Assembly (NCBI GenBank): GCA_963976765.1 | Contig: CAXBME010000001.1 | Span: forward strand, 186,001 to 250,000 | Source: an uncultured Planctomycetaceae bacterium | Lineage (GTDB): Bacteria > Planctomycetota > Planctomycetia > Planctomycetales > Planctomycetaceae | Length of the DNA stretch: 64,000 nt | Reading direction: 5' to 3' | Part shown: positions 1-64,000 of the stretch, in pieces | Layout of the letters: every line of letters begins with the position of its first letter | How positions within the stretch are numbered: the first letter of the stretch is position 1 | Program-made: the position numbers and the translations under genes | Notes under the pieces: model-generated | What the model saw: the letters and a program-made list of their open reading frames with translations, nothing else | Told to the model about the DNA's origin: nothing | Database searches by the model: none

Positions 1-1668
1 ATCGATTTCGATGTCAAGGAGTACCACCTTCAGGGGCCGAAAGAGTGGTTCATGAACGGGGCGATCGAGATGCTGCCTCACAATGTTTATACGAGCTTCC
101 CGTTTCTGACCGAGATGTTCCATCTGCTTGGCATGGAGCTGTCCAGCGACTGGTACCTGGGCGCTCTGGCCGGCAAGCTCGTGTTGATGACGTTTGCGCC
201 GCTGACCGCTCTTGCTGTCTTTGCTGCCGCTGATCGGTTGTTCGATCGCCGAGCCGCCTGGGCCGCGATGCTGATTCACCTGTCGACGCCGTGGACGTAT
301 CGAATTTCGATCATCGCGTACGCCGAAGGTGGCCTGACGTTTTTCCTGATGGCAGCCACACTGGCAGTCATTATCCGAGTGCAGGCTCAGCCGTCGGGGA
401 TGGCCTCGCCCGAAACTCAATCGTCGTCGTCGGGGGCCGGACAGCTCACGATGCTGATTGGACTGCTGGCTGGCAGCGCGATGGCCTGCAAGTATCCTGG
501 CCTGTTGTCGGTTGTGTTTCCCGCCGTCGCCGTCTTGCTTCTGCTCGAATGGAAATCTCAGGAAGAGACGCCTCAGGCTCGACGCGTCGCGAAGATGCTC
601 GCCGTTTTTGCAGCTGGAGTCTGCATTACGATCGGACCGTGGCTGCTGAAGAACCTATACGAAACCGGCAATCCTGTTTACCCGCTGATGAACAGCGTGT
701 TCCACGGCATCGACTGGACGCCGACTCTGGAAGCGAACTGGAAACACGCTCACGGACCGCCGCATTATCAGCCGTTCGATCTGCTCGTGAAGTTTTACGA
801 TGTCACGCTGAAGAGCGACTGGCTCAGCCCGCTGATGTTTTCGCTGGCTCCTCTGGCGTTTCTGACGCGGTGGAATCGCCGTTTGATCGGTGGTCTGTGG
901 CTGTATGTTGGTTTCCTGTTTCTCAGTTGGTGGACGCTGACTCACCGCCTGGACCGGTTCTGGATTCCACTTATCCCGATCGTGGCGCTGCTGGCCGGCG
1001 GCGGAGTCTGGTGGACGACGCACCAGCTCTGGCGATACGCAGCCGGAGCGTTCGTGGCTCTTTGCGTTCTCTTTAACCTGGGTTTTATCACGACAGTCAA
1101 CTGCGGCCTGAATACCTGGCTGGGCGATCTCACTGAAGTTCGCGACGAATCGGAATTCACGTCCGAACCCGTCGCTTACCTGAATCGAATGCGGCTGCCG
1201 ACGGATGCGAAAGTTCTGTTCGTGGGTGAAGCCCAGGTCTTCGATGTCCAGGTTCCACTGGTCTATAACACGGTCTTCGATATTTCGATCTTTGAACAGT
1301 GGTGTTCGGCCAACGAGCCCGGTGTTCCGATCGCCGATCAGAAAATGAAGTCGACTGACGAAATTCGAAAGCGGCTGAAGAGTGAAGGGATCACGCACAT
1401 TCTGGTCAACTGGCAGGAAGTGCTCCGTTACAGAACGACGTATGGAATCTCCGAATTCCTTGCACCGTGGCGGTTCAGGCATTTGCAGAAGGAAGGCATC
1501 CTTCACCGCAACGTGACGTCACTCTCTGGTGCCCGACCGATGGATTCATTCAGCGATTCTGATCGAAAGGTCATTGAAGAATGGGCTCCAGAATTGATCA
1601 TCCGTTACGAAGGTCAGCCCGCGTTTGTGACTTCGCAATTTTTTCTTGTGACCGATTCTGAAGATTAG
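1..1668 (+). CDS. Polytopic membrane protein, ArnT/GT39 (GT-C fold)-like glycosyltransferase; 5' end lies outside the window
   Basis: Frame is open from base 1 (IDFDVKEYHLQGPKEWF...). Many TM helices, ACKYPG motif, 'KNLYETGNPVYP' motif, soluble C-terminal domain. Confidence 0.65.
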   Translation: MDFDVKEYHLQGPKEWFMNGAIEMLPHNVYTSFPFLTEMFHLLGMELSSDWYLGALAGKLVLMTFAPLTALAVFAAADRLFDRRAAWAAMLIHLSTPWTYRISIIAYAEGGLTFFLMAATLAVIIRVQAQPSGMASPETQSSSSGAGQLTMLIGLLAGSAMACKYPGLLSVVFPAVAVLLLLEWKSQEETPQARRVAKMLAVFAAGVCITIGPWLLKNLYETGNPVYPLMNSVFHGIDWTPTLEANWKHAHGPPHYQPFDLLVKFYDVTLKSDWLSPLMFSLAPLAFLTRWNRRLIGGLWLYVGFLFLSWWTLTHRLDRFWIPLIPIVALLAGGGVWWTTHQLWRYAAGAFVALCVLFNLGFITTVNCGLNTWLGDLTEVRDESEFTSEPVAYLNRMRLPTDAKVLFVGEAQVFDVQVPLVYNTVFDISIFEQWCSANEPGVPIADQKMKSTDEIRKRLKSEGITHILVNWQEVLRYRTTYGISEFLAPWRFRHLQKEGILHRNVTSLSGARPMDSFSDSDRKVIEEWAPELIIRYEGQPAFVTSQFFLVTDSED

Positions 1669-1754
1669 AACGCAGAGTTCAGAGAGGACTTGCAGAGAAA
1701 GGGGAGAGTCTCCTTCGTTCTCTGCGCCTTTTTCTCTCTGCAACCTCTGCGTTC
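1668..1754. repeat. Imperfect inverted repeat built from (C)GCAGAG / CTCTGC(G) units
   Basis: gaacgcagag (1668-1677) pairs with ctctgcgttc (1745-1754); further gcagag/ctctgc copies lie inside. Confidence 0.7.
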
Positions 1755-1795
1755 CGAAGAGCCGAATTTCAAAAGCTGATCATCGAGTACGTCAA

Positions 1796-2689
1796 ATGCC
1801 GAGTGTCGAAAATACTCAACCCGATAACCTGCAACGATCAAAAAATCGTCGGCTGCGCGACATGCTGGCTGGAGAGCAGATCGTTCGGTCGTTCGCCCCG
1901 CACGATGTGTTTACGGCTCGGATTCTGGAAGAGGCTGGCATCGAACTGCTTTTCCTGGGGGGCTTTGGAGTTTCTGCCAGCGTGTTGGGAATCCCTGACG
2001 TTGGCCTGACTACGCTCACCGAAATGACCGAGGCTGTCCGAAGGATGGCCGATCGTTTGACAGTTCCGCTGATCGCTGACGGCGATACCGGGCACGGAGA
2101 TCTGCATAACGTCGCTCGGACCGTGCGTGACTTCGAACGGGCTGGTGCGTCGGGGATGCTGCTGGAAGATCAGGTCGCTCCCAAACGGTGTGGACATTTC
2201 AGCGGCAAGCAGGTGATTCCAGCGGAAGAAATGCTCGATAAGCTGAAGGTGGCGCTCGACACTCGCAGCGATCCCGATTTTGTGATCATTGCCCGAACCG
2301 ACGCGCGAGCCGTCGAAGGCCTCGACGCAGCCATCGAACGTGCCAACCAGTACGGCGATGCAGGAGCGGACGTGTGCTTTGTCGAGGCTCCGCAATCGGT
2401 CGACGAACTGGCACGCGTCGTGAGGGATGTTCCTTTTCAGCAACTCGCTAATATGCTGCCCGGCGGAGTCACTCCGATCCTGGCGGCCGACGAGTTGCAG
2501 CAGCTTGGTTTCCGAATCGTTGTCGACCCGGTGGGCACGCTTCTGGCGACAGGGTTTGTGATGAAGCTGCTCGCCACAGCGATGCTGAACGACGGGCGAG
2601 TCGATCAACTCTCGTCGCAGATGCTGAGTTTCGCCGAAGTCAAAAAGTTGCTGGGCCTGGACGAAATCTCAAATCTGAGGCACCGTTGA
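1796..2689 (+). CDS. Isocitrate lyase/PEP mutase family enzyme (2-methylisocitrate lyase-like)
   Basis: IADGDTGHG, EDQVAPKRCGH catalytic loop, IIARTDA. Confidence 0.85.
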   Translation: MPSVENTQPDNLQRSKNRRLRDMLAGEQIVRSFAPHDVFTARILEEAGIELLFLGGFGVSASVLGIPDVGLTTLTEMTEAVRRMADRLTVPLIADGDTGHGDLHNVARTVRDFERAGASGMLLEDQVAPKRCGHFSGKQVIPAEEMLDKLKVALDTRSDPDFVIIARTDARAVEGLDAAIERANQYGDAGADVCFVEAPQSVDELARVVRDVPFQQLANMLPGGVTPILAADELQQLGFRIVVDPVGTLLATGFVMKLLATAMLNDGRVDQLSSQMLSFAEVKKLLGLDEISNLRHR

Positions 2690-2733
2690 AAGTCTTTGTC
2701 GAGTAACGCAGTTCGAAACGGATACAACGTCTG

Positions 2734-3726
2734 ATGAGGACGGTGCTGACGACAATTGGTCTGCTGCTGGCTTTGACTGCTTTTGGCACGGTCGGCTTTC
2801 GTATTACATCCGGCAGCGGGTGGGTGGAAAGCCTTTACCTGGCGGTTGTGACGTTGACGACCGTCGGGTCGCGCGACGCCGGCACCAACAACACGTCGAT
2901 GCTGTTTGTTGTGTTTTATCTGGCAACGGGACTTGGAATTTCGACATTCAGCGTGTTTCAGCTCGGCAGTCGGGTTGTCAGTGCCGATTTTCGCGAAATG
3001 CTGGAGAGGCGACGGATGCAGAAAATAATCAGCGATCTGAATGGGCATTCCATCATTTGCGGGCAAGGGCGGATGGGATTGGAAATCTGCGAATACCTCG
3101 CCGAGCGAGGTCGATCGATTGTCGTCGTTGATCACGACGAGGAGCGAATCCAGCCTGTGTGTAAAGAGCACGGCTGGCCGTTCATCGTCGGTGACGCCAC
3201 CGACGATGACGTCCTGAAGTTCGCCGGCATCGATCGAGCCGCCTCGCTGACGACCGTTCTCGCCACAGACGCCGACAACCTGTACGTCGTCCTTTCCGCG
3301 AGGATGCTGAATCCTCAGGTAAAGATCATCGCGCGAGCTGTGGACGAGAAGGCGGTTGAAAAACTCGAACGCGCCGGAGCGACGCGCGTCGTGAGTCCGT
3401 TCCGAACCGGAGCGGTCAAGATGGCTCGATTCATGCTGAATCCGAGCATTGAGGACTTCATTGAAATCGCCGACAGCCGCGGCAACGAACTTGAACTGGC
3501 CGACATTCAGATCTCACCGGAAAGCGCTTACGTCGGTCTCAAGCTGATGGAAACAGACTTCCGATCCCGAGGCGTCATGGTCATTGGTATCCGCCGGGCA
3601 AGCGGCGCACGCCTGATGCCTCCGCCCGGCGACGCCGTCATTCAGGCAGAAGACAGCCTCTTCGTCTTCGGCAACGCTGACGCCGTTAATGGAATCGTTG
3701 ACCGCTCGGATGAGACGGTTTCCTGA
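2734..3726 (+). CDS. Potassium channel with TrkA-N/TrkA-C (RCK) domains
   Basis: 2 TM plus pore TLTTVG, ICGQGRMG Rossmann motif, GDAT, C-terminal TrkA-C. Confidence 0.9.
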   Translation: MRTVLTTIGLLLALTAFGTVGFRITSGSGWVESLYLAVVTLTTVGSRDAGTNNTSMLFVVFYLATGLGISTFSVFQLGSRVVSADFREMLERRRMQKIISDLNGHSIICGQGRMGLEICEYLAERGRSIVVVDHDEERIQPVCKEHGWPFIVGDATDDDVLKFAGIDRAASLTTVLATDADNLYVVLSARMLNPQVKIIARAVDEKAVEKLERAGATRVVSPFRTGAVKMARFMLNPSIEDFIEIADSRGNELELADIQISPESAYVGLKLMETDFRSRGVMVIGIRRASGARLMPPPGDAVIQAEDSLFVFGNADAVNGIVDRSDETVS

Positions 3727-3740
3727 CCGCTCAGCCTTAG

Positions 3741-5363
3741 CTACACGCCGACCTGCATTCGTGATTTGTGCCTGAGCAGGGCGGCTTCGAGGAAGCTGCG
3801 GAAGACGGGATGTGGTTCCAATGGTTTGGATTTGAATTCCGGGTGGAACTGCACGGCCAGGAACCAGGGATGATCGGGGATTTCCACGATCTCAGCGAGC
3901 AGGCCGCTGGGGCTGGAGCCGGAAATCTGCATGCCGGCTTCGATGAACTGCTTCTTGTATTCCGGGTTGAATTCGTAGCGGTGGCGGTGTCGCTCGCTGA
4001 TTTCAGCTTCGCCATACACTCTGGCTGCCAGCGAATCTTCCTGCAGCACGCACGGCTGCGCACCCAATCGCATCGTGCCGCCTTTATTCGTGACGGTTTT
4101 CTGATCTTCCAACAGACAGATGACTGGGTGATCGGTCGAGTCAGCGAACTCTGTGCTTTGTGCTCCTTCGAGGTCCAGCACGTTTCGAGCAAACTCGATC
4201 ACGGCGCACTGCATGCCGAGGCAGATTCCGAAGAAGGGGAGCTCGCATTGACGGGCGTAACGGATGGCTTCGATTTTGCCTTCGATACCTCGCATGCCGA
4301 ATCCGCCCGGAACCAGAATTCCATCGACGCCGGCCAGCAACGATTCCGGTCCCTGTTCGGCCAGGTCTTCGGCTTCGATCCGCTTCACGATGACTTTGGC
4401 AGCGTGCGAGAAACCGGCGTGGTCGAGCGATTCGTAAATCGATTTGTAAGCGTCGCGATGTTCAATGTATTTTCCGACGACGGCGATCGTGACTTCGTGG
4501 TCCGGGTTGCGGATTCGTTTCAGCAGTTCAAACCAGTCGTCCATGTCGAGATGGCCAGCGTTCAAGCCGAGCTTTTCGACGATCAACTGATCGAGGCCGT
4601 GTTCGACCAGTCCTTGCGGCACCTCGTAGATCGAGACCGTCTTGTCGACTTCTTCGATGACCGCTCGCTTTTCGACGTTGCAGAACATCGCGATCTTTTC
4701 GAGATTTTCCTGCCCCATCGGGCGTTCGCAGCGGACGACCAGAATGTCCGGCTGAATCCCGATCTCGCGAAGCTGACCGACGCTGTGCTGAGTCGGCTTG
4801 GTTTTCATTTCGCGAGCGGCTCGCAGGTACGGCACCAGCGTCAGGTGCATGAACAGGCAGTTCTCTTTGCCGATTTCGAGCGGGATTTGGCGGATGGCTT
4901 CCAGAAATGGCAGGCTTTCGATGTCGCCGACGGTGCCGCCGAGTTCTGTAATAACAATGTCGACGTCTGGCCCGGCTTCGCGCAGCACGCAGGCCTTGAT
5001 TTCGTTCGTCACGTGCGGGATGACCTGCACGGTTTTGCCGAGGTACTCGCCGCGACGTTCCTTGTCGATGACCTTCTGATAAATCTGCCCCGACGTGTAA
5101 TTCGAGCCGCGATCCAGGACGCTGTTGGTAAAGCGTTCGTAATGGCCCAGGTCGAGGTCGGTCTCAGAGCCATCGTCCAGCACATAGACTTCGCCGTGCT
5201 GATAGGGGCTCATCGTCCCGGGGTCGACGTTGAGGTACGGGTCCAGCTTCTGCATCTTGATCCGCAGGCCGCGACGTTCCAGCAGCATGGCGACCGAAGC
5301 CGCCGTCAGCCCTTTTCCAAGCGAACTGACCACACCACCGGTTACGAAAATATGCTTCGTCAT
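3741..5363 (-). CDS. pyrG: CTP synthase
   Basis: [39 protein letters not shown]. Confidence 0.99.
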
Positions 5364-5470
5364 GACACCCTCAAACGGCGAAGACCCGGTCCCGAACGGG
5401 GCACCGGGTCTCCGGATACGTTGATGTTTTACCGATCTGCGAGGGGAGCTTTTCGAGCAATTTCGACCGG

Positions 5471-6244
5471 TCAGGCCGCCTTCCTCCCCGCGACGAAGCG
5501 AGCATAATCTTCCGGAGTGTCGATTCCAACTGAACGATGCGGGACCTCGGCAATCTGGATCGTCGCCCCCAGCTCCAGAGCGCGAAGCTGCTCCAGTTTC
5601 TCCAGATCTTCAAGTGGCGATGTCGGCTGCTCGGCCAGATGCAGCAGAAAATTTCGCCGATACGCATAAATTCCCAGGTGCAGCTTCCACGGCGAGTTCC
5701 CGGCCAGCCGTTCGTCGCGGTCGCCGTCCCGCATAAATGGCACCGGACAGCGGCTGAAATAAAGAGCCCGGCCATCGGCCGCGCAGACCGCTTTCACGCA
5801 GCTGGGATCGTCGAGAATCCCCGCGTCCGTGATTGGGGCGCAAAGCGTCGCCATGTCGGCGTTTGGGTTGTCGATCAGCAACTGCGAGACTTTGTTGATC
5901 GAATCTGGATCGATGTCCGGCTCGTCGCCCTGGATATTTACGATGATGTCGGAATCGGGCAGGTGCTTGCGGACGACCTCGGCGATTCTGTCGGTGCCGC
6001 TGGGATGGTCGCCGGTCATCGCGACCTGAGCACCGAACCCCTTCACCGTCGCCGCAATCTGCAGGCTGTCTGTCGCGATGAGTAGATTCGGCTCGTCGCC
6101 GTTCAGCCCTGCGAGAATTGAAGCACAGCCGGCTGATTCCCAGGTGTGCTGAATAAGTGGCTTGCCGGTTTCAATAAGCAGCAGCTTGCCCGGCAACCGA
6201 GACGACTGCAGACGTGCCGGGATAATTCCAGTGACTTTCATCAT
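5471..6244 (-). CDS. kdsB: 3-deoxy-manno-octulosonate cytidylyltransferase
   Basis: [43 protein letters not shown]. Confidence 0.97.
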
Positions 6245-6343
6245 GACCTCCCTGTCATATTTGTCCGGCGGAATTCTGACGGATCCCCAGCCAGCGTGTC
6301 AGCGTCAATCTTTCGTGAGCTTCCCGCTAAAGGAGAACCTGAC

Positions 6344-6421
6344 GTGTGCCACTGGCTCTGCCAGTGCGGAACTGTTTGCGGGTGGCAGTTCCAAAAAGCA
6401 CTGGCAAAGCCAGTGGCACAC
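6344..6421. repeat. REP-like doublet forming a long hairpin
   Basis: gtgtgccactggctctgccagtgc (6344-6367) vs gcactggcaaagccagtggcacac (6398-6421); inner ggaactg/cagttcc stem. Confidence 0.85.
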
Positions 6422-6437
6422 TTTGTTGCCAGATTTA

Positions 6438-7877
6438 TTACCCGAACAGCTTCAGGCAGGGCGTGCCTTCGTTGAGCGTCGGGCGCTCCGGTCGGCCTTT
6501 GTATTTATAAACGACTTCCATGTGGTGCAGACCGAGCATGTGCAGGATCGTGGCGTGGAGATCGTGGACGTGCATGCGGTCCTCGATGGCGTGCAGGCCG
6601 AGTTCGTCGGTTTCGCCGATCGTTTGCCCGCCTTTGATGCCCGCTCCGGCCATCCACATGGTGAAGCCGGTGGCGTTGTGGTCTCGACCGTCGCCTTTTT
6701 CGCTCATCGGCGTTCGACCAAATTCGCCGCCCCAGACGACGAGTGTTGAATCCAGCAGGCCTCGTTGCTTGAGATCCTTCAGCAGACCGGCGACGGGTTT
6801 GTCACTTTCGCCGCAATTCGTCGTGTGGTTTTTCTCGATGGCCGAGTGAGCGTCCCACTTGCTGCCGGTTCCGTGGTAGAGCTGGACGAAGCGCACGCCT
6901 CGTTCGACCAGCCGCCGTGCCAGCAGGCAGTTTCGCCCGAAGGTGTTGGTTACCGCTCCGTCGGCGATTCCGTACATCTCCTGCGTCGTTGCCGTTTCCT
7001 GACTCAGGTCGACTGCTTCCGGAGCCGTCGCCTGCATTCGGAACGCCAGTTCGTAGCTCTTGATGCGAGCATCCAGCTCGGTCTGCTGAGGTCGCGTCTT
7101 CGCGTGCTGACGGTTCAGCTCGGTGAGAAAGTCCAGCTTTGCTTTCTGACGCTCCGGCGTGACGCCTTTGGGAGTCGTCAGGTTGGCGATGGGCTCGTTG
7201 CCTGAACGTAGCCTTGTTCCCTGATAAGCCGCAGGCATGAAACCGGAACCCCAGTTGCGAGGCCCGTTCACTGGATCCGAAGGCTTGTCGGGAATCACGA
7301 CGAACGACGGCAGGTTCTGATTTTCCGTACCCAGGCCGTAGCTGACCCACGCTCCGAGCGACGGTCGCCCGGCAGTGAAGACTCCGGTGTTCATCTGGCA
7401 GACGCCGCCGGAGTGGTTGATGCCGTTCGTCCAGCAGCCTCGCAGCACCGCAATGTCGTCAGCGCAGGTTGCGGTGTGAGGCAGCCAGTCGGAAACCCAC
7501 AAGCCGCTCTCGCCATGCTGCGCCCATTTTCGCTTCGGAGCGAGCAGTGGAGCGTTGTACTCGCCCATCGGCGTGATAACCGGCTTGAACGACGAGGGCA
7601 GCGGCTGTCCCGCCATCTTTGTCAGAAGCGGTTTTGGATCGAACAGATCCATGTGCGAAGGCCCACCTTCCATGAAGAGGAAGATTACATTCTTCGCATG
7701 TGGAAAACCGGTTGGTAGCCTCGGAGCCGCCGTCGAACTGGCTTTTCCTTCGGAGGCGAGCAGGCTCGATTCGCGGCTCAGCAGATCAGCCAGCGCCAGT
7801 CCCCCGAAACCGGCTCCGCTCCGCAGAAGCATGTCCCGCCGGCTGAGTGCCGGTTCGAAATGCGGAACGGAATTCAT
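6438..7877 (-). CDS. DUF1501 family protein with Tat-like signal
   Basis: SRRDML twin-arginine motif, FLFMEGGPSHMDLFDPKP, ARRLVERGVRFV, GEFGRTP, GRDH. Start codon uncertain (7877 or up to 7943). Confidence 0.92.
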   Translation of the reverse strand: MNSVPHFEPALSRRDMLLRSGAGFGGLALADLLSRESSLLASEGKASSTAAPRLPTGFPHAKNVIFLFMEGGPSHMDLFDPKPLLTKMAGQPLPSSFKPVITPMGEYNAPLLAPKRKWAQHGESGLWVSDWLPHTATCADDIAVLRGCWTNGINHSGGVCQMNTGVFTAGRPSLGAWVSYGLGTENQNLPSFVVIPDKPSDPVNGPRNWGSGFMPAAYQGTRLRSGNEPIANLTTPKGVTPERQKAKLDFLTELNRQHAKTRPQQTELDARIKSYELAFRMQATAPEAVDLSQETATTQEMYGIADGAVTNTFGRNCLLARRLVERGVRFVQLYHGTGSKWDAHSAIEKNHTTNCGESDKPVAGLLKDLKQRGLLDSTLVVWGGEFGRTPMSEKGDGRDHNATGFTMWMAGAGIKGGQTIGETDELGLHAIEDRMHVHDLHATILHMLGLHHMEVVYKYKGRPERPTLNEGTPCLKLFG

Positions 7878-7936
7878 GCTGGCAAGTCTTGAAGTCGTTG
7901 GCGTGGTCACAGCTTTGTCCTCAACGGCAGATTCCC

Positions 7937-8002
7937 GGTTCAATGTTCCAGGTCAGGTATTCAGCATACCCAACATTGAACCTGGAACATGGAACCTGGA
8001 AC
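7937..8002. repeat. Short 7-mer repeat (AACMTGG-like) in inverted arrangement
   Basis: ggttcaatgttccagg ... aacattgaacctggaacatggaacctggaac. Confidence 0.7.
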
Positions 8003-8012
8003 AAACTTAGCC

Positions 8013-8480
8013 CTATTTTTCGTCGTCGGCACAAACCCAGCCGCCGAGCGTCGTTTCGTAGTCGCACAATTCGGTATCGCTGAAGTAAATGGCGATTTCG
8101 CGAGCGGCGGCATCCGGGCCATCGCTGCCATGAACGAGGTTCATCTGGCGGCTGACTCCGTAGTCACCTCGAATCGTGCCCAGCGGAGCTTCGCGGCCGT
8201 TGGTGGATCCGAGCATCGCTCGCACGACGGAGATTGCTTCGGGGCCTTCCAGAACCATTGCCACGACCGGGCCGGACGTGATGAATTCTTCGAGCAGCGG
8301 GTAGAACGGCCGTTCGAGGTGCTCTTCATAATGCCTTTGAGCGAGCTCCTTTGTGACGTTCAGCATTTTCAGGCCGACAGTCTTCAGGCCTTTGCGTTCG
8401 AAGCGGTTGTAAAGTTCTCCAACGAGTCGTCGTTGCACAGCGTCCGGCTTGAGCAGCACAAATGTTCGTTCCGTAGCCAT
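8013..8480 (-). CDS. ndk: Nucleoside diphosphate kinase
   Basis: ERTFVLLKPDAV, GTIRGDY, NLVHGSD. Confidence 0.99.
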   Translation of the reverse strand: MATERTFVLLKPDAVQRRLVGELYNRFERKGLKTVGLKMLNVTKELAQRHYEEHLERPFYPLLEEFITSGPVVAMVLEGPEAISVVRAMLGSTNGREAPLGTIRGDYGVSRQMNLVHGSDGPDAAAREIAIYFSDTELCDYETTLGGWVCADDEK

Positions 8481-8816
8481 TTTTGTCTTTCATCAGGTTA
8501 GTCGGGTTCAGCGATTCACGTTCCGAAGTTTTTATTTTAATCTGGAACATGGAACTGTCGAACGGGTGAAACATCGTCGGTTGCCACCCACGGGTTTTCG
8601 TCTGAAATTCAGCGAAGTGGCGGAGCGTATTCGAACATTCCTGGCCGTTGCAACGTGCGTGATGTTCGAGTTTCCAAGGATTCCCGACAGCTCTCCGTTT
8701 GAGTCCGAAGTGTCTCACGCTATGCTCTGCGGCTTGACCCACGTGGCTGCTTGCGGCCACTTGAGAATTCGGCGTCAAATCCAACCACCACCAGATTTTC
8801 AAAGAGGCGGCGAGTC

Positions 8817-9416
8817 GTGCAGCCATCCAATCCGCAACGCAGCGAATCTTTTATCCGACAGCCCCGGTTTCTGATCCTCACCGCGCTGGTCCTGCTGGCC
8901 GCTTTGTGTCGGATGGTGGATCACGGATTTGTGAATGTCGCCCCGATCGGCGCGATGGCTCTCTTTGGTGGAGCCTGCTTTCGTTCTCGAAAAGCCGCGT
9001 TTCTGGTTCCGGTGTCGGCTCTTTTGTTGAGCGACGTGCTGCTCAACCTGACTCGACACAGCAACCAGTGGTCGGAAGCCTGGAAGTTGACCGCGTTCAC
9101 GTACCTGGCCTTCGTGCTGGTCGTGTCGCTGGGGATGCTTCTCCGCAACCGAACTCGCAGTGTGTTTGCGATCGCTGGCGGCTCGCTGGTCGGCTCGATC
9201 GTCTTCTTCGTCGTGTCGAACTTCGGCTGGTGGATGACGATGGGCTTCCACACTCCGGACTTCGCCGGCCTGACCCAGTGCTACGTTCAGGCGTTGCCCT
9301 TCTTCCGTAACACCATCGCCAGCGACCTGGCCTTCAACGCGGTCCTCTTCGGCTGCTTCGCTCTGGCCGAAAGCCGAGTCCTCGCACCTCGCCCAGCCGT
9401 CGCGGAAGCCGTGTAA
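8817..9416 (+). CDS. Membrane protein, DUF6580-like putative transporter component
   Basis: NVAPIGAMALFGG, FFVVSNFG, CYVQALPFFRNT motifs; GTG start after aagagg. Confidence 0.75.
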   Translation: MQPSNPQRSESFIRQPRFLILTALVLLAALCRMVDHGFVNVAPIGAMALFGGACFRSRKAAFLVPVSALLLSDVLLNLTRHSNQWSEAWKLTAFTYLAFVLVVSLGMLLRNRTRSVFAIAGGSLVGSIVFFVVSNFGWWMTMGFHTPDFAGLTQCYVQALPFFRNTIASDLAFNAVLFGCFALAESRVLAPRPAVAEAV

Positions 9417-9495
9417 GGACGTTCGGAAAGCGACGCGGCATACGTTTTGCGGACTGAACGAAGCGAGCGATGTTCCGGCAATCGCGAACAAGATC

Positions 9496-9527
9496 GCTGT
9501 AGGGTGCGTCTTGACTCGCCCTACAGC
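9496..9527. repeat. GTAG-family REP hairpin between convergent genes (possible bidirectional terminator)
   Basis: gctgtaggg ... ccctacagc inverted repeat. Confidence 0.7.
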
Positions 9528-9551
9528 AGTCAGACCAGCCGCATTCGTGAC

Positions 9552-11252
9552 TCAGAAGCTGCCCGAGCTATTGGATATCGACGATTCGACGTCGACGATG
9601 CGGGCGGTTGGTTTGGCCAGGTCGACCAGAACTGGCTGCGGAGTGTCGACTCGCGCCAGGTTTCCTGCGGCGTCGCGAGCGACGACTCGAACATAGAGCC
9701 TGGGCGGAATTCCCTGGCCGACGTTCCAGATGTACTGGCCGGTGTTCGGCAGCCAGTCCGAAATCTGCTGCCAGGGACCGTTCGGGTTTGCCGCGTACGA
9801 CAGAGCGATCGGTCGGTCGGCCAGCTTCTGGTCGGCGGCTTTCCAGGTGATGAGGATGCGGTTGGCATCAGCTCCCGTACCCTGCTGAAGCGGGAACAGG
9901 TTGACGACCGGCGGCGACGAGTCGACCACGATCGAGAAATCCGGTCGTTCACCAGGTTGCGGAGGTGGTTCGGTTAACCCGGCTCCGCTGGTGGCTCGAA
10001 TCGAAAATCCGTAGACGCCGTCGGATGGTACATCGACTTCAAACGGGCTGCGGTTATCTTCGTCGATTCCGTATCGGTACCACTTTTCGCCGTTGTTCTG
10101 GCTGACGAACAGGCCAATTTCGGCGACTCCGGACGGGCCGATGTCGTCGATTCGGTAATCAATGCTGAACTGTCGGCTCTTGACGATTCGATGCCCCGCC
10201 GGAGCCGGAAGTTCGTAGGCCGGGATTTGCGATGGATTGCCGGTTCCGGGGATCGACGAAACATTCTGCTGCTGCCATTGCGGAGTGCTGCCGTTCGGGC
10301 CGGGAATTCCTGACATGCCGGCTCCGGGGGAAGTGCCAGTCACTGGCGGGGCGGGGGCGGATGAGAGTGGGGCAGCAGGATTCGATGCGTAGCCGTTGCC
10401 TGTGTAAGGATTACCCTCGTAGCCGTGGCCCGGCCTCGGCGGGAGGGCTCCCAGCATTGGATTGGTGCCCGGAGTCGGAATCCCGGAAAGCAACGGGTTC
10501 TGCCCAGAGGCAATCGGGGCACTGAAGTCAGGAACTCCGACCGGTGGTGGAAGTGCTGGTCCCGGGGCCAGGCTTCCAATCGGGCTGATATCGACCTGGT
10601 ACTGAGACTGAGCTTCGTTGCCGGCAGAATCTTTGACTCGACCACGAACGGCGACCAGGCCTCCTTGCGGAATCGCCCAGCTTGTCTGGCCGCTTGCTGA
10701 CGGCTTGACCGGGATCTGTTGCCAGTCGGACATGCCGGTCTGTGTGAATTCGAGGACGATCGACGAGGTATCGACGCTGGTGTCGTCGATTGACCAGTTC
10801 ATAGCGATGCGACCAGGCTCCGATTGCTTCAGGTCGATTTTCAGATTCGGCTTTGTTGTGTCAACAACGACGATCAGGCCGGGCTGAAAGACAGCTCCGC
10901 CCGGATGAAGCTGATTGTTTCGATCGACCGTCTGGACAGCAAACCAGTATTCACCGTCGCTCGCCGCCTGGAAATCGAACTTTCCAGTTTGAGGAGCAAC
11001 CTTCTGAACGGCCTGCCAGTTCTGACCACGATTCTGCGAGACGTACAGCCGGACTTCGCTGGCTCCCAGTCGAGCGATCTCCTGAGGATCGTACTGGTAG
11101 GGAATTCTGAAGGCCTGGCGGCTGGTGAAGATGGGCTCGGGCAGGTTCGCAGCGGCTGGTGAAGACGGACCTGGCAGCAGAGGTTGTCCCTGCGCATTTG
11201 CTTCGCCGGTCATGATCAACAGGCCACAGGCCAGGGTAACCAGGCTCTTCAT
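9552..11252 (-). CDS. Secreted protein with two homologous beta-sandwich regions joined by a Pro/Gly-rich linker
   Basis: Signal peptide MKSL...ANA after RBS ggaggag. Duplicated pattern 'F.IPY/IDY...LYVS.N.G..W...DG.Y.F...VVD..P'. Confidence 0.75.
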   Translation of the reverse strand: MKSLVTLACGLLIMTGEANAQGQPLLPGPSSPAAANLPEPIFTSRQAFRIPYQYDPQEIARLGASEVRLYVSQNRGQNWQAVQKVAPQTGKFDFQAASDGEYWFAVQTVDRNNQLHPGGAVFQPGLIVVVDTTKPNLKIDLKQSEPGRIAMNWSIDDTSVDTSSIVLEFTQTGMSDWQQIPVKPSASGQTSWAIPQGGLVAVRGRVKDSAGNEAQSQYQVDISPIGSLAPGPALPPPVGVPDFSAPIASGQNPLLSGIPTPGTNPMLGALPPRPGHGYEGNPYTGNGYASNPAAPLSSAPAPPVTGTSPGAGMSGIPGPNGSTPQWQQQNVSSIPGTGNPSQIPAYELPAPAGHRIVKSRQFSIDYRIDDIGPSGVAEIGLFVSQNNGEKWYRYGIDEDNRSPFEVDVPSDGVYGFSIRATSGAGLTEPPPQPGERPDFSIVVDSSPPVVNLFPLQQGTGADANRILITWKAADQKLADRPIALSYAANPNGPWQQISDWLPNTGQYIWNVGQGIPPRLYVRVVARDAAGNLARVDTPQPVLVDLAKPTARIVDVESSISNSSGSF

Positions 11253-12349
11253 CTCCGCTCCTCCGCCGGAATCCAATACTGCGTATTCGCGAGCACGCTG
11301 ACCAGATTGAAAAGGCGGACACCGATCTGGAATTGCGGTTGCGCAGCCAGCACTGGCTGTTTTCCCGACATCGAAATGGCCTTCAGAGCCGAGTTCCGAA
11401 ACGAGTTCACCATCAACACGCAACGCGTGCGCAACGTCCCGAAAGTCCGCCGGAAATCCGGGTCTCCCTGTCGTATCGACCTGAGAAGTTATGCGGCTTG
11501 AAGAGAATCTTCGGATCAGTGGAGATAATCATTGATGAACCGCCGGTGTCTTCGCGCTGAACATCGGGATTTGTTCCTACAGCCGGCACGATTTATCACC
11601 AGGCTTTGAGCGTCTGCTGGGACTGCTTGTGTGCCGGCATTCCCTGCACCGATGAAGGTGTAGAGTGTGTGGAGACTCTCCGTAGACTCCCCGGCAACTG
11701 TTCCGTCTTCAGACACGATGGGACATTACGCCATCAACTGGCGAGTTGGCAGGTGGGAGCGGCCAGAGAATCCACCGCGTCGACCAACTGCCGGGAACCG
11801 GAAGTTGTCAGGGATCGTCGAACCCAACTTGTGGAAAGTTTTCGAATCGTTTTTGCACTCACAGGTGGTGATAGCAGGATGAACAGACTTCGGTGCTCAC
11901 TCGCTCGCGGGAATCATGTTTTGAGAGCGTATCTCTCAGTACAGATTGTACTTAGAGGATGGGGCGAGGCGGTGATTCAGACGTTTCGAATTGTCACAAT
12001 GCGAAGGTTGAACCAGATTTCGGATTTGGAGGCTTCAATGCGTCGAGAATGTTTCGGCGAAGTCTCCGCTCGTAGTTGGTTGTTTGCTCAAGTTGTTTTT
12101 TGCTCAGGGGTTACGTCGCGACGAATGGCGATGGTGCCGGCTTTGACAGTGTCGTCGAGATGGTATTCAGATAAGGCTTGCGCGGATTCAGCGCGAACGG
12201 CAACAGCATTTGCGCGAGCAGGGATGTTCGCACGTGAAAACGCAATGATTTCACGGCAGAGCTGAAGTGAGGGGCTGTTTTGATGGGTCGCGTCGCGGCC
12301 TCTCGCACCAAGAGAAATACAGAACCGAGAATTATTCGGGAGATCAGGC

Positions 12350-15300
12350 ATGTTGTTGACATCGTGGGTCCGGAGTTTTCGTCAGTCGCTGCAGAACCGT
12401 CGACGGGGAAACCGTCGAGGTTTCGATTGGCAAACTCAATCGCTGCACGGTGACGCGGGGCGTCGCAGTCGGAATACCGAACAGTTGGAAGATCGAATGC
12501 TTCTGACAGCCTTCGTTGTCGACCAGCAGTTCGTCGATGCGAATTCCGGCACCATCAACATCACCAACAGCACGATCGATATCGACAGCGACGGGACGCC
12601 CGAGTTTGACTCGATCGTTTTCGACGATGCCCGGATTTCCGGTGTCGGTGGAGTTGGTATCAACGTCAACCTGTCAGATCTGGTGCTGAACCGAATCGTG
12701 TTTCAGGGAGTCCAGATTGGCGACCAGGCGACCGGCGACAATCAGACTAGTGGCATCAATATCACGTTGAACAATATCGATCTCGAAGCAATCGCTTTTG
12801 ACGACACAATTGTCTTCAGTGCCTTCGGTGGCGGTCTCGACATTGACTTGACCGACGTCCGTATGGAACAGCTGGCGATCTTCAACTCAACGATTACCGG
12901 CGGATTGAATGCCGGCGTGACGATTGACGTGGCGAGCGTGTCGCGGAACGCGGTCATTGATGAGCTGGCGATTTCCGGTTCCACAATCGACGGCGTCGCG
13001 TTGACCGCAGTCGGCATCCAGAAGTCCATCATCGGCGCGTCTCAGGCAAACCCTGTTGTCATCACAGTCCCCGATCACGGTTTGCAGACTGGCGCAGAAG
13101 TTAAGATTACCGGCGTCTCCGGGCTCACTTCTGCCAATACTCGCGACACGATTACGGTTATCGACGAAAACACTTTTGAACTGGACAATACAGATGGTTC
13201 CGGAGATCCACCGTACGGTGGTGGAGGAACACTGACCACAACGACCGACCTCAACAATATTCGCATTGTTAGAAGCAATATTACCGGGTCAAGTGGACTT
13301 GATGGGCTGGCCATCTCGCTGACTGATGCTCGGGCTCCGGGGCTGACGATTCAGGACAACGAGTCGATCGACAGCATCGATCTCAGTCTGACTCGAACAC
13401 CCATGGATGGGCTGCAGATCCGCGACAACGAGGCGATCAACGCCAATCGCCCCCAGGTTAACGCCGTTAACGTTGATCTGGAAAAGTCGACGCTGACTAA
13501 CGTCATTATCGACGGAAACGTAATCGATCGAGGTGCCAGTGCGTCAGGCGGTGAAGGCGTTGTCTTCACGGCGGTTGACAGCAATGTCTACGGTAGCTTC
13601 TCGAATAACGTAGTTCAGAACACGTTGGGCGCTGGTTTGAAGTTTGTTGGGACGGCGTCCGATGAGTTTCAGGCTGAGAACCGTGGGCCGCTGGTTTTTG
13701 ATTTCAGTTCAGTTTTCGCCGAAACATCGTTAACCGCAGCAATTTCGGATAGCGATACCACGATTCTGGTTGTCGACGGGCGGGCCTTCCAGGCTCAGCA
13801 AGTCGTGATTATTGAAAATGAGCAAGTCTTTATCGAGTCGGTCAGTGGCAACACATTGACGGTTCGTCGTGGTGAGCGCGGGACGCTCGCTTTGAGTCAT
13901 GCCAGTGGAACTCGACTTCGTTCGGTAACGTCATCCGCCTCGGGGGTAGCACGCACGATTTCCGGAAATACGTTCTCAGCTAATGCTGGGGCGGGGATTT
14001 CAGCATCACTTGGTGAAGGCGCGGCTCTGAATGCTGATATTACAACGAATGTGTTTCTGAATAATCTGGGCGGCGGTATCGATGTCGCTGCAAATGACAC
14101 TCGTGCGGCGAGCACGACCATTCAGCGAGGCGGCATCAGTCGAACGGCAACCACGCTCAATGTGAACGATGCCAGCCCGTTCTCGAATTTCAATGTGCCG
14201 TTTGATGTCCTGGTTGATGGCGAGCGGATGACCGTCACAGCTGTTGACGGGAACTCGTTGACTGTCAGTCGTGCTGTGCGGGGGACCGTGGCCAGTTTTC
14301 ACGCTACAAACGCTACAGTCACTGCCGCTACTGGCGACGCATTGGACCTGAATATCGGCGACACCGCAGCCAGCCTGGGAAATCTTTTCGACGGCAATCA
14401 AGGCAACGCGATCAGCCTCCTGCTCAATGACAAAGCTGCGGGAACGTTCGATGTCGTAGGCAACACGATCATCAACACCGGGATCGGCAGCGGTGCACGG
14501 GCAACAGATGAAGACGGTATTCAGATCTCACTGACCGGGACGCAGATCAACGACGAAGCAACGGCCGTCCTGCGACGGTCCTTCATCAGCAACAATCTCA
14601 TCGGAGTTGCCTCTGTCTCGACACTCCCTGCTGCTTTGCCGATTGGTACGTCGGTCTTTCAGGTCGTTGATGGGAGCGGTTTTTCTGCTTCGAATCAAAT
14701 TCTGATTGATGGCGAAACGCTCACCGTCCAATCGGTCAACGGAAATATTGTCACGTTGACGTCGCCGACGACTGTTGGGCATCTTGCCGGTGCAGCTGTT
14801 CTGCGGACTGCCGGTGGCAATTCAGGCCGGGCAATAGACATCTTCTTCGACGAGCAGACCGCCATTGAAGATTTGCAGATTTCCGGCAACACGATTGCAA
14901 ATAACCTGGATGACGGTGTCCGGATCACCCGTGAAGATGATGCCGTGACACGAACGGTTAATCCGTTCGGAGAGCAAACACGCGCGATCACGATTGCAGC
15001 CAACACTATCAGCAACAATGCACAGAATGCGACGACAGAACAGCTTCAGTCCGGCGGTAGCCAGCAGTACGGTGCAGGTATCGAGATTGTCGTCCGAAAC
15101 GGTGACCTCGATCAGACGGACATCGAAATCCGCGACAACACCATCAGCCGGAATGCTCGAACCGGCGGCGGTGCTGATGCGTCGGCGACAAACGGAATTA
15201 ACCTGCGAGCTGAGGCTGATGCTCAGTTGCTGGTTGATATGACAAATAACGTTGTCAATTTCAGTGAAGGTGACGGAGTTTCGCTTTCAACTCGCGAAAA

Positions 15301-18300
15301 CTCATCCACCGATCAACGTGACATTGGCGGAACCTGGACGAAGAACGACTTTTCCAACAATGGTCAGAACGGAATCGATATTCTGGGGCGGTTTGGCATT
15401 TTCAATCTCCTTGTCGTCGGGATTGAAGGTGTTGACAGTGTTGATGGTCGAAGCCTCGGAAACTCAATCCGCCGTAATCAGTATAACGGAATTAATATAC
15501 GTCGCGGTGGAAACGCATCGATCGTCAATAATGACTTCTTTATGAACGGCTTAAGTGAACCACGGGCCGTCAATGTTGGAGATACAACGCCGACCGTGTC
15601 GTTTGGATTTCTGACTGAAGAAAGTGCAATCAACGGTAGCGGTATTCATGTTGCTAATGGTGATAATCGGGGAGTAGGGGCTCAGCTTTCAGCTTTCAAT
15701 CGGGACGTCAATCTCGACATTAAGGCAAACGTTTTTGAGGCCAATCGAGGGATGGGGATCGACATTAACTCCATCGCGAGCAGTGGCAACACCGTCAGTG
15801 CAACGATTCGTGACAATCTCATCACGGAGAATCGTAATGACGGTATCGAGATTTCGGGGCGTGTCGAGACAACGTTGCTCGGTAACTTTATTGACAGAAA
15901 CGAGGGCCGCGGTGTCGATTTGATGAGCTTCGGGTTCGGGCTCGAAGTTCTGGTTCAGTCAAACTACAAAATTGGTAACGGGCAGATCGAAGGCCGGAAT
16001 ACGATTGTTGGTAATCGTCTGGAAGGCATTTACTACGTCAACACCGCTAATGTCCAGGACCAGAACCTTCTGAGCACGGATAACGGTTCGCGACTCAATA
16101 ACGGTAATGTTCAAAGCTGGCCGGCAGCGATTCTGCAGATTGACTCAAATCAGGTCGATGCCAACGGCATTGACAGCGGAGCATCCGGTACAGGTATCGT
16201 TCTCTGGATTGGGACCAGTGGTGGTGAATCGTTTACAGAACGGGCTTACAATAATGCGACTGGTACGGCGACTGGTATAGGTTCTGTTGGTGGTGTCGCA
16301 GATCCGATCAATTTTGACTTTATCACCAATTCGACTTCTTCCCTGACTACATCTGACGGGCGAGTCAATAGTCGAACCAATGCACGAATCGTCAATAATA
16401 CTTTTGATGGAAACTTTGGTGATGACTTTACTGTCGATACGTTTATATCCACAGTTAATCCTGGTACGTCAGCCAGCCTGTGGGATACAACTTCTGTTCC
16501 TCAGTATCGCCTGAACAGCTATGTGTCAGACCCGCTTTCTCGCCTGAATCTTCAGTTTGAAGGAAATCAGGGGGATGGTCTCGACGTTCGAAATGCGGCT
16601 CCTGTTTACACCAACGACGAGCCACTCTTTAAACGGCGAATTTCTTCAAGCCCTCCCCGAAGTCCTTCGGGGCCGTATCCTTCGGGAACGTCGGCGCGTG
16701 ATGCTTCGCGGGTTCCTTCGCGTACTCGCAGTGGATCGATTCTGGTGCCGACTCAGGGAGCTGGCCCGAATGGTGCGCCCGAAGCCATTTATACGATCAG
16801 CAACGTGCAGCCAGTGGATGTTGGGAATGGAATCAGTAGTCTTCAGTTGACGCTGACTCCGACAACGGCTGCCCTGTCTGCTTATGGCGCAACTCTTCCT
16901 TCGATTTTCAACCGCGCAACTGTCGAAATTTATAATGTCTTCAGTGTTGATGGCTCGCCGCACTCGGCCAATGGTGTGTTCAGAGTGCAGAGTTTCAATG
17001 CTGGCTCACGAACGGTAATTCTTGAGAACACTGCGGGAGAAGATGGGCCTGCTTATTTGAGTGGCGGCACACTTATTATTAACGACGAGGTCACGGTAGG
17101 TGGCTTCCCACCGTTTCAGTATCCCGGAGAAGGGCCAACGACATTCCGAGTGGCTCAGGGGTTTGATACTTCCGGATCACTTGCACAAAATGAATTTGCA
17201 GACGGCGATAACTTCTTCGATGGCGGCAGCACCGGGGGGAGCCCGAATGGTCTTGTTGATTGGGGGATCTGGACTCCTAATGCAGCGTTGAACGGCGTTA
17301 TCACTAATGTGACATCGGTTGGCAATACCGTCACAATTACGTCGCCGAATCACGGTCTGACGAACAATCGGTTGATTGAGCTGTCCGGTGTAAACGGTAT
17401 TCCAAACATTAATGCAGTCTTCCTGGTGACGGTGACGGGACGCGACACGTTTACGATCAGTCGTTCACTTGATGGCGTTTACATTGACGGGGGCGAGTGG
17501 AAGACTCGTGATGAAAGTTTTCCGGATCCAAAGGCTCCGACTTTTCCGATCAGCAATATTATTGACGTGACTCCGGATCCGCGAACGTCAGCGGCTGGTG
17601 TGGTTACCCTTAACTTCAGTGAGCCAGTTACCAATCTGGATGTCGGTGACTTGTTTCTGACTCGCGACGGAGTTGGCGTTGATATCAGCGGAATTCTCGT
17701 TCAACAAGTGACGCAGACGCAGTACACCATCGATCTTTCGTTCGTGACGACTTTGGAAGGACAATACGAGTTAATAATTGATAACACGTTTCCTGAAGCG
17801 TCTTTTGTTCCGATTACGCCAGATCCACGAACTGAGTCTGCCGGAGTTGTGACGGTCAACTTTACGGAAGATGTGACCGGGGTCGATATTGGCGACTTTG
17901 TTCTCTCAGTTGATACTGGTGATAGTAACGGGTTTCAGGCAATCGACTTAAGTGAGAGAAGCGGGACGGGAAACAATCTTGCGGTGACACAGGTCAGCTC
18001 TTCGCAGTACACGATTGACCTTTCTGGTGTTACAGACGCGGTGGGTACTTATCGGCTGACGCTGCTCGCTCCCAAGTCGCAGGCGATTACTGCGATTGGT
18101 GGGCAGGGTGGGATTGGTACTCCGGTGGTGATTGAGTCGCTTCAGCATGGTTTGGCGACCGGCCAGACTGTGACTATCTCGGGAGCGACCGGGCCATCGA
18201 ATGGTCTGAGCACGGTTGTCAATGGAACCTACCGGATCGTCGTGACGGACGCCGATAGTTTCATGCTCTTTGATGAGACGCTGACAACAGCCGTGGTTGC

Positions 18301-21300
18301 TGATGAGTCTAATTACAATACGACTTCCACTGGGTTTGGAAGATGGAGCTTTGATCCAGAGATTGTCGACCGGGTTGGTAAGGCCTATTCCGTTGACAAG
18401 TTCAACGTGACGGCGGAAGCAACGGAAGTCTGGGCGCGTTCGAATACTGCACCGACTGCAGACATCATTGACGTGTCTCCGGATCCACGAAACATGTCCG
18501 TTCCGTTTGTGATTATCCAGTTTAGCGAACGAGTCAATTCCGCGCAGTTTTCTCATACCGATCTTAGGTTGTCCCGAAATGTTGGTGCCGGTTTTGTGAA
18601 CGTGCCTTTAGGGGTTGCCAATAATCCTGTGGCACTGGATGCTGATGCTAATGGTTTCGCGACCCGGTTCCAGGTGCCGAATCTTGGGGCAGTGACTTCA
18701 ACGGATGGTGACTATCGTTTGACGCTGATCACGACCGACACAAGTCGGATTTCGGATCAGCAGGGGTCGTTTCTGAACTTTCCGGCGTCCGATGAGTGGA
18801 CCCTTGTAACGACTGGACCTGCCCCTGTATTGACGACTGTGTTTCCGGATCCACGCCAGAATCCAGCCAGTATCATTCAGATTTCGTTTAACGAAGCTGT
18901 TGCCGGTGTGGATACTGCCAATGCGGCAAGTCACCTGACGTTGACTCGCGATATTGGTGACGGCAACGGTCCCCAGGTTGTACCGCTGGTGGACCCGTCA
19001 TCAAACATGCCGGTCCCGATTACGGTGATTGACCCTTTGACCTACCAGGTTGACCTGACGCCAGTGACTGGACTTGCCGGGAATTCAATCGACGGGACTT
19101 ACAGGCTGACGTTGAATCGTGGCAGTGGAATTGTTGCTGTATCGGACGGTGAGGCGCTCGCGGTTGACGCAACGGACTCCTGGGTTCAGGACAGTACCGT
19201 GCCGACAGTCGATATTCTCGATATCTCGCCGGACCCTCGCGTTGACGATGCGGGCGTGGTGACGGTGCGATTCAGTGAGCAGGTTTCCGGGTTAAATCGA
19301 AATAACGCAGCGGCAGATTTTACACTGACGATTGACCGTCGTGACGGTAATGGACCGCAGGCGATTAGTCTGACCGGGATCCGTGTTCGTCCTTTGAATC
19401 CGGTTCAGGCTGACGGAACCGCAATTCAGGATCCATTTACCGCATCCTCGGATATTTTTGCTGACACGTTCGTCATCGACCTTTCAGCTGTAACGGATGA
19501 GGCGGGTGATTATGTTCTTTCATTGATCGCCAGTGGTGGCGTTGCTGATCGTGCGTTGAATTCGCTGGTGATCACACCGGATGCCTCAGATTCATGGACA
19601 CGAATTGCGAATCCGACGACCGATCGTGTTATCGACTTCAATTTCCCTGGAATTCCGGTACCACCTCTTCTGTTTCAGGCTGAAACACCGAATCCAGTTG
19701 TGAATGATGCTTTCGATTTGTTCTTCGTTGACGCGACGCCGCCACAGGTTGTCCCTGGATCTGTGAATGTGACTCCGGATCCAAGAAGTACTGCGGTGGG
19801 TATTCTGACGATTGATTTTACGGAGCCTGTTGTTGGGTTTAACCTTACGGATCTAGTGCTGACTCGTGATTCGGGATCCGGCCCTCAATCGGTTTCTCTG
19901 AATGGATTGACGCTGAATCAGATTACTCAGTCGCGTTACACGATTGACCTGAATCTCAAGACGGGGGCTCCTGGAGATTACGTGCTGGGTATTCAGGGCG
20001 CAGGCTCGTTGATTGAAGACCTTGCTGGAAATCCGATTCAGGCTTCATTCATAACGCTGGATTCATGGACGGTTGAAAATATCGGTCCTTCGGCGACGGT
20101 TTCCGTGACGCCAGATCCACGTACCACTCCGGCGAATGCGGTTCAGATTTCGTTTACAAAAGAAGTTGCAGTTGCTCAGGTTGGTGTTTCGGACTTCAAA
20201 CTGGAACGTAACACTGGTAGCGGTTTTACCGAAATCATCCTGACTGGTGCTTCCATTTCTGCGGACAGCCCTTCAATGGGTTTCGATGATTCATTCACTC
20301 TGGATCTAAGTGCCGCCGGGTTGACCGACATGGAGGCAACTTATCGAGTGACGTTGGTTGCTGCAGATTCGGGAATTGTTGATCGAGCGGGTATTGAATT
20401 GTCTGCCGATGCTTTTGACGTTTGGGTGCTCGATAATACCAGCCCAACCGTTGACATCATCGATATTGCTCCAGACCCAAGGCAGTCGGAAGTTGGGACT
20501 GTTAATATCATCTTCAATGAAGGTGTGACCGGCGTTGATATTAACGACTTCGTGCTGCTGCGTGACACGGGTAGCGGCCTGATGCCGGTTAATATTTCTG
20601 GATTGACTGTTTCTCGGCAGACGGATCTCCGTTACACGATTGACTTGTCGGCGGTCACTACCGTTGATGAAGCGACTTACGAATTGAGACTTATTACGAC
20701 TGACGGTGTGTCGCCAGTGACAGATCTGGCGGGTAACCCGTTGCTGGTTGATGGCGGATTGGGAGTGGCCGACACGGCAGCGCTCGACAGTTGGTTTCGA
20801 GGTGTGGATGTTGTTGATCCGACAGTGAGTATTTCTGCGGTAACGACACCGCGTGCGAATGCTGCTGGTGTCGTAACTTTCACGTTCTCAGAGGACGTGA
20901 GCGGTGTTGACATTGACGATGTTGAACTGACACTCGATACGGGTAGCGGTCCAATGCCGGTTGATATTTCCGGACTGACAGTCACTGCTGCACCTGGGTC
21001 TGCAACGCAGTACTTACTGGATCTCAGTAGTGTGACGGTTACTCAAGGGACTTATGTGCTGCGAGTAATCACGACGGATGGTGCGACGCCTGTTATAGAT
21101 GCCGCTGGTAACCTCCTCGATTCGACGCTTGGTGGTGGGGTCGCTGACCAGATTTCATTCGTCGTTCAGACGATTGATCCATCGGCGGTGATTACACCTG
21201 TTTCCCCTGATCCGCGACTGAGGGATGCAGGTCTCGTGACCGTGACGTTCAGTCAGCCTGTTCAAGGGGTTGATATTTCTGACTTCTCGTTGACTCGTGA

Positions 21301-24300
21301 TACGGGAATTGGTCCCCAGCCAGTTTCCCTTCAGAATGTCACGGTTATCCAGGATCCGTCCGGCCCTGGAGCTGATCAGTATGTAATCGACCTGACCAGC
21401 GTTACCGGAAGTGATGGGAATTATGTGCTGACGCTGAACGCTGAGGGGTCTGGGATTACTGCCATTGCGACCGGCGATCCAATGACCAGCGATGCGATTG
21501 AGAGTTGGTCTACGATTACGACGATTACCGTCAATACGACAAATGACACTGTTGATGTGGATCCTGGTGACGGCATTGTTGCTGATGCTGGCGGTAATGT
21601 TTCGCTTCGTGCGGCGATCATGGAAGCCAATGCTCTGGTGGGCAACGACAGGATCGTTGTTCCGGCAGGTGTCTATGCTCTTACGTTGCCAGGCGCTGGT
21701 GGGAATGTCTCTTCGGCTGGCGATCTCGATATTACTGAGACAACCGGGTCGTTGACGATTGTTGGTGCCGGTGCGGGGTTGACAATCATTGATGCTCGGT
21801 CGATTGAACGAGTGTTTCACATTCTTGGTGGAGCTACGCTTAATCTTGAGGGCGTTACGGTAACTGGTGGTTTGGTAACGGGGAGCGAAGACGGTGGTGG
21901 CATTCGAAACGACGGCGGTACGGTCTCGATCATCGATAGTGTAATTACAGGTAACGTTTCTCAGGACGACGCTGGCGGCATCAACAATACTGGAAACCTG
22001 ACGCTGACCCGGGTGACGGTTTCAAACAACTCGGCAGCTCGAACCGGGGGCGGGATTCGTAATTCCGGTAACCTGACAATCAACGCAAGTACGATCGGGG
22101 GGACGAGTGATCCCGCGGATCCACTTGCTTCTGACCTGCGAAATAAATCCGTGCTGGCCGGGGGCGGCATCGTTAATCTCGGGACTGGTGTTCTGACAAT
22201 TAACAATAGTACGATTGCCGGGAATGTCGCCACTTCCTCAGCTGCTCAAGGGGCGGGGCTGTACTCCATCGGTACGGCGAGTCTGACTAACGTCACAATC
22301 GCCGAGAACGAAGCTGGTGGGCAGGGGGGCGGTCTGGCGGTGGCCGGTGGGACAACCTCGTTGTTGAATACGCTGATTGGTGATAATAATTCCGTAACGA
22401 CCACTGCCAACGACGTTTTCGAATCAACCAACAATGCAGTGTTGATTGTGACTCTTGGAAATAATCTGGTTGAAAATCGGACTGGGGCAACGGCTGCGTT
22501 TCCGGCTCCAGCAGTGGCGGGGCAGCCAAATGCTAACGGGGATTTGGTTGGCGTGTCCCCGCAGCTTGGGCGGCTGGCAGACAACGGTGGTCCGACTGAG
22601 ACCGTTGCTGTGATGCCGGGTAGCCCTGCGATTGATGCTGCAGCCGACACGGTTGATACGACTGATCAGCGTGGTATTACTCGAGGGCTGGATAACTTCA
22701 GCGTTGCCAATGCAGGGCAGCTGGGAATTGATATTGGTGCGTACGAAACTGGCGGCTTCTTTGTGAACTCGCTGGCTGACACGATCGACGTGAATCCTGG
22801 TGATGGAATCGCTGCGGACCAGTTTGGCAACACAACTCTTCGTGCGGCGATCATGGAAGCGAACGCGTCGCCCGGGGACAGTACGATTATTCTTGCAGAC
22901 GGGGTTCATGAACTCAGTCTGGTCGAACTCGACGAAACTGCACCGACGGCAGATATCGTTGATGTTTCGCCTGATCCACTGAGTGCAGAATCGACCGGAC
23001 TCGATCCTGTTGATGAAATTACCGTTAACTTCTCCGAGCCAATTCAGGGATTGGATCTGACGAACGCAGCGACCAATTTTACGTTGACGCTCAACAATGG
23101 TACGACAACATCGGTAGTTCCTCTTACCGGGATCACAATTCGACAGGATTCTGACACGCAGTACGTGCTGGAAGGGTTGACGGCGCTGCTGGCTGCCGAT
23201 GGCCTCTACACGCTGCAGCTCAACACCAGTCCCGTGACGCCGAATATTACGGACTTCGCGCTGGCTCCAAACGGTCTGGCGGCTGATCCGTCTGATCTGA
23301 CTGGGATGATTGCAGCTGTGGAAACCTTTGTGCGAGGTGCCGACGTCTTTGCGCCGACGGCGATAATCAGTGACGTTACAACACCTCGCAGCACGAATCC
23401 AGGTCTTGTTACGGTCACGTTTGACGAGCCAGTTTTCGGTGTGGATCTGAGCTCAGATCCCGCAAATTTCACTCTTCAGTTCGACGATGGGATTCTGCCT
23501 CCACAGACAGTTTCTCTGGCGTCTGTTTCCGTTCAACAGGTCACTTCGAGTGTGTACACGCTCGATCTGAGCACAGTTATTGCCTTCAATAACCTGACAG
23601 ATGTCGGGACTTACACGCTGACGTTTGACGGCACAGCGACAACGATCTTTGATTTTTCTGCAAATGCCTTTGCTGGTGCTCCATTGATCGAAGTGTGGAC
23701 CGTCGCGGTTGACACTGTTGCTCCGAGTGCTGACATCGTGAACGTCAGCCCGAATCCACGGATCGGGTCTGTTGGTGTTGTGACGGTCAACTTCACAGAA
23801 GACGTGACAGGTGTTGATCTCACAGACGCCGAGACCGATTTCGATCTGTTCTTTGATGTGGATGGCCCAGGAGGAATTGCCCCTGTTCAGGTTTCGCTGG
23901 TTGACGCGATGAACAATGCGTTGGTCGTGACTCAGATTTCTGATTCTGAATACACGATTGATTTGACCGACGTTACGACAGCGGACGGTCAATATACACT
24001 GATTCTGACAACGGATGGCATGATTGTTGACGGTGTCGACAATCCGCTGGCTCCGACTGTGCGAGCGGGTGTCACTGCGGAAGAGATCTGGTTGACGGGT
24101 GACAGTCTTGAAACAACTGCCCGCGCGGGAGCATTTGGCGACCTCGATATTCGTGATGCCAGTCTCGGTGGCAAACTGACGATCATCGGCAGTGGTGCTG
24201 GAACGTCGATTATTGATGGCAATTCCATCGATCGAGTCTTCGACGTTCAAGCTGGTTCGCGTCTCGAACTTCAGAACCTCACTGTGACCGGCGGACAAGT

Positions 24301-27300
24301 CGTCGGTGATAAAGACGGTGCTGGTGTTCGAAGTGAAGGTCTGGTTATTCTCTCTGGAACAGAAATTACTGGAAACTCGGCAGGCGGAAACGGTGGTGCA
24401 GTTTATACGGCAAGTGCTGCATCGACGACAGCGCTCTCCACCAATGTGAGCTTAACGGCCACCACTGTTTCAGTTGCAAACGCAGCTGCACTCGGCACGA
24501 CGGTTCCCGGGTTTGTGATTCTGGTTGGCAGTGAGCAGATGCTGGTGACGAATATTGCTGGTAATATTCTCACTGTCGTTCGTGGGGCGAACTCCTCAGC
24601 CCCAATCGCTCATACGGCGAATACCCCAGTTTCGTTGCTGCACTTGTCCATTTCTGGTTCCTCACTGACAAATAACTCCGCTGACTTTGGAGCAGGTGTC
24701 TTTGTCGATGACGGAACTGCGGCAATCGTCGGGAGCTCTCTGCAAAGCAATACGGCAGCAATTGATGGTGGAGCTGTTTATGTTGATCAGGCTGCGAGTG
24801 TTGATGTCGCCGGCAGTTCTGTTCGAAATAATTCAGCTGGTCGCGACGGCGGAGGATTCTACAACAACGCGACTGCCACTATTGTGATCACGGATGCGAC
24901 AGTCACTGGAAACAGTGCTGTACGTGATGGTGGTGGCTTGTTTAATGAAATCGTTGCAACAGCGACTTTGTCTAACGCAAGGTTCTCTGCAAACTCCGCT
25001 ACGAACGGGGGTGGCATTTATAATCAGGATGGCGTCGTCACGGTCAACGGTGGGTCGTTGATTGCCAATATGGCCACAGAGGATGGTGGTGGCGTCTTTA
25101 CGTCTTCGAGTGCTACGACGACGCTTACGAATACGACTTTGTCAGGCAATACTGCTGTGCTTGATGGTGGTGGCGTTCGAAACGACGGTTCGATGACGGT
25201 GAATTCGGTGAACTTTGCAGGGAACGCAGCAGGGCGGGATGGTGGAGCGATTCACAATGATCGAACGCTGACCGTAACCCAGTCGATGTTTACCGGTAAC
25301 ACGGCTGTCGGGAGCGGTGGGGCACTGGATCTGAATTCGATCGGAGTGGTGTCGCTGACGTCGTCGACTCTCCGGGGTAATACGGCAACAGTGAACGGGG
25401 GGGCTATTTCGAATAACGGCGCGTCTCGACTGACGCTTTCAGAAATGACAGTCGATGGCAACCAGGCAACTGGCAATGGTGGTGGTCTCTTTCACAGTTC
25501 TTCCGTCGTCGCAACTGTTTCCATGACGACGATTTCGAACAACAGTGCTGCTAATGGCGGTGGTGTGAGCAGTGCAGGGCCGATCAATCTGACGAACGCG
25601 ACTATCAGTAGCAATGTTGCTAGCGCTGATGGTGGCGGCTTGCACAACACATCAACGGCGACACTGCTGGGAGTTACCATTGCGAATAACATGGCGACTG
25701 GAAGTGGTGGGGGTATTTCAAGCAATAACGCTGGCGGAAATGCGTCTCTGAAAAACACACTTGTTGCTCGAAACACTGCCTCGACCAATGCAGACGTCAA
25801 CGGGACCGCATTTCTAAATCAAGGTAACAATCTGATCGGCGACGCTGGTTCGGTGACGACTTTTGTCAACGGGGTAAGCGGTAACCTGGTCGGTGCGACA
25901 GGAACTGAGATTGACCCGCTGCTGAGTTCATTGAAAGACAACGGCGGAGCAACTCTGACGCATGCACTGCTGTTCGGGAGTCCCGCACGCGACAACGGTA
26001 ACAATGTGGGGGTGCCTGCGTTCGATCAGCGAGGGTTTGATCGAAGGTTTGATGGCGATGGCGACGGAAATGTGACCGTCGATATCGGGGCATTCGAGTC
26101 GGGCCTTACCGTCAACAGTTTCCTGGATACTGTCGACGTCAACCCGGGGGAACGCTCCAGCGCTGACGATGCTGGCAACAGCACTCTTCGAGCTGCCATT
26201 ATGGAAGCAAATGCCCTGCCTGGCGCTGACACGATTGTGCTTCTGCCGGGAACGTACCGATTGACAATTGCTGGGCAGGATGAGAATGATGCTCGAAGTG
26301 GTGACCTCGACATTACCGAGTCTCTGACGATCATTGGTGCAGGGGATGGTTCAACGATCATTGATGCTGCAGGGCTGGACCGAGCTTTCCATATTATCGC
26401 GGGGGCATCGCTGGACCTGAAAGGTGTCACGATTATCAACGGTAATGCGACGCTCGGGGGGGCTGTTTTGAATCAGGGCACGTTCTCGACGGAGAATGTC
26501 ACGATTTCAGGCAGTTCGGCAGTGCTCGGTGGAGCCATTTATAACGACATCGTCGAAGATGAGCTGGTAGCCAACATCACTGCCGGAGCGGGGACACTGC
26601 GAGTTGAGGACGTCTCTGTGTTTCCTCGACAGGCGGGGTTCGTCATTCAGATCGGAACCGAGCAACTGCGAGTTGATTCCATCTCGGGTAATACATTTAC
26701 GGTGACCCGAGGGGTCAATTCGACGACGGCGACGGCTCATACTGCCGGGGATGTCGTCACCGTTGTGGCGACTTCGGTTGTTTCGCTGGTCAATACGAGG
26801 GTTACTGGCAACTCAGCGTTGTTGAACGGTGGTGGCATTTTCAATAACGACACAGTCAATATTACGCTGAGTTCTGTGAACGGAAATACTGCCGGAGTTC
26901 GTGGCGGTGGTCTCTATAACACACAGACTGCCACTTTGGATCGAGCTACGTTTGACGGCAACAGGGCTGAGGTTCGAGGTGGGGCGATTTTCAATGAGGG
27001 GACGACTTTGTCGTCGCCATCGACGGTGTCTGTGAATGCGTCGACTCTATCGAATAACGTATCGGGAGCACGCGGTGGTGCCATTTTCAACTCGCAGACA
27101 CTGACACTTTTGAACTCGACAATTTCGTCGAACGTCGCTGGTGGTGAAGGTGGTGGGATCTTCAACACTGGACCAGATGGAGCAAGTTCCGGGACAACCA
27201 CGATTGTTAACTCGACGATTGCTGAAAACTCATCGGATATTTCGGCGGGGGGAATTTTCAATAACACCGGCAGTGTAGTTCTGCTGACGAATTCAATTGT

Positions 27301-30300
27301 TGCAGGCAATGAAGCTCAGGCATCGAATAATGATGTTCAGGGGGCGTTCAGTTCGGTTCGTACTAACTTTATTGGCGATGCAGGGACTTCGACCGGGTTA
27401 GTGAATGGCCAGAATGGGAATCTGGTTGGTACGACGCTAAGTCCCATCGATCCGGTCCTGGGAGTACTGGCCAGTAACGGTGGTCCGACGCAGACTCATG
27501 AACTGCTGATTGGAAGCCCTGCGATTGACGTGGGCGACAACTCTGGCGGGGAGACAGTGGACCAGCGTGGCGGTCGACGACCGACTGATCAGTCAGCTGA
27601 TATTGGAGCCTTCGAAGTTCAGGCAAATAATCTTTCGATCGACAATGTGTCGATGAATGAGGGCTCGTCCGGTTCGACACTGTTTGTCTTCACGGTTCTG
27701 CTTGAGTCAGTAGCTGCTGATCCGGTAACGGTGTCCTATGGGACGGTGCAGAATACTGCTCAGCAGGGAAGTGACTTTATCGGAACCGCCGGGACGCTGG
27801 TATTTGCTCCAGGTGAACTCTCAAAAACAATCACCGTAGAAGTGAACGGCGATACGACAACGGAATCGACAGAGCAGTTTTTCGTGCAGCTGTTCAATCC
27901 GGTGAATGCTTTGCTGAGCAATGACCGCGGTACGGGAACGATTCTTAATGACGATGCAGTCGTGACCTTCGCAGACGTCAATATCGTCGAAGGCGATTCG
28001 GGGACCAGTACGGCAACATTCAATGTTGTACTGTCGAATCCGACGAGTGCAGACATCACGCTTGGCTATCAGACGTCGGCGGGCACTGCGACTGAAGGTT
28101 CGGCTGCACTGGGGGGAGATTACGTCGAAGCGAGCGGCACTCTGACTTTCCTGGCAGGTGAGACTTCGAAATCGTTTACCGTGACGATCAATGGTGATAC
28201 GGATGTCGAGGCTTTTGAAACAATCTTTGCTGATTTGACATTGGTTTCGGGGTCCGTTCAGCTTCCGGATTCGCAGGCGATCGGCACGATTCAGAACGAC
28301 GACATTGAGTTTGCGGATATCAGCAGCCCGTCGGTGACGGAATTGACTGGTTCAAACAACACTGTCAGCTTCACGATCGCGATGACTCAAGTTAACGCGT
28401 TCGATGTAACGGTCCAGGTGCAGACAGTTGATGGTACGGCGACAGCTGGTAATGACTATATTGCGTTGCCGCCGACGACGGTGACGATCCCTGCGGGAAT
28501 GCTGTCCGTCACTCAGGATGTCACGATTATCGGTGATACTGACTTTGAAGGCGGTGCCACAGGTACTCCTGAGACGTTTAATCTTGAGTACGTTGCCAGC
28601 ACGATCACACGTGATGGAGTGACGTCTTCCGGGACGCTTGGTAATGCAGGGACGGCGAGCATCACCGATGACGAGCTGCCTCCGACCGTCTGGGTGATTC
28701 GTGTGACCGGTGCGGGGACGCAAGGTGAGCTGCTTCGTGACGGAACTGACGACGGAGTATTCAATCCGTTGTTCGTTCGGAACTTTGCTCTGACGGCTAA
28801 CGCCGAAACGGTGAACGGAGACCCTGGAACGCAGAATGACCGATTCATCGTCGACTTTGTAAATGGTAATCCGATTCCCGATGGCGGGTTGTTGATTGAT
28901 GGTGGCGACGAAACTTCAGGGGACTCATTGGAGATCGTCGACAGCGATCTGGTGACACCATTTGTCTTTGACAGCGTTGTTTACACTTCGACCGGCGTGG
29001 ATTCTGGGACTGTCCTGATTATGGATGGTGCCATTACGCCGCTGACTCGAACAATTACTTATGCGGAACTCGAACCAGTCCTTGATACGGTTGCTGCCGC
29101 CAATCGAACATTCACGATCAACTCTGTTGCCAACCCGGGTGATCATGTGATTGATGTTGCCAACGCTGGCGGTCGAACGATTATTTCTGACAATGGGACG
29201 AGTGCCTTTGAGAGTGTTGAGTTTGCTAATCCTACGACTTCGCTGACACTGAATGCGGGCGATGGTAACAACACAATCACCGTTGGGGCGTTGGATGCTG
29301 GCTTTGCGGCTTCCTTCACAATCAACGCCGAAGACGGTGACGACGATCTCGACGCAACGGCAACGAGCATCGCTCTTTCGATTGTCGGTGGTGGCGGTGG
29401 AGATACCCTTCTCGGGGGAACTCTGGATGACACGATCGACGGCGGACTCGGGAACGACAATATTGACGGTGGTGCCGGGAACGACTCCCTGGCGGGCGGA
29501 GCTGACGACGACACGGTGAGCGGTGGAGCCGGTACTGACTCGATCGATGGCGGAGCTGGTAATGACTCAGTTCTGGGTGGAGCTGACAACGACACGCTGA
29601 TAGGTGGCGATGACGACGACACCATCCTGGGCGAAGACGGCAATGACAGCATCTTCGGTGGAAACGGGTCGGACAATCTGGATGGCGGAGCTGGCAACGA
29701 CACAATCGTCGGTGAAGATGGCGGAGACAGCATCGTGGGCGGTTCTGGTCAGGACTCGCTCGACGGCGGCGGAGATGCTGACACGGTCGATGGCGGTGCA
29801 GATAACGACACCGTCCTCGGCGGAAGCGGCACGGACATCGTTGCAGGCGGTGACGGTGATGACTCGGTCGACGGTGGTGCCGACAACGACACTCTTTCGG
29901 GCGGCGGCGGGACTGACACGCTGGTTGGTGGTTCCGGAGATGACCAGGTGGCGGAAGTCGCGGTCGATGCTGAATCGATTATCCTGACCGATACGACCCT
30001 GACTGTCGGCGGACTGGCTGATTCAATCAGCGGAGTCGAAGAGTTCATTCTGACCGGTGGAGACCTGAGTTCTCTGATTGATGCGAGTGCTTACACGCTG
30101 GGTAATGTGACGCTCAATGGTGCCGGTGGCGATGACACTCTGATCGGCAGCAACGGTGATGACTTCATCAATGGCGGAGGCGGTAACGATACGTTGTCCG
30201 GTGGTCTGGGCAATGACTCAATGCTTGGTGGAGCCGGCAATGACGTGATCGACGGTGGGTCCGCCAATGACACGCTGGCCGGCAACTCTGGAAACGACAC

Positions 30301-31696
30301 GCTCAACGGTGGTACCGGGCTGGACAGTATCGACGGGGGAGCCAACAACGACGTCATCGACGGTGGTGATGACAACGACACTGTGCTGGGGGGCTCCGGA
30401 TCAGATTCAATCAATGGAGGTCTGGGGAATGACCGTCTGCTGGGCGAGTCTCAGGACGACACGATTAACGGAGACGATGGCGACGACACTCTGATTGGTG
30501 GTACGGGTGGAGACGTGCTTCGTGGTGGAGCCGGCATCGACAATCTGAATGGCCAAAGTGGCCGCGACGATCTGGATGGCGGAGCAGACGACGATACTGT
30601 CTTCGGCGGTGCCGGTCAGGATACCTTGACTGGTGGTCAGGGGATCGACAACCTGGACGGTCAGGGGTCGTCGTTTGATACCATTCGTCTTGTCGGGACA
30701 ACAGCTGACGATGTCTTCACGCTGGATCGGTCCAACAATTTCAATCAGCTTCGTAAGACTTCAGGGACGACTTACGGAGTCAACTTCAAACGAACGGAAA
30801 CAATCGAGATCAACACTCTCGACGGTAACGACACGATTACTGTCATCGGCGACCTGCTTGGGTCAGATGGCGATGCGACGTTTGTGATTAACTTCGGCAA
30901 TGGTAACAACCTGCTGGACGCGTCGCTCAACACGGACCCCGGTAAGAAGTTTGTTGTTACGGCAGGAACAGGCAATGACACGTTGCGAGGCTCGGCCGGA
31001 GCTGACAATCTGAACGGTGGAGCGGGCGACGACTCGATCGATGGCGGAGCCGGAGAAGATACGCTGACCGGTGCTGCTGGTGCCGACATCCTCAACGGAG
31101 GTGCCGGAGCGGACCTGATCAGCGGCGGAACCGAGAACGATACGATTTCCGGCGGTTCGGAAGCTGATACGCTGAACGCGGGAACGGGAGACGATTCGGT
31201 TCGCGGCGGCGACGGCGATGACACGATTCTCGGTGAGGACGGCAACGATCTTCTTTACGGAGACGCCGGTAACGACAGCATTCTTGGTGGCCGCGATGAT
31301 GACTCAATCGACGGCGGCGACAACGACGACACGATCTTCGGTGAGCGTGGCTTCGACGTCATTAAAGGTGGCAACGGAAATGACTCGCTGGTCGGTGGCC
31401 AACACAATGACACAATCGACGGTGGCAACGGTAACGACCTGGTAAATGGCAATTCTGAGGATGATTATCTACTAGGTGGAGCCGATAACGATACGCTGCT
31501 TGGCGGTTCCGAGCGAGATACCCTTTTTGGCGGAACGGGAGCAGACGACATTCGAGGTCAGGGATCGTCTGATACACTGGTCGGTGAGACCGGCGACGGC
31601 ACCCAAGACCCGGGCGATACGTTTGACGAAGTAGCCGAAATTGACAACGCATTTGTTCTGGATACCGCGATTCTGGACAAGCTGAACTCGTTCTAA
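12350..31696 (+). CDS. Giant (6448 aa) extracellular adhesin-like protein: LExRxLL leader, beta-helix, about 13 Ig-like xPDPR repeats, 3 CSLREA-like caps, 3 choice-of-anchor-Q-like motifs, 3 Calx-beta domains, RTX Ca-binding repeats
   Basis: Uninterrupted 19.3-kb ORF with ggag RBS. EQLEDRMLL; LRAAIMEAN x3; (D/S)NGG.T.T...GSPA.D...DQRG...DIGA x3; many GGxGxD repeats at about 29250-31600. Confidence 0.93.
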   Translation: MLLTSWVRSFRQSLQNRRRGNRRGFDWQTQSLHGDAGRRSRNTEQLEDRMLLTAFVVDQQFVDANSGTINITNSTIDIDSDGTPEFDSIVFDDARISGVGGVGINVNLSDLVLNRIVFQGVQIGDQATGDNQTSGINITLNNIDLEAIAFDDTIVFSAFGGGLDIDLTDVRMEQLAIFNSTITGGLNAGVTIDVASVSRNAVIDELAISGSTIDGVALTAVGIQKSIIGASQANPVVITVPDHGLQTGAEVKITGVSGLTSANTRDTITVIDENTFELDNTDGSGDPPYGGGGTLTTTTDLNNIRIVRSNITGSSGLDGLAISLTDARAPGLTIQDNESIDSIDLSLTRTPMDGLQIRDNEAINANRPQVNAVNVDLEKSTLTNVIIDGNVIDRGASASGGEGVVFTAVDSNVYGSFSNNVVQNTLGAGLKFVGTASDEFQAENRGPLVFDFSSVFAETSLTAAISDSDTTILVVDGRAFQAQQVVIIENEQVFIESVSGNTLTVRRGERGTLALSHASGTRLRSVTSSASGVARTISGNTFSANAGAGISASLGEGAALNADITTNVFLNNLGGGIDVAANDTRAASTTIQRGGISRTATTLNVNDASPFSNFNVPFDVLVDGERMTVTAVDGNSLTVSRAVRGTVASFHATNATVTAATGDALDLNIGDTAASLGNLFDGNQGNAISLLLNDKAAGTFDVVGNTIINTGIGSGARATDEDGIQISLTGTQINDEATAVLRRSFISNNLIGVASVSTLPAALPIGTSVFQVVDGSGFSASNQILIDGETLTVQSVNGNIVTLTSPTTVGHLAGAAVLRTAGGNSGRAIDIFFDEQTAIEDLQISGNTIANNLDDGVRITREDDAVTRTVNPFGEQTRAITIAANTISNNAQNATTEQLQSGGSQQYGAGIEIVVRNGDLDQTDIEIRDNTISRNARTGGGADASATNGINLRAEADAQLLVDMTNNVVNFSEGDGVSLSTRENSSTDQRDIGGTWTKNDFSNNGQNGIDILGRFGIFNLLVVGIEGVDSVDGRSLGNSIRRNQYNGINIRRGGNASIVNNDFFMNGLSEPRAVNVGDTTPTVSFGFLTEESAINGSGIHVANGDNRGVGAQLSAFNRDVNLDIKANVFEANRGMGIDINSIASSGNTVSATIRDNLITENRNDGIEISGRVETTLLGNFIDRNEGRGVDLMSFGFGLEVLVQSNYKIGNGQIEGRNTIVGNRLEGIYYVNTANVQDQNLLSTDNGSRLNNGNVQSWPAAILQIDSNQVDANGIDSGASGTGIVLWIGTSGGESFTERAYNNATGTATGIGSVGGVADPINFDFITNSTSSLTTSDGRVNSRTNARIVNNTFDGNFGDDFTVDTFISTVNPGTSASLWDTTSVPQYRLNSYVSDPLSRLNLQFEGNQGDGLDVRNAAPVYTNDEPLFKRRISSSPPRSPSGPYPSGTSARDASRVPSRTRSGSILVPTQGAGPNGAPEAIYTISNVQPVDVGNGISSLQLTLTPTTAALSAYGATLPSIFNRATVEIYNVFSVDGSPHSANGVFRVQSFNAGSRTVILENTAGEDGPAYLSGGTLIINDEVTVGGFPPFQYPGEGPTTFRVAQGFDTSGSLAQNEFADGDNFFDGGSTGGSPNGLVDWGIWTPNAALNGVITNVTSVGNTVTITSPNHGLTNNRLIELSGVNGIPNINAVFLVTVTGRDTFTISRSLDGVYIDGGEWKTRDESFPDPKAPTFPISNIIDVTPDPRTSAAGVVTLNFSEPVTNLDVGDLFLTRDGVGVDISGILVQQVTQTQYTIDLSFVTTLEGQYELIIDNTFPEASFVPITPDPRTESAGVVTVNFTEDVTGVDIGDFVLSVDTGDSNGFQAIDLSERSGTGNNLAVTQVSSSQYTIDLSGVTDAVGTYRLTLLAPKSQAITAIGGQGGIGTPVVIESLQHGLATGQTVTISGATGPSNGLSTVVNGTYRIVVTDADSFMLFDETLTTAVVADESNYNTTSTGFGRWSFDPEIVDRVGKAYSVDKFNVTAEATEVWARSNTAPTADIIDVSPDPRNMSVPFVIIQFSERVNSAQFSHTDLRLSRNVGAGFVNVPLGVANNPVALDADANGFATRFQVPNLGAVTSTDGDYRLTLITTDTSRISDQQGSFLNFPASDEWTLVTTGPAPVLTTVFPDPRQNPASIIQISFNEAVAGVDTANAASHLTLTRDIGDGNGPQVVPLVDPSSNMPVPITVIDPLTYQVDLTPVTGLAGNSIDGTYRLTLNRGSGIVAVSDGEALAVDATDSWVQDSTVPTVDILDISPDPRVDDAGVVTVRFSEQVSGLNRNNAAADFTLTIDRRDGNGPQAISLTGIRVRPLNPVQADGTAIQDPFTASSDIFADTFVIDLSAVTDEAGDYVLSLIASGGVADRALNSLVITPDASDSWTRIANPTTDRVIDFNFPGIPVPPLLFQAETPNPVVNDAFDLFFVDATPPQVVPGSVNVTPDPRSTAVGILTIDFTEPVVGFNLTDLVLTRDSGSGPQSVSLNGLTLNQITQSRYTIDLNLKTGAPGDYVLGIQGAGSLIEDLAGNPIQASFITLDSWTVENIGPSATVSVTPDPRTTPANAVQISFTKEVAVAQVGVSDFKLERNTGSGFTEIILTGASISADSPSMGFDDSFTLDLSAAGLTDMEATYRVTLVAADSGIVDRAGIELSADAFDVWVLDNTSPTVDIIDIAPDPRQSEVGTVNIIFNEGVTGVDINDFVLLRDTGSGLMPVNISGLTVSRQTDLRYTIDLSAVTTVDEATYELRLITTDGVSPVTDLAGNPLLVDGGLGVADTAALDSWFRGVDVVDPTVSISAVTTPRANAAGVVTFTFSEDVSGVDIDDVELTLDTGSGPMPVDISGLTVTAAPGSATQYLLDLSSVTVTQGTYVLRVITTDGATPVIDAAGNLLDSTLGGGVADQISFVVQTIDPSAVITPVSPDPRLRDAGLVTVTFSQPVQGVDISDFSLTRDTGIGPQPVSLQNVTVIQDPSGPGADQYVIDLTSVTGSDGNYVLTLNAEGSGITAIATGDPMTSDAIESWSTITTITVNTTNDTVDVDPGDGIVADAGGNVSLRAAIMEANALVGNDRIVVPAGVYALTLPGAGGNVSSAGDLDITETTGSLTIVGAGAGLTIIDARSIERVFHILGGATLNLEGVTVTGGLVTGSEDGGGIRNDGGTVSIIDSVITGNVSQDDAGGINNTGNLTLTRVTVSNNSAARTGGGIRNSGNLTINASTIGGTSDPADPLASDLRNKSVLAGGGIVNLGTGVLTINNSTIAGNVATSSAAQGAGLYSIGTASLTNVTIAENEAGGQGGGLAVAGGTTSLLNTLIGDNNSVTTTANDVFESTNNAVLIVTLGNNLVENRTGATAAFPAPAVAGQPNANGDLVGVSPQLGRLADNGGPTETVAVMPGSPAIDAAADTVDTTDQRGITRGLDNFSVANAGQLGIDIGAYETGGFFVNSLADTIDVNPGDGIAADQFGNTTLRAAIMEANASPGDSTIILADGVHELSLVELDETAPTADIVDVSPDPLSAESTGLDPVDEITVNFSEPIQGLDLTNAATNFTLTLNNGTTTSVVPLTGITIRQDSDTQYVLEGLTALLAADGLYTLQLNTSPVTPNITDFALAPNGLAADPSDLTGMIAAVETFVRGADVFAPTAIISDVTTPRSTNPGLVTVTFDEPVFGVDLSSDPANFTLQFDDGILPPQTVSLASVSVQQVTSSVYTLDLSTVIAFNNLTDVGTYTLTFDGTATTIFDFSANAFAGAPLIEVWTVAVDTVAPSADIVNVSPNPRIGSVGVVTVNFTEDVTGVDLTDAETDFDLFFDVDGPGGIAPVQVSLVDAMNNALVVTQISDSEYTIDLTDVTTADGQYTLILTTDGMIVDGVDNPLAPTVRAGVTAEEIWLTGDSLETTARAGAFGDLDIRDASLGGKLTIIGSGAGTSIIDGNSIDRVFDVQAGSRLELQNLTVTGGQVVGDKDGAGVRSEGLVILSGTEITGNSAGGNGGAVYTASAASTTALSTNVSLTATTVSVANAAALGTTVPGFVILVGSEQMLVTNIAGNILTVVRGANSSAPIAHTANTPVSLLHLSISGSSLTNNSADFGAGVFVDDGTAAIVGSSLQSNTAAIDGGAVYVDQAASVDVAGSSVRNNSAGRDGGGFYNNATATIVITDATVTGNSAVRDGGGLFNEIVATATLSNARFSANSATNGGGIYNQDGVVTVNGGSLIANMATEDGGGVFTSSSATTTLTNTTLSGNTAVLDGGGVRNDGSMTVNSVNFAGNAAGRDGGAIHNDRTLTVTQSMFTGNTAVGSGGALDLNSIGVVSLTSSTLRGNTATVNGGAISNNGASRLTLSEMTVDGNQATGNGGGLFHSSSVVATVSMTTISNNSAANGGGVSSAGPINLTNATISSNVASADGGGLHNTSTATLLGVTIANNMATGSGGGISSNNAGGNASLKNTLVARNTASTNADVNGTAFLNQGNNLIGDAGSVTTFVNGVSGNLVGATGTEIDPLLSSLKDNGGATLTHALLFGSPARDNGNNVGVPAFDQRGFDRRFDGDGDGNVTVDIGAFESGLTVNSFLDTVDVNPGERSSADDAGNSTLRAAIMEANALPGADTIVLLPGTYRLTIAGQDENDARSGDLDITESLTIIGAGDGSTIIDAAGLDRAFHIIAGASLDLKGVTIINGNATLGGAVLNQGTFSTENVTISGSSAVLGGAIYNDIVEDELVANITAGAGTLRVEDVSVFPRQAGFVIQIGTEQLRVDSISGNTFTVTRGVNSTTATAHTAGDVVTVVATSVVSLVNTRVTGNSALLNGGGIFNNDTVNITLSSVNGNTAGVRGGGLYNTQTATLDRATFDGNRAEVRGGAIFNEGTTLSSPSTVSVNASTLSNNVSGARGGAIFNSQTLTLLNSTISSNVAGGEGGGIFNTGPDGASSGTTTIVNSTIAENSSDISAGGIFNNTGSVVLLTNSIVAGNEAQASNNDVQGAFSSVRTNFIGDAGTSTGLVNGQNGNLVGTTLSPIDPVLGVLASNGGPTQTHELLIGSPAIDVGDNSGGETVDQRGGRRPTDQSADIGAFEVQANNLSIDNVSMNEGSSGSTLFVFTVLLESVAADPVTVSYGTVQNTAQQGSDFIGTAGTLVFAPGELSKTITVEVNGDTTTESTEQFFVQLFNPVNALLSNDRGTGTILNDDAVVTFADVNIVEGDSGTSTATFNVVLSNPTSADITLGYQTSAGTATEGSAALGGDYVEASGTLTFLAGETSKSFTVTINGDTDVEAFETIFADLTLVSGSVQLPDSQAIGTIQNDDIEFADISSPSVTELTGSNNTVSFTIAMTQVNAFDVTVQVQTVDGTATAGNDYIALPPTTVTIPAGMLSVTQDVTIIGDTDFEGGATGTPETFNLEYVASTITRDGVTSSGTLGNAGTASITDDELPPTVWVIRVTGAGTQGELLRDGTDDGVFNPLFVRNFALTANAETVNGDPGTQNDRFIVDFVNGNPIPDGGLLIDGGDETSGDSLEIVDSDLVTPFVFDSVVYTSTGVDSGTVLIMDGAITPLTRTITYAELEPVLDTVAAANRTFTINSVANPGDHVIDVANAGGRTIISDNGTSAFESVEFANPTTSLTLNAGDGNNTITVGALDAGFAASFTINAEDGDDDLDATATSIALSIVGGGGGDTLLGGTLDDTIDGGLGNDNIDGGAGNDSLAGGADDDTVSGGAGTDSIDGGAGNDSVLGGADNDTLIGGDDDDTILGEDGNDSIFGGNGSDNLDGGAGNDTIVGEDGGDSIVGGSGQDSLDGGGDADTVDGGADNDTVLGGSGTDIVAGGDGDDSVDGGADNDTLSGGGGTDTLVGGSGDDQVAEVAVDAESIILTDTTLTVGGLADSISGVEEFILTGGDLSSLIDASAYTLGNVTLNGAGGDDTLIGSNGDDFINGGGGNDTLSGGLGNDSMLGGAGNDVIDGGSANDTLAGNSGNDTLNGGTGLDSIDGGANNDVIDGGDDNDTVLGGSGSDSINGGLGNDRLLGESQDDTINGDDGDDTLIGGTGGDVLRGGAGIDNLNGQSGRDDLDGGADDDTVFGGAGQDTLTGGQGIDNLDGQGSSFDTIRLVGTTADDVFTLDRSNNFNQLRKTSGTTYGVNFKRTETIEINTLDGNDTITVIGDLLGSDGDATFVINFGNGNNLLDASLNTDPGKKFVVTAGTGNDTLRGSAGADNLNGGAGDDSIDGGAGEDTLTGAAGADILNGGAGADLISGGTENDTISGGSEADTLNAGTGDDSVRGGDGDDTILGEDGNDLLYGDAGNDSILGGRDDDSIDGGDNDDTIFGERGFDVIKGGNGNDSLVGGQHNDTIDGGNGNDLVNGNSEDDYLLGGADNDTLLGGSERDTLFGGTGADDIRGQGSSDTLVGETGDGTQDPGDTFDEVAEIDNAFVLDTAILDKLNSF

Positions 31697-31735
31697 GGCG
31701 ACTTAAGTCGACTGACGAATCAGAGACCTTCACAG

Positions 31736-31779
31736 AACCCCGATGCTGCCCCCTCATGGTGAGTATCGGGGTTTTGTTT
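31736..31779 (+). terminator. Intrinsic terminator after the giant gene
   Basis: aaccccgatgct / agtatcggggtt stem followed by ttgttt. Confidence 0.7.
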
Positions 31780-31996
31780 GCGCGGTTGGTTTGATGATGT
31801 GAATCTGGCGTCTGTGTTGAACAATGCGACGGTCGCCGCAACATTGTCTCGCAGGCTGGTCGTCTTCATCCGTTCTCGTTTTAACTCGCATCAGTCTGAG
31901 GCAGCGTCTGCCGGCAGGGGCGCGTCGCGTGACATTCGTGCGGGCTTCGAACACGATGCCCCGTTCAACGTCACCTTTGCTGAAAGAGGTTTCGCG

Positions 31997-33337
31997 ATGA
32001 CGGAACGTCCGCTGAGCCACAATGTCGAACGTCAGATGCGTCTTTTCAAACGAGCGTGCGAGCTCATCCCCGGCGGAACGCATCTGATCAGTCGTCGACC
32101 GTCGCAGTTCGCGGCTGGCGTCTCGCCGGTTTACGCCGCATCGGCACGGGGAGCCCGCTTCACGGACATCGACGGTCACGAGTACATCGACTGGGTGAGC
32201 GGCATCGGTGCGATCATTCTTGGTTATGCCGATCCCGTTGTGGACGAGGCGGTCAAAGAACAGATCAGCGGCGGGACTATCTACTCGGTCAGCCACGAAC
32301 TGGAAATTGAGCTTGCCGAGGAACTCGTTGCGGCAATTCCTTGCGCAGAAATGGTTCGCTACGCGAAAGGAGGCGGCGATTCCTGCGCGGTGGCGGTCAG
32401 GATTGCTCGAGGTACGACCGGTCGAGACAGGATTCTCTTCAGTGGCTACCACGGGTGGCACGACTGGTACATCGCCGCCAACCTGACGCCTGGTTCGCTG
32501 GATTCGCATCTGCTGCCGAACATCGACCCGACGGGAGTGCCGCGTTGTCTGGAAGGAACAGCGATCCCGTTTCCCTATGGTGACACGACGGCTCTGGGCG
32601 AGTTGCTGGATCAGCATCGTGGAGAAATCGCAGCCATTATGATGGAACCGCTGCGGTCGGACATGCCGCCGGAAGGTTACCTTGCCGACGTTCGCAGACT
32701 CGCCGACGAGCACAACGTGGTTCTGATCTTTGACGAGGTTTCCACCGGCTTTCGCATGTCGCCCGGAGGTGTTCAGTCGGTGCTTGGTGTCGAGCCCGAC
32801 ATGGCAGTCTTCGCCAAGTCCATTTCGAACGGTTACGCGATGGGAGCGGTCGTTGGGCGGCGTGACGTCATGGAGCCAGCCTCGCGCATGTTCGTTTCCA
32901 GCACCTACTGGAGCGACATGATTGGTCTTCGAGCCGCGCTGACGACTCTGCAGGAAATCCGTCGTCGCGATGTTCCGTCGTACCTCACGCAGCTCGGTCA
33001 GAAGATCAAGGTACGTCTTAACACCGTCGCCGATGAAACCGGATGCCCGGTCGTCGCGACAGGCATCGACGTTCACCCGCGACTCGACTTCGACGTTGAG
33101 GATTCGATCAGAAACAAAGTCGGCACGCTCTACACTCAGGAGATGGCCAAACGGGGCTGCCACGGTTACACCTCGTTCTATCTCAACTCGGCTCAGGGTG
33201 AGGCTGAAGTCGATCAGACGGTCGACGCCGCGCGGGCCGTCTTTGCATTCATCAAGGACGCCCTGGACACAAACACGGTCGACGGGAAACTGGAATGCCC
33301 GCCACGAGGCGACGCGTTCCGAAGGCTCGTCAGGTAG
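31997..33337 (+). CDS. Class III PLP aminotransferase (glutamate-1-semialdehyde aminomutase-like)
   Basis: DIDGHEYIDW, GYHGWHDW, LIFDEVSTGFR, FAKSISNG; ATG after gaggt RBS. Confidence 0.88.
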   Translation: MTERPLSHNVERQMRLFKRACELIPGGTHLISRRPSQFAAGVSPVYAASARGARFTDIDGHEYIDWVSGIGAIILGYADPVVDEAVKEQISGGTIYSVSHELEIELAEELVAAIPCAEMVRYAKGGGDSCAVAVRIARGTTGRDRILFSGYHGWHDWYIAANLTPGSLDSHLLPNIDPTGVPRCLEGTAIPFPYGDTTALGELLDQHRGEIAAIMMEPLRSDMPPEGYLADVRRLADEHNVVLIFDEVSTGFRMSPGGVQSVLGVEPDMAVFAKSISNGYAMGAVVGRRDVMEPASRMFVSSTYWSDMIGLRAALTTLQEIRRRDVPSYLTQLGQKIKVRLNTVADETGCPVVATGIDVHPRLDFDVEDSIRNKVGTLYTQEMAKRGCHGYTSFYLNSAQGEAEVDQTVDAARAVFAFIKDALDTNTVDGKLECPPRGDAFRRLVR

Positions 33338-33389
33338 AGCCACGCTGATCCGACTTTTGAATCCAGAAGCAGTTCAGAAGAAACTCGAT

Positions 33390-34157
33390 ATGTCAGACCC
33401 TGGCCAGCTCGACACCACTCGCAAACTCAGTTACGACCGTGATGGGTTTCTCGTCGTGCGGAAATTTCTCTCGCCAGACGAGCTATCCGAACTTTCGGCA
33501 GAGCTGGCTCGTTATATCCGCGACGTTGTGCCTGCGCTGCCAGCCAGTGCTGCTTTCTTTGACGACCCGGCTCGGCCTGAGACGCTCAAGCAACTTCAGC
33601 ACATGGGGGCTGATTCGTTTTTTGATGCTTACCGGTCGAATGCAAAGTGGGCAGGGCTGGCCGCTGAACTGATCGGTGAACCGAGCACAGCGCAGCAGCC
33701 GGAGTGGTTCAACAAGCCGCCGGGAACGAATCACCCGACGCCGCCTCATCAGGACAATTTTTACTTTTGCCTGAAGCCACCGAATGTCGCGACGCTATGG
33801 CTGGCTCTCGACCCGGTGGATGAAGAGAACGGTTGTCTGAGATACGTTCCGGGTTCTCATCAAAAGGGGATCCGGGATCACAATTCGACCAGGGTGCTCG
33901 GCTTCTCGCAGGGGATTTGTGACTACGGAGTGGAGGATGTGTCTCGCGAAATCCCGATCTGCCTCGCGCCAGGAGATCTTGTCGTGCATCATGGGGAGAC
34001 GATTCATCGAGCGGATCCGAATCGTTCGGCGGATCGTCATCGCCGTTCGTTCGCGATGGTGTTTCGCGGTGAAAGCGTCGCGCGCGACGACGACGCGTAT
34101 GCCCGTTACGAATCTTCATTGAAAACGCAGCACAGCCAGCTGGGGCTGGAGACCTGA
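33390..34157 (+). CDS. Phytanoyl-CoA dioxygenase (PhyH) family Fe/2OG oxygenase
   Basis: KPP...TPPHQD, WLALD...NGCL.YVPGSH, PGDLVVHH...H...NRS..RR. Confidence 0.92.
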   Translation: MSDPGQLDTTRKLSYDRDGFLVVRKFLSPDELSELSAELARYIRDVVPALPASAAFFDDPARPETLKQLQHMGADSFFDAYRSNAKWAGLAAELIGEPSTAQQPEWFNKPPGTNHPTPPHQDNFYFCLKPPNVATLWLALDPVDEENGCLRYVPGSHQKGIRDHNSTRVLGFSQGICDYGVEDVSREIPICLAPGDLVVHHGETIHRADPNRSADRHRRSFAMVFRGESVARDDDAYARYESSLKTQHSQLGLET

Positions 34158-34158
34158 C

Positions 34159-35202
34159 ATGCCGGTTCTTGAACTCACCGATCTCGACCGCAGAATCTGG
34201 GAAGACGAACTTGACGAGTTTGTCCCGCAGCGAATTTTTGACGCGCACACTCACGTCTGGCGTTGGGCTTTCAATACCGACCCGGAGAAAAATTCGAGCC
34301 CGTACCGAAACTTCGTCCGTCCCGAATTTGAAAACGCCAGCTATGCATTGCTCGACGAATGTGACGAACTGCTCATGCCGGGCCGTTCGGTCGAGCGACT
34401 TTCGTTTCCGTTTCCGTTCAACACGGGGACTGACTTCGAAGCATCGAACGAGTACATCGTGAATGAATTTCGGGACCACCCGAACTCCGGCACGCTGATG
34501 CTTGTGCATCCAGAGATGACGGCGGACTTTATCGAGGACACCGTGAGGAGCGGCGGGTTTCTCGGCCTGAAGCCTTACCGGTTTTATTCGGCGACGGGCG
34601 ACGCGGTGAATTGCCGCATCACCGACTTTCTGCCCGAGCATCAGATCGCCGTCGCCGACCGGCTGGGATTGCTGATCATGATGCACCTTTCGAAGCCGGA
34701 CGGAATCGCAGACCTTCAGAACCTTGACGACCTTGAGCGACTGACCGGTGAGTATCCGAATGCGAAGTGGATCCTGGCTCATTGCGCGAGGGCGTATTCC
34801 AACTGGCCGATCGAGCAGGCCGGCAAACGGCTTCGCGACATGCCGAACACCTGGTTCGATACGTCGTCTGTTTGTGAGTCGGATGCGATTGCCGCGTTGA
34901 TTCGCTGCGTCGGCATTGGTCGAGTCATGTACGGCAGCGACGACGTGCCGGTCGGAATTCTGCGAGGCAAGTACATCTCGTTCGGCTACGGCTGGGCGTA
35001 CCTCTCCGAGACGAATCACAGCGTGAACCTTTCTCATTGCGATGGGCGAATGACGTTCACTCGGTACGAGCAGTTGCGGGCAATGAAACGCGCTTCGGCT
35101 GCCGTTGGGCTTTCCAGAGCCGATATCGAAGCGATGTTCAGCCGCAATGCGGAGAAGCTGATTGCGACCGCGGCAACAGCTTGCTCGCCACGCATCCAAT
35201 GA
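34159..35202 (+). CDS. Amidohydrolase_2 family metallohydrolase
   Basis: IFDAHTH, GLKPY, ILAHC, FDTS, MYGSD. Confidence 0.88.
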   Translation: MPVLELTDLDRRIWEDELDEFVPQRIFDAHTHVWRWAFNTDPEKNSSPYRNFVRPEFENASYALLDECDELLMPGRSVERLSFPFPFNTGTDFEASNEYIVNEFRDHPNSGTLMLVHPEMTADFIEDTVRSGGFLGLKPYRFYSATGDAVNCRITDFLPEHQIAVADRLGLLIMMHLSKPDGIADLQNLDDLERLTGEYPNAKWILAHCARAYSNWPIEQAGKRLRDMPNTWFDTSSVCESDAIAALIRCVGIGRVMYGSDDVPVGILRGKYISFGYGWAYLSETNHSVNLSHCDGRMTFTRYEQLRAMKRASAAVGLSRADIEAMFSRNAEKLIATAATACSPRIQ

Positions 35203-36856
35203 TGATGTTGGCCAGAACGGACAGCGGGGCGATCCACTGAAAACTGATCGGGTCCGGACAACTGAGGGTCGTGATTCCTGTCGTTTCGTTGAGCGTCTTT
35301 TTCAGAACTGTGCCGAAAGTTTGTGGATCAATGTCAAACGAAAGGTGCAGGCCCAGGACGATGGGGCCGCTGAACGCGACGATCGCTGCGGTCAACGTGC
35401 CGAAGATCGCGCCGATCCACACTCCACGCGGGCTGGCGTACGGGACGAACAACGCAAAGAAAAACAAACAGAAGATCGGAGTCGTCAGTAGATTAGACGT
35501 CTTTCCCGTCACCGCGGTGATGTTGCCCGGGACGAGCCCCATGAACGAACTGATGCCAACGACGAAAGCTCCAATCCCGAATGCCAGCCAGCGAGCCAGG
35601 CGAACGTGGTCGGCTTCTGACTTTGGAGCGTGGCCGTGACGGTCCAGCACGTCGGACATCACCACAGCCGTGATCGAATTCACGCCCGAGTCGATACTCG
35701 ACATGGCGGCCGCAAACATCGCAGCCACAACCATTCCGGTCACGCCTGGCGGCAGGTGGAAGGCGATAAAGTGAGGGAAGACTTTATCGGCGTTGCTTTT
35801 CAGGTGAATCGTTCCGGGAAGCTGCTCCGGATGAGCTGTGAAGTAACCGAGCAAAGCAAATCCGACACAGCTCAGAGTGATCGAGACAACGACAGAAACA
35901 CACATTTGCGTGCCTAAAGCTCGTCGCGCCGCGCCGGCATCTTTCGTCGCCATGAACCGCTGAATCGATGTTTGATCGCCCGCCGACGTGCTGACATACC
36001 AGATCAGCACGCTGACGAATGTGCCGACGACGGTGACTCGTGTCGAAGGGTCTGTGCTGAAGAACGGCTGCGTATCCCACGTTGGATTCCATGTTGTGGG
36101 AAACCAGCCGAAGCCTCCCAGGTCGTGCGAAATCACGCCGACACACAACACCGCGCCGCCAAACAGCAGGACAGTCTGAATGAAGTCAGTGATGACGACG
36201 GCTTTCAGCCCGCCGAGCGACGTGTAGATGACCGCAACAAACCCGGTGACAATGGCGATCACGGGAATCTTATCCTCGCCCACGTCCAGCATGATCGTCA
36301 GTGCTTTGGCTGTCAGATAAATCAGCAGGGCCATCCAGACCAGACGCAGCACAATGAACATTCCAGCGCCCAGCATGCGGACGCTCAGACCAAGCTTTTC
36401 TTCCAGCAACTCATAGGCACTCGTCACTTTCTGCTTCATGAAGAGTGGCACGATGAAGTAGCCGACAATCGCAAAAACGAACGGCAACGTCAGCAGGCTC
36501 ATCATAAAGACGGGCCCCTTGCCGAGAGCTTCGCCCGGCATTGACAGATACGAAATCGTGCTGAGCAGCGTCGCGAACAGCGAGACGCCCACAAGGATCG
36601 GGTTCATGCTGCCTGATCCGACGAAGTATTCCTGCGTCGATTTCTGGTTCCGGCTGCAGTACCAGCCCAGCCCGATCGTGCCTGATCCATAAATGGCAAT
36701 GATGAGCCAGTCGATGACTTTAAGGCCGGCGCCTTGTTCGACGTTGGCTGCCGTTTCTGCCAGAGCAGCCATGTTTGACGCCGGCTTGTCATCGGCCAGA
36801 CCGGTTGCGGCGGGAATCACGAAGAGCAGGAACGCAGTGGGATAAAGAAATCTCAT
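35138..36856 (-). CDS. Sodium:solute symporter family transporter
   Basis: EYFVG, SAYELLE, YTSLGGLKAVVITDFIQ, DQTSIQRF, AAAMSSIDSGVNS. Confidence 0.95.
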   Translation of the reverse strand: MRFLYPTAFLLFVIPAATGLADDKPASNMAALAETAANVEQGAGLKVIDWLIIAIYGSGTIGLGWYCSRNQKSTQEYFVGSGSMNPILVGVSLFATLLSTISYLSMPGEALGKGPVFMMSLLTLPFVFAIVGYFIVPLFMKQKVTSAYELLEEKLGLSVRMLGAGMFIVLRLVWMALLIYLTAKALTIMLDVGEDKIPVIAIVTGFVAVIYTSLGGLKAVVITDFIQTVLLFGGAVLCVGVISHDLGGFGWFPTTWNPTWDTQPFFSTDPSTRVTVVGTFVSVLIWYVSTSAGDQTSIQRFMATKDAGAARRALGTQMCVSVVVSITLSCVGFALLGYFTAHPEQLPGTIHLKSNADKVFPHFIAFHLPPGVTGMVVAAMFAAAMSSIDSGVNSITAVVMSDVLDRHGHAPKSEADHVRLARWLAFGIGAFVVGISSFMGLVPGNITAVTGKTSNLLTTPIFCLFFFALFVPYASPRGVWIGAIFGTLTAAIVAFSGPIVLGLHLSFDIDPQTFGTVLKKTLNETTGITTLSCPDPISFQWIAPLSVLANIIIGCVASKLLPRSQSASPHCG

Positions 36857-37471
36857 GCGGATGGCGTCTCAATTCGAGGGATGAATGAGCCGCAGCCTAC
36901 TCGACGTGAGATGCTTCGCAAAACGGGCCGACCAATCGTCGAGGAAAAAACTGAACCTGCCGGACGTCTGCCGGTTGAACGTCGAGGTTGACCAGAGCCG
37001 AACTGCGAATACCAACGCCTTTTGTGCCGGGTCATCTTTGGGGCCGTCGCAATGATTGACTCAGGCTTGAGCAAATCTGGCTGGGCTTCGGCAGTTTTTG
37101 TGGACTCATTTCCGATGCGGTGTAGCGGTGCAAATGGGAGATGTGAGGCCAGGTGTTCATAATGCGTTGACGGCCTGGATGCCGGAAACGGTCGAAATTC
37201 CGGTCGCAAACTGTCTGCTGAGTCTCGAAACGCCGCGATTCAGTTCAGATGACTGGCGTCTCACCGAGCGAATTCTGTGGGAAAACTCCACCCTGTGACT
37301 CCGGCAATCGGCATAATCCGCACAATTTGTCGTTCAACGGTTCAATCGGAAAGAGTTCGCCAGGCCGCATAACCGATACATCAGACATCTCCCGGTACTG
37401 CCGGTGCGTCACAGTGTCGCGCGGCGTTGGCCGGGCTTCCCGTCCGACGAGCTGGCCTCAGGAATCCAGAT

Positions 37472-38785
37472 ATGACTGGCCGTTTCGTTTCATTCTGTTC
37501 AACAGTTCTACTCCTTGCCGGAGCGGTTTCCGCCCAGGCTCAGGGACCTCAATTCTGGGGCGAACGCGGTTCGCACCCTTACGAGGTTCAAGGGCCGGCG
37601 TGGTATTCGCCGGGTGAGGTGCAGGGACCGACCAACGGTTGGCAACCTTACACGCCCCCGTATCAGCCGGGGCCTGCGAACTATTCGTGGGACAACGTGA
37701 GTGGCAACCCGGATAAAGGCTGGAACTACGAGAACACTCCGCTCGACGAGTTCTTCTCCGATGTGGCACGCAGTTCGTATTTCCGGCTGGAGTACCTCAA
37801 CTATGCCTTCAAGAATCCTGAGGATCGGTTACTGGGCTCAGCAGTTCTGTCGCAGGTTGACCCTAGTGTTCCATTCCAGGTAACCGATACCGGCGGGCAG
37901 CTGGCTGGTGAAGCACGAGTCGCCACCACCGGTGACCTTCAGTACCCGGATGCGCAGGGGATTCGAGGGACCGTCGGTGTCGACCTGATCGGCGGAGCAC
38001 TGGAAGCCAATATCTTCTACTTCAGTCAGGTTAAAGATCGAAGCTTCATCGACCGTCTCGGAGACCAGACGCAAAACAATCCGCTCAATCCACTCACGCC
38101 ACCTCAGTTCATTGCGACCAGCACGCTGACTAACGGTCAGGTCGGCAACAACCTGCTCCTTTACGATGACTCGTTCACGGCGACGTCGGCGGCAGAACTT
38201 TGGGGATCTGAAGCTAACTATGTCTTCGACGCGTACCTGCCAGAGCCAATGTTTCAGTTGAGACCGATCATCGGTTTCCGGTACATCAACTTCAACGAAG
38301 AGCTGAATCAGGTCGGCGTGTTTGATCAACAGGATCAGCTGCTGGTTCCGCTCGTCAGCCGAATTTCGTCGTACACCGAAAACAGCGTCTACGCTCCTCA
38401 GATCGGTTTGCGAGGTGAACTGGTCAGTCGCTGGCTGACACTGGGTATCGAGCCCAAACTGGCGGCAGGTGTCAACGTTTACGAAACGTCGGTCGTCACG
38501 CAGTCGTTGAGGAGTCCTGAAGACCCGTTGACGACGACAACAGCTTCCGGTGAAAAGTTCATGCTCGTCGGCGAGCTGAACGCCTATGCCAGAATTCACA
38601 TTCGACAGAACTTTTCAGTCTCGGTTGGTTATCAGGCGACATTTATCGATCAGGTTGCTCGACCGGCATCCAGCATCCTTTACAACGACAATGGAGCGAA
38701 CGCCGATCCGGCGATTGTTACCAGACCGTCACTTGAACGATTCGACTTCGGTGGGATCAATGTGTCCGGCGAATTCAGGTTCTAG
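37472..38785 (+). CDS. Planctomycete outer-membrane beta-barrel (BBP7-like)
   Basis: Signal peptide, Pro-rich N-terminus, alternating beta strands, 'GFRY..F.E.L', 'N..Y.PQIG', C-terminal GEFRF. Confidence 0.8.
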   Translation: MTGRFVSFCSTVLLLAGAVSAQAQGPQFWGERGSHPYEVQGPAWYSPGEVQGPTNGWQPYTPPYQPGPANYSWDNVSGNPDKGWNYENTPLDEFFSDVARSSYFRLEYLNYAFKNPEDRLLGSAVLSQVDPSVPFQVTDTGGQLAGEARVATTGDLQYPDAQGIRGTVGVDLIGGALEANIFYFSQVKDRSFIDRLGDQTQNNPLNPLTPPQFIATSTLTNGQVGNNLLLYDDSFTATSAAELWGSEANYVFDAYLPEPMFQLRPIIGFRYINFNEELNQVGVFDQQDQLLVPLVSRISSYTENSVYAPQIGLRGELVSRWLTLGIEPKLAAGVNVYETSVVTQSLRSPEDPLTTTTASGEKFMLVGELNAYARIHIRQNFSVSVGYQATFIDQVARPASSILYNDNGANADPAIVTRPSLERFDFGGINVSGEFRF

Positions 38786-38822
38786 AGCTGACGAACCGTT
38801 CGAGCTGAAATCAACGATCTTC

Positions 38823-38859
38823 AGGCCGCCACGCCGACTGCATGGCGGCCTTTTTGTTT
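38823..38859 (+). terminator. Intrinsic terminator
   Basis: aggccgcca / tggcggcct stem followed by ttttgttt. Confidence 0.8.
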
Positions 38860-38984
38860 GACCGGTTGATTGCTTCGCAGAACGCTGCCTCACAGAATCC
38901 TGCGGTTGTCTCGCCAGTTGGTGACAGACGTGATTTTTGTGACGACGTGTGAATTCAATCTCAATAAGCTGGAGTTTTTCTTCA

Positions 38985-40010
38985 ATGTCATCGTTTGACC
39001 TCGCTGCCGGTGGTGATCCGGATCTGATTTCCCGACCGCGTCGCAATCGTCGCACGTCGGCCATCCGCTCGATGTGCCGCGAGACGAAGCTGGAAGTCAG
39101 TCATCTCATTTACCCGATGTTTCTGCATGCCGACCGGAACGACGTCCCGCTCGCGTCGATGCCCGGCCAGACTCGCTGGTCGCTCGATGGCCTGGTCAAA
39201 GAAGTCAAACGCGTCTACGACCTCGGTGTCGACAAGGTCGTGATCTTTCCAAAGATTGACGAGTCTCTCAAAAGCCGTACGGGCGACGAAGCTTACAACC
39301 CGGACGGCTTGATTCCGGAAGCGATCCAGCGAATCAAGGATGCGTCACCGGAAACCTGCGTGGTGACCGACGTCGCCCTCGATCCATACAGCAGCGATGG
39401 TCACGACGGGATTGTTTCCGACGAGGGCGAAGTTCTGAATGACGAAACCGTCGCCGTTCTATGCGAACAGGCTTTGTCTCACGCGCGAGCGGGTGCGAAC
39501 ATCGTCGCGCCGAGTGACATGATGGACGGTCGAGTCGGCAGTATTCGCGCTGTTCTCGATCAGGAAGGTTTCTCACACACATCCATCATGTCTTACACGG
39601 CGAAGTACGCGTCGGCGTTTTACGGTCCGTTTCGCGGAGCTCTGGACTCAGCTCCGAAAGCTTCGAGTGACCGACTAATTCCCAAAGACAAATCAACGTA
39701 CCAGATGGATCCGGCAAACGTTCGCGAAGCCTTACGGGAGCTGGAACTCGACGAAGGCGAAGGCGCCGATATCGTGATGGTCAAGCCGGCTGGAGCGTAC
39801 CTCGACGTCATCAGAGCGTTGCGGGACGAGACCAACCTGCCCGTAGCCGCCTACCAGGTCAGCGGCGAGTACCTGATGATCAAGTCTGCCGCTGAGGCTG
39901 GCTGGCTGGACGAAAAGGCTGTTGTCCTGGAATCGCTGCTCGGCATTCGCCGAGCCGGCGCCGACATCATCCTGACCTACTTCGCCCCACAAGTCGCCGA
40001 GTGGCTGTAG
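38985..40010 (+). CDS. hemB: Porphobilinogen synthase (ALA dehydratase), Asp-rich (non-Cys) metal-site type
   Basis: RPRRNR, DVALDPYSSDGHDG, APSDMMDGR, MVKP, AYQVSGEY. Confidence 0.98.
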   Translation: MSSFDLAAGGDPDLISRPRRNRRTSAIRSMCRETKLEVSHLIYPMFLHADRNDVPLASMPGQTRWSLDGLVKEVKRVYDLGVDKVVIFPKIDESLKSRTGDEAYNPDGLIPEAIQRIKDASPETCVVTDVALDPYSSDGHDGIVSDEGEVLNDETVAVLCEQALSHARAGANIVAPSDMMDGRVGSIRAVLDQEGFSHTSIMSYTAKYASAFYGPFRGALDSAPKASSDRLIPKDKSTYQMDPANVREALRELELDEGEGADIVMVKPAGAYLDVIRALRDETNLPVAAYQVSGEYLMIKSAAEAGWLDEKAVVLESLLGIRRAGADIILTYFAPQVAEWL

Positions 40011-40078
40011 GGCGGGTATTGCCCGCCACTGCTCAGCCTGCAAGCACTGACGAGCCCGATGGGCGGTGCCTGCCCTAC
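40007..40078. repeat. GTAG-family REP doublet
   Basis: gtagggcgggtattgcccgcc ... gggcggtgcctgccctac. Confidence 0.8.
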
Positions 40079-40123
40079 GGTCGTCGAACTCGTTGGTAGG
40101 CGTTGCCCACTCCAGGCTCGTCG

Positions 40124-41620
40124 CTACGGTAAATCGCCCAGCGGCGAAATCGCACGTCGCACAGTCATTCGCATCTGATCGAGCGGACCTGGCTGGCCGG
40201 TAAACATTTCGAATTGTCGAGCCGCCTGGCGAACGAACATCTCGATGCCCGACACCGTTCGGCAACCTTTCGCGCGAGCGTCTTTGATCAGCAGAGTCGT
40301 CTCGGGATTGTAAACCGTGTCAAAGACGACCATGTCCTCAGTCAGCCAGTGTTCGGCGTACGGAGTGTCGTCCACGTTGGGGTGCATGCCGACGGGCGTG
40401 CAGTTGATGAGAACGTCCGGTTCGCCAGCTCCTCGGTTTTCCCAGCTGCAATGCTGGCATCCGATTTCGTCTGCCAGTGCGATTGCCCGTTTGTGAGTTC
40501 GTCCGGCAATCGTGACGATCGCTCCTGATCGAACCATGGCCAGTGCGACTGCTCGTGCGGCACCGCCGGCTCCGAGCAGCATCACCTTTCTGCCCATCAG
40601 ATTTGCTTCGTCGAGATTCTCTTTGTCGAGGCCGATCAGGACTGACGTCAACGCCGCGTCGTAGTCCGTGTTCTCAGAATGCCAGTCGCCGACTTCGCTA
40701 CGGATCAGCGTGTTGGCCGCCCCGATTGCCCTTACGGATTCCGACGAAACGTGCGAGTAATCAGCGGCGGCCTGTTTATGAGGAATGGTGACGCTGAAAC
40801 CTTGCATGCCGATGCTGTCGAGATCGTCCAGCGACTTTGCCAGCGTGTCCTGCGGAATTCGCAACGGCAGATAAACGGCATCGATACCAGCGGCCTGAAG
40901 CGCGAAGTTGTGAACCAGCGGGCTCAGACTGTGGCCGATGGGATCTCCGATGACGCCAAAGATCTGAGTGTCCGGAGTGATGTCGTCATAGCGGAAAATG
41001 TCCCGCATTTCTTCAAACGAAAGTTGCCCCGGCGCGAGTTCTCGATCGCGGCTGAACGTTGCGTAGGTGATCGGTGATCCGAAACGCCCGCAGAGAATTC
41101 GGCTGAACAGCCCCATCTCACCCATGCAGAAAGCGATAGTCGGAATGCTGGACCTTTTAGAAATCTCAAGCATCTTCGCGCCGTCACCAGGCGAGTTGGC
41201 CAGGGTGACAATCTTGATGATATCCGGATCCTGCTTACACATCCTGGCGTGGATCTGCTCGATGTCCGCCGGTGTTTCTTCGAAGTTGTGGTAGCTGATG
41301 ATCCGCTTCGTTTTGCCGTATCGAGGAATGGACTTCGCGATGTCTTCTTCGATATCGACGTAATCCACACCGGCGACGATGGCTGACCGTAGAATTGTCA
41401 GCCGCTGATCTTCAGTGCCTCGCCACCGTCCACCGTCTTCCCGACGTCGGCAGGTGATGATTACCGGAGTCGGGCGGTTGTCGATCAGGCGGCCCAGGTC
41501 AGGGATGCGGGACAACCAGTCAAGCCGCAACTCAACCAGCTTTGCGCCGCGTTCTGCAAGTGCGCGGTGCTCAAGGACAATCATCTTGTGCCGGGTTCGG
41601 CCAATGCTGACGCAAATCAT
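40124..41620 (-). CDS. aroE: Bifunctional type I 3-dehydroquinate dehydratase / shikimate dehydrogenase (AroD-AroE fusion)
   Basis: VELRLD, IISYHNF, APGQ; then HSLSP, SVTIPHK, NTD, GAGGAA, NCTPVGM. Confidence 0.95.
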   Translation of the reverse strand: MICVSIGRTRHKMIVLEHRALAERGAKLVELRLDWLSRIPDLGRLIDNRPTPVIITCRRREDGGRWRGTEDQRLTILRSAIVAGVDYVDIEEDIAKSIPRYGKTKRIISYHNFEETPADIEQIHARMCKQDPDIIKIVTLANSPGDGAKMLEISKRSSIPTIAFCMGEMGLFSRILCGRFGSPITYATFSRDRELAPGQLSFEEMRDIFRYDDITPDTQIFGVIGDPIGHSLSPLVHNFALQAAGIDAVYLPLRIPQDTLAKSLDDLDSIGMQGFSVTIPHKQAAADYSHVSSESVRAIGAANTLIRSEVGDWHSENTDYDAALTSVLIGLDKENLDEANLMGRKVMLLGAGGAARAVALAMVRSGAIVTIAGRTHKRAIALADEIGCQHCSWENRGAGEPDVLINCTPVGMHPNVDDTPYAEHWLTEDMVVFDTVYNPETTLLIKDARAKGCRTVSGIEMFVRQAARQFEMFTGQPGPLDQMRMTVRRAISPLGDLP

Positions 41621-41773
41621 GATGGCAATTGTTTTCCGAGCTGACTGGCGAAAGGACGAAGCGACAATGCCGCAGCACGGTTGCAGACAGAGCAACGGTG
41701 CAGGTCAAAAAACATACCCGCCAACAGCCGACATACCAATCGAGCAGTATCGTCCAGAGGCGGACACTCGGAG

Positions 41774-42019
41774 TTACTCACCGCGCTGCACGGGGATTTC
41801 AAAGCTTGTTGACGTTGCATCTGGCCACGCGATGTCCGCCAGTCGGGATACGAGTAATGACCTCGCGACATCTTTCGCCTGATCATCACTGATGTCCAGA
41901 CTTTGTTCAGACGCCAGTTCCGAAATGGCCGTCGTCATGCCGGCCATGACTCGGCGAGCCGCTCGCTGATCGGTGACGACCGTCTTGATAAGCGTGCGAA
42001 GTTCCTGATCGCTTGCCAT
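41774..42019 (-). CDS. Small hypothetical protein (81 aa)
   Basis: Fills the gap, co-oriented with neighbours, aggt RBS. Confidence 0.55.
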   Translation of the reverse strand: MASDQELRTLIKTVVTDQRAARRVMAGMTTAISELASEQSLDISDDQAKDVARSLLVSRLADIAWPDATSTSFEIPVQRGE

Positions 42020-42057
42020 GACTACCTGCTTTCAGATTTCGAAATTCAGTTCCGAGA

Positions 42058-42498
42058 TCAGTGAGCCGCAGCGTGTCCATGATCAGCAGCGTGTCCGTGG
42101 TCGACCGGCTCTTCGTCCTCGTGCTTAAAGCAGACCAGCGATCCGCAGGCACCACTCAGTTGAACTGAGCCGCACAGGAACATGATTGAAAACAGTGCCG
42201 TGACGTAAACAGTCTTTCCGACAAAGTTACTCAGGCTGAGGCCGAAAACGTGGTGAACTCCATCAACCGGCGGCGCGATCAGCCCCCAGATCAGGATCAT
42301 CATCAGGCTGATAAAGGCCAGTCCGGTCCAGCCACCTTTAAGCAGCACTGCTCGGTATTTGACCCAGTTGACGGCCAGCAGCCAGAAGGCCACCCAGGCG
42401 ACCAGCGGAGTCCACGGGAGAACCAGATGAAAGAGGCTCTCGACGACATTCCAGACGGCAATCACCAGTTCGAGCAGGCTGTTGAGCAGATTTTCCAT
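42058..42498 (-). CDS. Hypothetical membrane protein with His-rich C-terminal tail
   Basis: About 3-4 hydrophobic segments; ends HEDEEPVDHGHAADHGHAAAH. Confidence 0.75.
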   Translation of the reverse strand: MENLLNSLLELVIAVWNVVESLFHLVLPWTPLVAWVAFWLLAVNWVKYRAVLLKGGWTGLAFISLMMILIWGLIAPPVDGVHHVFGLSLSNFVGKTVYVTALFSIMFLCGSVQLSGACGSLVCFKHEDEEPVDHGHAADHGHAAAH

Positions 42499-42841
42499 TT
42501 ACCTACGTCCCTGAACGCTTGGATCGATTCAGATCATTCATTTTTTGAACATTCCCGGCAGGCTGCCGGACAGGAACGCGGTTTATCACATTCCGACCAG
42601 GTGATCCAGCGAGCGAACCACCGACTGTTGCTCACGCTTGTAGCCAGGTGACTTTCCCGGTCAGGCCGTTCCAACGGGATCTTCCAGTCAGGCCCGCGAC
42701 AATGCTTCAGACTGGTCGTTCTGGTCGGCCTCGCCTTGCAATCGCTTCGCGCGGTGGTTGCAATGGCAGAATCTCGCCGCGCCGGATTGGCGGCAGTTTC
42801 TCTGTTGTCGGTCTGTTCGAATCTTCGTTCTGGTTCCAGGT

Positions 42842-43288
42842 ATGAATCGCGATTTAACAGCTCGAGTAATCAGTTGCTGGTTCGCTGCCACTCTGGCTGG
42901 AGTGTTCATTTCCGGCTGTGGAGATTCGGGCATTCCTCGACAGGCCGTTTATGGACGCATCACGGGAGCTGAGGGCCAATCCGGTCTTGTGAGTTTTGTT
43001 CCTCGTGAAAACACTCACGGACCAGCGGCACGAGCGTCACTGATTAACGGCGAGTATCAGTTCAGTAGAACTGACGGGCCGGTTCCGGGCGATTATACCG
43101 TGATCATTCAACTGGAAGTTTCTCAGGACATGGCTTCGGGAGTTGCCGTGTTTAAGGGAATCGAGATCCCGGAGAATTCCGGAGCTAAGATTCCGATGGA
43201 GTACAAAGCGGTGGCGTCGTTGCCGGTTTCCGTTCCGGACGGGGCGGATTCAACGCTGGAAGTTGACCTGAAACTGCCGGACACGTAA
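42842..43288 (+). CDS. Planctomycete lipoprotein of the kind that accompanies DUF1559 genes (carboxypeptidase-regulatory-like fold)
   Basis: Lipobox ISGC-G, 'AVYG.I', 'G.VSF.P', 'GPVPGDY.V.I', 'IP..Y'. Confidence 0.75.
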   Translation: MNRDLTARVISCWFAATLAGVFISGCGDSGIPRQAVYGRITGAEGQSGLVSFVPRENTHGPAARASLINGEYQFSRTDGPVPGDYTVIIQLEVSQDMASGVAVFKGIEIPENSGAKIPMEYKAVASLPVSVPDGADSTLEVDLKLPDT

Positions 43289-43377
43289 GCATCGCTCATC
43301 GCCGTCTCTCAAAGTAACCTGTGACGTGAACTGCTTCGCAGGCCGAGTATTCTGATCGCGACGGATTGTCACAAAGT

Positions 43378-44193
43378 ATGCCTTCAGCAAATCGCAAACG
43401 TGGCTTCACACTGATTGAGCTACTGGTCGTTATCGCGATCATTGCGATTCTGATTGCGCTGCTGTTGCCCGCCGTGCAGCAGGCGCGGGAAGCGGCACGA
43501 CGAAGTCAGTGCAAAAGCAATCTCAAGCAGTGGGGTATCGCGATTCACAACTACCACGATGCTCACAGTGCGATGCCAATGGGCAAAGTCGCGCTGCGGC
43601 ACTGGACGTTTCGATCGATGCTGCTGCCGTTCGTTGATCAGGCTTCACTCTACGATCAACTCGATTTCGAGTTCGATCCGGAATGCTTTGCGTATTCGAT
43701 GGTGACCATTCCGGACAATCCGCTGGATGATCTGATCCCACTCTACAGTTGCCCGAGCGATCCGAATTCCGGAAAAGTGTCTGTCAGTCCGCTCGGTCGG
43801 CACGCACCTGGAAGCTATGCCGGAGTCAGCGGCGACACGCCGACCTCGAAGAACGGCCTCTTCTACGTCGACAGCGTAACCCGGTTTCGCGACATCATTG
43901 ACGGGCTTTCAAGCACTGTTGCGATGGGCGAACGCGGTATACCCGAAGCGCTGAACATCGGTTGGACCCTTTGCGGCAGCACACAGGATTCTTTCCTGGA
44001 CATGCAGATCGGGCTGATTCCCGGCGATGCCAATGGGACTCACAACGACCACTTCTGGAGCTGGCACACCGGCGGGGCTCACTTTCTGCTTGCCGACGGA
44101 TCCGTTCGCTTTGTCAGCGAAACAACGGACCACAGTATTCTGGTCGATCTTTCAACCAGAGCTGGCCAGGAAGTAATTGGCGGCGACTTCTGA
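43378..44193 (+). CDS. DUF1559 protein with prepilin-type N-terminal cleavage/methylation motif
   Basis: [14 protein letters not shown]...[19 protein letters not shown]-terminal [16 protein letters not shown]. Confidence 0.96.
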
Positions 44194-44449
44194 GGAGTCT
44201 GACGGACTCGGCTCGATCATTGACTTTCGACGCTGGTTTCAATTGTCGAGGTCTGATCGGTAACGTTGACGATTCGGCAGTCGATGTTCACCGTCAGTCG
44301 TACACGGAACGGCTAGCTGTCATACTCCGTCGCACAGGCTCTGACGATTTTCCTGTTCCGGAGCCAGTCGACTTCGTGACATGAGGCCTGTCAGGGAGAC
44401 TCCGACAGGCGAAGGCCACTCGAATCATTCACCAGAGCTGAGCAACATA

Positions 44450-45733
44450 ATGGCCATGCTGATACTTTCTGTTTTTCTGGGAGTGCTTATTTGCGGGTGT
44501 GCGGCGTACCAGAATCATTGCACGGCTGGACTTCTGCGTTGCCTGAGTGATGCATCGCCGCCTGCGAATTCTGGTTGTTCGAACGAGTTTTCAACCAGCT
44601 CATTTCAGCCGCAAACGGTTGTGGTTCTCTGCCTGCGAGGTGCCGATCCGCAGCTCGTCGACTGCCTGACTGGACTACTTCGGCAGGACTATGAGAAATG
44701 GGAACTTCGGATCGTCGTCGACCATGCCAACGACCCAGCGTTTTCAGTAGTGGAAGACCTGCTGGCTCGAGAGTCACACTCAAACGTGACGGTCCGAATT
44801 CTCGAAAGTCGCTATCAGACATGCAGCCTGAAACTGAGTGCTCTCAGTCAGGAACTGGCTCTGCTTGACGATGAATGTGAGGCAGTCGTGCTGGTCGATG
44901 CGGACGTCATGACGTACCCCGGCTGGCTGCGGGATATGGTTGCTCCGTTACGCGATCCGAATGTTGGAGCAGCCACCGGACTTCGCTGGTTCCAGCCGCC
45001 TGGTCATTCCGAGGGGGCCAGCATGCGATATCTCTGGAATCTCGCAGCGATTGGCCAGATGCACCATTCCGGCATTGCCTGGGCCGGTTCGCTGGCGATG
45101 CGAACTGACTTCGTGAAATCAGCCGCCTTGTCCGATGAATGGTCGCGAATGGTTTTTGAAGACACTTCACTTTTGAATTCGCTGAACAAAGCCGGGTTGC
45201 GATTAAGTTTCGTGCCGAACGCCATCATGGTGAATACGGAAGCGATCGGGTGTGCTCAGCTTGTCAGGTTTGTGCAGCGTCAATTGCTGAATGCGAGGCT
45301 CTATCACCCGGACTGGAAGACAATTTTCAATCACGGAATTCTGTCGACGATCGGAACTGCCGGAGGTCTTCTGGCCATGCCTCTCGCACTGATGTCGCTG
45401 AACTGGGCGGCGGCGGGAATCCTCGCCACCGCTGGCGCCATTGCGATTGGATTTTCGGCGTATTTTGCGATTCGACTTGATCTTTCGATCCGTCGGATCC
45501 TGGAAGCTCGCAACGGTCAGCAGGAGAAATCGGCGCTGCTACGTTCGTCGACGCGACTGATTTTCGTCCAGGCACTCTATTGTGTTGCGCTGTTGTCAGC
45601 TCGCCGGCAAAGAACTGTTGACTGGCGAGGAATTCAGTACGACATCGACTCGACCGATGGTACCTGCAGAATTCAGATGAGAGAGTATCGTCCGATCGAG
45701 CTGGCACTTGATCCCGCTTCGTCGATCGTCTGA
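44450..45733 (+). CDS. Glycosyltransferase family 2 (HpnI/ceramide glucosyltransferase-like)
   Basis: N-terminal TM, LRGAD, CSLK, DAD, ED, RQ motif, C-terminal WRG. Start could be 44381. Confidence 0.85.
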   Translation: MAMLILSVFLGVLICGCAAYQNHCTAGLLRCLSDASPPANSGCSNEFSTSSFQPQTVVVLCLRGADPQLVDCLTGLLRQDYEKWELRIVVDHANDPAFSVVEDLLARESHSNVTVRILESRYQTCSLKLSALSQELALLDDECEAVVLVDADVMTYPGWLRDMVAPLRDPNVGAATGLRWFQPPGHSEGASMRYLWNLAAIGQMHHSGIAWAGSLAMRTDFVKSAALSDEWSRMVFEDTSLLNSLNKAGLRLSFVPNAIMVNTEAIGCAQLVRFVQRQLLNARLYHPDWKTIFNHGILSTIGTAGGLLAMPLALMSLNWAAAGILATAGAIAIGFSAYFAIRLDLSIRRILEARNGQQEKSALLRSSTRLIFVQALYCVALLSARRQRTVDWRGIQYDIDSTDGTCRIQMREYRPIELALDPASSIV

Positions 45734-45758
45734 CTGACGTCGCTTCTGAAGCTTCCGC

Positions 45759-46544
45759 CTACCGGCGCAGAGCCCAGATCGTGCCGGTTTTCTGGAAGGT
45801 TCTTTCGAACCAGGGACGTTCGACGGTGACGTCGTAGCCGCAGCTTTCCAGTCGTTGGACCAGTTTGCAGTGATCGTGCGACGGGTGCAGTTCGTGAAAT
45901 TCCATGCAGACGCGCTCAATGCGAGCCATTAAATCGTCGGACGTCGAGTCGAGGATTTCGTATTCGCCACCTTCGCAATCGATTTTTAGCAGGTCGACTT
46001 TGTCGAACGCCGCCTCATCCAGAATTGAAGCGAGGTCGCGGCAGGGGTGAGAAGTTCGAACGGGCGGCAGCGGTTTGCGACGATGCAGCAGCCGAATGAA
46101 GAACTGTCCCCACGGAGCGGGCGTGAACTCAGCGTTGTGATTCACCCCGTTGAATTCCGGGTATTCGAGAATTTCCAGCGTGCTGTCGGGAGCACCGGCC
46201 GCGCAACGGATTGCCAGGACGTTGGAAAGGCCATTCTGTCGAACGTTCTCTGCGAGCGTGTCATACGCAGACGTCGGCTCGACGCAGCAGATCCGGCCCG
46301 AGCCGATTTGAGGTGACATCCAGAGTGCGAACAGGCCCATGTTGGCGCCGATGTCGAGGACGTTGAATCCATCCTGCCCGCGAAAATCAGGTCGGTCGTA
46401 AAACTGCTTGTGAAAGATTTCACGACTCAGAAACTTTGCGGACACCAATTGAGTGGCCTGGGTGCCTGTAAATGTCAGTCCGTTCGGGAGCGGAATTGAA
46501 AAAGCGGCTTCTTGTGGGGTGTCGGTAGGCATCACTGAATCCAT
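45759..46544 (-). CDS. FkbM family SAM-dependent methyltransferase
   Basis: VLDIGANMG, LLKIDCEGGE, MEFH. Start uncertain. Confidence 0.92.
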   Translation of the reverse strand: MDSVMPTDTPQEAAFSIPLPNGLTFTGTQATQLVSAKFLSREIFHKQFYDRPDFRGQDGFNVLDIGANMGLFALWMSPQIGSGRICCVEPTSAYDTLAENVRQNGLSNVLAIRCAAGAPDSTLEILEYPEFNGVNHNAEFTPAPWGQFFIRLLHRRKPLPPVRTSHPCRDLASILDEAAFDKVDLLKIDCEGGEYEILDSTSDDLMARIERVCMEFHELHPSHDHCKLVQRLESCGYDVTVERPWFERTFQKTGTIWALRR

Positions 46545-47380
46545 TTCGATCGCTATCTGACTATCGACAAACGTCGGGCGGGGCAGAGCAGAACGGTCAA
46601 AGGAAATTGTCCGAAACAACTTCCAGTCTGCGATGCACCATGAATCGACTATCGGTTGGAACAGTGGAGCGACAATCTTGCAATTCTGTGCAGCCGCGAG
46701 ATTCCGGGGCTGAAAGGCAATGCTGCCCAGACAACTCTCCAGAAACGCCTGTCATGATCTCCTCAGATTCGCCGCGATCCTGTCCCTTTGCCGGCAGGGG
46801 TATCTCGTCAGTCGGCTGTTTCCATGGAATTTGGAGTTGTAGCCGTTTTGGGCATTTGCAGCCGCAGCGTTGCAAATGGCAGCTTTGGATGTCCCGTCGC
46901 GATAGCGGTCTTCTGAGATTTGGAGGAACGAAAAAGCCGGGCAGACCGTCTGACCGAATAGCGTTGACCAGAACGATTGTGAGTCTTCCAAAACATCCTC
47001 GAATGTTATCGCAGGTTGACTTTCGATAAACCTCACTCCATTCTTCCTATTGTGTGAATCCGTCCTGGATTTACACCTCGTTATACGGCAGGAACAGCAT
47101 TTAAAAATAGACCGAGGACGTCAGCAGGCGTGCATCCTAAGTCTGATAGAGAGTGATCAATGTGACTTCTGGCAGGAAGTCTGGATGGATTGCACAGATT
47201 ATGACGGCACGATAGTTGCCATTGGATAAAAAGCTGATTGCTGATGGGGCGACAGTGCCTGGCGATCGAGCCAGTTGACTGTTGTCACGATTTCCGTGAC
47301 CAGCGGAGTGTTGTGTACCGGGGCCGCGTTGTCCGAACTCAAAACTGATTTGTTTACACGAAAATTCAGGAAACCAGCTC

Positions 47381-50300
47381 ATGAGTCTGCCGAACCGAAG
47401 CCTCTTTGACATTGAGACTCCAGCGCCCCGAGCGAGGGGCAATTTTGGCCTGGGGCGGTTTCTGTTTCGACGCAGCCGGGCTTCGCGTCGGCGAGGGATG
47501 AGCCGTCACACTGATCGCCAGGCTGTCGCTGCGGTGGGTGAGCGATCAGAGTGCCTTGAGAATCGGTTGATGCTGACCCAGTTTATTGTGGACACGAATC
47601 TAGATGTTGTGAACGGCTCTGATGGGCTGACGAGTCTGCGTGAAGCGATCACAGCAGCCAACAGTAATGCAGGTGCGGATACCATTGATTTTACAGGTAC
47701 CTTTGGGGCGTTCGAGCCAATCGTACTGAGCCTCGGTGAGCTGACGATTACTGAAGGGCTGACGATCAACGGTTCAACGGCGTTCAGTCTTTCAGTGGAG
47801 GTCGATGGGGATGATCTTTCTCGCGTCTTCAACATTGATACGACGGATGCTGTGACTTTCATCGGGGTCGATGTCACCGGCGGGGCTGCAGTTGACGGGG
47901 CAGGCATCTTCAACAACGGCAGTGATCTGACTTATCAGTTCGGAATGATTTCGAATAACAATGCGACTGGAAGCGGCGGCGGAATCTTTAATGCGGCAGG
48001 AACGGTTTCGATCGAGCAGTCGAACATTAACGACAACACCGCTGTCCGAGCTGGCGGTGGAATCGAAGATCAGTCGAATGACGCCAACGCAATTACATTC
48101 ACCAACGGCAATTTGAATGGCAACTCCGCTACAGGTGGTGTCGCCGGGCCGGGTAACGGTGGCGGCCTGCATGTGACCGGTTCGGGGAACGTGACGATCA
48201 CAAATGTCAGCGTCACGGGTAACACAGCCGCCAGCGAAGGTGGCGGGCTGTGGAACGGCACTGGCACGATGACGATCAGCGATACGTCGGGGAACGTGCT
48301 GATCGACGGTAACACGGCCAGTGGTAATGACGCCAATAACGGCGGCGGCGGTATCTTCAATGCTGGCGGAACGGTGCTGATTCAGGACAACGACCCCACC
48401 AACACGATCACGATTTCCAACAACATCGCAGACGGAACATCAGGCAGTGGCGGCGGAATCCTGAACGACGCTGGCGGAACGCTGACGGTCACCGGAGCGA
48501 CGATCTCCGGGAACGCGGCCAACCGTGCGGGCGGCGGGATCGAGAGCACGGCGGGAACGACCAACACACTCACCAGCGTCACGTTGATTGATAACGTTGC
48601 CGGCCGGGCGGGCTCGGCGTCGCCCGGCAACGGTGGTGGACTGCATATCACAGGTAACGGCAATGCTGACATCATGGGAGGGTCAGTGACCGGGAACTTC
48701 GCAGCCTCCGAAGGCGGTGGCTTGTGGAACGGTACCGGGACAATGACCATCGACGGGACGATGATCACCGGCAATGCCGCGGCGGGTAATGGCGCCGATC
48801 AGGGCGGCGGCGGCGTGTTCAATGCAGGCGGTACGCTCGACATCGACAACGCCACGATCAGCAACAACCTGGCCGCAGCGGCGATCACGTTCTCGCTGGA
48901 TGGGAATCAGGTAGTGCCTCCGGTCTCGACCTCGGCTTCTGGCAGCGCGATTGCACAGCTCGATCCGGCGACCGGCACGTTCCGACTGGATCTGTTCGTG
49001 ACAGGAATGGAACTGCCGACAAATCCGGGTGGTCTTCCAGATTTGACGATGGCCAACGTCCATCTGGGGGCTGCTGGAGTCAATGGCCCGGTGATTTTCG
49101 ACCTGCTGGCCCTCGGTTCGTTCGTCCAGGAGGACAATGGACTTCGTTTGATACTGGACGGCGAAGTGTTTCCTGAGGACAGTCTGGCCGATCTTCTGGC
49201 TGGGAACACGTATGTCAACATCCAAAGCGACGACAATATGTCCGGTGAGATCCGCGGCCAGATTATTGTTCCGTCCACGATGGGCAGCGGCGGCGGTATT
49301 CTGAACGACCAGGGAACGCTCACCGTCGATAACTCGACCATTGATGGCAACATCGCCAGCCGAGCTGGCGGCGGTATCGAAACGAACGTCGGCACGACAA
49401 CACTGACGAACGTGACTTTGAGTAACAACGTCGCCGGTCCCGACGGAGCGGCAACACCAGGCAACGGCGGCGGTTTGCACGTCACCGGAGCCGGCGGTGT
49501 GACGATTAATGGCGGAATGGTCACCGGAAACACAGCTGCTGCAGAAGGTGGTGGTTTGTGGAACTCAAGCACCGGCACGATGACGATTCAGGCCGGCGGT
49601 ATGGGCGGGACGCTGATCGACAGCAACACGGCCAACGGTGACGGGGCCGTTCAGGGCGGCGGCGGCATCTTCAATGTGGGCGGCACACTGTCGATCACCG
49701 ACGCAACGATCAGCAACAACGTCTCGACGGCAACGCAGGCCGGTAACGGCGGCGGCGGAATTCTGATCGAAGGCGGAGCGAACAACTCGATCACCGACAC
49801 GACGATCAGCGGCAACACGGCCAACACGTCTGGAACGGCTGACGGCGGAGGAATTCTGCTGACTGGTGGTTCGACTCTGACGATCAGCGGCGGCACGATC
49901 AGCGGCAACAGTGCCAACCGGGCTGGTGGCGGCATCGAGAACAACGCTTCGACCGTCACTTTGACGGATGTCACGCTTGGCGGAGTGATGGTTGCTGACG
50001 GTAACAACGCCGGAGTCAATGGCGGCGGTCTGCATGTCAGCGGAGCGGGCACGACGAACGTCAATGGCGGCACGGTTCAGAACAACGTCGCTGGCCAGGA
50101 AGGTGGCGGTCTGTGGAACGCGACTGGCACGATGACGATCGACGGAACGACGATCAGTGGCAACTCGGCGAACGCCGGCAACAACGGTGGAAATGATCAG
50201 GGCGGCGGCGGTGTGTTCAACATCGGCGGAACGCTGGACATCGACAACGCCACGATCACTGGCAACTTCGCCACCGTGAATGCCGGTAACGGCGGTGGCG

Positions 50301-53300
50301 TGATGACTGTCGGCGGAACGGTCACGATCGACGATTCGACGATCAGCGGAAACAGCGTGGCCCGAGCTGGCGGCGGCATCGAAAACAACAACGGTATGCT
50401 GACGCTGACCGGTGTGATTGTTGGTGGCACGATGGTGTCAGACGGCAACAGTGCTGGAGTCAACGGCGGTGGTCTGCACGTCACGGGAAGCGGAACAACG
50501 AACGTCAACGGCGGTGCCTTCGAGCTAAACACGGCAGCCCAGGAAGGCGGCGGCTTGTGGAACGGTACCGGCACGATGACCATTGACGGAGTGGCTATTC
50601 TTCAGAACGTTGCCAGCGGTAATGGCGCGGACCAGGGCGGCGGCGGCGTGTTCAACGCCGGTGGCGAGGTCATCATCCAGAACGGTACGACGATTTCCAG
50701 GAACGTGGCCAACGGCACATCGGGCAGTGGTGGCGGGATCCTGAATGACGCTGGCGGCACACTGACTGTCTCTGACAGCACGATCGAACTGAACACTGCA
50801 AATCGAGCTGGCGGCGGGATCGAAGATAATTCTGGTCAATTCTCGGTTGTTGAGCTGACGAACGTCACTCTCGACGGCAACAGTGCCGGTGTTGATATCG
50901 GTGTGGTAGTGATGGCTGCTCCCGGAAATGGCGGCGGTCTGCATGTGACTGGTGCTGGAGTCGTCAATATCTTTGACGGTACGGTCAACAATAATGTGGC
51001 GGCAGCCGAAGGCGGCGGACTGTGGAACAACACCGGGCAGATGGACGTTGTCGGTACGACGATCAGTGGTAACACAGCATTCGGTACCGGTGTCGACGAA
51101 GGTGGTGGCGGTATCTTCAACAAAGGCGGGGATTTGGATGTTCAGTCGGCAACGCTCAGCGGCAACACTGCGACCAGCGGATTTGGTGCTGCAATCTTCA
51201 ACGAAGGCGGAACGGTCGCCATCGGCATGACGACGCTTGACGGCGACGTTGCTGGCGGTGACCTGACCGACGACACGTTCGATATTTTCGAAACCAGCGT
51301 CACGATCATCAGTCAGGGAGGTTCTGACACGACGATCGTCTCCGGTGACGCCACCGATGATTCGTTCGTCGTCACGCCAGACACGGCTGGTCTGGGCGCC
51401 ACAGTGACGGTTCAGAACGGCTCGGCCTTCACCATCAACACCGATTCGGAAACGCTGAATCTGCTCGGCGATATCGGCGACGATGATTTTACCGTCGATT
51501 TCGGCAACGCAGTGACGCTGGGTACGGTCACGAATCTCTCCATTGGTGGTGCAGGTGAAACTTCAGCCGACTCGCTGACACTCACAGGCACTGGCTCGTT
51601 TGTGGATGTCACGCAGACGACGACTACGGCAGTCGACGGAAGCTTCAGTCTTAACACTGATAAGATCGTGGTCGACTACAGCAGCATCGAAAGCATCATC
51701 AACAATCTGCTGGAAGGGCTGAGCCTGGCTCAGACTCCAGATCAGGTGATCGGTGCTGGAGCTGGCTCGGTAGATATTCTGATTGCGTCGAGCACGGACG
51801 ATAGTGAGATTCCGGTTCTGACCGTCGGGGCACTGCCAGACTACGCTTCATTCGTTGATAACGGCAACGGGACCGGAGTTCTGACACTGAATCCGGCAAC
51901 CGGCGATGCCTCGACGAATGCAGACATCACGGTCACGGCAACAATCGCCGGCCTGTCTGCTTCGGACACGTTCAACGTGGCTGTCGTCAGCCCGGCTCAG
52001 GCATTCCCGAATAACACGATTTTTGCCGTTAACTCAGCTGGTGGTGCCGTCGGCAACTTCTCGTCCGACAGCAACTTCAACACCGGTTCGACGTTCAGCA
52101 CCGGGGCAGCGATTGATGTCAGCGATTCATCGATCCCCAGCGGTACACCCGCAGGAATCTTCAAGACGACACGTTTTGACTTCAACGGCGGCTCAGAACT
52201 TCAGTACGCCTTCCCGACCGGTGTCGGTAATTTCGAAGTGACTCTGTTCTTTGCCGAAATCTACTCGCCAGTGTTCCGTGCAGGTGGTCGAGTCTTCGAC
52301 GTCAGCATTGAAGGTGTGCTGGAACTTGACGACTTCGATGTCTTCGCTCAGGCCGGAGCCGGCAACAAGGGGATCGCCCGAACCTTCCAGGTCGTCTCGG
52401 ACGGCACGCTTAACATTGACTTCGGACACGTTGTCGAAAACCCAATGGTCATGGGAATTCAGATCGTTGATCTGAATCCGGTTGCCAACGCAGGGCCTCA
52501 GGTTGCATCGGTAGCTCCTGTGGTCAACCTGCTGTCAGGCAATTCGACCACGATCGACGTCAGTGCGACAGACCTGGAAGGTGATTCGATCGCGTTGTCG
52601 GTCACCGGTCTGCCAGAGTTCGCCTCGTTCGTGGACAATGGCAACGGAACAGGAACGATCACAGTTTCGTCGGCTGCGACTGACGAAGGCTTGTTTGGTG
52701 TCACGGTGCAGGCGACATCCGGCACACCAGCTTTGACCGACTCAGCCTCGTTCACGCTGAGTGTCGCACCGTTCGTTCCTCAGCCACTTCCACAGGAAGT
52801 GATCAACATCAACGCTGGCGGCCCGGCACTGCCCGGCGATCCTGGATTCGTGCGGGATGACAACTTCCAGAACGGAGTCGGGCTCGACTTCGGCACGGGA
52901 GCAACGATCGATACCAGCGATGCTTCGATTCCATCGGGAACTCCGGCACAGCTTTTCAATACGGTGACCTTCGATCGTGCTGGCGGAGCGGAACTTCAAC
53001 TCGACATTCCGACTCAGCACACGGGGATTGCTTACGAAGTGACCTTGTACTTTGTCGAAATCTACGGGCCGACCGCTCGTACCGGTGCCCGCGTCTTTGA
53101 TGTCAGCATTGATGGACAGCTTGTCCTGGACAACTTCGACGTCTTCGCCGCCGCCGGGGCGATCAATCGAGGGATCGCCAGAACCTTCCAGATTACGAGC
53201 GATGGAAATGTCGACATCGACTTCGGACACGTGACTGAGAACCCAGCACTCGCTGGTGTCTCGGTCCGTCAGATCGATCAGGTCTTCTCGTCAGCTCCGT

Positions 53301-53302
53301 AA
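47381..53302 (+). CDS. Large (1973 aa) extracellular protein: LExRxLL leader, CSLREA-like cap, 6 beta-helix repeats, inserted CHRD domain, 2x (Ig-like + malectin)
   Basis: ECLENRLML; TSLREAI; NGGGLH(V/I) x6; CHRD signature (QVVPPV.TSASG...H.G.AG.NGPV...YVNI...GEIRGQ); malectin signature (L.F.EIY...RVFDVSI.G...FDV) x2. Confidence 0.92.
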   Translation: MSLPNRSLFDIETPAPRARGNFGLGRFLFRRSRASRRRGMSRHTDRQAVAAVGERSECLENRLMLTQFIVDTNLDVVNGSDGLTSLREAITAANSNAGADTIDFTGTFGAFEPIVLSLGELTITEGLTINGSTAFSLSVEVDGDDLSRVFNIDTTDAVTFIGVDVTGGAAVDGAGIFNNGSDLTYQFGMISNNNATGSGGGIFNAAGTVSIEQSNINDNTAVRAGGGIEDQSNDANAITFTNGNLNGNSATGGVAGPGNGGGLHVTGSGNVTITNVSVTGNTAASEGGGLWNGTGTMTISDTSGNVLIDGNTASGNDANNGGGGIFNAGGTVLIQDNDPTNTITISNNIADGTSGSGGGILNDAGGTLTVTGATISGNAANRAGGGIESTAGTTNTLTSVTLIDNVAGRAGSASPGNGGGLHITGNGNADIMGGSVTGNFAASEGGGLWNGTGTMTIDGTMITGNAAAGNGADQGGGGVFNAGGTLDIDNATISNNLAAAAITFSLDGNQVVPPVSTSASGSAIAQLDPATGTFRLDLFVTGMELPTNPGGLPDLTMANVHLGAAGVNGPVIFDLLALGSFVQEDNGLRLILDGEVFPEDSLADLLAGNTYVNIQSDDNMSGEIRGQIIVPSTMGSGGGILNDQGTLTVDNSTIDGNIASRAGGGIETNVGTTTLTNVTLSNNVAGPDGAATPGNGGGLHVTGAGGVTINGGMVTGNTAAAEGGGLWNSSTGTMTIQAGGMGGTLIDSNTANGDGAVQGGGGIFNVGGTLSITDATISNNVSTATQAGNGGGGILIEGGANNSITDTTISGNTANTSGTADGGGILLTGGSTLTISGGTISGNSANRAGGGIENNASTVTLTDVTLGGVMVADGNNAGVNGGGLHVSGAGTTNVNGGTVQNNVAGQEGGGLWNATGTMTIDGTTISGNSANAGNNGGNDQGGGGVFNIGGTLDIDNATITGNFATVNAGNGGGVMTVGGTVTIDDSTISGNSVARAGGGIENNNGMLTLTGVIVGGTMVSDGNSAGVNGGGLHVTGSGTTNVNGGAFELNTAAQEGGGLWNGTGTMTIDGVAILQNVASGNGADQGGGGVFNAGGEVIIQNGTTISRNVANGTSGSGGGILNDAGGTLTVSDSTIELNTANRAGGGIEDNSGQFSVVELTNVTLDGNSAGVDIGVVVMAAPGNGGGLHVTGAGVVNIFDGTVNNNVAAAEGGGLWNNTGQMDVVGTTISGNTAFGTGVDEGGGGIFNKGGDLDVQSATLSGNTATSGFGAAIFNEGGTVAIGMTTLDGDVAGGDLTDDTFDIFETSVTIISQGGSDTTIVSGDATDDSFVVTPDTAGLGATVTVQNGSAFTINTDSETLNLLGDIGDDDFTVDFGNAVTLGTVTNLSIGGAGETSADSLTLTGTGSFVDVTQTTTTAVDGSFSLNTDKIVVDYSSIESIINNLLEGLSLAQTPDQVIGAGAGSVDILIASSTDDSEIPVLTVGALPDYASFVDNGNGTGVLTLNPATGDASTNADITVTATIAGLSASDTFNVAVVSPAQAFPNNTIFAVNSAGGAVGNFSSDSNFNTGSTFSTGAAIDVSDSSIPSGTPAGIFKTTRFDFNGGSELQYAFPTGVGNFEVTLFFAEIYSPVFRAGGRVFDVSIEGVLELDDFDVFAQAGAGNKGIARTFQVVSDGTLNIDFGHVVENPMVMGIQIVDLNPVANAGPQVASVAPVVNLLSGNSTTIDVSATDLEGDSIALSVTGLPEFASFVDNGNGTGTITVSSAATDEGLFGVTVQATSGTPALTDSASFTLSVAPFVPQPLPQEVININAGGPALPGDPGFVRDDNFQNGVGLDFGTGATIDTSDASIPSGTPAQLFNTVTFDRAGGAELQLDIPTQHTGIAYEVTLYFVEIYGPTARTGARVFDVSIDGQLVLDNFDVFAAAGAINRGIARTFQITSDGNVDIDFGHVTENPALAGVSVRQIDQVFSSAP

Positions 53303-53366
53303 TGGGCAGCAAAGAGGCTCGGTAAAAGTTACCGCCACGCTGGCAGGAGCCTCAGGTGATTTGCAG

Positions 53367-53404
53367 AAGGGGGTGTCTTTCAAAAGACGCCCCCTTTTTT
53401 ATTT
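53367..53404 (+). terminator. Intrinsic terminator
   Basis: aagggggtgtcttt / aaagacgccccctt stem followed by a T-run. Confidence 0.85.
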
Positions 53405-53469
53405 GTGCGTGCCCCGGCCGAAAACGTGATACGGGCGAAAACGTGACACGAGGGCGAGCACGTTCCGAT

Positions 53470-56400
53470 TCACGCGTCCTTCAATCGCTCGTCGCGCAGA
53501 CGGAGCACGGCTTCTTTGGTGAAGTCCTGGCTGTCGAACACCAACTGCGTGACGCGTTTGCCTTTGCTTTTCCGTTTTGCCGACCGAATCGCCTTCGTCG
53601 CGTTGATGAAACGTGTGCGACCATCGCTACTGCGGATAATCAACAGTGTTTCCGGCATGCCCTTCGCCGTCCAGTATTCCTCGTAGTGCTTTTTCATCGG
53701 GAATTTTTCGATTCCACTCTTCAGCACTTTGAGGTGTGAGTCACCAGACTTCAGTTGAACGCGGTACGCGACTCCGGTCGCTTTGGCATTGTCATTGCGA
53801 AACTCGATCTCGCCGTCCACTCCTTCGTCGGGTTCCGACACAATCCGATAAATCTGCCCGACAGAGGCGACCAGACTCATAACCTCTCCCACCATCTGTT
53901 GTTCCATCGACGCGTTTGAAATCCGCTCGCTCGCATTTCGCTTTGCTTCATTAACGCTCTGCACGGCTCTGGCACTCATCTGTCGTTCGAGAGCATCCTT
54001 CAGATTCATCATCCCCGGCTCTTTGTCGGGAGGACAGAATCCACAGCGAAGCTTTGGCCAGCCATTTTCAATCGCATGGTCAACCTGCTCGCGGGGCGCC
54101 TCGCGTTTGCACTTCGGACAAAAGTAGTCGCGCAACCGTTGCAGTCCGTCGGCCTTTCGTTCCAGGTGCTCCCATGCGAATTTGTGGATTGTGGCCTGCA
54201 CGTCTTGAGACATCTTCGCGTCGAAGTACAGTTCCAGCTCTCCGCGGTCGCCCTCTTCGACCAGCGTCAGCGCCGCCAGTCGGCCCTCGTGAGTCTTGAA
54301 ATCCACGCCGCGTCGATACAGCCTCGGTTCCGAAGTGAACAACCCGCTGTAGTACAGGCGGACGACCAGCGTGCAGTAGATCTCTTCCAGCGGTCCGGTG
54401 AAGCGGAAGGTCACTGTTTTGCCGGGACGAGGCGGAGCTTCCTCTCGCGGGAGCAGCGCGTAGTACGGAAACACCAGCATCGTGCCTTCGTTGGTCTCCT
54501 GCTTCCACGCCAGTGCCCGGCGCAGGAACAATTCGACCAGTGCGGGCAGCAGTTGTTCCTCATCTTCGTGGCTCAGCCGGTCCGTCCCGTCGTCGTTCGG
54601 CAGCTTTCCGGGGGCGATCATCGACATCGGGATGTAGCCGAGCTGATTGTCGGCTTCGGCTGCCAGCTTCACGAGCGTGGACGCGTAGCTGTTGATCCAG
54701 CTCGGCTGCAGAACGACCAGCCTGCCATACGGCAGTTGATACAGCACGCCCTCGGTCCCCAGCAGGTTGGTCACGGCGAGCAGATCGTCTTCCGTAAACT
54801 TCAACTTTGGTGAGGTCTTTTTCACACGGGCCAGCAGTTGCTCAGGCGTTACGATCACGCCACCATCATCTGTCGCGTCATCGCGTAGCGAAAGAATTGC
54901 GTCCTTCAGAGGCGGAAAGGTCTCGGGCGTGCTCCGCCACTCGATGTTTTCCCAGGGCAACAGCTTCGCGATCAACTCACGCAGTTCTTTCACGCCGTTT
55001 TTTGTTTTGAGCTTTGCTTTGGTGATCAGTGGGCCGTGCATTCCTCGTTTTCGAGCCCATTGTTCGACCTCGCCGAGTGTCAACCGCAGGCCCTTCCGGT
55101 CGCAGCGAGCGGCCACCAGAACTCCCTGAACGATCTCTGCGGTGGCCACCTTGCTCAACGCACTCTGCCAGTAACTCACCGTATCAAACAGGTCCTTGTC
55201 CTGCGGATCAAAGACCAGCAAAGCCAGCGAGGTCTGCTCCATGAAAAGCTGATGAGTCAGTCGGTAATCCGGTTGCCCGGCCAGATCCCAGAGCCAGACT
55301 TCGTGTTCGACTTCGGAATCTTCCAGGTCGGATTTCGGCAGGTCCGACAGTCGCTGGATCTCCATTCCGTGAGTCGACTCGGTTTTTTTCCAGCGATCGT
55401 GCCACAGCCGCAGCGCCAGCCCGCTCTTACCCACGCCGGAATCGCCGAGCAGGACGACCTTGGCATTCTTGTAGCCGCGTTTCCGCGACGTCGCCGCCCG
55501 GTCGAGGATCGCCTGGGGAATATCCCAGACGCGGAGAGTATTGCCTTGCCAGTCGACGGAGGCGATGCGGCGGGCGTCAGGAGTGATGGCAACGCCGAGG
55601 ACGTCGTTTGTGTGTCCGCGAAGGATGGCGAGGCACTGGCCGGTCTCCACGCCCCAGAGGCGAACGGTCCTGTCGCCCGACCCGGAAACGCAGAATCGAC
55701 CGTCCGGTGTCACTGCTACGGCGTAGACATCACGACTGTGCCCTTCGAAGGCGGCGACGCGGTTGCCACTTTCGAGATCCCATTGCGCAACCACGCCATC
55801 TTCTGTGCCGGCGAAGGCAAAGCGACCGTTGGCTGTTACGCTGATCTGGCAAGCATCCGACACGTTTTCCTTGGCGATGATGAGTGAAGCGCGGCCTTTT
55901 CCGGACCAGACCACGAGGCCCTCATTGCGGCAGGCCCCGACGATCCGCGAGCCATCGGCGTCAGCGGCAAGACCGTAGCTTTCGGACCAGTTGAACGGCA
56001 ATTGGCAGCTGGCGATGCATGTGTCGTCAGACGCGGCACTAGTATCGTTCCCCTGCCACCGCTGAAGCTTGCGGACATCCCAGCGTCGTAGAAACTCGTC
56101 CGTCCCGATGCTGTGGAGTTCCAACCGATCCTGTCCCTGAGTCTGACGCTGGCGTTCGCCATCTCCGCTGAAGGCCAGACTTCCAACATCCGTTTTGCGC
56201 GAATGAGCCTGTACGATCGTGATGATCGCGTTCGAATCTGGACAAGAATCCGTGTCACCTAGCTTCGGAGGAGCGGTCGCGGCCGACTGCGGGTCCAGCA
56301 ACAGCATCCGGCCCAATCGATCGCCCGCCGCCGCCAACAAGCCATCCGCCGATACGGCCACTCCCCAGAACGCCGTACCATCTTCGGATTTCGCGAGGAC

Positions 56401-56619
56401 CACGCCCGTGTCGACTTCAGCGCCCTGTTCCGACACCAGATCCCACTTCCGAACCGTCCCGTCTTCGCTGGTCGTGAGTGCAAAACGCCCATCCGCTGGC
56501 ATCGCCACGCGCCAGACCCAGTTTTCATGCCCTTTAAACACCCGGACCCGCACGTCCTTTTCCGTGGCGGGTTCCGGCGTTGCTGCCTGGGCTTTGTTGC
56601 TCGATTTCTTCGTGACCAT
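53470..56619 (-). CDS. Roco protein: WD40 repeats - Roc GTPase - COR - Zn ribbon - DUF4365 (restriction-endonuclease-like) domain
   Basis: GH...WD repeats; G1 GDSGVGKS, G2 STHG, G3 WDLAGQ, G4-like ARCD; CPKC/CGFC; DEGVDGEIE...VQLKSG. Confidence 0.88.
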   Translation of the reverse strand: MVTKKSSNKAQAATPEPATEKDVRVRVFKGHENWVWRVAMPADGRFALTTSEDGTVRKWDLVSEQGAEVDTGVVLAKSEDGTAFWGVAVSADGLLAAAGDRLGRMLLLDPQSAATAPPKLGDTDSCPDSNAIITIVQAHSRKTDVGSLAFSGDGERQRQTQGQDRLELHSIGTDEFLRRWDVRKLQRWQGNDTSAASDDTCIASCQLPFNWSESYGLAADADGSRIVGACRNEGLVVWSGKGRASLIIAKENVSDACQISVTANGRFAFAGTEDGVVAQWDLESGNRVAAFEGHSRDVYAVAVTPDGRFCVSGSGDRTVRLWGVETGQCLAILRGHTNDVLGVAITPDARRIASVDWQGNTLRVWDIPQAILDRAATSRKRGYKNAKVVLLGDSGVGKSGLALRLWHDRWKKTESTHGMEIQRLSDLPKSDLEDSEVEHEVWLWDLAGQPDYRLTHQLFMEQTSLALLVFDPQDKDLFDTVSYWQSALSKVATAEIVQGVLVAARCDRKGLRLTLGEVEQWARKRGMHGPLITKAKLKTKNGVKELRELIAKLLPWENIEWRSTPETFPPLKDAILSLRDDATDDGGVIVTPEQLLARVKKTSPKLKFTEDDLLAVTNLLGTEGVLYQLPYGRLVVLQPSWINSYASTLVKLAAEADNQLGYIPMSMIAPGKLPNDDGTDRLSHEDEEQLLPALVELFLRRALAWKQETNEGTMLVFPYYALLPREEAPPRPGKTVTFRFTGPLEEIYCTLVVRLYYSGLFTSEPRLYRRGVDFKTHEGRLAALTLVEEGDRGELELYFDAKMSQDVQATIHKFAWEHLERKADGLQRLRDYFCPKCKREAPREQVDHAIENGWPKLRCGFCPPDKEPGMMNLKDALERQMSARAVQSVNEAKRNASERISNASMEQQMVGEVMSLVASVGQIYRIVSEPDEGVDGEIEFRNDNAKATGVAYRVQLKSGDSHLKVLKSGIEKFPMKKHYEEYWTAKGMPETLLIIRSSDGRTRFINATKAIRSAKRKSKGKRVTQLVFDSQDFTKEAVLRLRDERLKDA

Positions 56620-56681
56620 GGCCCATGACTCTTACTGAAAACCGGAAACGAACGACCGCCAACGAAAGACCGACTGAGCCA

Positions 56682-58871
56682 CTACCGATCGCCGTAGACG
56701 GGTGGTTTCCAGTCTTTCGGCAGGCGGCCTTGAGGGCGGACGCCGTGGGCGGTGGCGGGAATCGGATGGTCTGACGGTTTCAGCAGTGGCAGATTGTCGG
56801 GCAGGTGTTTGATTCTGAAATCTTTGTACTGAATCGTCATGGCCGGGCCGACGTGGACCTGCACGGCGAGCACTCCTTCCAGTGCACGACCTTTCTCATC
56901 AAGGTCGATCAGGTCTGCGGTCATGTGACCATCGATCCAATGCTGATGGTGGTTTCCCTGAACCAGCACGCGGAAGTCGTGCCACTCGTCGGCGGGGAAC
57001 TCTTTGACGGGCATCTCCTCAATCACCCACGGCTGACCGTCGGTGTCGACGATCACCTTTTCGCCGGTGTGCGACAGAATCCGTCGGCCCTTTTCCTCGT
57101 AGAGCATGCCGTTGTAGTTCGGGTTGCCGGCTACAACGTCGCACTGATAGCCGGTCACGACGTCCAGGCCGAGATCCGGTCGCGACGTGCCTCGGTACTG
57201 AATGCCGCTGTTGCCGCCAGCCGTCACTTTGACTTTGACTCGCAGATCGAAGTTGCGAATCGTCGAATGCGTCCACGTAATGAACCGGTTCATCTTGAGC
57301 GAACCGTCCGTCACGCCGGTCAGAGCACCGTTTTTGACCGACCAGTATTTCGAATCGCCCGTCCAGCCTCGCAGCGACTTCCCGTCGAAAACTCTTACGA
57401 AGCCGTCCTTGTCTGGACGAGTTCCGACTAACGCCGAGATCTCCGGATGGGGAACCGTCGACGCCGTAAACGGAGCTTTCATCGGGACCAGCGGCCCGCC
57501 CAGTTCGTTGACTTGCGCCGTGGTTCGTTCCCGCATCGCCGTCAAAGTGTCGGCATGACTCGGGTCATCGGCCAGGTTGACCAGTTCGTCGGGGTCGTTC
57601 TTGAGGTCGTGCAGAAACTCACGCCCTCCGTGATCCACGTAGCGGACGTACTTGAACCGTTCGTTGCGAACGCCTTCGAAGGCCGGAATCCGATTTCGAA
57701 CGGCAAAGTGCTCATGGAAAGATTCCGTCCGCCAGTCCGCAGGCTTCTCGGCAGACACGATCGGTTGCAGGCTGTGTCCCTGGTAGCGTTCAGGAATTTT
57801 TGCTCCCGCCCAGTCAAGAAACGTCGCGGGAAGGTCCAGATTCAGGGCGATGGCGTCGCTGACTTTGCCCTTTTCGTCAGCCGGTACGCGAGGATCAGCA
57901 ACGATCAAGGGCACTCGCAGCGACTCTTCGAAATGCGACCACTTTCCAGCGAGACCTCGATTGCCCATGTAATAACCGTTGTCCGCTGAGTAGACGATAA
58001 TGGTGTTCTCGGCCAGGCCCGCTTCTTCCAGAGCCGCCATGAAGCGGCCAATCGCTCCGTCAATTCCGCTGACCATGCGGTAGTAGGCTCGGATGTTCGT
58101 CTGATATTTTTCGTCCGTGTTCCATCGCCAGAAGAATCGTTCGCGGTTGATGGTCGTCTTCAGAAAGTCTGGCAGCGCGTCGAAGATGGCCGGATCGTTC
58201 AAGCGAGGCGGCGCGATCTGCACATCGTCGTACATGCCGTCGACCGCTCGCGGCCAGGCAAAGTGACCAATCCCCGGACGTCGATCGCCGTCTTCCGCAT
58301 GGCACGCGTTGAACCACATATTCAATGCAAACGGCTTGTCCTTTGGCTGCGATTTGACGAAGTCGATGCCTCGATCAACGATGACTTCTGTTTCATGCCG
58401 CAGGCTGCCGTCTGGCTGTTTTTTGTAAAACGGATTTCGACCGATCGCTTCGAACTGGTCGAAATGATCCGCCTGCCGATAGCCCTTTGGCATTTTCGCA
58501 TGCCACTTTCCGAAGTAGCCGGTTCGGTAGCCATTTTCCCGCAGGATGTCGGAATACAGAGTCGCCACAGCATCCGGCCTGGCCTGTTCCCGATCCCCGA
58601 CCATTCCGTAACTGCGACCGGTCATCCCCGTCAGGATTGTCGTGCGGCTGACCCAGCAGATCGAATGGCTTACGAATGCGTTGCTGAAACGAGTTCCCCG
58701 TTGAGCCAGCGCGTCGATGTTCGGCGTCTTGATCACATCGTTGCCGTAGCAACCCAGTGTGCTTGTGGTCTGATCATCGGCAAAGAAGAAAACGATGTTC
58801 GGCTTCGCGGCAAAGACATCCGTCGCCAGCCCAATGACCAGCAACGACAGAATGACAGGAATTCGATTCAT
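56682..58871 (-). CDS. Secreted sulfatase fused to a DUF1080 (3-keto-disaccharide hydrolase-like) domain
   Basis: Signal peptide, KPNIVFFFADD, CWVSR, GKWH, ADNG; C-terminal FDGK.L.GW, NSGIQYR, GYQCD, VQVH. Confidence 0.92.
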   Translation of the reverse strand: MNRIPVILSLLVIGLATDVFAAKPNIVFFFADDQTTSTLGCYGNDVIKTPNIDALAQRGTRFSNAFVSHSICWVSRTTILTGMTGRSYGMVGDREQARPDAVATLYSDILRENGYRTGYFGKWHAKMPKGYRQADHFDQFEAIGRNPFYKKQPDGSLRHETEVIVDRGIDFVKSQPKDKPFALNMWFNACHAEDGDRRPGIGHFAWPRAVDGMYDDVQIAPPRLNDPAIFDALPDFLKTTINRERFFWRWNTDEKYQTNIRAYYRMVSGIDGAIGRFMAALEEAGLAENTIIVYSADNGYYMGNRGLAGKWSHFEESLRVPLIVADPRVPADEKGKVSDAIALNLDLPATFLDWAGAKIPERYQGHSLQPIVSAEKPADWRTESFHEHFAVRNRIPAFEGVRNERFKYVRYVDHGGREFLHDLKNDPDELVNLADDPSHADTLTAMRERTTAQVNELGGPLVPMKAPFTASTVPHPEISALVGTRPDKDGFVRVFDGKSLRGWTGDSKYWSVKNGALTGVTDGSLKMNRFITWTHSTIRNFDLRVKVKVTAGGNSGIQYRGTSRPDLGLDVVTGYQCDVVAGNPNYNGMLYEEKGRRILSHTGEKVIVDTDGQPWVIEEMPVKEFPADEWHDFRVLVQGNHHQHWIDGHMTADLIDLDEKGRALEGVLAVQVHVGPAMTIQYKDFRIKHLPDNLPLLKPSDHPIPATAHGVRPQGRLPKDWKPPVYGDR

Positions 58872-59015
58872 GGTGTGATCAGCTTTCGAATACAGACCTT
58901 CGAGATATCCAAACAGGCAAACTAAGCAGAATCATAATCAGATTCACAATCCCGAGTCACAGCCTGGCGGGATTGCTCAGTGTCAAACAAGCAACATCAG
59001 GGCAAAGGTTCCCGG

Positions 59016-60940
59016 TCACCTGCCAGCAAGGGCCTGCTCACGCCAGCGCCGCACGCTCATGACATCAAATCGCTTGCCGACAAACTCAATTTGCCTCACC
59101 TGTTTCGTGCCGTTGCCTGTGACTTCTTTGAGATGGTCGCGTATCTCCATCCAGCGAATCTCACCTTTTGAGTTTCGGATGACAAGGATCACGGGGAAAG
59201 CCTGATCCATCCAGAAGCGCACCTGTCTCTGGTCAAAACTCTTAAAGATTTCTGCCCCGTCCGTCTTCCGAACGGTCAGGTACGAGTCCCCGGATTTCAG
59301 TTGCAGATGCACTTTCTGGCCAGTGGCTTCACCAGCGTCGTCGCGAAACGTGACGTCCATGTCGATGCCCTGATCGGCCTGTGTTATTTCCTGACAGAGC
59401 TGTGCGGCCAGCGCAACCGTTGAGGTGACTTCTCCGACAAGAACACGTTCCTTGCTGGTATTGTCGAGCACGATTCTGACCGAGTCCTGAAGATCCTGCA
59501 CTCGCTGCTTGATGGCCGGATCGGCAAAGAGTTCTTCCAGCTCGTCCCACAGAGGAATCCGTTTTTCAGAATCGTCGCATTCGACGCAGGGGATGTCTTT
59601 CTTTCCCTCGTTCAGCTTCCGCATTGCGACCTGTCGATTCCCCACCGGCGTCCCGCAATGCGGACAGACGTAATGCCGCAGGCGGACGACGTCGTTGGCA
59701 CCGTAAAGGAGGTGCTCGTGGACGTACTTGCTGAAGATGATCCGCTTGCCAACGGGGACGTCCTGACAAAAGTACACTTCCAGTTCGCCCTCGCCTTCGG
59801 CACGCCGAGTCAGCTTGACTCCAAGTTGTCGCCCCTCGTGCGTCGTGAAGTCGGCGGCGTATCGCCAGAGTTCGTCATGGTTGAACTCTTTCGTGTGATG
59901 CAGTTTGACGACCAGCGTGGCGTAGACTTCATCGAGGAATCCATTGAACTGGTAGCTGACCACCACAGCCGGTGCGCTGATCAATTCTGGGCGCTCCCGC
60001 CGGTAATAGCTGGGGAAGATCAGCAGGATCTCGCCAGACTCGGTCATGTGTCGGATACACAGACCTCGTTCGACGAGAATCTGATGCATGGCCAGCAGCA
60101 CAAACTGTTCTTCATCGGGCGGGAGCCGCTCAATCGACGAATGATACGTGAGGTCTCCCCGCAATACTCGCTTTTCCGAAATGCAGCCACGGTCGTGTTC
60201 ATCCTCCCTGATCGTCTGAATCACCGCCTGACCGTACGCATTGATCCGTTCCGGCTGAAGCAGCACCCAGCTTCCAAATTCAAGTTCCCAGACAACTCCC
60301 GGTCCCGCCAGCAGCCCGACCACCGCCTTCAGCTCCGCATCGGTGAAACGCTCATGTGAGCCGACGGCGCCAGGCGCGGGCCTGCCAGTGTGGACGTCCT
60401 CTCCGCTATCGCCCGAGGCTAGCGCCTGCGGCTCACGATTACTCATCCGCAGCGCCAGCACTTCGCGCAGCTCATTGAACCGCATCAGCACGCGGCCTTC
60501 GTCCTTCAGCTTGATGATCTCATCTTTCAGCCGTTTGAAGAGCACTGGCGAGCTTCGCCACGGAATGTTCTCCCACTTGATCCCGTCAATGATGGCCTGC
60601 CTGAGCTCCGCACACCCCTCATTCGCCTTAGCGCTGGTTTCGACATACGCCTCATAGCCACGTTCATCAACAAAATCGTCGATCTGCTTTCGAGCTACGC
60701 GCAGCCCGCCGGCATCGCAGCGCCCGGCGACCAGCAGCTTAGACATTTTGTCCTTGTCATCTTTGCCTTTGCCGGCCCGGCTGAGATCGCGGTCCCACTG
60801 CCCCAGCGTCTCGAAGACATCGTCCTTCTGCGGATCGAAGACCAGCGCTGCCACCTGTGTCTGATCCATGTAGAGCTGATGAATCAGCCGCTGATCGGCT
60901 TGCATCCCTGAGTCCCACTTGCCCACGCCTGTGGATCCAC
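59016..60940 (-). pseudogene. 5'-truncated, internally deleted Roc-COR-Zn ribbon-DUF4365 paralog (frame still open; could be expressed from an internal ATG)
   Basis: GSTGVGK abuts WDSGMQADQRLIHQL directly; ETSAK, CPHC/CVEC, DQGIDMD...LQLKSG; colinear with the C-terminal part of 53470-56619. Confidence 0.7.
60356..60436. repeat. 81-bp REP-like palindrome inside the coding frame
   Basis: gtgagccgacggcgccaggcgcgggc vs gcccgaggctagcgcctgcggctcac (21/26 complementary). Confidence 0.85.
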
Positions 60941-61074
60941 GCGAGTGGCTGTAGCGGAATTCTCCATAGCGCAGATTTCTGACGGCCGACTTGGTGGCGC
61001 GACACGCAACTGTCGTAAGCCGATTCCTCGCAATCGATAATTGCATCGAGACTGCCGTAGGTGCTTGATTGTCG

Positions 61075-62625
61075 TCAGGAATAATCACCAGTATACGGCA
61101 GAGCAATCGCCCGAGATTTTCCGTACGAAATAATGTCGTCATATGTGAAGAGCTTCGCTGGTCCCATCTGCTTCTCAATCTCGATCCGATCTTCGCGATG
61201 CGTCACCTCTTCCGTGCGTCCAATCACGACGATCATCTCTGGGCGAAATGCCTGAAATCCGTGTTCGGCCATAAACGCTTTTCGATGGGCCGCGTTATCG
61301 AAGTAATGCTCATACTTCCTGAGCTGCGCAACGGCCTTCGTGATCTCGCTTGAGACTCGGAGATATGGGTGCCTCGCCGTGATGCGAGCATTCGGCAACT
61401 TCAGGTCCAAAATGTCGAATCCCAGGCCACCAGGACGTTCCAGAATAAAGTCCGGAATCAGCTCTGAATTATCTTCATCTCGAAGGCAGATATGAGGGTG
61501 AGCCCGTGCGTATCCGAGTGATTCGAGGAATTCAGGGTGTTGATTCAAGAAACTTTGAATATGACGTTCCCTCGTCGAGTCTCGCGAAATCAGGTCCTCG
61601 AATGCTGCAATCGTCGTAATCGGCAGCATCGAAGTTGGACGAATCGCTTGAAGTGAGATTGGCTGGTGGCCATACCGTGTTGTAGGAGTCTGCACGGTTA
61701 CAGTATCCCGGTACGTGTACTGCCCGAGATGTACTCTGCCGTCACGCGCGAACAATGCGACGCCCGGTAAGTCTCGCTCAGGTGAAACTACGGATGCGAG
61801 ATCTAGGCAGGAATCGACGAACTTCACGTTACCACCCGCTTGGGCAAATATTGCCGGGCCAAAAAGTAGTGGGCTGCAACGATTAAGAACTTGGACACAT
61901 AGTTCGGGAGGGTCAGTCAATATCCTTCGCTTCGTGAACCAGCAGTTGACAGCGGCAAGCGCGAACTCAAGTTCGGCGATTGAAATGTCCGGGTAATCGA
62001 TCCCAAATCGTCGATCAATGGCGTAATCTTCGGCTTTGGAGATCTCGGTCCGTCTTGATCGAAGCATTCTTAGCAACTCACCGGCGGAGTCAAGTTCAGG
62101 GTGCATCGTGGATACCAAATAGACGATGAGTTCGCACATGCCATTGGCCAATTCTTCGTCAAGACGGCCATTCGGCGGTGGACCGGCGATTAATTCGTGC
62201 GGAAACACCAATTCACTTGGGACGCGATCACGATCTTGCGGCGAGATCGCCGCACGAAGCAGATCTGCGGTCTCAATCGTACGACTGGTTCCGGAAATTT
62301 CGTGCCAAAACGTCGACGATTCTTCAAAGAGTGAATCAAACGGATTCAACTCTTCGAATCGCAATGGCGACCCAACGCTCTCCCTTGCCAGTCGCCTAAG
62401 CTCCTTTGGATGACGTGATGATTTCTCAAGAACATCAACCGTATACGAGCCAGAATAAAGAAGCCCGATTAGGAGTGAGTCGGTATCACCGACGATGTCT
62501 GACGGAGAACGTGCGATTGATTCAGTCAGAGACGACAATGCCTGCGGAGTGGCGGTAAGCCCGTGGAGGCCAAGTTCCACTGATAGCTTCTTGCTCAAGG
62601 TGTGTTTTGTCAGTTGGTTTTCCAT
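61075..62625 (-). CDS. Shedu-like (SduA/DUF4263) anti-phage nuclease with a Clp-N-like N-terminal region
   Basis: ERHIQSFLNQHPEFL, IPDF, LDLKLP, SSEITKAVAQLRKY, VVIGR, TYDDI. Confidence 0.8.
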   Translation of the reverse strand: MENQLTKHTLSKKLSVELGLHGLTATPQALSSLTESIARSPSDIVGDTDSLLIGLLYSGSYTVDVLEKSSRHPKELRRLARESVGSPLRFEELNPFDSLFEESSTFWHEISGTSRTIETADLLRAAISPQDRDRVPSELVFPHELIAGPPPNGRLDEELANGMCELIVYLVSTMHPELDSAGELLRMLRSRRTEISKAEDYAIDRRFGIDYPDISIAELEFALAAVNCWFTKRRILTDPPELCVQVLNRCSPLLFGPAIFAQAGGNVKFVDSCLDLASVVSPERDLPGVALFARDGRVHLGQYTYRDTVTVQTPTTRYGHQPISLQAIRPTSMLPITTIAAFEDLISRDSTRERHIQSFLNQHPEFLESLGYARAHPHICLRDEDNSELIPDFILERPGGLGFDILDLKLPNARITARHPYLRVSSEITKAVAQLRKYEHYFDNAAHRKAFMAEHGFQAFRPEMIVVIGRTEEVTHREDRIEIEKQMGPAKLFTYDDIISYGKSRAIALPYTGDYS

Positions 62626-62695
62626 TCTCTGTCGCTCAGTTCTGCGTAGGTTCTGCGAATGTATGAATTGTGAATTATGCGAAGGGCAACTCAGG

Positions 62696-63064
62696 TCAGT
62701 CGAATTTGAATTCCGACGGATGAGTCGTCTTGTTTTTCAGTACGTCGTCGAGCCTGAGTGGAATGAATCGTCGGTTGTGGTTGAGTGGATCTTTGAAGCG
62801 GAAGGTGTGGCTCTCCAACTGCGGCCAGTCGGCCGCGAGCGCCTCAGCGGACAGGCAGAGCACCAGCACGCGGGAGTGCTCCAGTCCGTCCTCGATCTTC
62901 GCCGGGATGCTGTCGCCCGGCTGGATCTCCCACTCATCAAACCACACCCGCACCCCGTCCGACTTCAGCCGGTTCGCGATGTCTCGGACAGTGTCTTTGT
63001 CTTTCGAGCTATGACTGAGGAAGACGTCCCACTGGAATTCGGAATCGGCAGAAGCATTGCTCAT
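62696..63064 (-). CDS. TIR_2 domain, apparently C-terminally truncated
   Basis: DVFLSHSSKDK, VWFDEWEI.PGDSI, W.QLE, RRFIPLRLDD, then a 15-aa tail that does not look TIR-like. Confidence 0.85.
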   Translation of the reverse strand: MSNASADSEFQWDVFLSHSSKDKDTVRDIANRLKSDGVRVWFDEWEIQPGDSIPAKIEDGLEHSRVLVLCLSAEALAADWPQLESHTFRFKDPLNHNRRFIPLRLDDVLKNKTTHPSEFKFD

Positions 63065-63069
63065 AAGCG

Positions 63070-63171
63070 GGCCACGAAAAAGCACGAAGAGGCACACAAA
63101 AAGAAGGGGACCGACGGACAGTGTAGAGACTCGTCCCTGACTATTGCGACTTCTCGTGCCTTCTTGTGGCC
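63070..63171. repeat. Imperfect inverted repeat of GCCAC/GCAC(G)AA units directly upstream of the TIR gene
   Basis: ggccacgaaaaagcacgaagag vs cttctcgtgccttcttgtggcc. Confidence 0.75.
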
Positions 63172-63282
63172 ATTCTTTGTTCGACTGGCGAGATTCGCAG
63201 AGTCCGGGTGGGCGAGGTTGAACGCCATCTCGAAGTTGAGTAAACCAACGGCTTGGCGCAGGTTGACGCAGTCAATCTGTCA

Positions 63283-64000
63283 TCAGCCATTGAGGCCAAA
63301 GGCGTCGCGGAGTTCGGCGATGACGTTTTCGGGCATTGCGGAGACGTCTCCGATGGCTCGTGCGTTGATGACAGCTTCGGCGGTGGACTCAAGAACTTCC
63401 AGGCGATCGAACGCGTCAAGCACGCTGGAGCCGGTCACCAGCACTCCGTCGTTTTCAAGAATTGCTGCAGGCGACGCGGCGGAAATTGAGTCGGCGATGC
63501 TGCCGCCGTTCCGGTACTGAACTCCGTAAGGCACGCGTTCGACGTCGCGCAGAAAGACGTAGCTTTCGGGAATGGTCCGAGCGTCAAACGCAGTATCAGT
63601 CACACTGAACGCCGTCGCGTTGACCGGATGAGCAAATGCGATTGCTTGAACGTGCGGGTGCTTTCGGTAGATCGCCTGGTGAGCGAAGACGGCTCGGCTG
63701 GCCTTTTTACCGGCCTCGCGGCGGTCGCCGTCGACCAGAACCAGATCATCAACACTGAGTCGTTCGCGATCCTGCTGCGTCGGAGTGATCACAAACGAGT
63801 CGTCACTCAGTCGCGCGGAGAAACTGCCTTCCGTGCTGATCAGCAATCGCTGCCGGCATCCCCGTCGAATGAATTCGCAAAGTTGCCGCCGCAGTTCCAT
63901 TTCTTCTGCCGTCGCATCTTTCGGTTTGTGTGATTTCAGAGCGACGCTGCGGCCGAGAGCCTGTTCAAGCTGTTGATCGGTCAGGTACCGAACCGCTCCG
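63283..64000 (-). CDS. Class II aldolase/adducin family protein (C-terminal domain visible); 5' end lies outside the window
   Basis: [34 protein letters not shown]; frame is open to the window edge. Confidence 0.85.

Follow-up and report, generated by a model that had tools for sequence, protein, structure and literature searches.

Proteins joining an AP-GTPase (Roc) to a COR domain were predicted to be counter-invader proteins by Kaur, Iyer, Burroughs and Aravind (eLife 2021; PMC8195603), and in the parts of that paper drawn on here the members share fast-evolving N-terminal repeats, the AP-GTPase, COR, a variable C-terminal effector and several paralogs per genome. The class is a prediction without experiments. 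Its sensors are LRRs in the text, whereas here the sensor is a WD40 propeller; the supplement holds TIR+BetaPropeller+AP-GTPase proteins (two with ‘DUF4365 domain-containing’ deflines), BetaPropeller+AP-GTPase+PrimaseZnR+TIR and three LRR+AP-GTPase+COR+REase7 proteins, but none of its 41 ‘BetaPropeller+AP-GTPase’ occurrences is labelled COR or REase and none is a TIR-less propeller-GTPase-nuclease. As the class was already proposed to include beta-propeller and REase variants, the conceptual novelty assumed in an earlier note on this DNA is not supported, and the architecture is, from its domains, a variant within a class so far only computationally predicted. Neither ligand-face diversification nor nuclease allele swapping is among the features that these parts of the paper describe. 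The note's statement that the architecture lacks an experimental description held in the literature searched, in which no phage test of it was found.

Other described systems share parts of the layout. In the Roco protein of C. tepidum (3dpu, 6hlu, 8r4b) and in LRRK1/LRRK2, Roc is followed by COR; the portion of PMC11052575 used here reports that GTP converts the C. tepidum Roco dimer into monomers and describes the role of its alpha0 helix. SPARDA (the DREN-APAZ short prokaryotic Argonaute; 9qcc, 9qbq, 9jt2) has the same nuclease domain and catalytic positions as the protein described here; its DREN is a non-specific DNase activated by tetramerization, which alone is monomeric and inactive and whose first helix and hairpin form the tetramer interface. 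The Runella Roc-COR-CHAT gasdermin-activating protease (bioRxiv 10.1101/2021.06.07.447441, in the sections drawn on) also couples Roc-COR to a death-executing enzyme, with effector activity shown, but as a two-gene system with a protease output; it was among 12 gasdermin systems without phage restriction in E. coli. A repeat sensor, NTPase switch and effector are likewise combined in Avs/bacterial NLR STAND proteins and fungal HET-D/E (NACHT-WD40), and neither GTPase, Roc nor DUF4365 is mentioned in a 2026 survey of bacterial STAND receptors (PMC13581612).

The window analysed here is a stretch of 64,000 nucleotides from an uncultured Planctomycetaceae bacterium, in which a single intact ORF of 1049 aa runs without interruption on the minus strand and divides as follows.

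53470..56619, minus strand: the whole WD40-Roc-COR-Zn ribbon-helix-DREN nuclease gene (P0001; AlphaFold mean pLDDT 88.2, pTM 0.76)
55519..56550, minus strand: seven-blade WD40 propeller (residues 24-367), hypervariable on its top (ligand) face and carrying long loop insertions private to it (Pfam, strand pattern in the model, variability tests)
55471..55518, minus strand: linker helix (residues 368-383) from sensor to Roc (model helix 369-377)
54955..55470, minus strand: Roc (AP-GTPase) G domain (residues 384-555), canonical G1-G3, non-canonical G4 (Pfam, alignment columns)
54130..54954, minus strand: COR-A and the first part of COR-B (residues 556-830; Foldseek, VIA; too divergent for Pfam COR models)
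53995..54129, minus strand: Cys4 zinc ribbon (residues 831-875; Cys 834, 837, 859, 862)
53905..53994, minus strand: long helix (residues 876-919) running into the first nuclease helix (AlphaFold model; position uncertain, pLDDT <50 at 886-900)
53485..53904, minus strand: DUF4365/DREN PD-(D/E)xK-type nuclease (residues 906-1045; Pfam, phmmer, fold, residue columns)

Pfam identified WD40, Roc (residues 387-507, E 1e-19) and DUF4365 (residues 915-1043, E 5e-12, above cut-off). The anatomy given in the earlier note (WD40, Roc/COR, two CxxC pairs and a C-terminal nuclease) was borne out, COR by its AlphaFold fold; WD40 matches dominated the fold search with the full model. These results support a sensor-switch-effector layout. 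The protein would be NLR-like in its working only, as the NTPase is a Ras-like Roc and not a STAND (NACHT/AP-ATPase) domain, and the sensor comes first, the reverse of the STAND order. Nor does it belong to SPARDA: no short Argonaute/APAZ was found in the protein or its scanned neighbours, the nuclease is C-terminal, and the predicted sensor is a protein-binding propeller rather than a nucleic-acid guide.

The protein shares the Ras-like Roc domain with the Roco family, and its G1, G2 and G3 motifs are intact as the note had it (392-399, T416 and 445-449). G392/G397/K398 of G1 and D445/G448/Q449 of G3 are invariant in all 57 full-length subfamily members, while G2 has S in 38 members and T in the other 19. 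G4, on which the earlier note is silent, reads A/G-R-C-D (R-C-D in 57/57) in place of the canonical N/T-K-x-D; the guanine-specifying Asp is kept, but because the motif is non-canonical nucleotide specificity is not assured. By its modelled fold COR follows directly after Roc, although at a high rmsd (~9 Å): the best matches for residues 556-883 are C. tepidum Roco and LRRK1/2 (Foldseek, 3dpu E 1.9e-10 and 6hlu E 5.5e-10; VIA, 3dpt Z 13.6, rmsd 9.1, 283 aligned), with ~10-13% identity and no sequence-profile match. Pfam did not detect COR in the 1049-aa protein, and it was absent among the matches listed (25 of 42 Pfam families) for 34 aligned relatives; a profile search of PDB gave zinc-finger look-alikes only, and comparison by hhalign with the canonical LRR-Roc-COR protein of the same genome reached a probability of 0.7%. 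The four cysteines of the ribbon are each present in 57/57 full-length members and, as the ribbon falls within the COR-aligned range (model 13-328 against 3dpt 629-940, ranges known by their ends only), it is probably the zinc-stapled end of COR-B and not a separate module. The protein thus differs from C. tepidum Roco and the LRRKs in having a WD40 rather than an LRR N-terminus, a zinc ribbon ending COR-B, a non-canonical G4 and a nuclease output. Homodimer prediction of residues 556-1049 scored 0.13 (mark 0.42), which weighs neither for nor against a dimer.

The C-terminal D-x-G-x-D...Q-L-K domain on which the nuclease assignment had been based matches SPARDA DREN both in sequence (phmmer, 9qbq E 3e-4) and in fold (9qcc E 2.5e-7, rmsd 3.5 over 149 columns), and its D931, D935, Q955 and K957 are the counterparts of E37, D41, Q62 and K64 of XauSPARDA, supporting the assignment. 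Each of the four is invariant in the 57 full-length relatives. Among 89 more distant DREN domains the corresponding columns hold D in 63 (E in 8), D in 83, Q in 70 and K in 63; column counts were used as a strict motif pattern (54/89) undercounted the distant sites. By analogy with SPARDA the domain is a predicted DNase activated by tetramerization. Residues 906-960 come in three allele types (I, II and III), exchangeable with one another and scattered over the Roc-COR tree, and the AU test rejects monophyly (type II p 3e-100, type III p 1e-71), indicating that this catalytic N-terminal half has been exchanged between lineages.

The sensor evolves rapidly, as in the AP-GTPase counter-invader class but with WD40 repeats instead of LRRs, and its variation is concentrated on one face. 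Mean entropy is 3.11 bits at 21 top-face positions, 1.72 at 32 bottom-face loop positions and 1.24 at the other 269, and 17 of the 30 most variable among 962 positions are top-face sites; it should be noted that these manual positions were picked after the entropy table had been inspected. In 22 non-overlapping close pairs the top face differs in 326 of 442 cells (74%), compared with 37% on the bottom face and 27% elsewhere in the propeller; the core differs in 14%. An automated register, defined by the repeat positions under positive selection in HET-D/E (PMC12222747), which vary here too, gave 2.61 against 1.26 for the subfamily (p 2e-8), whereas two vertically inherited planctomycete WD40 families used as controls (present in 148/201 and 174/201 genomes) gave 0.38 against 0.76, the top face being conserved, and 0.92 against 0.81 (p 0.28), although the register found partial blades only (four in control 2). 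At matched background divergence the top face differs at 63% of positions, against 13% and 32% in the controls; the hypervariable top face is missing from both. The repeats are not near-identical (median 39%, against 66% in the TIR-bearing subfamily). The variability was scored on proteins, the DNA relatives being at most 80% identical and so giving no dN/dS for propeller codons, and it might conceivably reflect relaxed constraint; the core is under purifying selection (dN/dS ~0.1 against genome G513). Taken with its controls, ligand-face hypervariability lends further support to an immune role.

The gene is patchily distributed and its copies are often broken: 34 of 398 genomes of the family hold any relative and three others hold this subfamily, two of these three copies carrying an in-frame stop, and most congeners lack it. 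The wider set of relatives comprises 1104 clusters at 50% identity (E up to 1e-30), and among the best 150 of these the constant core carries DREN in 81, TIR in 43 and other domains in 16, and 10 are short. This interchange of effectors on the same core supports an immune role, as do the exchange of the catalytic half of the nuclease and the patchy, often broken occurrence of the gene. The genome itself has several paralogs that differ in sensor and effector: a WD40-Roc-COR-TIR protein on contig C16, an LRR-Roc-COR-TIR protein on C1 and two TIR...DREN copies, both broken. The defence-island association put forward in the earlier note is weak for the subfamily, in which 2 of 9 loci with flanks (L008, L012) have a defence-type neighbour (a raw count) and one further locus (L086) lies beside an integrated element. 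In the wider family 11 of 21 loci lie beside integrases, transposases, AbiTii, restriction-modification or toxin-antitoxin genes. One duplicate locus (L014, of L011) was dropped, two with a single neighbour each (L001, L013) were left out of the counts, generic PADLOC matches (ABC ATPase, Ser/Thr kinase, trypsin, patatin, HTH) were not scored as defence, and neighbourhoods outside Planctomycetota came from 37 metagenome loci. That the subfamily loci mostly have no defence neighbours counts against the immune reading, and it would suit a receptor for non-phage proteins of competing or non-kin cells in aggregates, HET-D/E-like, with the nuclease executing suicide; the variable positions coincide with those selected in fungal allorecognition receptors, and the portions of Kaur et al. 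(2021) drawn on place the AP-GTPase class in conflict systems of bacteria with a multicellular habit. We consider this reading unlikely, as the nine subfamily loci share no conserved partner or ligand gene and the wider family keeps the mobile and defence company just described.

The support offered in the note was a paralog, a TIR gene and a Shedu-like gene within 7 kb. All three exist, in the following arrangement.

56682..58871, minus strand: sulfatase-DUF1080-type gene, a conserved housekeeping neighbour (Pfam; in 4/7 other genomes of the genus)
58890..63289, unstranded: 4.4-kb block holding the TIR piece, the Shedu-like ORF and the Roc-COR-DREN piece; three congeners (G514, G515 and G516) lack it between sulfatase and aldolase
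59016..60917, minus strand: C-terminal piece of a broken TIR-WD40-Roc-COR-ZnR-DREN paralog (subfamily-B proteins match it in tblastn over residues ~468-1059, ~42% identity)
61075..62625, minus strand: Shedu-like ORF with an SduA_C nuclease at residues 351-498 (Pfam SduA_C E 1.3e-12, above cut-off; PADLOC SduA E 2e-19)
62696..63064, minus strand: truncated TIR domain, from the N-terminal end of that paralog (matches subfamily-B residues 3-98, ~59%; TIR_2 1-93 of 122)

They are not three independent defence neighbours, because the TIR ORF (Pfam TIR_2 E 7e-27) and the paralog piece, which starts at the G3 region without P-loop and G2 but has Roc and DUF4365 matches, are two ends of one interrupted gene, with the Shedu-like ORF in the place of its WD40 and P-loop. 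That ORF has a predicted SduA C-terminal nuclease domain, no Pfam match in its N-terminal 336 aa and a lower GC content (0.516, GC3 0.527); the window's ‘island’ is one broken gene plus one insertion. Mis-assembly is unlikely, as in runs X1 and X2, one of which might represent the source sample, contigs span the two junctions and show no differences. The idea of a conserved TIR/Shedu-like/truncated Roc arrangement was discarded: the similar-looking locus in G565 is another gene, with a frameshift, and SduA was matched neither in the 26 loci searched nor in four further loci. In run X4 the lack of cover at 58937-63268 proves nothing alone; the copy of the 1049-aa gene that this related strain has at the matching site is internally deleted. 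This deletion, the two broken paralogs and the stops in two of three family copies could point to a selfish or addictive element, or to a decaying, horizontally acquired gene without present host benefit, but this reading is improbable, since the present copy is intact with all catalytic and zinc residues kept, no antitoxin or mobility gene adjoins it and targeted variation on one sensor face is unexpected from mere decay. A cellular signalling or stress-response GTPase with a drifting propeller and a C-terminal domain for regulated, non-lethal binding or nicking of DNA would fit a stand-alone gene amid housekeeping genes, the purifying selection on the core and a family most of whose members, according to the part of PMC11378527 used, lack a known function, but is very improbable given the conserved top face of the housekeeping WD40 control, the absence of the gene from most congeners, its frequent breakage and the replacement of the nuclease by TIR and other conflict effectors.

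An immune role is therefore the reading we favour and think likely. More specifically, the gene probably encodes a single-gene intracellular immune receptor that degrades DNA to kill or arrest the infected cell, its Roco GTPase taking the part of the STAND ATPase switch of Avs/NLR proteins; the Runella protein, the one Roc-COR effector protein examined in a defence setting, counts against this in not restricting phage. The anatomy, the GTPase and nuclease motifs and the diversification focused on the ligand face and the N-terminal half of the nuclease are observed; protection, toxicity, GTPase activity and DNase activity are predicted from the domains, and the gene is as such a good candidate for a one-protein immune receptor. 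At rest the protein would be nucleotide-free or GDP-bound, probably dimeric through Roc/COR-B like C. tepidum Roco, with the nucleases kept from meeting productively. A foreign protein, its most likely source being a phage or another mobile element, would bind the top propeller face, and the linker helix, which we infer takes the place of the C. tepidum alpha0 helix, would relay the signal to Roc, leading to GTP loading and rotation of COR-B. The long helix would then release the DREN domains to form a tetramer and cut DNA without sequence specificity. As DREN domains work as a tetramer, at least four chains would be needed, as a dimer of dimers or a filament. The earlier proposal that dimerization activates the DNase is doubtful, as DREN requires a tetramer and GTP turns the C. 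tepidum dimer into a monomer, and the four steps above are unlikely to be right in their exact order.

A wider reading, which we put forward tentatively, is that these would be the first bacterial pattern-recognition receptors with a GTPase as their switch, in which the propeller senses an invader protein and the silent Roc-COR dimer passes, by the LRRK2-type cycle, into a higher-order DREN tetramer assembly. The propeller would on this reading conceivably be under arms-race selection, and the three swappable nuclease alleles, which span the first helix and hairpin, might, again tentatively, set which subunits join in co-assembly or evade invader inhibitors. If it is true, bacterial Roco proteins gain a biological function and their switch is coupled directly to an enzymatic read-out. 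Structural models for Parkinson's-linked LRRK2 come mainly from bacterial Roco proteins, and a single-gene Roco protein makes testable which nucleotide or oligomeric state of Roc-COR is active; the predicted lethal, easily assayed nuclease output would test Roco GTPases as immune switches parallel to STAND/NLR ATPases. No PADLOC or NCBIfam system model matched the whole 1049-aa protein (partial domain matches only) and, as the subfamily is also mostly found away from defence islands, screens built on such islands would miss it. Of 27 pattern matches on viral contigs none was confirmed as a relative and none was found in GenBank phages; eight plasmids carry relatives, all of them distant.

The target gene is real and intact. 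The ORF lies where the earlier note had it, at 53470-56619; it is on the minus strand and encodes 1049 aa with zero internal stops. The host is a planctomycete, in keeping with DUF1559 genes near the ORF, and the following features share the window:

12350-31696, 6448-aa ORF, beta-helix and FCCH matches in its first 2550 aa (the part scanned)
47381-53302, 1973-aa adhesin-like protein, beta-helix/CHRD/malectin
56682-58871, minus strand, sulfatase
59016-60917, minus strand, Roc fragment, the "paralog" of the earlier note
61075-62625, minus strand, Shedu-like ORF whose first 336 aa lack a Pfam match; it overlaps the long ORF that was called for the Roc fragment, at the latter's 5' end
62696-63064, minus strand, TIR ORF

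Pfam matches in the target protein comprise WD40, Roc (387-507, with a non-canonical G4) and DUF4365 (915-1043); NCBIfam and PADLOC gave partial domain matches only, the strongest of them to the REase portion of proteins associated with Argonaute. An AlphaFold model from 107 sequences (mean pLDDT 88.2) starts with a propeller of seven blades, followed by a G domain and two COR-like lobes; a Cys4 ribbon, a helix of 44 residues and a final alpha/beta domain complete it. For fold searches a second predicted model limited to residues 556-1049 was used. Foldseek placed C. tepidum Roc-COR first (3dpu, E 1.9e-10), then LRRK1/2, and matched the C-terminus to DREN, the SPARDA nuclease domain (9qcc, E 2.5e-7, rmsd 3.5); in VIA, an independent fold search, the top match was COR domain 3dpt (Z 13.6, rmsd 9.1, 283 aligned). 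As the Cys4 ribbon lies inside the VIA-aligned COR range, the ends of that range suggest that it is probably the end of COR-B. The WD40-Roc-COR-Zn ribbon-nuclease anatomy is upheld by Pfam (WD40, Roc, DUF4365) and fold matches (COR, DREN). The nuclease sequence too matches solved DREN structures, D931, D935, Q955 and K957 aligning with XauSPARDA E37, D41, Q62 and K64, mutation of which is reported to lower or abolish activity (bioRxiv 2025.04.08.647717); Q62 and K64 are described as likewise catalytic in TmuRE (PMC10810196).

Scoring of 7995 candidates in a search for homologues yielded 674 proteins. The best 120 of these divide into subfamily A (83 rows plus the query, 54-80% identity, mostly WD40-Roc-COR-DREN, with Acidobacteria and Verrucomicrobia among the named sources) and subfamily B (36 rows at about 40% identity, mostly with an additional N-terminal TIR). 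All 57 full-length members picked out of the 84 subfamily-A rows (fragments excluded) keep D931, D935, Q955 and K957, all four cysteines and the key residues of G1 and G3 unchanged. Sequence, fold and catalytic positions support the predicted nuclease fold of the C-terminal domain. With a COR-ribbon profile, 1104 clusters reach E 1e-30 or better, and among the best 150 the C-terminal ends were DREN (81), TIR (43), other domains (16, several resembling class III cyclases by eye) or short (10). Relatives are patchy across the phylum (3/401 genomes) and occur in 34/398 genomes of the planctomycete family (three candidates scored per genome); subfamily A was found in three other family genomes, two of the three having an in-frame stop. 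Two paralogs in the same genome are intact, one WD40-Roc-COR-ribbon-TIR (contig C16, 54651-57872), the other a canonical LRR-Roc-COR-TIR in which Pfam recognises both COR-A and COR-B (C1, 417710-420991), and protein P0081 has a subfamily-A core with TIR and a short helical tail in place of the nuclease.

Subfamily-A variability is concentrated on the propeller top face, assigned by what we take to be the standard WD40 register. At 21 top-face positions (three per blade, chosen after seeing the variability table) mean entropy was 3.11 bits versus 1.72 in bottom loops and 1.24 in the rest, and top-face positions make up 17 of the 30 most variable among 962. Over 22 non-overlapping close pairs (core divergence 7-21%) the share of differing cells was 74% for the top face, 37% for bottom loops, 27% for the rest of the propeller and 14% for the core, the top-face excess being missing in 2/22. 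The test was repeated with an automated register, in which GH was, by our assumption, placed at repeat positions 8-9. With this register and an external position set, the HET-D/E repeat positions reported to have high dN/dS (PMC12222747), subfamily A gave 2.61 vs 1.26 (p 2e-8, overstated as the sequences are related). Two further WD40 families, one occurring in 148 and the other in 174 of 201 family genomes, served as controls (best 30 loci each). The first had a conserved top face (0.38 vs 0.76, automated register); in the second, where the register covered only four blades, the two classes of position did not differ (0.92 vs 0.81). Compared at about 26% background divergence, the share of differing top-face positions was 63%, against 13% and 32% in the controls, measured at the protein level on related sequences. 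Diversifying selection on repeats is reported for brown-algal Roco genes (PMC11378527).

Residues 906-960 of the nuclease, which fall into three types (42, 9 and 6 of the 57 members), are the first helix and hairpin described as the DREN tetramer interface in NbaSPARDA (PMC12205087). Each type is one group in the segment tree, which is partly circular as the labels derive from the same segment; 12 changes are needed to place the types on the Roc-COR tree, against a mean of 14.2 after shuffling, and an AU test rejects types II and III as monophyletic (p 3e-100 and 1e-71; trees quick and unrooted). Compared with its homologue in the congener G513, the target gene has saturated synonymous sites within this segment but values of only 0.36-0.63 elsewhere, with dN/dS about 0.1 outside the segment. 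Recombinational exchange of the nuclease segment is the simplest reading.

The evidence for ligand-face diversification, obtained with controls, and for nuclease swapping makes an immune role more likely; the protein is quite probably a one-protein receptor for a foreign protein, triggering lethal non-specific DNA cleavage. Dimerisation as the DNase-activating step, proposed in the earlier note, is doubtful: isolated DREN is reported to be monomeric and inactive and to be switched on by tetramerisation (PMC12205087; bioRxiv 2025.04.08.647717), and C. tepidum Roco is described as dimeric in its nucleotide-free form and monomeric once GTP is bound, COR-B rotating by about 30 degrees (PMC11052575). 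Since DREN needs a tetramer and GTP monomerises C. tepidum Roco, we propose that the resting protein would be a silent dimer which ligand binding and GTP loading might reassemble into at least a tetramer; we infer all steps beyond the anatomy, and this exact order is tentative and may well be wrong.

Roc-COR counter-invader proteins are already known as a predicted class: Kaur et al. (2021) proposed a counter-invader role for LRR-AP-GTPase-COR proteins, which carry at least 24 effectors at the C-terminus, and their supplement also has propeller forms, among them two whose deflines name DUF4365, as well as LRR forms that carry a REase (PMC8195603). That AP-GTPases are able to replace STAND switches is restated in a 2026 preprint. 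The Roc-COR-CHAT protease that acts on gasdermin in Runella has been shown to be toxic but gave no phage protection in E. coli (bioRxiv 10.1101/2021.06.07.447441); it shares Roc-COR with the target protein but its output is a CHAT protease, whereas the target's is a predicted nuclease. In the full-text literature, where subscription journals are largely uncovered, no experimental test of WD40-Roc-COR-nuclease was found, in agreement with the earlier note, which knew of no experimental description, and the target gene offers a compact test case for Roco function.

The three neighbours taken in the earlier note to support a defence role reduce to one event, the TIR ORF and the "paralog" being ends of one broken gene. 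Subfamily-B residues 3-98 match the former and residues about 468-1059 the latter, and the lower-GC Shedu-like ORF occupies the place of the propeller and P-loop. This 4.4-kb block is missing between sulfatase and aldolase in three congeners. The target gene was not found after the sulfatase in three related genomes (G514, G516 and G510) or after the adhesin in G514; an internally deleted copy lies at the same site on a contig of sequencing run X4. In a second broken TIR-WD40-Roc-COR-DREN copy of the same genome (contig C34, 53895-55179), the TIR runs out of frame into the C-terminal third, and the break falls in the TIR at about residue 96, nearly where the window copy is broken.

Nine subfamily-A loci had flanks, with a defence-type neighbour in two, integrase and primase in one (L086) and housekeeping surroundings in six, and 11 of 21 more distant loci had defence or mobile neighbours; both counts are descriptive, not enrichment. 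The defence-type neighbours are a type IV REase (L012) and a subtilase with an Avs1a/LmuA-like hydrolase (L008). At L008 (6437-9676) the subtilase and metallo-beta-lactamase-like genes stand directly upstream of the subfamily-A gene, on its strand, recalling an Avs1 operon with Roco where STAND would be. Roco genes form tandem pairs at L028 (986-8784), where one has N-terminal AAA_35 (STAND-like) and TIR replacing the propeller and ParA-like and TIR genes adjoin, and at L029 (2-14121), which runs on into a NucS-like gene, a type IIG restriction-modification gene and MukFEB. L016 encodes, at 11168-17059, a large protein in which Pfam matches middle domains of the Tc-toxin B subunit; near it are AbiTii, an integrase and a TIR-WD40-Roc-DREN gene extended at its C-terminus by a long unknown region.

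Follow-up and report, generated by a model that had tools for sequence, protein, structure and literature searches.

To our knowledge, the known defence hotspots lie between genes; the variable slot that we describe here lies inside one immune-type gene. Among its closest counterparts are the embedded defence genes found through 'guilt-by-embedding' (10.1101/2024.01.29.577857), in which a defence gene is likewise nested in a defence locus and occupants vary. In that work, however, the guest sits between intact genes and pseudogenes are excluded, whereas here it sits inside one gene and destroys it. The disrupted gene has the architecture and length (~1,100-1,200 aa) of the counter-invader proteins combining an AP-GTPase (Roc) with COR, as they appear in the 'TIR+BetaPropeller+AP-GTPase' rows of Figure 6-source data 1 of PMC8195603. 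The proteins described there are intact ones, not ones with cargo in the middle, whereas only the two ends remain here.

The guest resembles type 1 Shedu (SduA, DUF4263/PF14082) of E. coli (8PS4) and B. cereus (8TI8/8TI9) in its C-terminal nuclease fold, its motif pattern and the regulatory position of its N-terminal domain (10.1101/2023.08.10.552793). It differs in carrying Asp for Glu in motif III and in its N-terminal domain, a predicted double Clp-N with a helical insertion, outside the named classes 1A-1G. The word 'Clp' is absent from the text and two supplements of that paper, although its class 1X might include the family without naming it. In predicted fold this domain is like the N-domains of the Clp/Hsp100 proteins ClpA, ClpB, ClpC, ClpV, ClpT1 and SMAX1; here, by contrast, it is fused to a nuclease, lacks the AAA+ motor and is split by ~120 helical residues.

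Two ends of one gene

Within the window (the whole 64,000-nucleotide stretch analysed, from an uncultured Planctomycetaceae bacterium), a lineage-specific block at 58891..63282 on the minus strand lies between a class II aldolase gene and a sulfatase gene. In the congeners G003, G005 and G006 the site is free of the block and the two flanks are ~90 bp apart. Inspection of the sequence and its open reading frames found all block parts in their described places on the minus strand: a TIR frame, a Shedu-like gene and a Roc-COR-DUF4365 frame.

The TIR stub (63064-62696, minus strand, 122 aa) matches TIR_2 with 95 bits over profile positions 1-93 of 122; it retains the conserved Glu84, and ~29 C-terminal profile positions are gone. 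As the preliminary description had noticed, the family match stops after IPLRLDD, the joint being at 62746. Residues 1-107 are thus the 5' end of the parent, and the final 15 come from reading on into the insert as far as a stop at 62696. The 60 bp past this junction, tested as a possible decayed TIR linker, give a borderline result (61 of 2,000 shuffles as good).

The Roc stub (59016..60917, minus strand) is an open frame with possible starts at 60905 and 60869, and comprises the C-terminal half of Roc, COR, a zinc ribbon and a C-terminal DUF4365 (73 bits, Pfam). It had been reported to lack N-terminal repeats. The repeats are indeed absent, and the loss is wider: the family match begins only at the G3 motif (60917), which leaves the stub without P-loop and switch I, and G3 itself is altered from WDFGGQ to WDSGMQ (reading DSGM). 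Of the P-loop, switch I and DxxG of a full Roc GTPase, none is left intact. The P-loop is present in 109 of the best 120 homologues. An in-frame GSTGVGK just upstream of the stub fits the P-loop pattern, and 0.7% of shuffles yield such a match. We rejected it as a P-loop remnant: its DNA does not resemble that encoding the P-loop in six relatives or in the paralogue, with 88-227 of 300 shuffles as good (two further loci gave no P-loop), and the region has no profile match.

A single set of TIR-WD40-Roc-COR-DUF4365 proteins is matched at one end by the TIR frame and at the other by the Roc frame. Among the best 120 homologues of the Roc frame, 82 match the TIR frame too and none matches the Shedu protein. 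The intact relative P0146 clusters with the stub at 90%; it is 89-96% identical to it by region (96% in both COR and DUF4365) and 89% identical to the TIR stub. An intact-type contig in run X7 joins both junctions with ~1.35 kb between them. Set against this contig, the joints lie at 60918 and 62746 and enclose a foreign stretch of 1,825 bp (60919..62743, minus strand), which stands in for ~1.3 kb of the parent. A replaced WD40 section had been suggested; replacement holds, and the loss includes the TIR C-terminus and the GTPase P-loop along with the propeller. The 1.8 kb gained is lower in GC, as noted before: 51.6%, against 60.1% in the TIR and 57.7% in the Roc stub. Equally low values occur in 2% of 4,646 genome windows, and the GC3 of 0.53 ranks in the bottom 2.7% among 2,785 long ORFs. 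A profile search of the stretch found no family remnant, and its six frames hold no propeller remnant.

By sequence comparison, then, the two frames are the ends of one gene, and the proposed splitting of an ancestral TIR-WD40-Roco-nuclease gene is confirmed. TIR, beta-propeller and AP-GTPase no longer share a single polypeptide; the locus is the remnant of a member of that class. The fuller reading, which we consider probable, is that the middle of this TIR-WD40-Roc-COR-DUF4365 gene was replaced, likely recently and likely through homology-anchored capture of foreign DNA, by the gene of a predicted stand-alone anti-phage Shedu nuclease.

An assembly chimera might produce the same picture, the more so as the genome is apparently metagenome-assembled, its depth is low (~3-5) and no single contig spans the block. 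Each junction is nevertheless bridged without differences, one by a run X1 contig (62241-63039) and the other by a run X2 contig (60854-61196), although X1 and X2 are possibly the source sample itself. The Shedu protein is moreover present on five contigs from four sources. We regard a chimera as extremely improbable.

The Shedu nuclease and its predicted sensor

The cargo gene (61075..62625, minus strand) encodes a Shedu-family nuclease of 516 aa, recognized by Pfam (SduA_C, 48.7 bits over a cut-off of 27) and by PADLOC (SduA, 2e-19). NCBIfam gave no match for P0002 and P0003. A possible sigma-70-type promoter at 62674..62703 (minus strand, 9 of 12 matches) is at chance level, three such sites being found where 2.3 are expected. 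The protein consists of a predicted double Clp-N with its helical insertion (residues ~20-284), a poorly modelled linker (288-333) and the SduA nuclease (335-505). Its model has a pLDDT of 80.9. The top four Foldseek matches are all Shedu (8ps4, E 2e-5), and superposition on 8ps4 gives a VIA Z of 14.7 with 182 residues aligned and an rmsd of 4.0. By sequence pattern we assigned motif I (E) to E353, motif II (D) to D392, motif III (E-x-K, here beginning with Asp) to D407-x-K409 and motif IV (Q) to Q434; these residues are kept in 36-38 of 38 full-length rows.

A search of PDB sequences with the Shedu profile returned nothing, and the ESM Atlas gave no usable match. The full-length subfamily is found in none of 400 other genomes of the phylum and in no viral contigs searched, nor was its N-terminus found in plasmids. 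In two relatives, P0169 and P0172, the nuclease motifs have been lost and a TIR or PNP domain is found in their stead, which suggests that the N-terminal part is a sensor module.

Pfam finds no Clp-N match in this part. The predicted model, in turn, has a double Clp-N helical fold: against 17 Clp/Hsp100-type N-domains it scores VIA Z 7.9-11.7, below the value of 13 under which the tool advises caution with helical folds, with ~125-140 residues aligned at an rmsd of ~3-4. Based on 18 sequences, a first fold search was weak; in the repeat with 50 sequences, Clp/Hsp100 N-domains fill 17 of the 22 top rows, and they also take the top 17 rows of an earlier search. In the literature within our coverage, to which most subscription papers do not belong, we found no description of a Clp-N domain on a Shedu nuclease.

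Phosphoarginine, the ligand of ClpC, is a doubtful candidate here, since the two pocket glutamates of ClpC, E32 and E106 (PMC12583610), appear to be replaced. Read by eye, the corresponding places are Asp49 (37 of 38 rows) and Ala120 (Ala/Ser among the rows).

Nucleic acid is the presumed signal for most of the named Shedu sensors, and Clp N-domains bind substrates and adaptors. The latter leads us to predict a protein cue: the Clp-N domain would hold the nuclease off until an infection-linked protein binds it, upon which the nuclease would be switched on and cut DNA. If the domain is what it seems, a protein trigger is directly testable with one gene.

Recurrence of the slot and probable gene capture

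In 9 of 28 matching family genomes, both stubs are present and separated by unrelated coding DNA. The same test on a sulfatase, a metabolic control gene and not a dispensable immune gene, gives 0 of 83. Intact copies are undercounted in this survey, since eight loci extend beyond their contigs and scoring covered only two candidates in each genome. Cargoes elsewhere include GmrSD and TIR-NACHT; two of the nine are metabolic (a thiamine-diphosphate enzyme and an ABC transporter are among the cargo) and three have no assignment. The phylum search for the Roc family yielded only two other genomes, and the 39-nt TIR pattern occurs in none of 400 other genomes of the class; no TIR was found in viral contigs. 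At L042-L044 the TIR is 49-53% and the 3' piece 36-37% identical to P0146, and no intact parent is seen.

The slot between the stubs is likely a gene-capture site. The swap hotspot with conserved flanks proposed earlier survives in part: other cargo does lie between the same stubs elsewhere, but breakpoints are not fixed, some cargo is metabolic and the chromosomal site is empty in three congeners. The hotspot follows the gene family and not this chromosomal site.

Breakpoints are scattered, which argues against a site-specific process: 52 tails break evenly over positions 15 to 39, and 3' ends span P0146 residues 535 to 1111. A fixed recombination site was suggested by P0153, P0155 and two stubs at L025, all broken within two codons of the site in the window (P0153 and P0155 at the same residue as the TIR stub here), and is ruled out as a rule by the even spread of the tails; mild clustering in the closest subclade is possible. 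Hairpin sites of an integron-like cassette were likewise rejected (z -0.81 and +0.63 at the two junctions), as was an insertion sequence or transposon, given the single gene in the insert, the 1.3 kb of target lost and no junction repeat pair among the repeats listed.

What remains resembles homology-facilitated illegitimate recombination as presented in PMC3240628, where insertion accompanies a similar-sized deletion, no transposase takes part and ends vary; the process is given there as very rare in E. coli conjugation. At this locus, anchor, donor and microhomology are putative. The gain/loss ratio is 0.85-1.74 in 9 of 10 loci, and the sizes of loss and gain are not significantly correlated (rho 0.33, p 0.18, n=10). 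Among the 11 full-length relatives listed, identity to P0146 is 18-35% in WD40, against 66-89% in TIR and 68-85% in the C-terminal half of Roc. The conserved TIR and Roc-COR arms, which normally lie on either side of this much more variable propeller, could serve as recombination anchors, an illegitimate second end trapping whatever the donor carried. L039 and L043, where in-frame TIR-NACHT genes are followed by Roc or DUF4365 scraps, fit a TIR anchor. Over all pairs WD40 identity tracks Roc identity (Spearman 0.66), so rapid divergence, and not swapping, may account for the propeller difference. The analysis found no donor sequence. For the uptake of DNA that such recombination calls for, this genome has one ComEC-family gene, but so do 10 of 14 control genomes.

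The split could also be real without any bias towards capture: a dispensable gene in a variable region would simply decay, its broken copies receiving unrelated DNA by random illegitimate recombination. The even spread of breakpoints, the metabolic cargo and the plain deletions, frameshifts or IS that break other copies (L062, L037, L032, L041, L026, L021) speak for such decay. It accounts poorly for the similar-sized gain at nearly all measured loci, for L025, where three TIR pieces alternate with small gene pairs, and for the empty control, and we hold it to be rather unlikely. Capture of the Shedu gene stays our preferred reading.

More tentatively, and with less than even confidence, we suggest that TIR-propeller-Roc-COR-nuclease genes are intragenic capture platforms whose conserved arms swap sensors and trap whole unrelated defence genes. 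The gene caught here would found a protein-sensing Shedu class, whose Clp/Hsp100 N-domain would respond to protein damage or to a phage protein by unleashing the nuclease (in relatives, a TIR or PNP effector). The slot would then supply new defence candidates. Listing such candidates in a poorly studied phylum would be simple, by a scan of what lies between TIR and Roc-COR-DUF4365 stubs.

The stubs beside the cargo

With the C-terminal elements of the TIR and the P-loop of the GTPase missing, the stubs are probably mere bystanders of the cargo. Judged from what the ~1.3 kb loss takes away, both are probably crippled, though not decayed. In the Roc stub, one of 21 private changes falls at conserved columns (317 columns), where ~11 are expected under relaxation; this also fits continued selection. 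The D...QxK motif of its DUF4365 nuclease is retained, spaced as in SPARDA D41/Q60/K62. A second undecayed stub type of 621 aa (P0006, P0149, P0150) occurs on nine contigs.

The three frames might instead form one working system, the TIR and COR-DUF4365 stubs acting as effectors or regulators beside Shedu. They share a strand, both stubs are open and undecayed with TIR Glu84 and the DUF4365 motif in place, and the 621-aa stubs and the TIR stubs cut at the same residue occur elsewhere. The incomplete TIR fold and missing P-loop tell against this, as do the different genes between stubs elsewhere. None of the 42 loci scanned gave a Shedu match, and the three-gene layout was found neither there nor, by its full-length Shedu, in the 400 other phylum genomes. 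The earlier suggestion of joint action gained no support, and we judge it improbable. Apparent 'TIR + X + DUF4365' operons are better taken as remnants than as new three-gene systems.

Outside the block, an intact distant paralogue (53470..56619, minus strand) encodes WD40-Roc-COR-DUF4365 without TIR, as assigned by Pfam. Roco proteins dimerise through COR, and an expressed Roc-COR stub, with COR and nuclease intact and a start codon before them, might pair with this paralogue as a nucleotide-free regulator or an extra nuclease subunit. The two are only 33% identical, the orthologue of the paralogue in G007 has a stop, and the three congeners with the empty site have no match to it. Such pairing, also suggested earlier, gained no support and seems very improbable.

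Two inverted repeats accompany the stubs. The palindrome reported upstream of the TIR start is present at 63070..63171 as an imperfect, possibly REP-like repeat, but it is single-copy in the genome and folds no better than chance (z -1.47; 18 of 200 shuffles equally good). The other, inverted repeat I2, is an in-frame palindromic insert in a COR loop (60356..60436). It is older than the split, as intact P0146 carries the same peptide, and a 79% copy lies at G000:C1:302338-302415.

A severed TIR-WD40-Roc-COR-DUF4365 gene

Three minus-strand frames and a palindrome occupy positions 59016..63171, as the preliminary description had placed them, in an 8.57-Mb genome of 56% GC, of which the window is G000:C1:186001-250000. 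Pfam assigns TIR_2 to the 122-aa ORF, SduA_C to the 516-aa ORF, and partial Ras/Roc plus DUF4365 to the last frame; close homologues with a named source belong to Planctomycetota, which makes a planctomycete the probable host. The low GC of the middle stretch was borne out (51.6%, in the bottom 2% among 4,646 genome windows), and the palindrome upstream of the TIR frame exists, in one genomic copy, with a weak fold (z -1.47). Exact contigs from sequencing runs X1 and X2, possibly the source sample of the genome, bridge both junctions, and a marine metagenome record is identical to the window across the 10,982 bases compared.

The outer frames had been read as the two ends of one gene, and their homologues agree: among the best 120 for the Roc frame (lengths restricted to 376-1199), 82 are matches to the TIR as well, against none to the Shedu protein. 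P-loops are present in 109 of these 120, and 82 reach a length of 1,040 aa or more. The closest intact protein, P0146 (1,173 aa), falls in one 90% cluster with the Roc stub; the stub frames are 89% identical to it in the TIR and 89-96% elsewhere, and an in-frame palindromic COR insert is common to both. In a contig of run X7, other sequence of ~1.35 kb lies between the counterparts of window positions 62746 and 60918, so that ~437 codons are gone from the parent. The WD40 propeller was lost, as proposed, but so were the TIR C-terminus and the first half of Roc with its P-loop, which the earlier reading had overlooked. This is a real replacement inside an immune-type gene. A TIR domain that has lost its last strand and two helices should be inactive, as should a GTPase that has lost its P-loop. 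The G3 motif of the Roc stub is altered from DFGG to DSGM, and the DUF4365 nuclease motif is retained, with a spacing resembling D41/Q60/K62 of SPARDA (10.1101/2023.06.08.544223). The parent architecture appears as TIR+BetaPropeller+AP-GTPase in the supplement of PMC8195603; defence genes nested between genes that are intact have been described (10.1101/2024.01.29.577857).

Immediately ahead of the altered G3, positions 60918-60940 encode an in-frame GSTGVGK that fits the P-loop pattern, as do 0.7% of shuffles; its DNA is unrelated to the family's P-loop DNA.

Compared with two relatives, the Roc-COR-DUF4365 stub has 21 private substitutions, one of them on conserved columns (317 of 574), so that the split is recent or the stub is still under selection. 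These data fit both; we read the replacement as likely recent. The aldolase and sulfatase genes that flank the block lie ~90 bp apart in three congeners (G003, G005 and G006); in four further congeners examined the pair is either not adjacent or interrupted by a contig end. The entire 4.3-kb block was gained in the window's lineage.

Elsewhere in the window are two very large ORFs with beta-helix repeats, one of 6,448 aa (12350-31696) and one of 1,973 aa with CHRD and malectin domains (47381-53302). The intact TIR-less paralogue (53470-56619) has an orthologue in congener G007 (L052, G007:C494), 87% identical over the part compared and carrying an internal stop.

Other cargo between the same stubs

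In a DNA search with only two candidates scored per genome, 28 of 398 family genomes matched, own genome included; in G510 the palindrome alone matched. Regions were fetched and mapped on P0146 (39 plus five more). Different cargo had been anticipated at other loci, and in 9 of the 28 matching genomes both stubs indeed lie on one contig around unrelated coding DNA: Shedu in the window, GmrSD (L042), TIR-NACHT (L043), TIR-NACHT-FGE (L039), DUF4062-TPR (L038), a SEC-C protein (L044), a TIR fused to a domain without assignment (L030), a thiamine-diphosphate enzyme with an ORF (L027) and an ABC transporter (L035). Four cargoes are defence-type, two are not and three lack assignment; L039 and L043 may themselves be true genes. 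Since the same stubs surround such unrelated cargo elsewhere, it is unlikely that the three ORFs of the window act together as one system.

An IS remnant occupies the slot in L021, from a different collection. One-sided cases hold a histidine kinase and receiver-TIR ahead of a Roc stub (L050), YhcG (L040), a caspase (L059), or three TIR pieces with small gene pairs between them, addiction-module/ParE among these (L025). Full-length colinear copies on one contig were found in two family genomes only (L032, L034), each frameshifted; the count of intact copies is an underestimate, because eight loci reach a contig end before they can be assessed. No intact parent was seen for the more distant L042-L044. 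The neighbouring sulfatase served as control and matched in 83 of 331 genomes: 55 gave a single colinear match of 2,000 nt or more, and in no genome did two pieces surround an inserted gene. Being a metabolic gene, it is a lenient control.

In L050:1-2640 (G023:C123), the low-GC kinase and receiver-CAP12/Pycsar TIR pair (PADLOC PDC-S35) directly precedes the Roc stub, which reads WDS for WDF at G3, as in the window. In L025:125-2140 (G023:C232, minus strand), the three TIR 5' pieces are separated by an addiction-module protein with ParE, then by 73-aa and 91-aa ORFs, presumably HicAB-like and without library match. Pieces 1 and 2 have an identical end base and some derived changes in common; piece 3 is cut by an apparent IS end. 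In two genomes of one genus (L043 and L046), an anthranilate-synthase-like gene precedes the TIR piece and a PEP-carboxykinase-like gene closes the locus (both named by eye), with different genes between, possibly a fixed chromosomal slot. The window's own genome holds a second broken copy without cargo (L062, G000:C34:53889-55176), with its TIR running out of frame into the latter half of COR and DUF4365, and a further Roco gene ordered WD40-Roc-COR-TIR (L063, G000:C16:54768-57629).

How the middle may have been replaced

Of 123 short TIR proteins (120 top matches and three others), 53 extend across the linker, 18 stop with no tail and 52 carry a foreign or frameshifted one. One insertion artefact aside, breaks are evenly spread (9, 10, 8, 7, 8 and 6 per four residues from position 17), and across loci mapped on P0146 the 3' ends range from residue 535 to 1111. 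The junctions in the window have no notable hairpin. On these grounds we rejected both a fixed recombination site and a transposon. The proposed swap hotspot survives as a likely family-wide tendency to intragenic replacement, not as a fixed site.

The ratio of gain to loss is 0.85-1.74 in 9 of 10 loci (size correlation not significant, p 0.18), like the insertion coupled with similar loss that PMC3240628 describes for homology-facilitated illegitimate recombination. We infer that the conserved TIR and Roc arms may have anchored such recombination, capturing foreign DNA. Near relatives are 18-35% identical to P0146 in WD40, far below the TIR and Roc arms, which would fit this role; over all pairs WD40 identity tracks Roc identity (0.66), so swapping of intact sensors stays a candidate only. 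No donor of the captured DNA was found. One ComEC-family gene is present in the genome, as is common.

In-frame inserts recur at two loops of the parent family, after the Roc QWKLPL motif (P0146, P0007, P0008, P0010, P0011 and P0035 carry such switch-region inserts) and in COR, where the window's insert (60356-60436) is the palindrome. The genome has eight IS200/REP-type tyrosine transposase matches, and such genes adjoin family scraps in L030 and probably L056.

The Shedu cargo protein

The cargo belongs to a small and scattered family with named members in Planctomycetota and Desulfobacterales. The N-terminal 340 residues of the cargo gave 20 matches, clustering at 50% left ~30 full-length representatives, and no full-length relative was found in 400 other genomes of the phylum. 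In a structure model built from 50 sequences (pLDDT 80.9), the C-terminal domain matches E. coli and B. cereus Shedu (E 2e-5; Z 14.7), and 36-38 of 38 rows conserve E353, D392, D407-x-K409 and Q434. Modelled residues ~20-284 match Clp/Hsp100 N-domains (17 entries, Z 7.9-11.7), values below the caution level for helical folds, yet one family fills the list with most of each target aligned. The same domains were the top 17 rows of a separate fold search.

Clp is unnamed in the accessible parts of the Shedu N-domain classification of 10.1101/2023.08.10.552793, two supplements included (PMC10441436), and keyword searches of the literature found no paper on a Clp-N-bearing Shedu or anti-phage nuclease. 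This protein is the freshest lead of the locus. Clp N-domains bind substrates, adaptors and phosphoarginine (PMC12583610); the phosphoarginine-pocket glutamates of ClpC seem only partly kept here. We would predict a protein trigger. In two relatives, P0169 and P0172, the nuclease motifs are degenerate and a C-terminal TIR or PNP (purine nucleoside phosphorylase) domain has been added, as would be expected if the N-terminal part were a sensor with exchangeable outputs.
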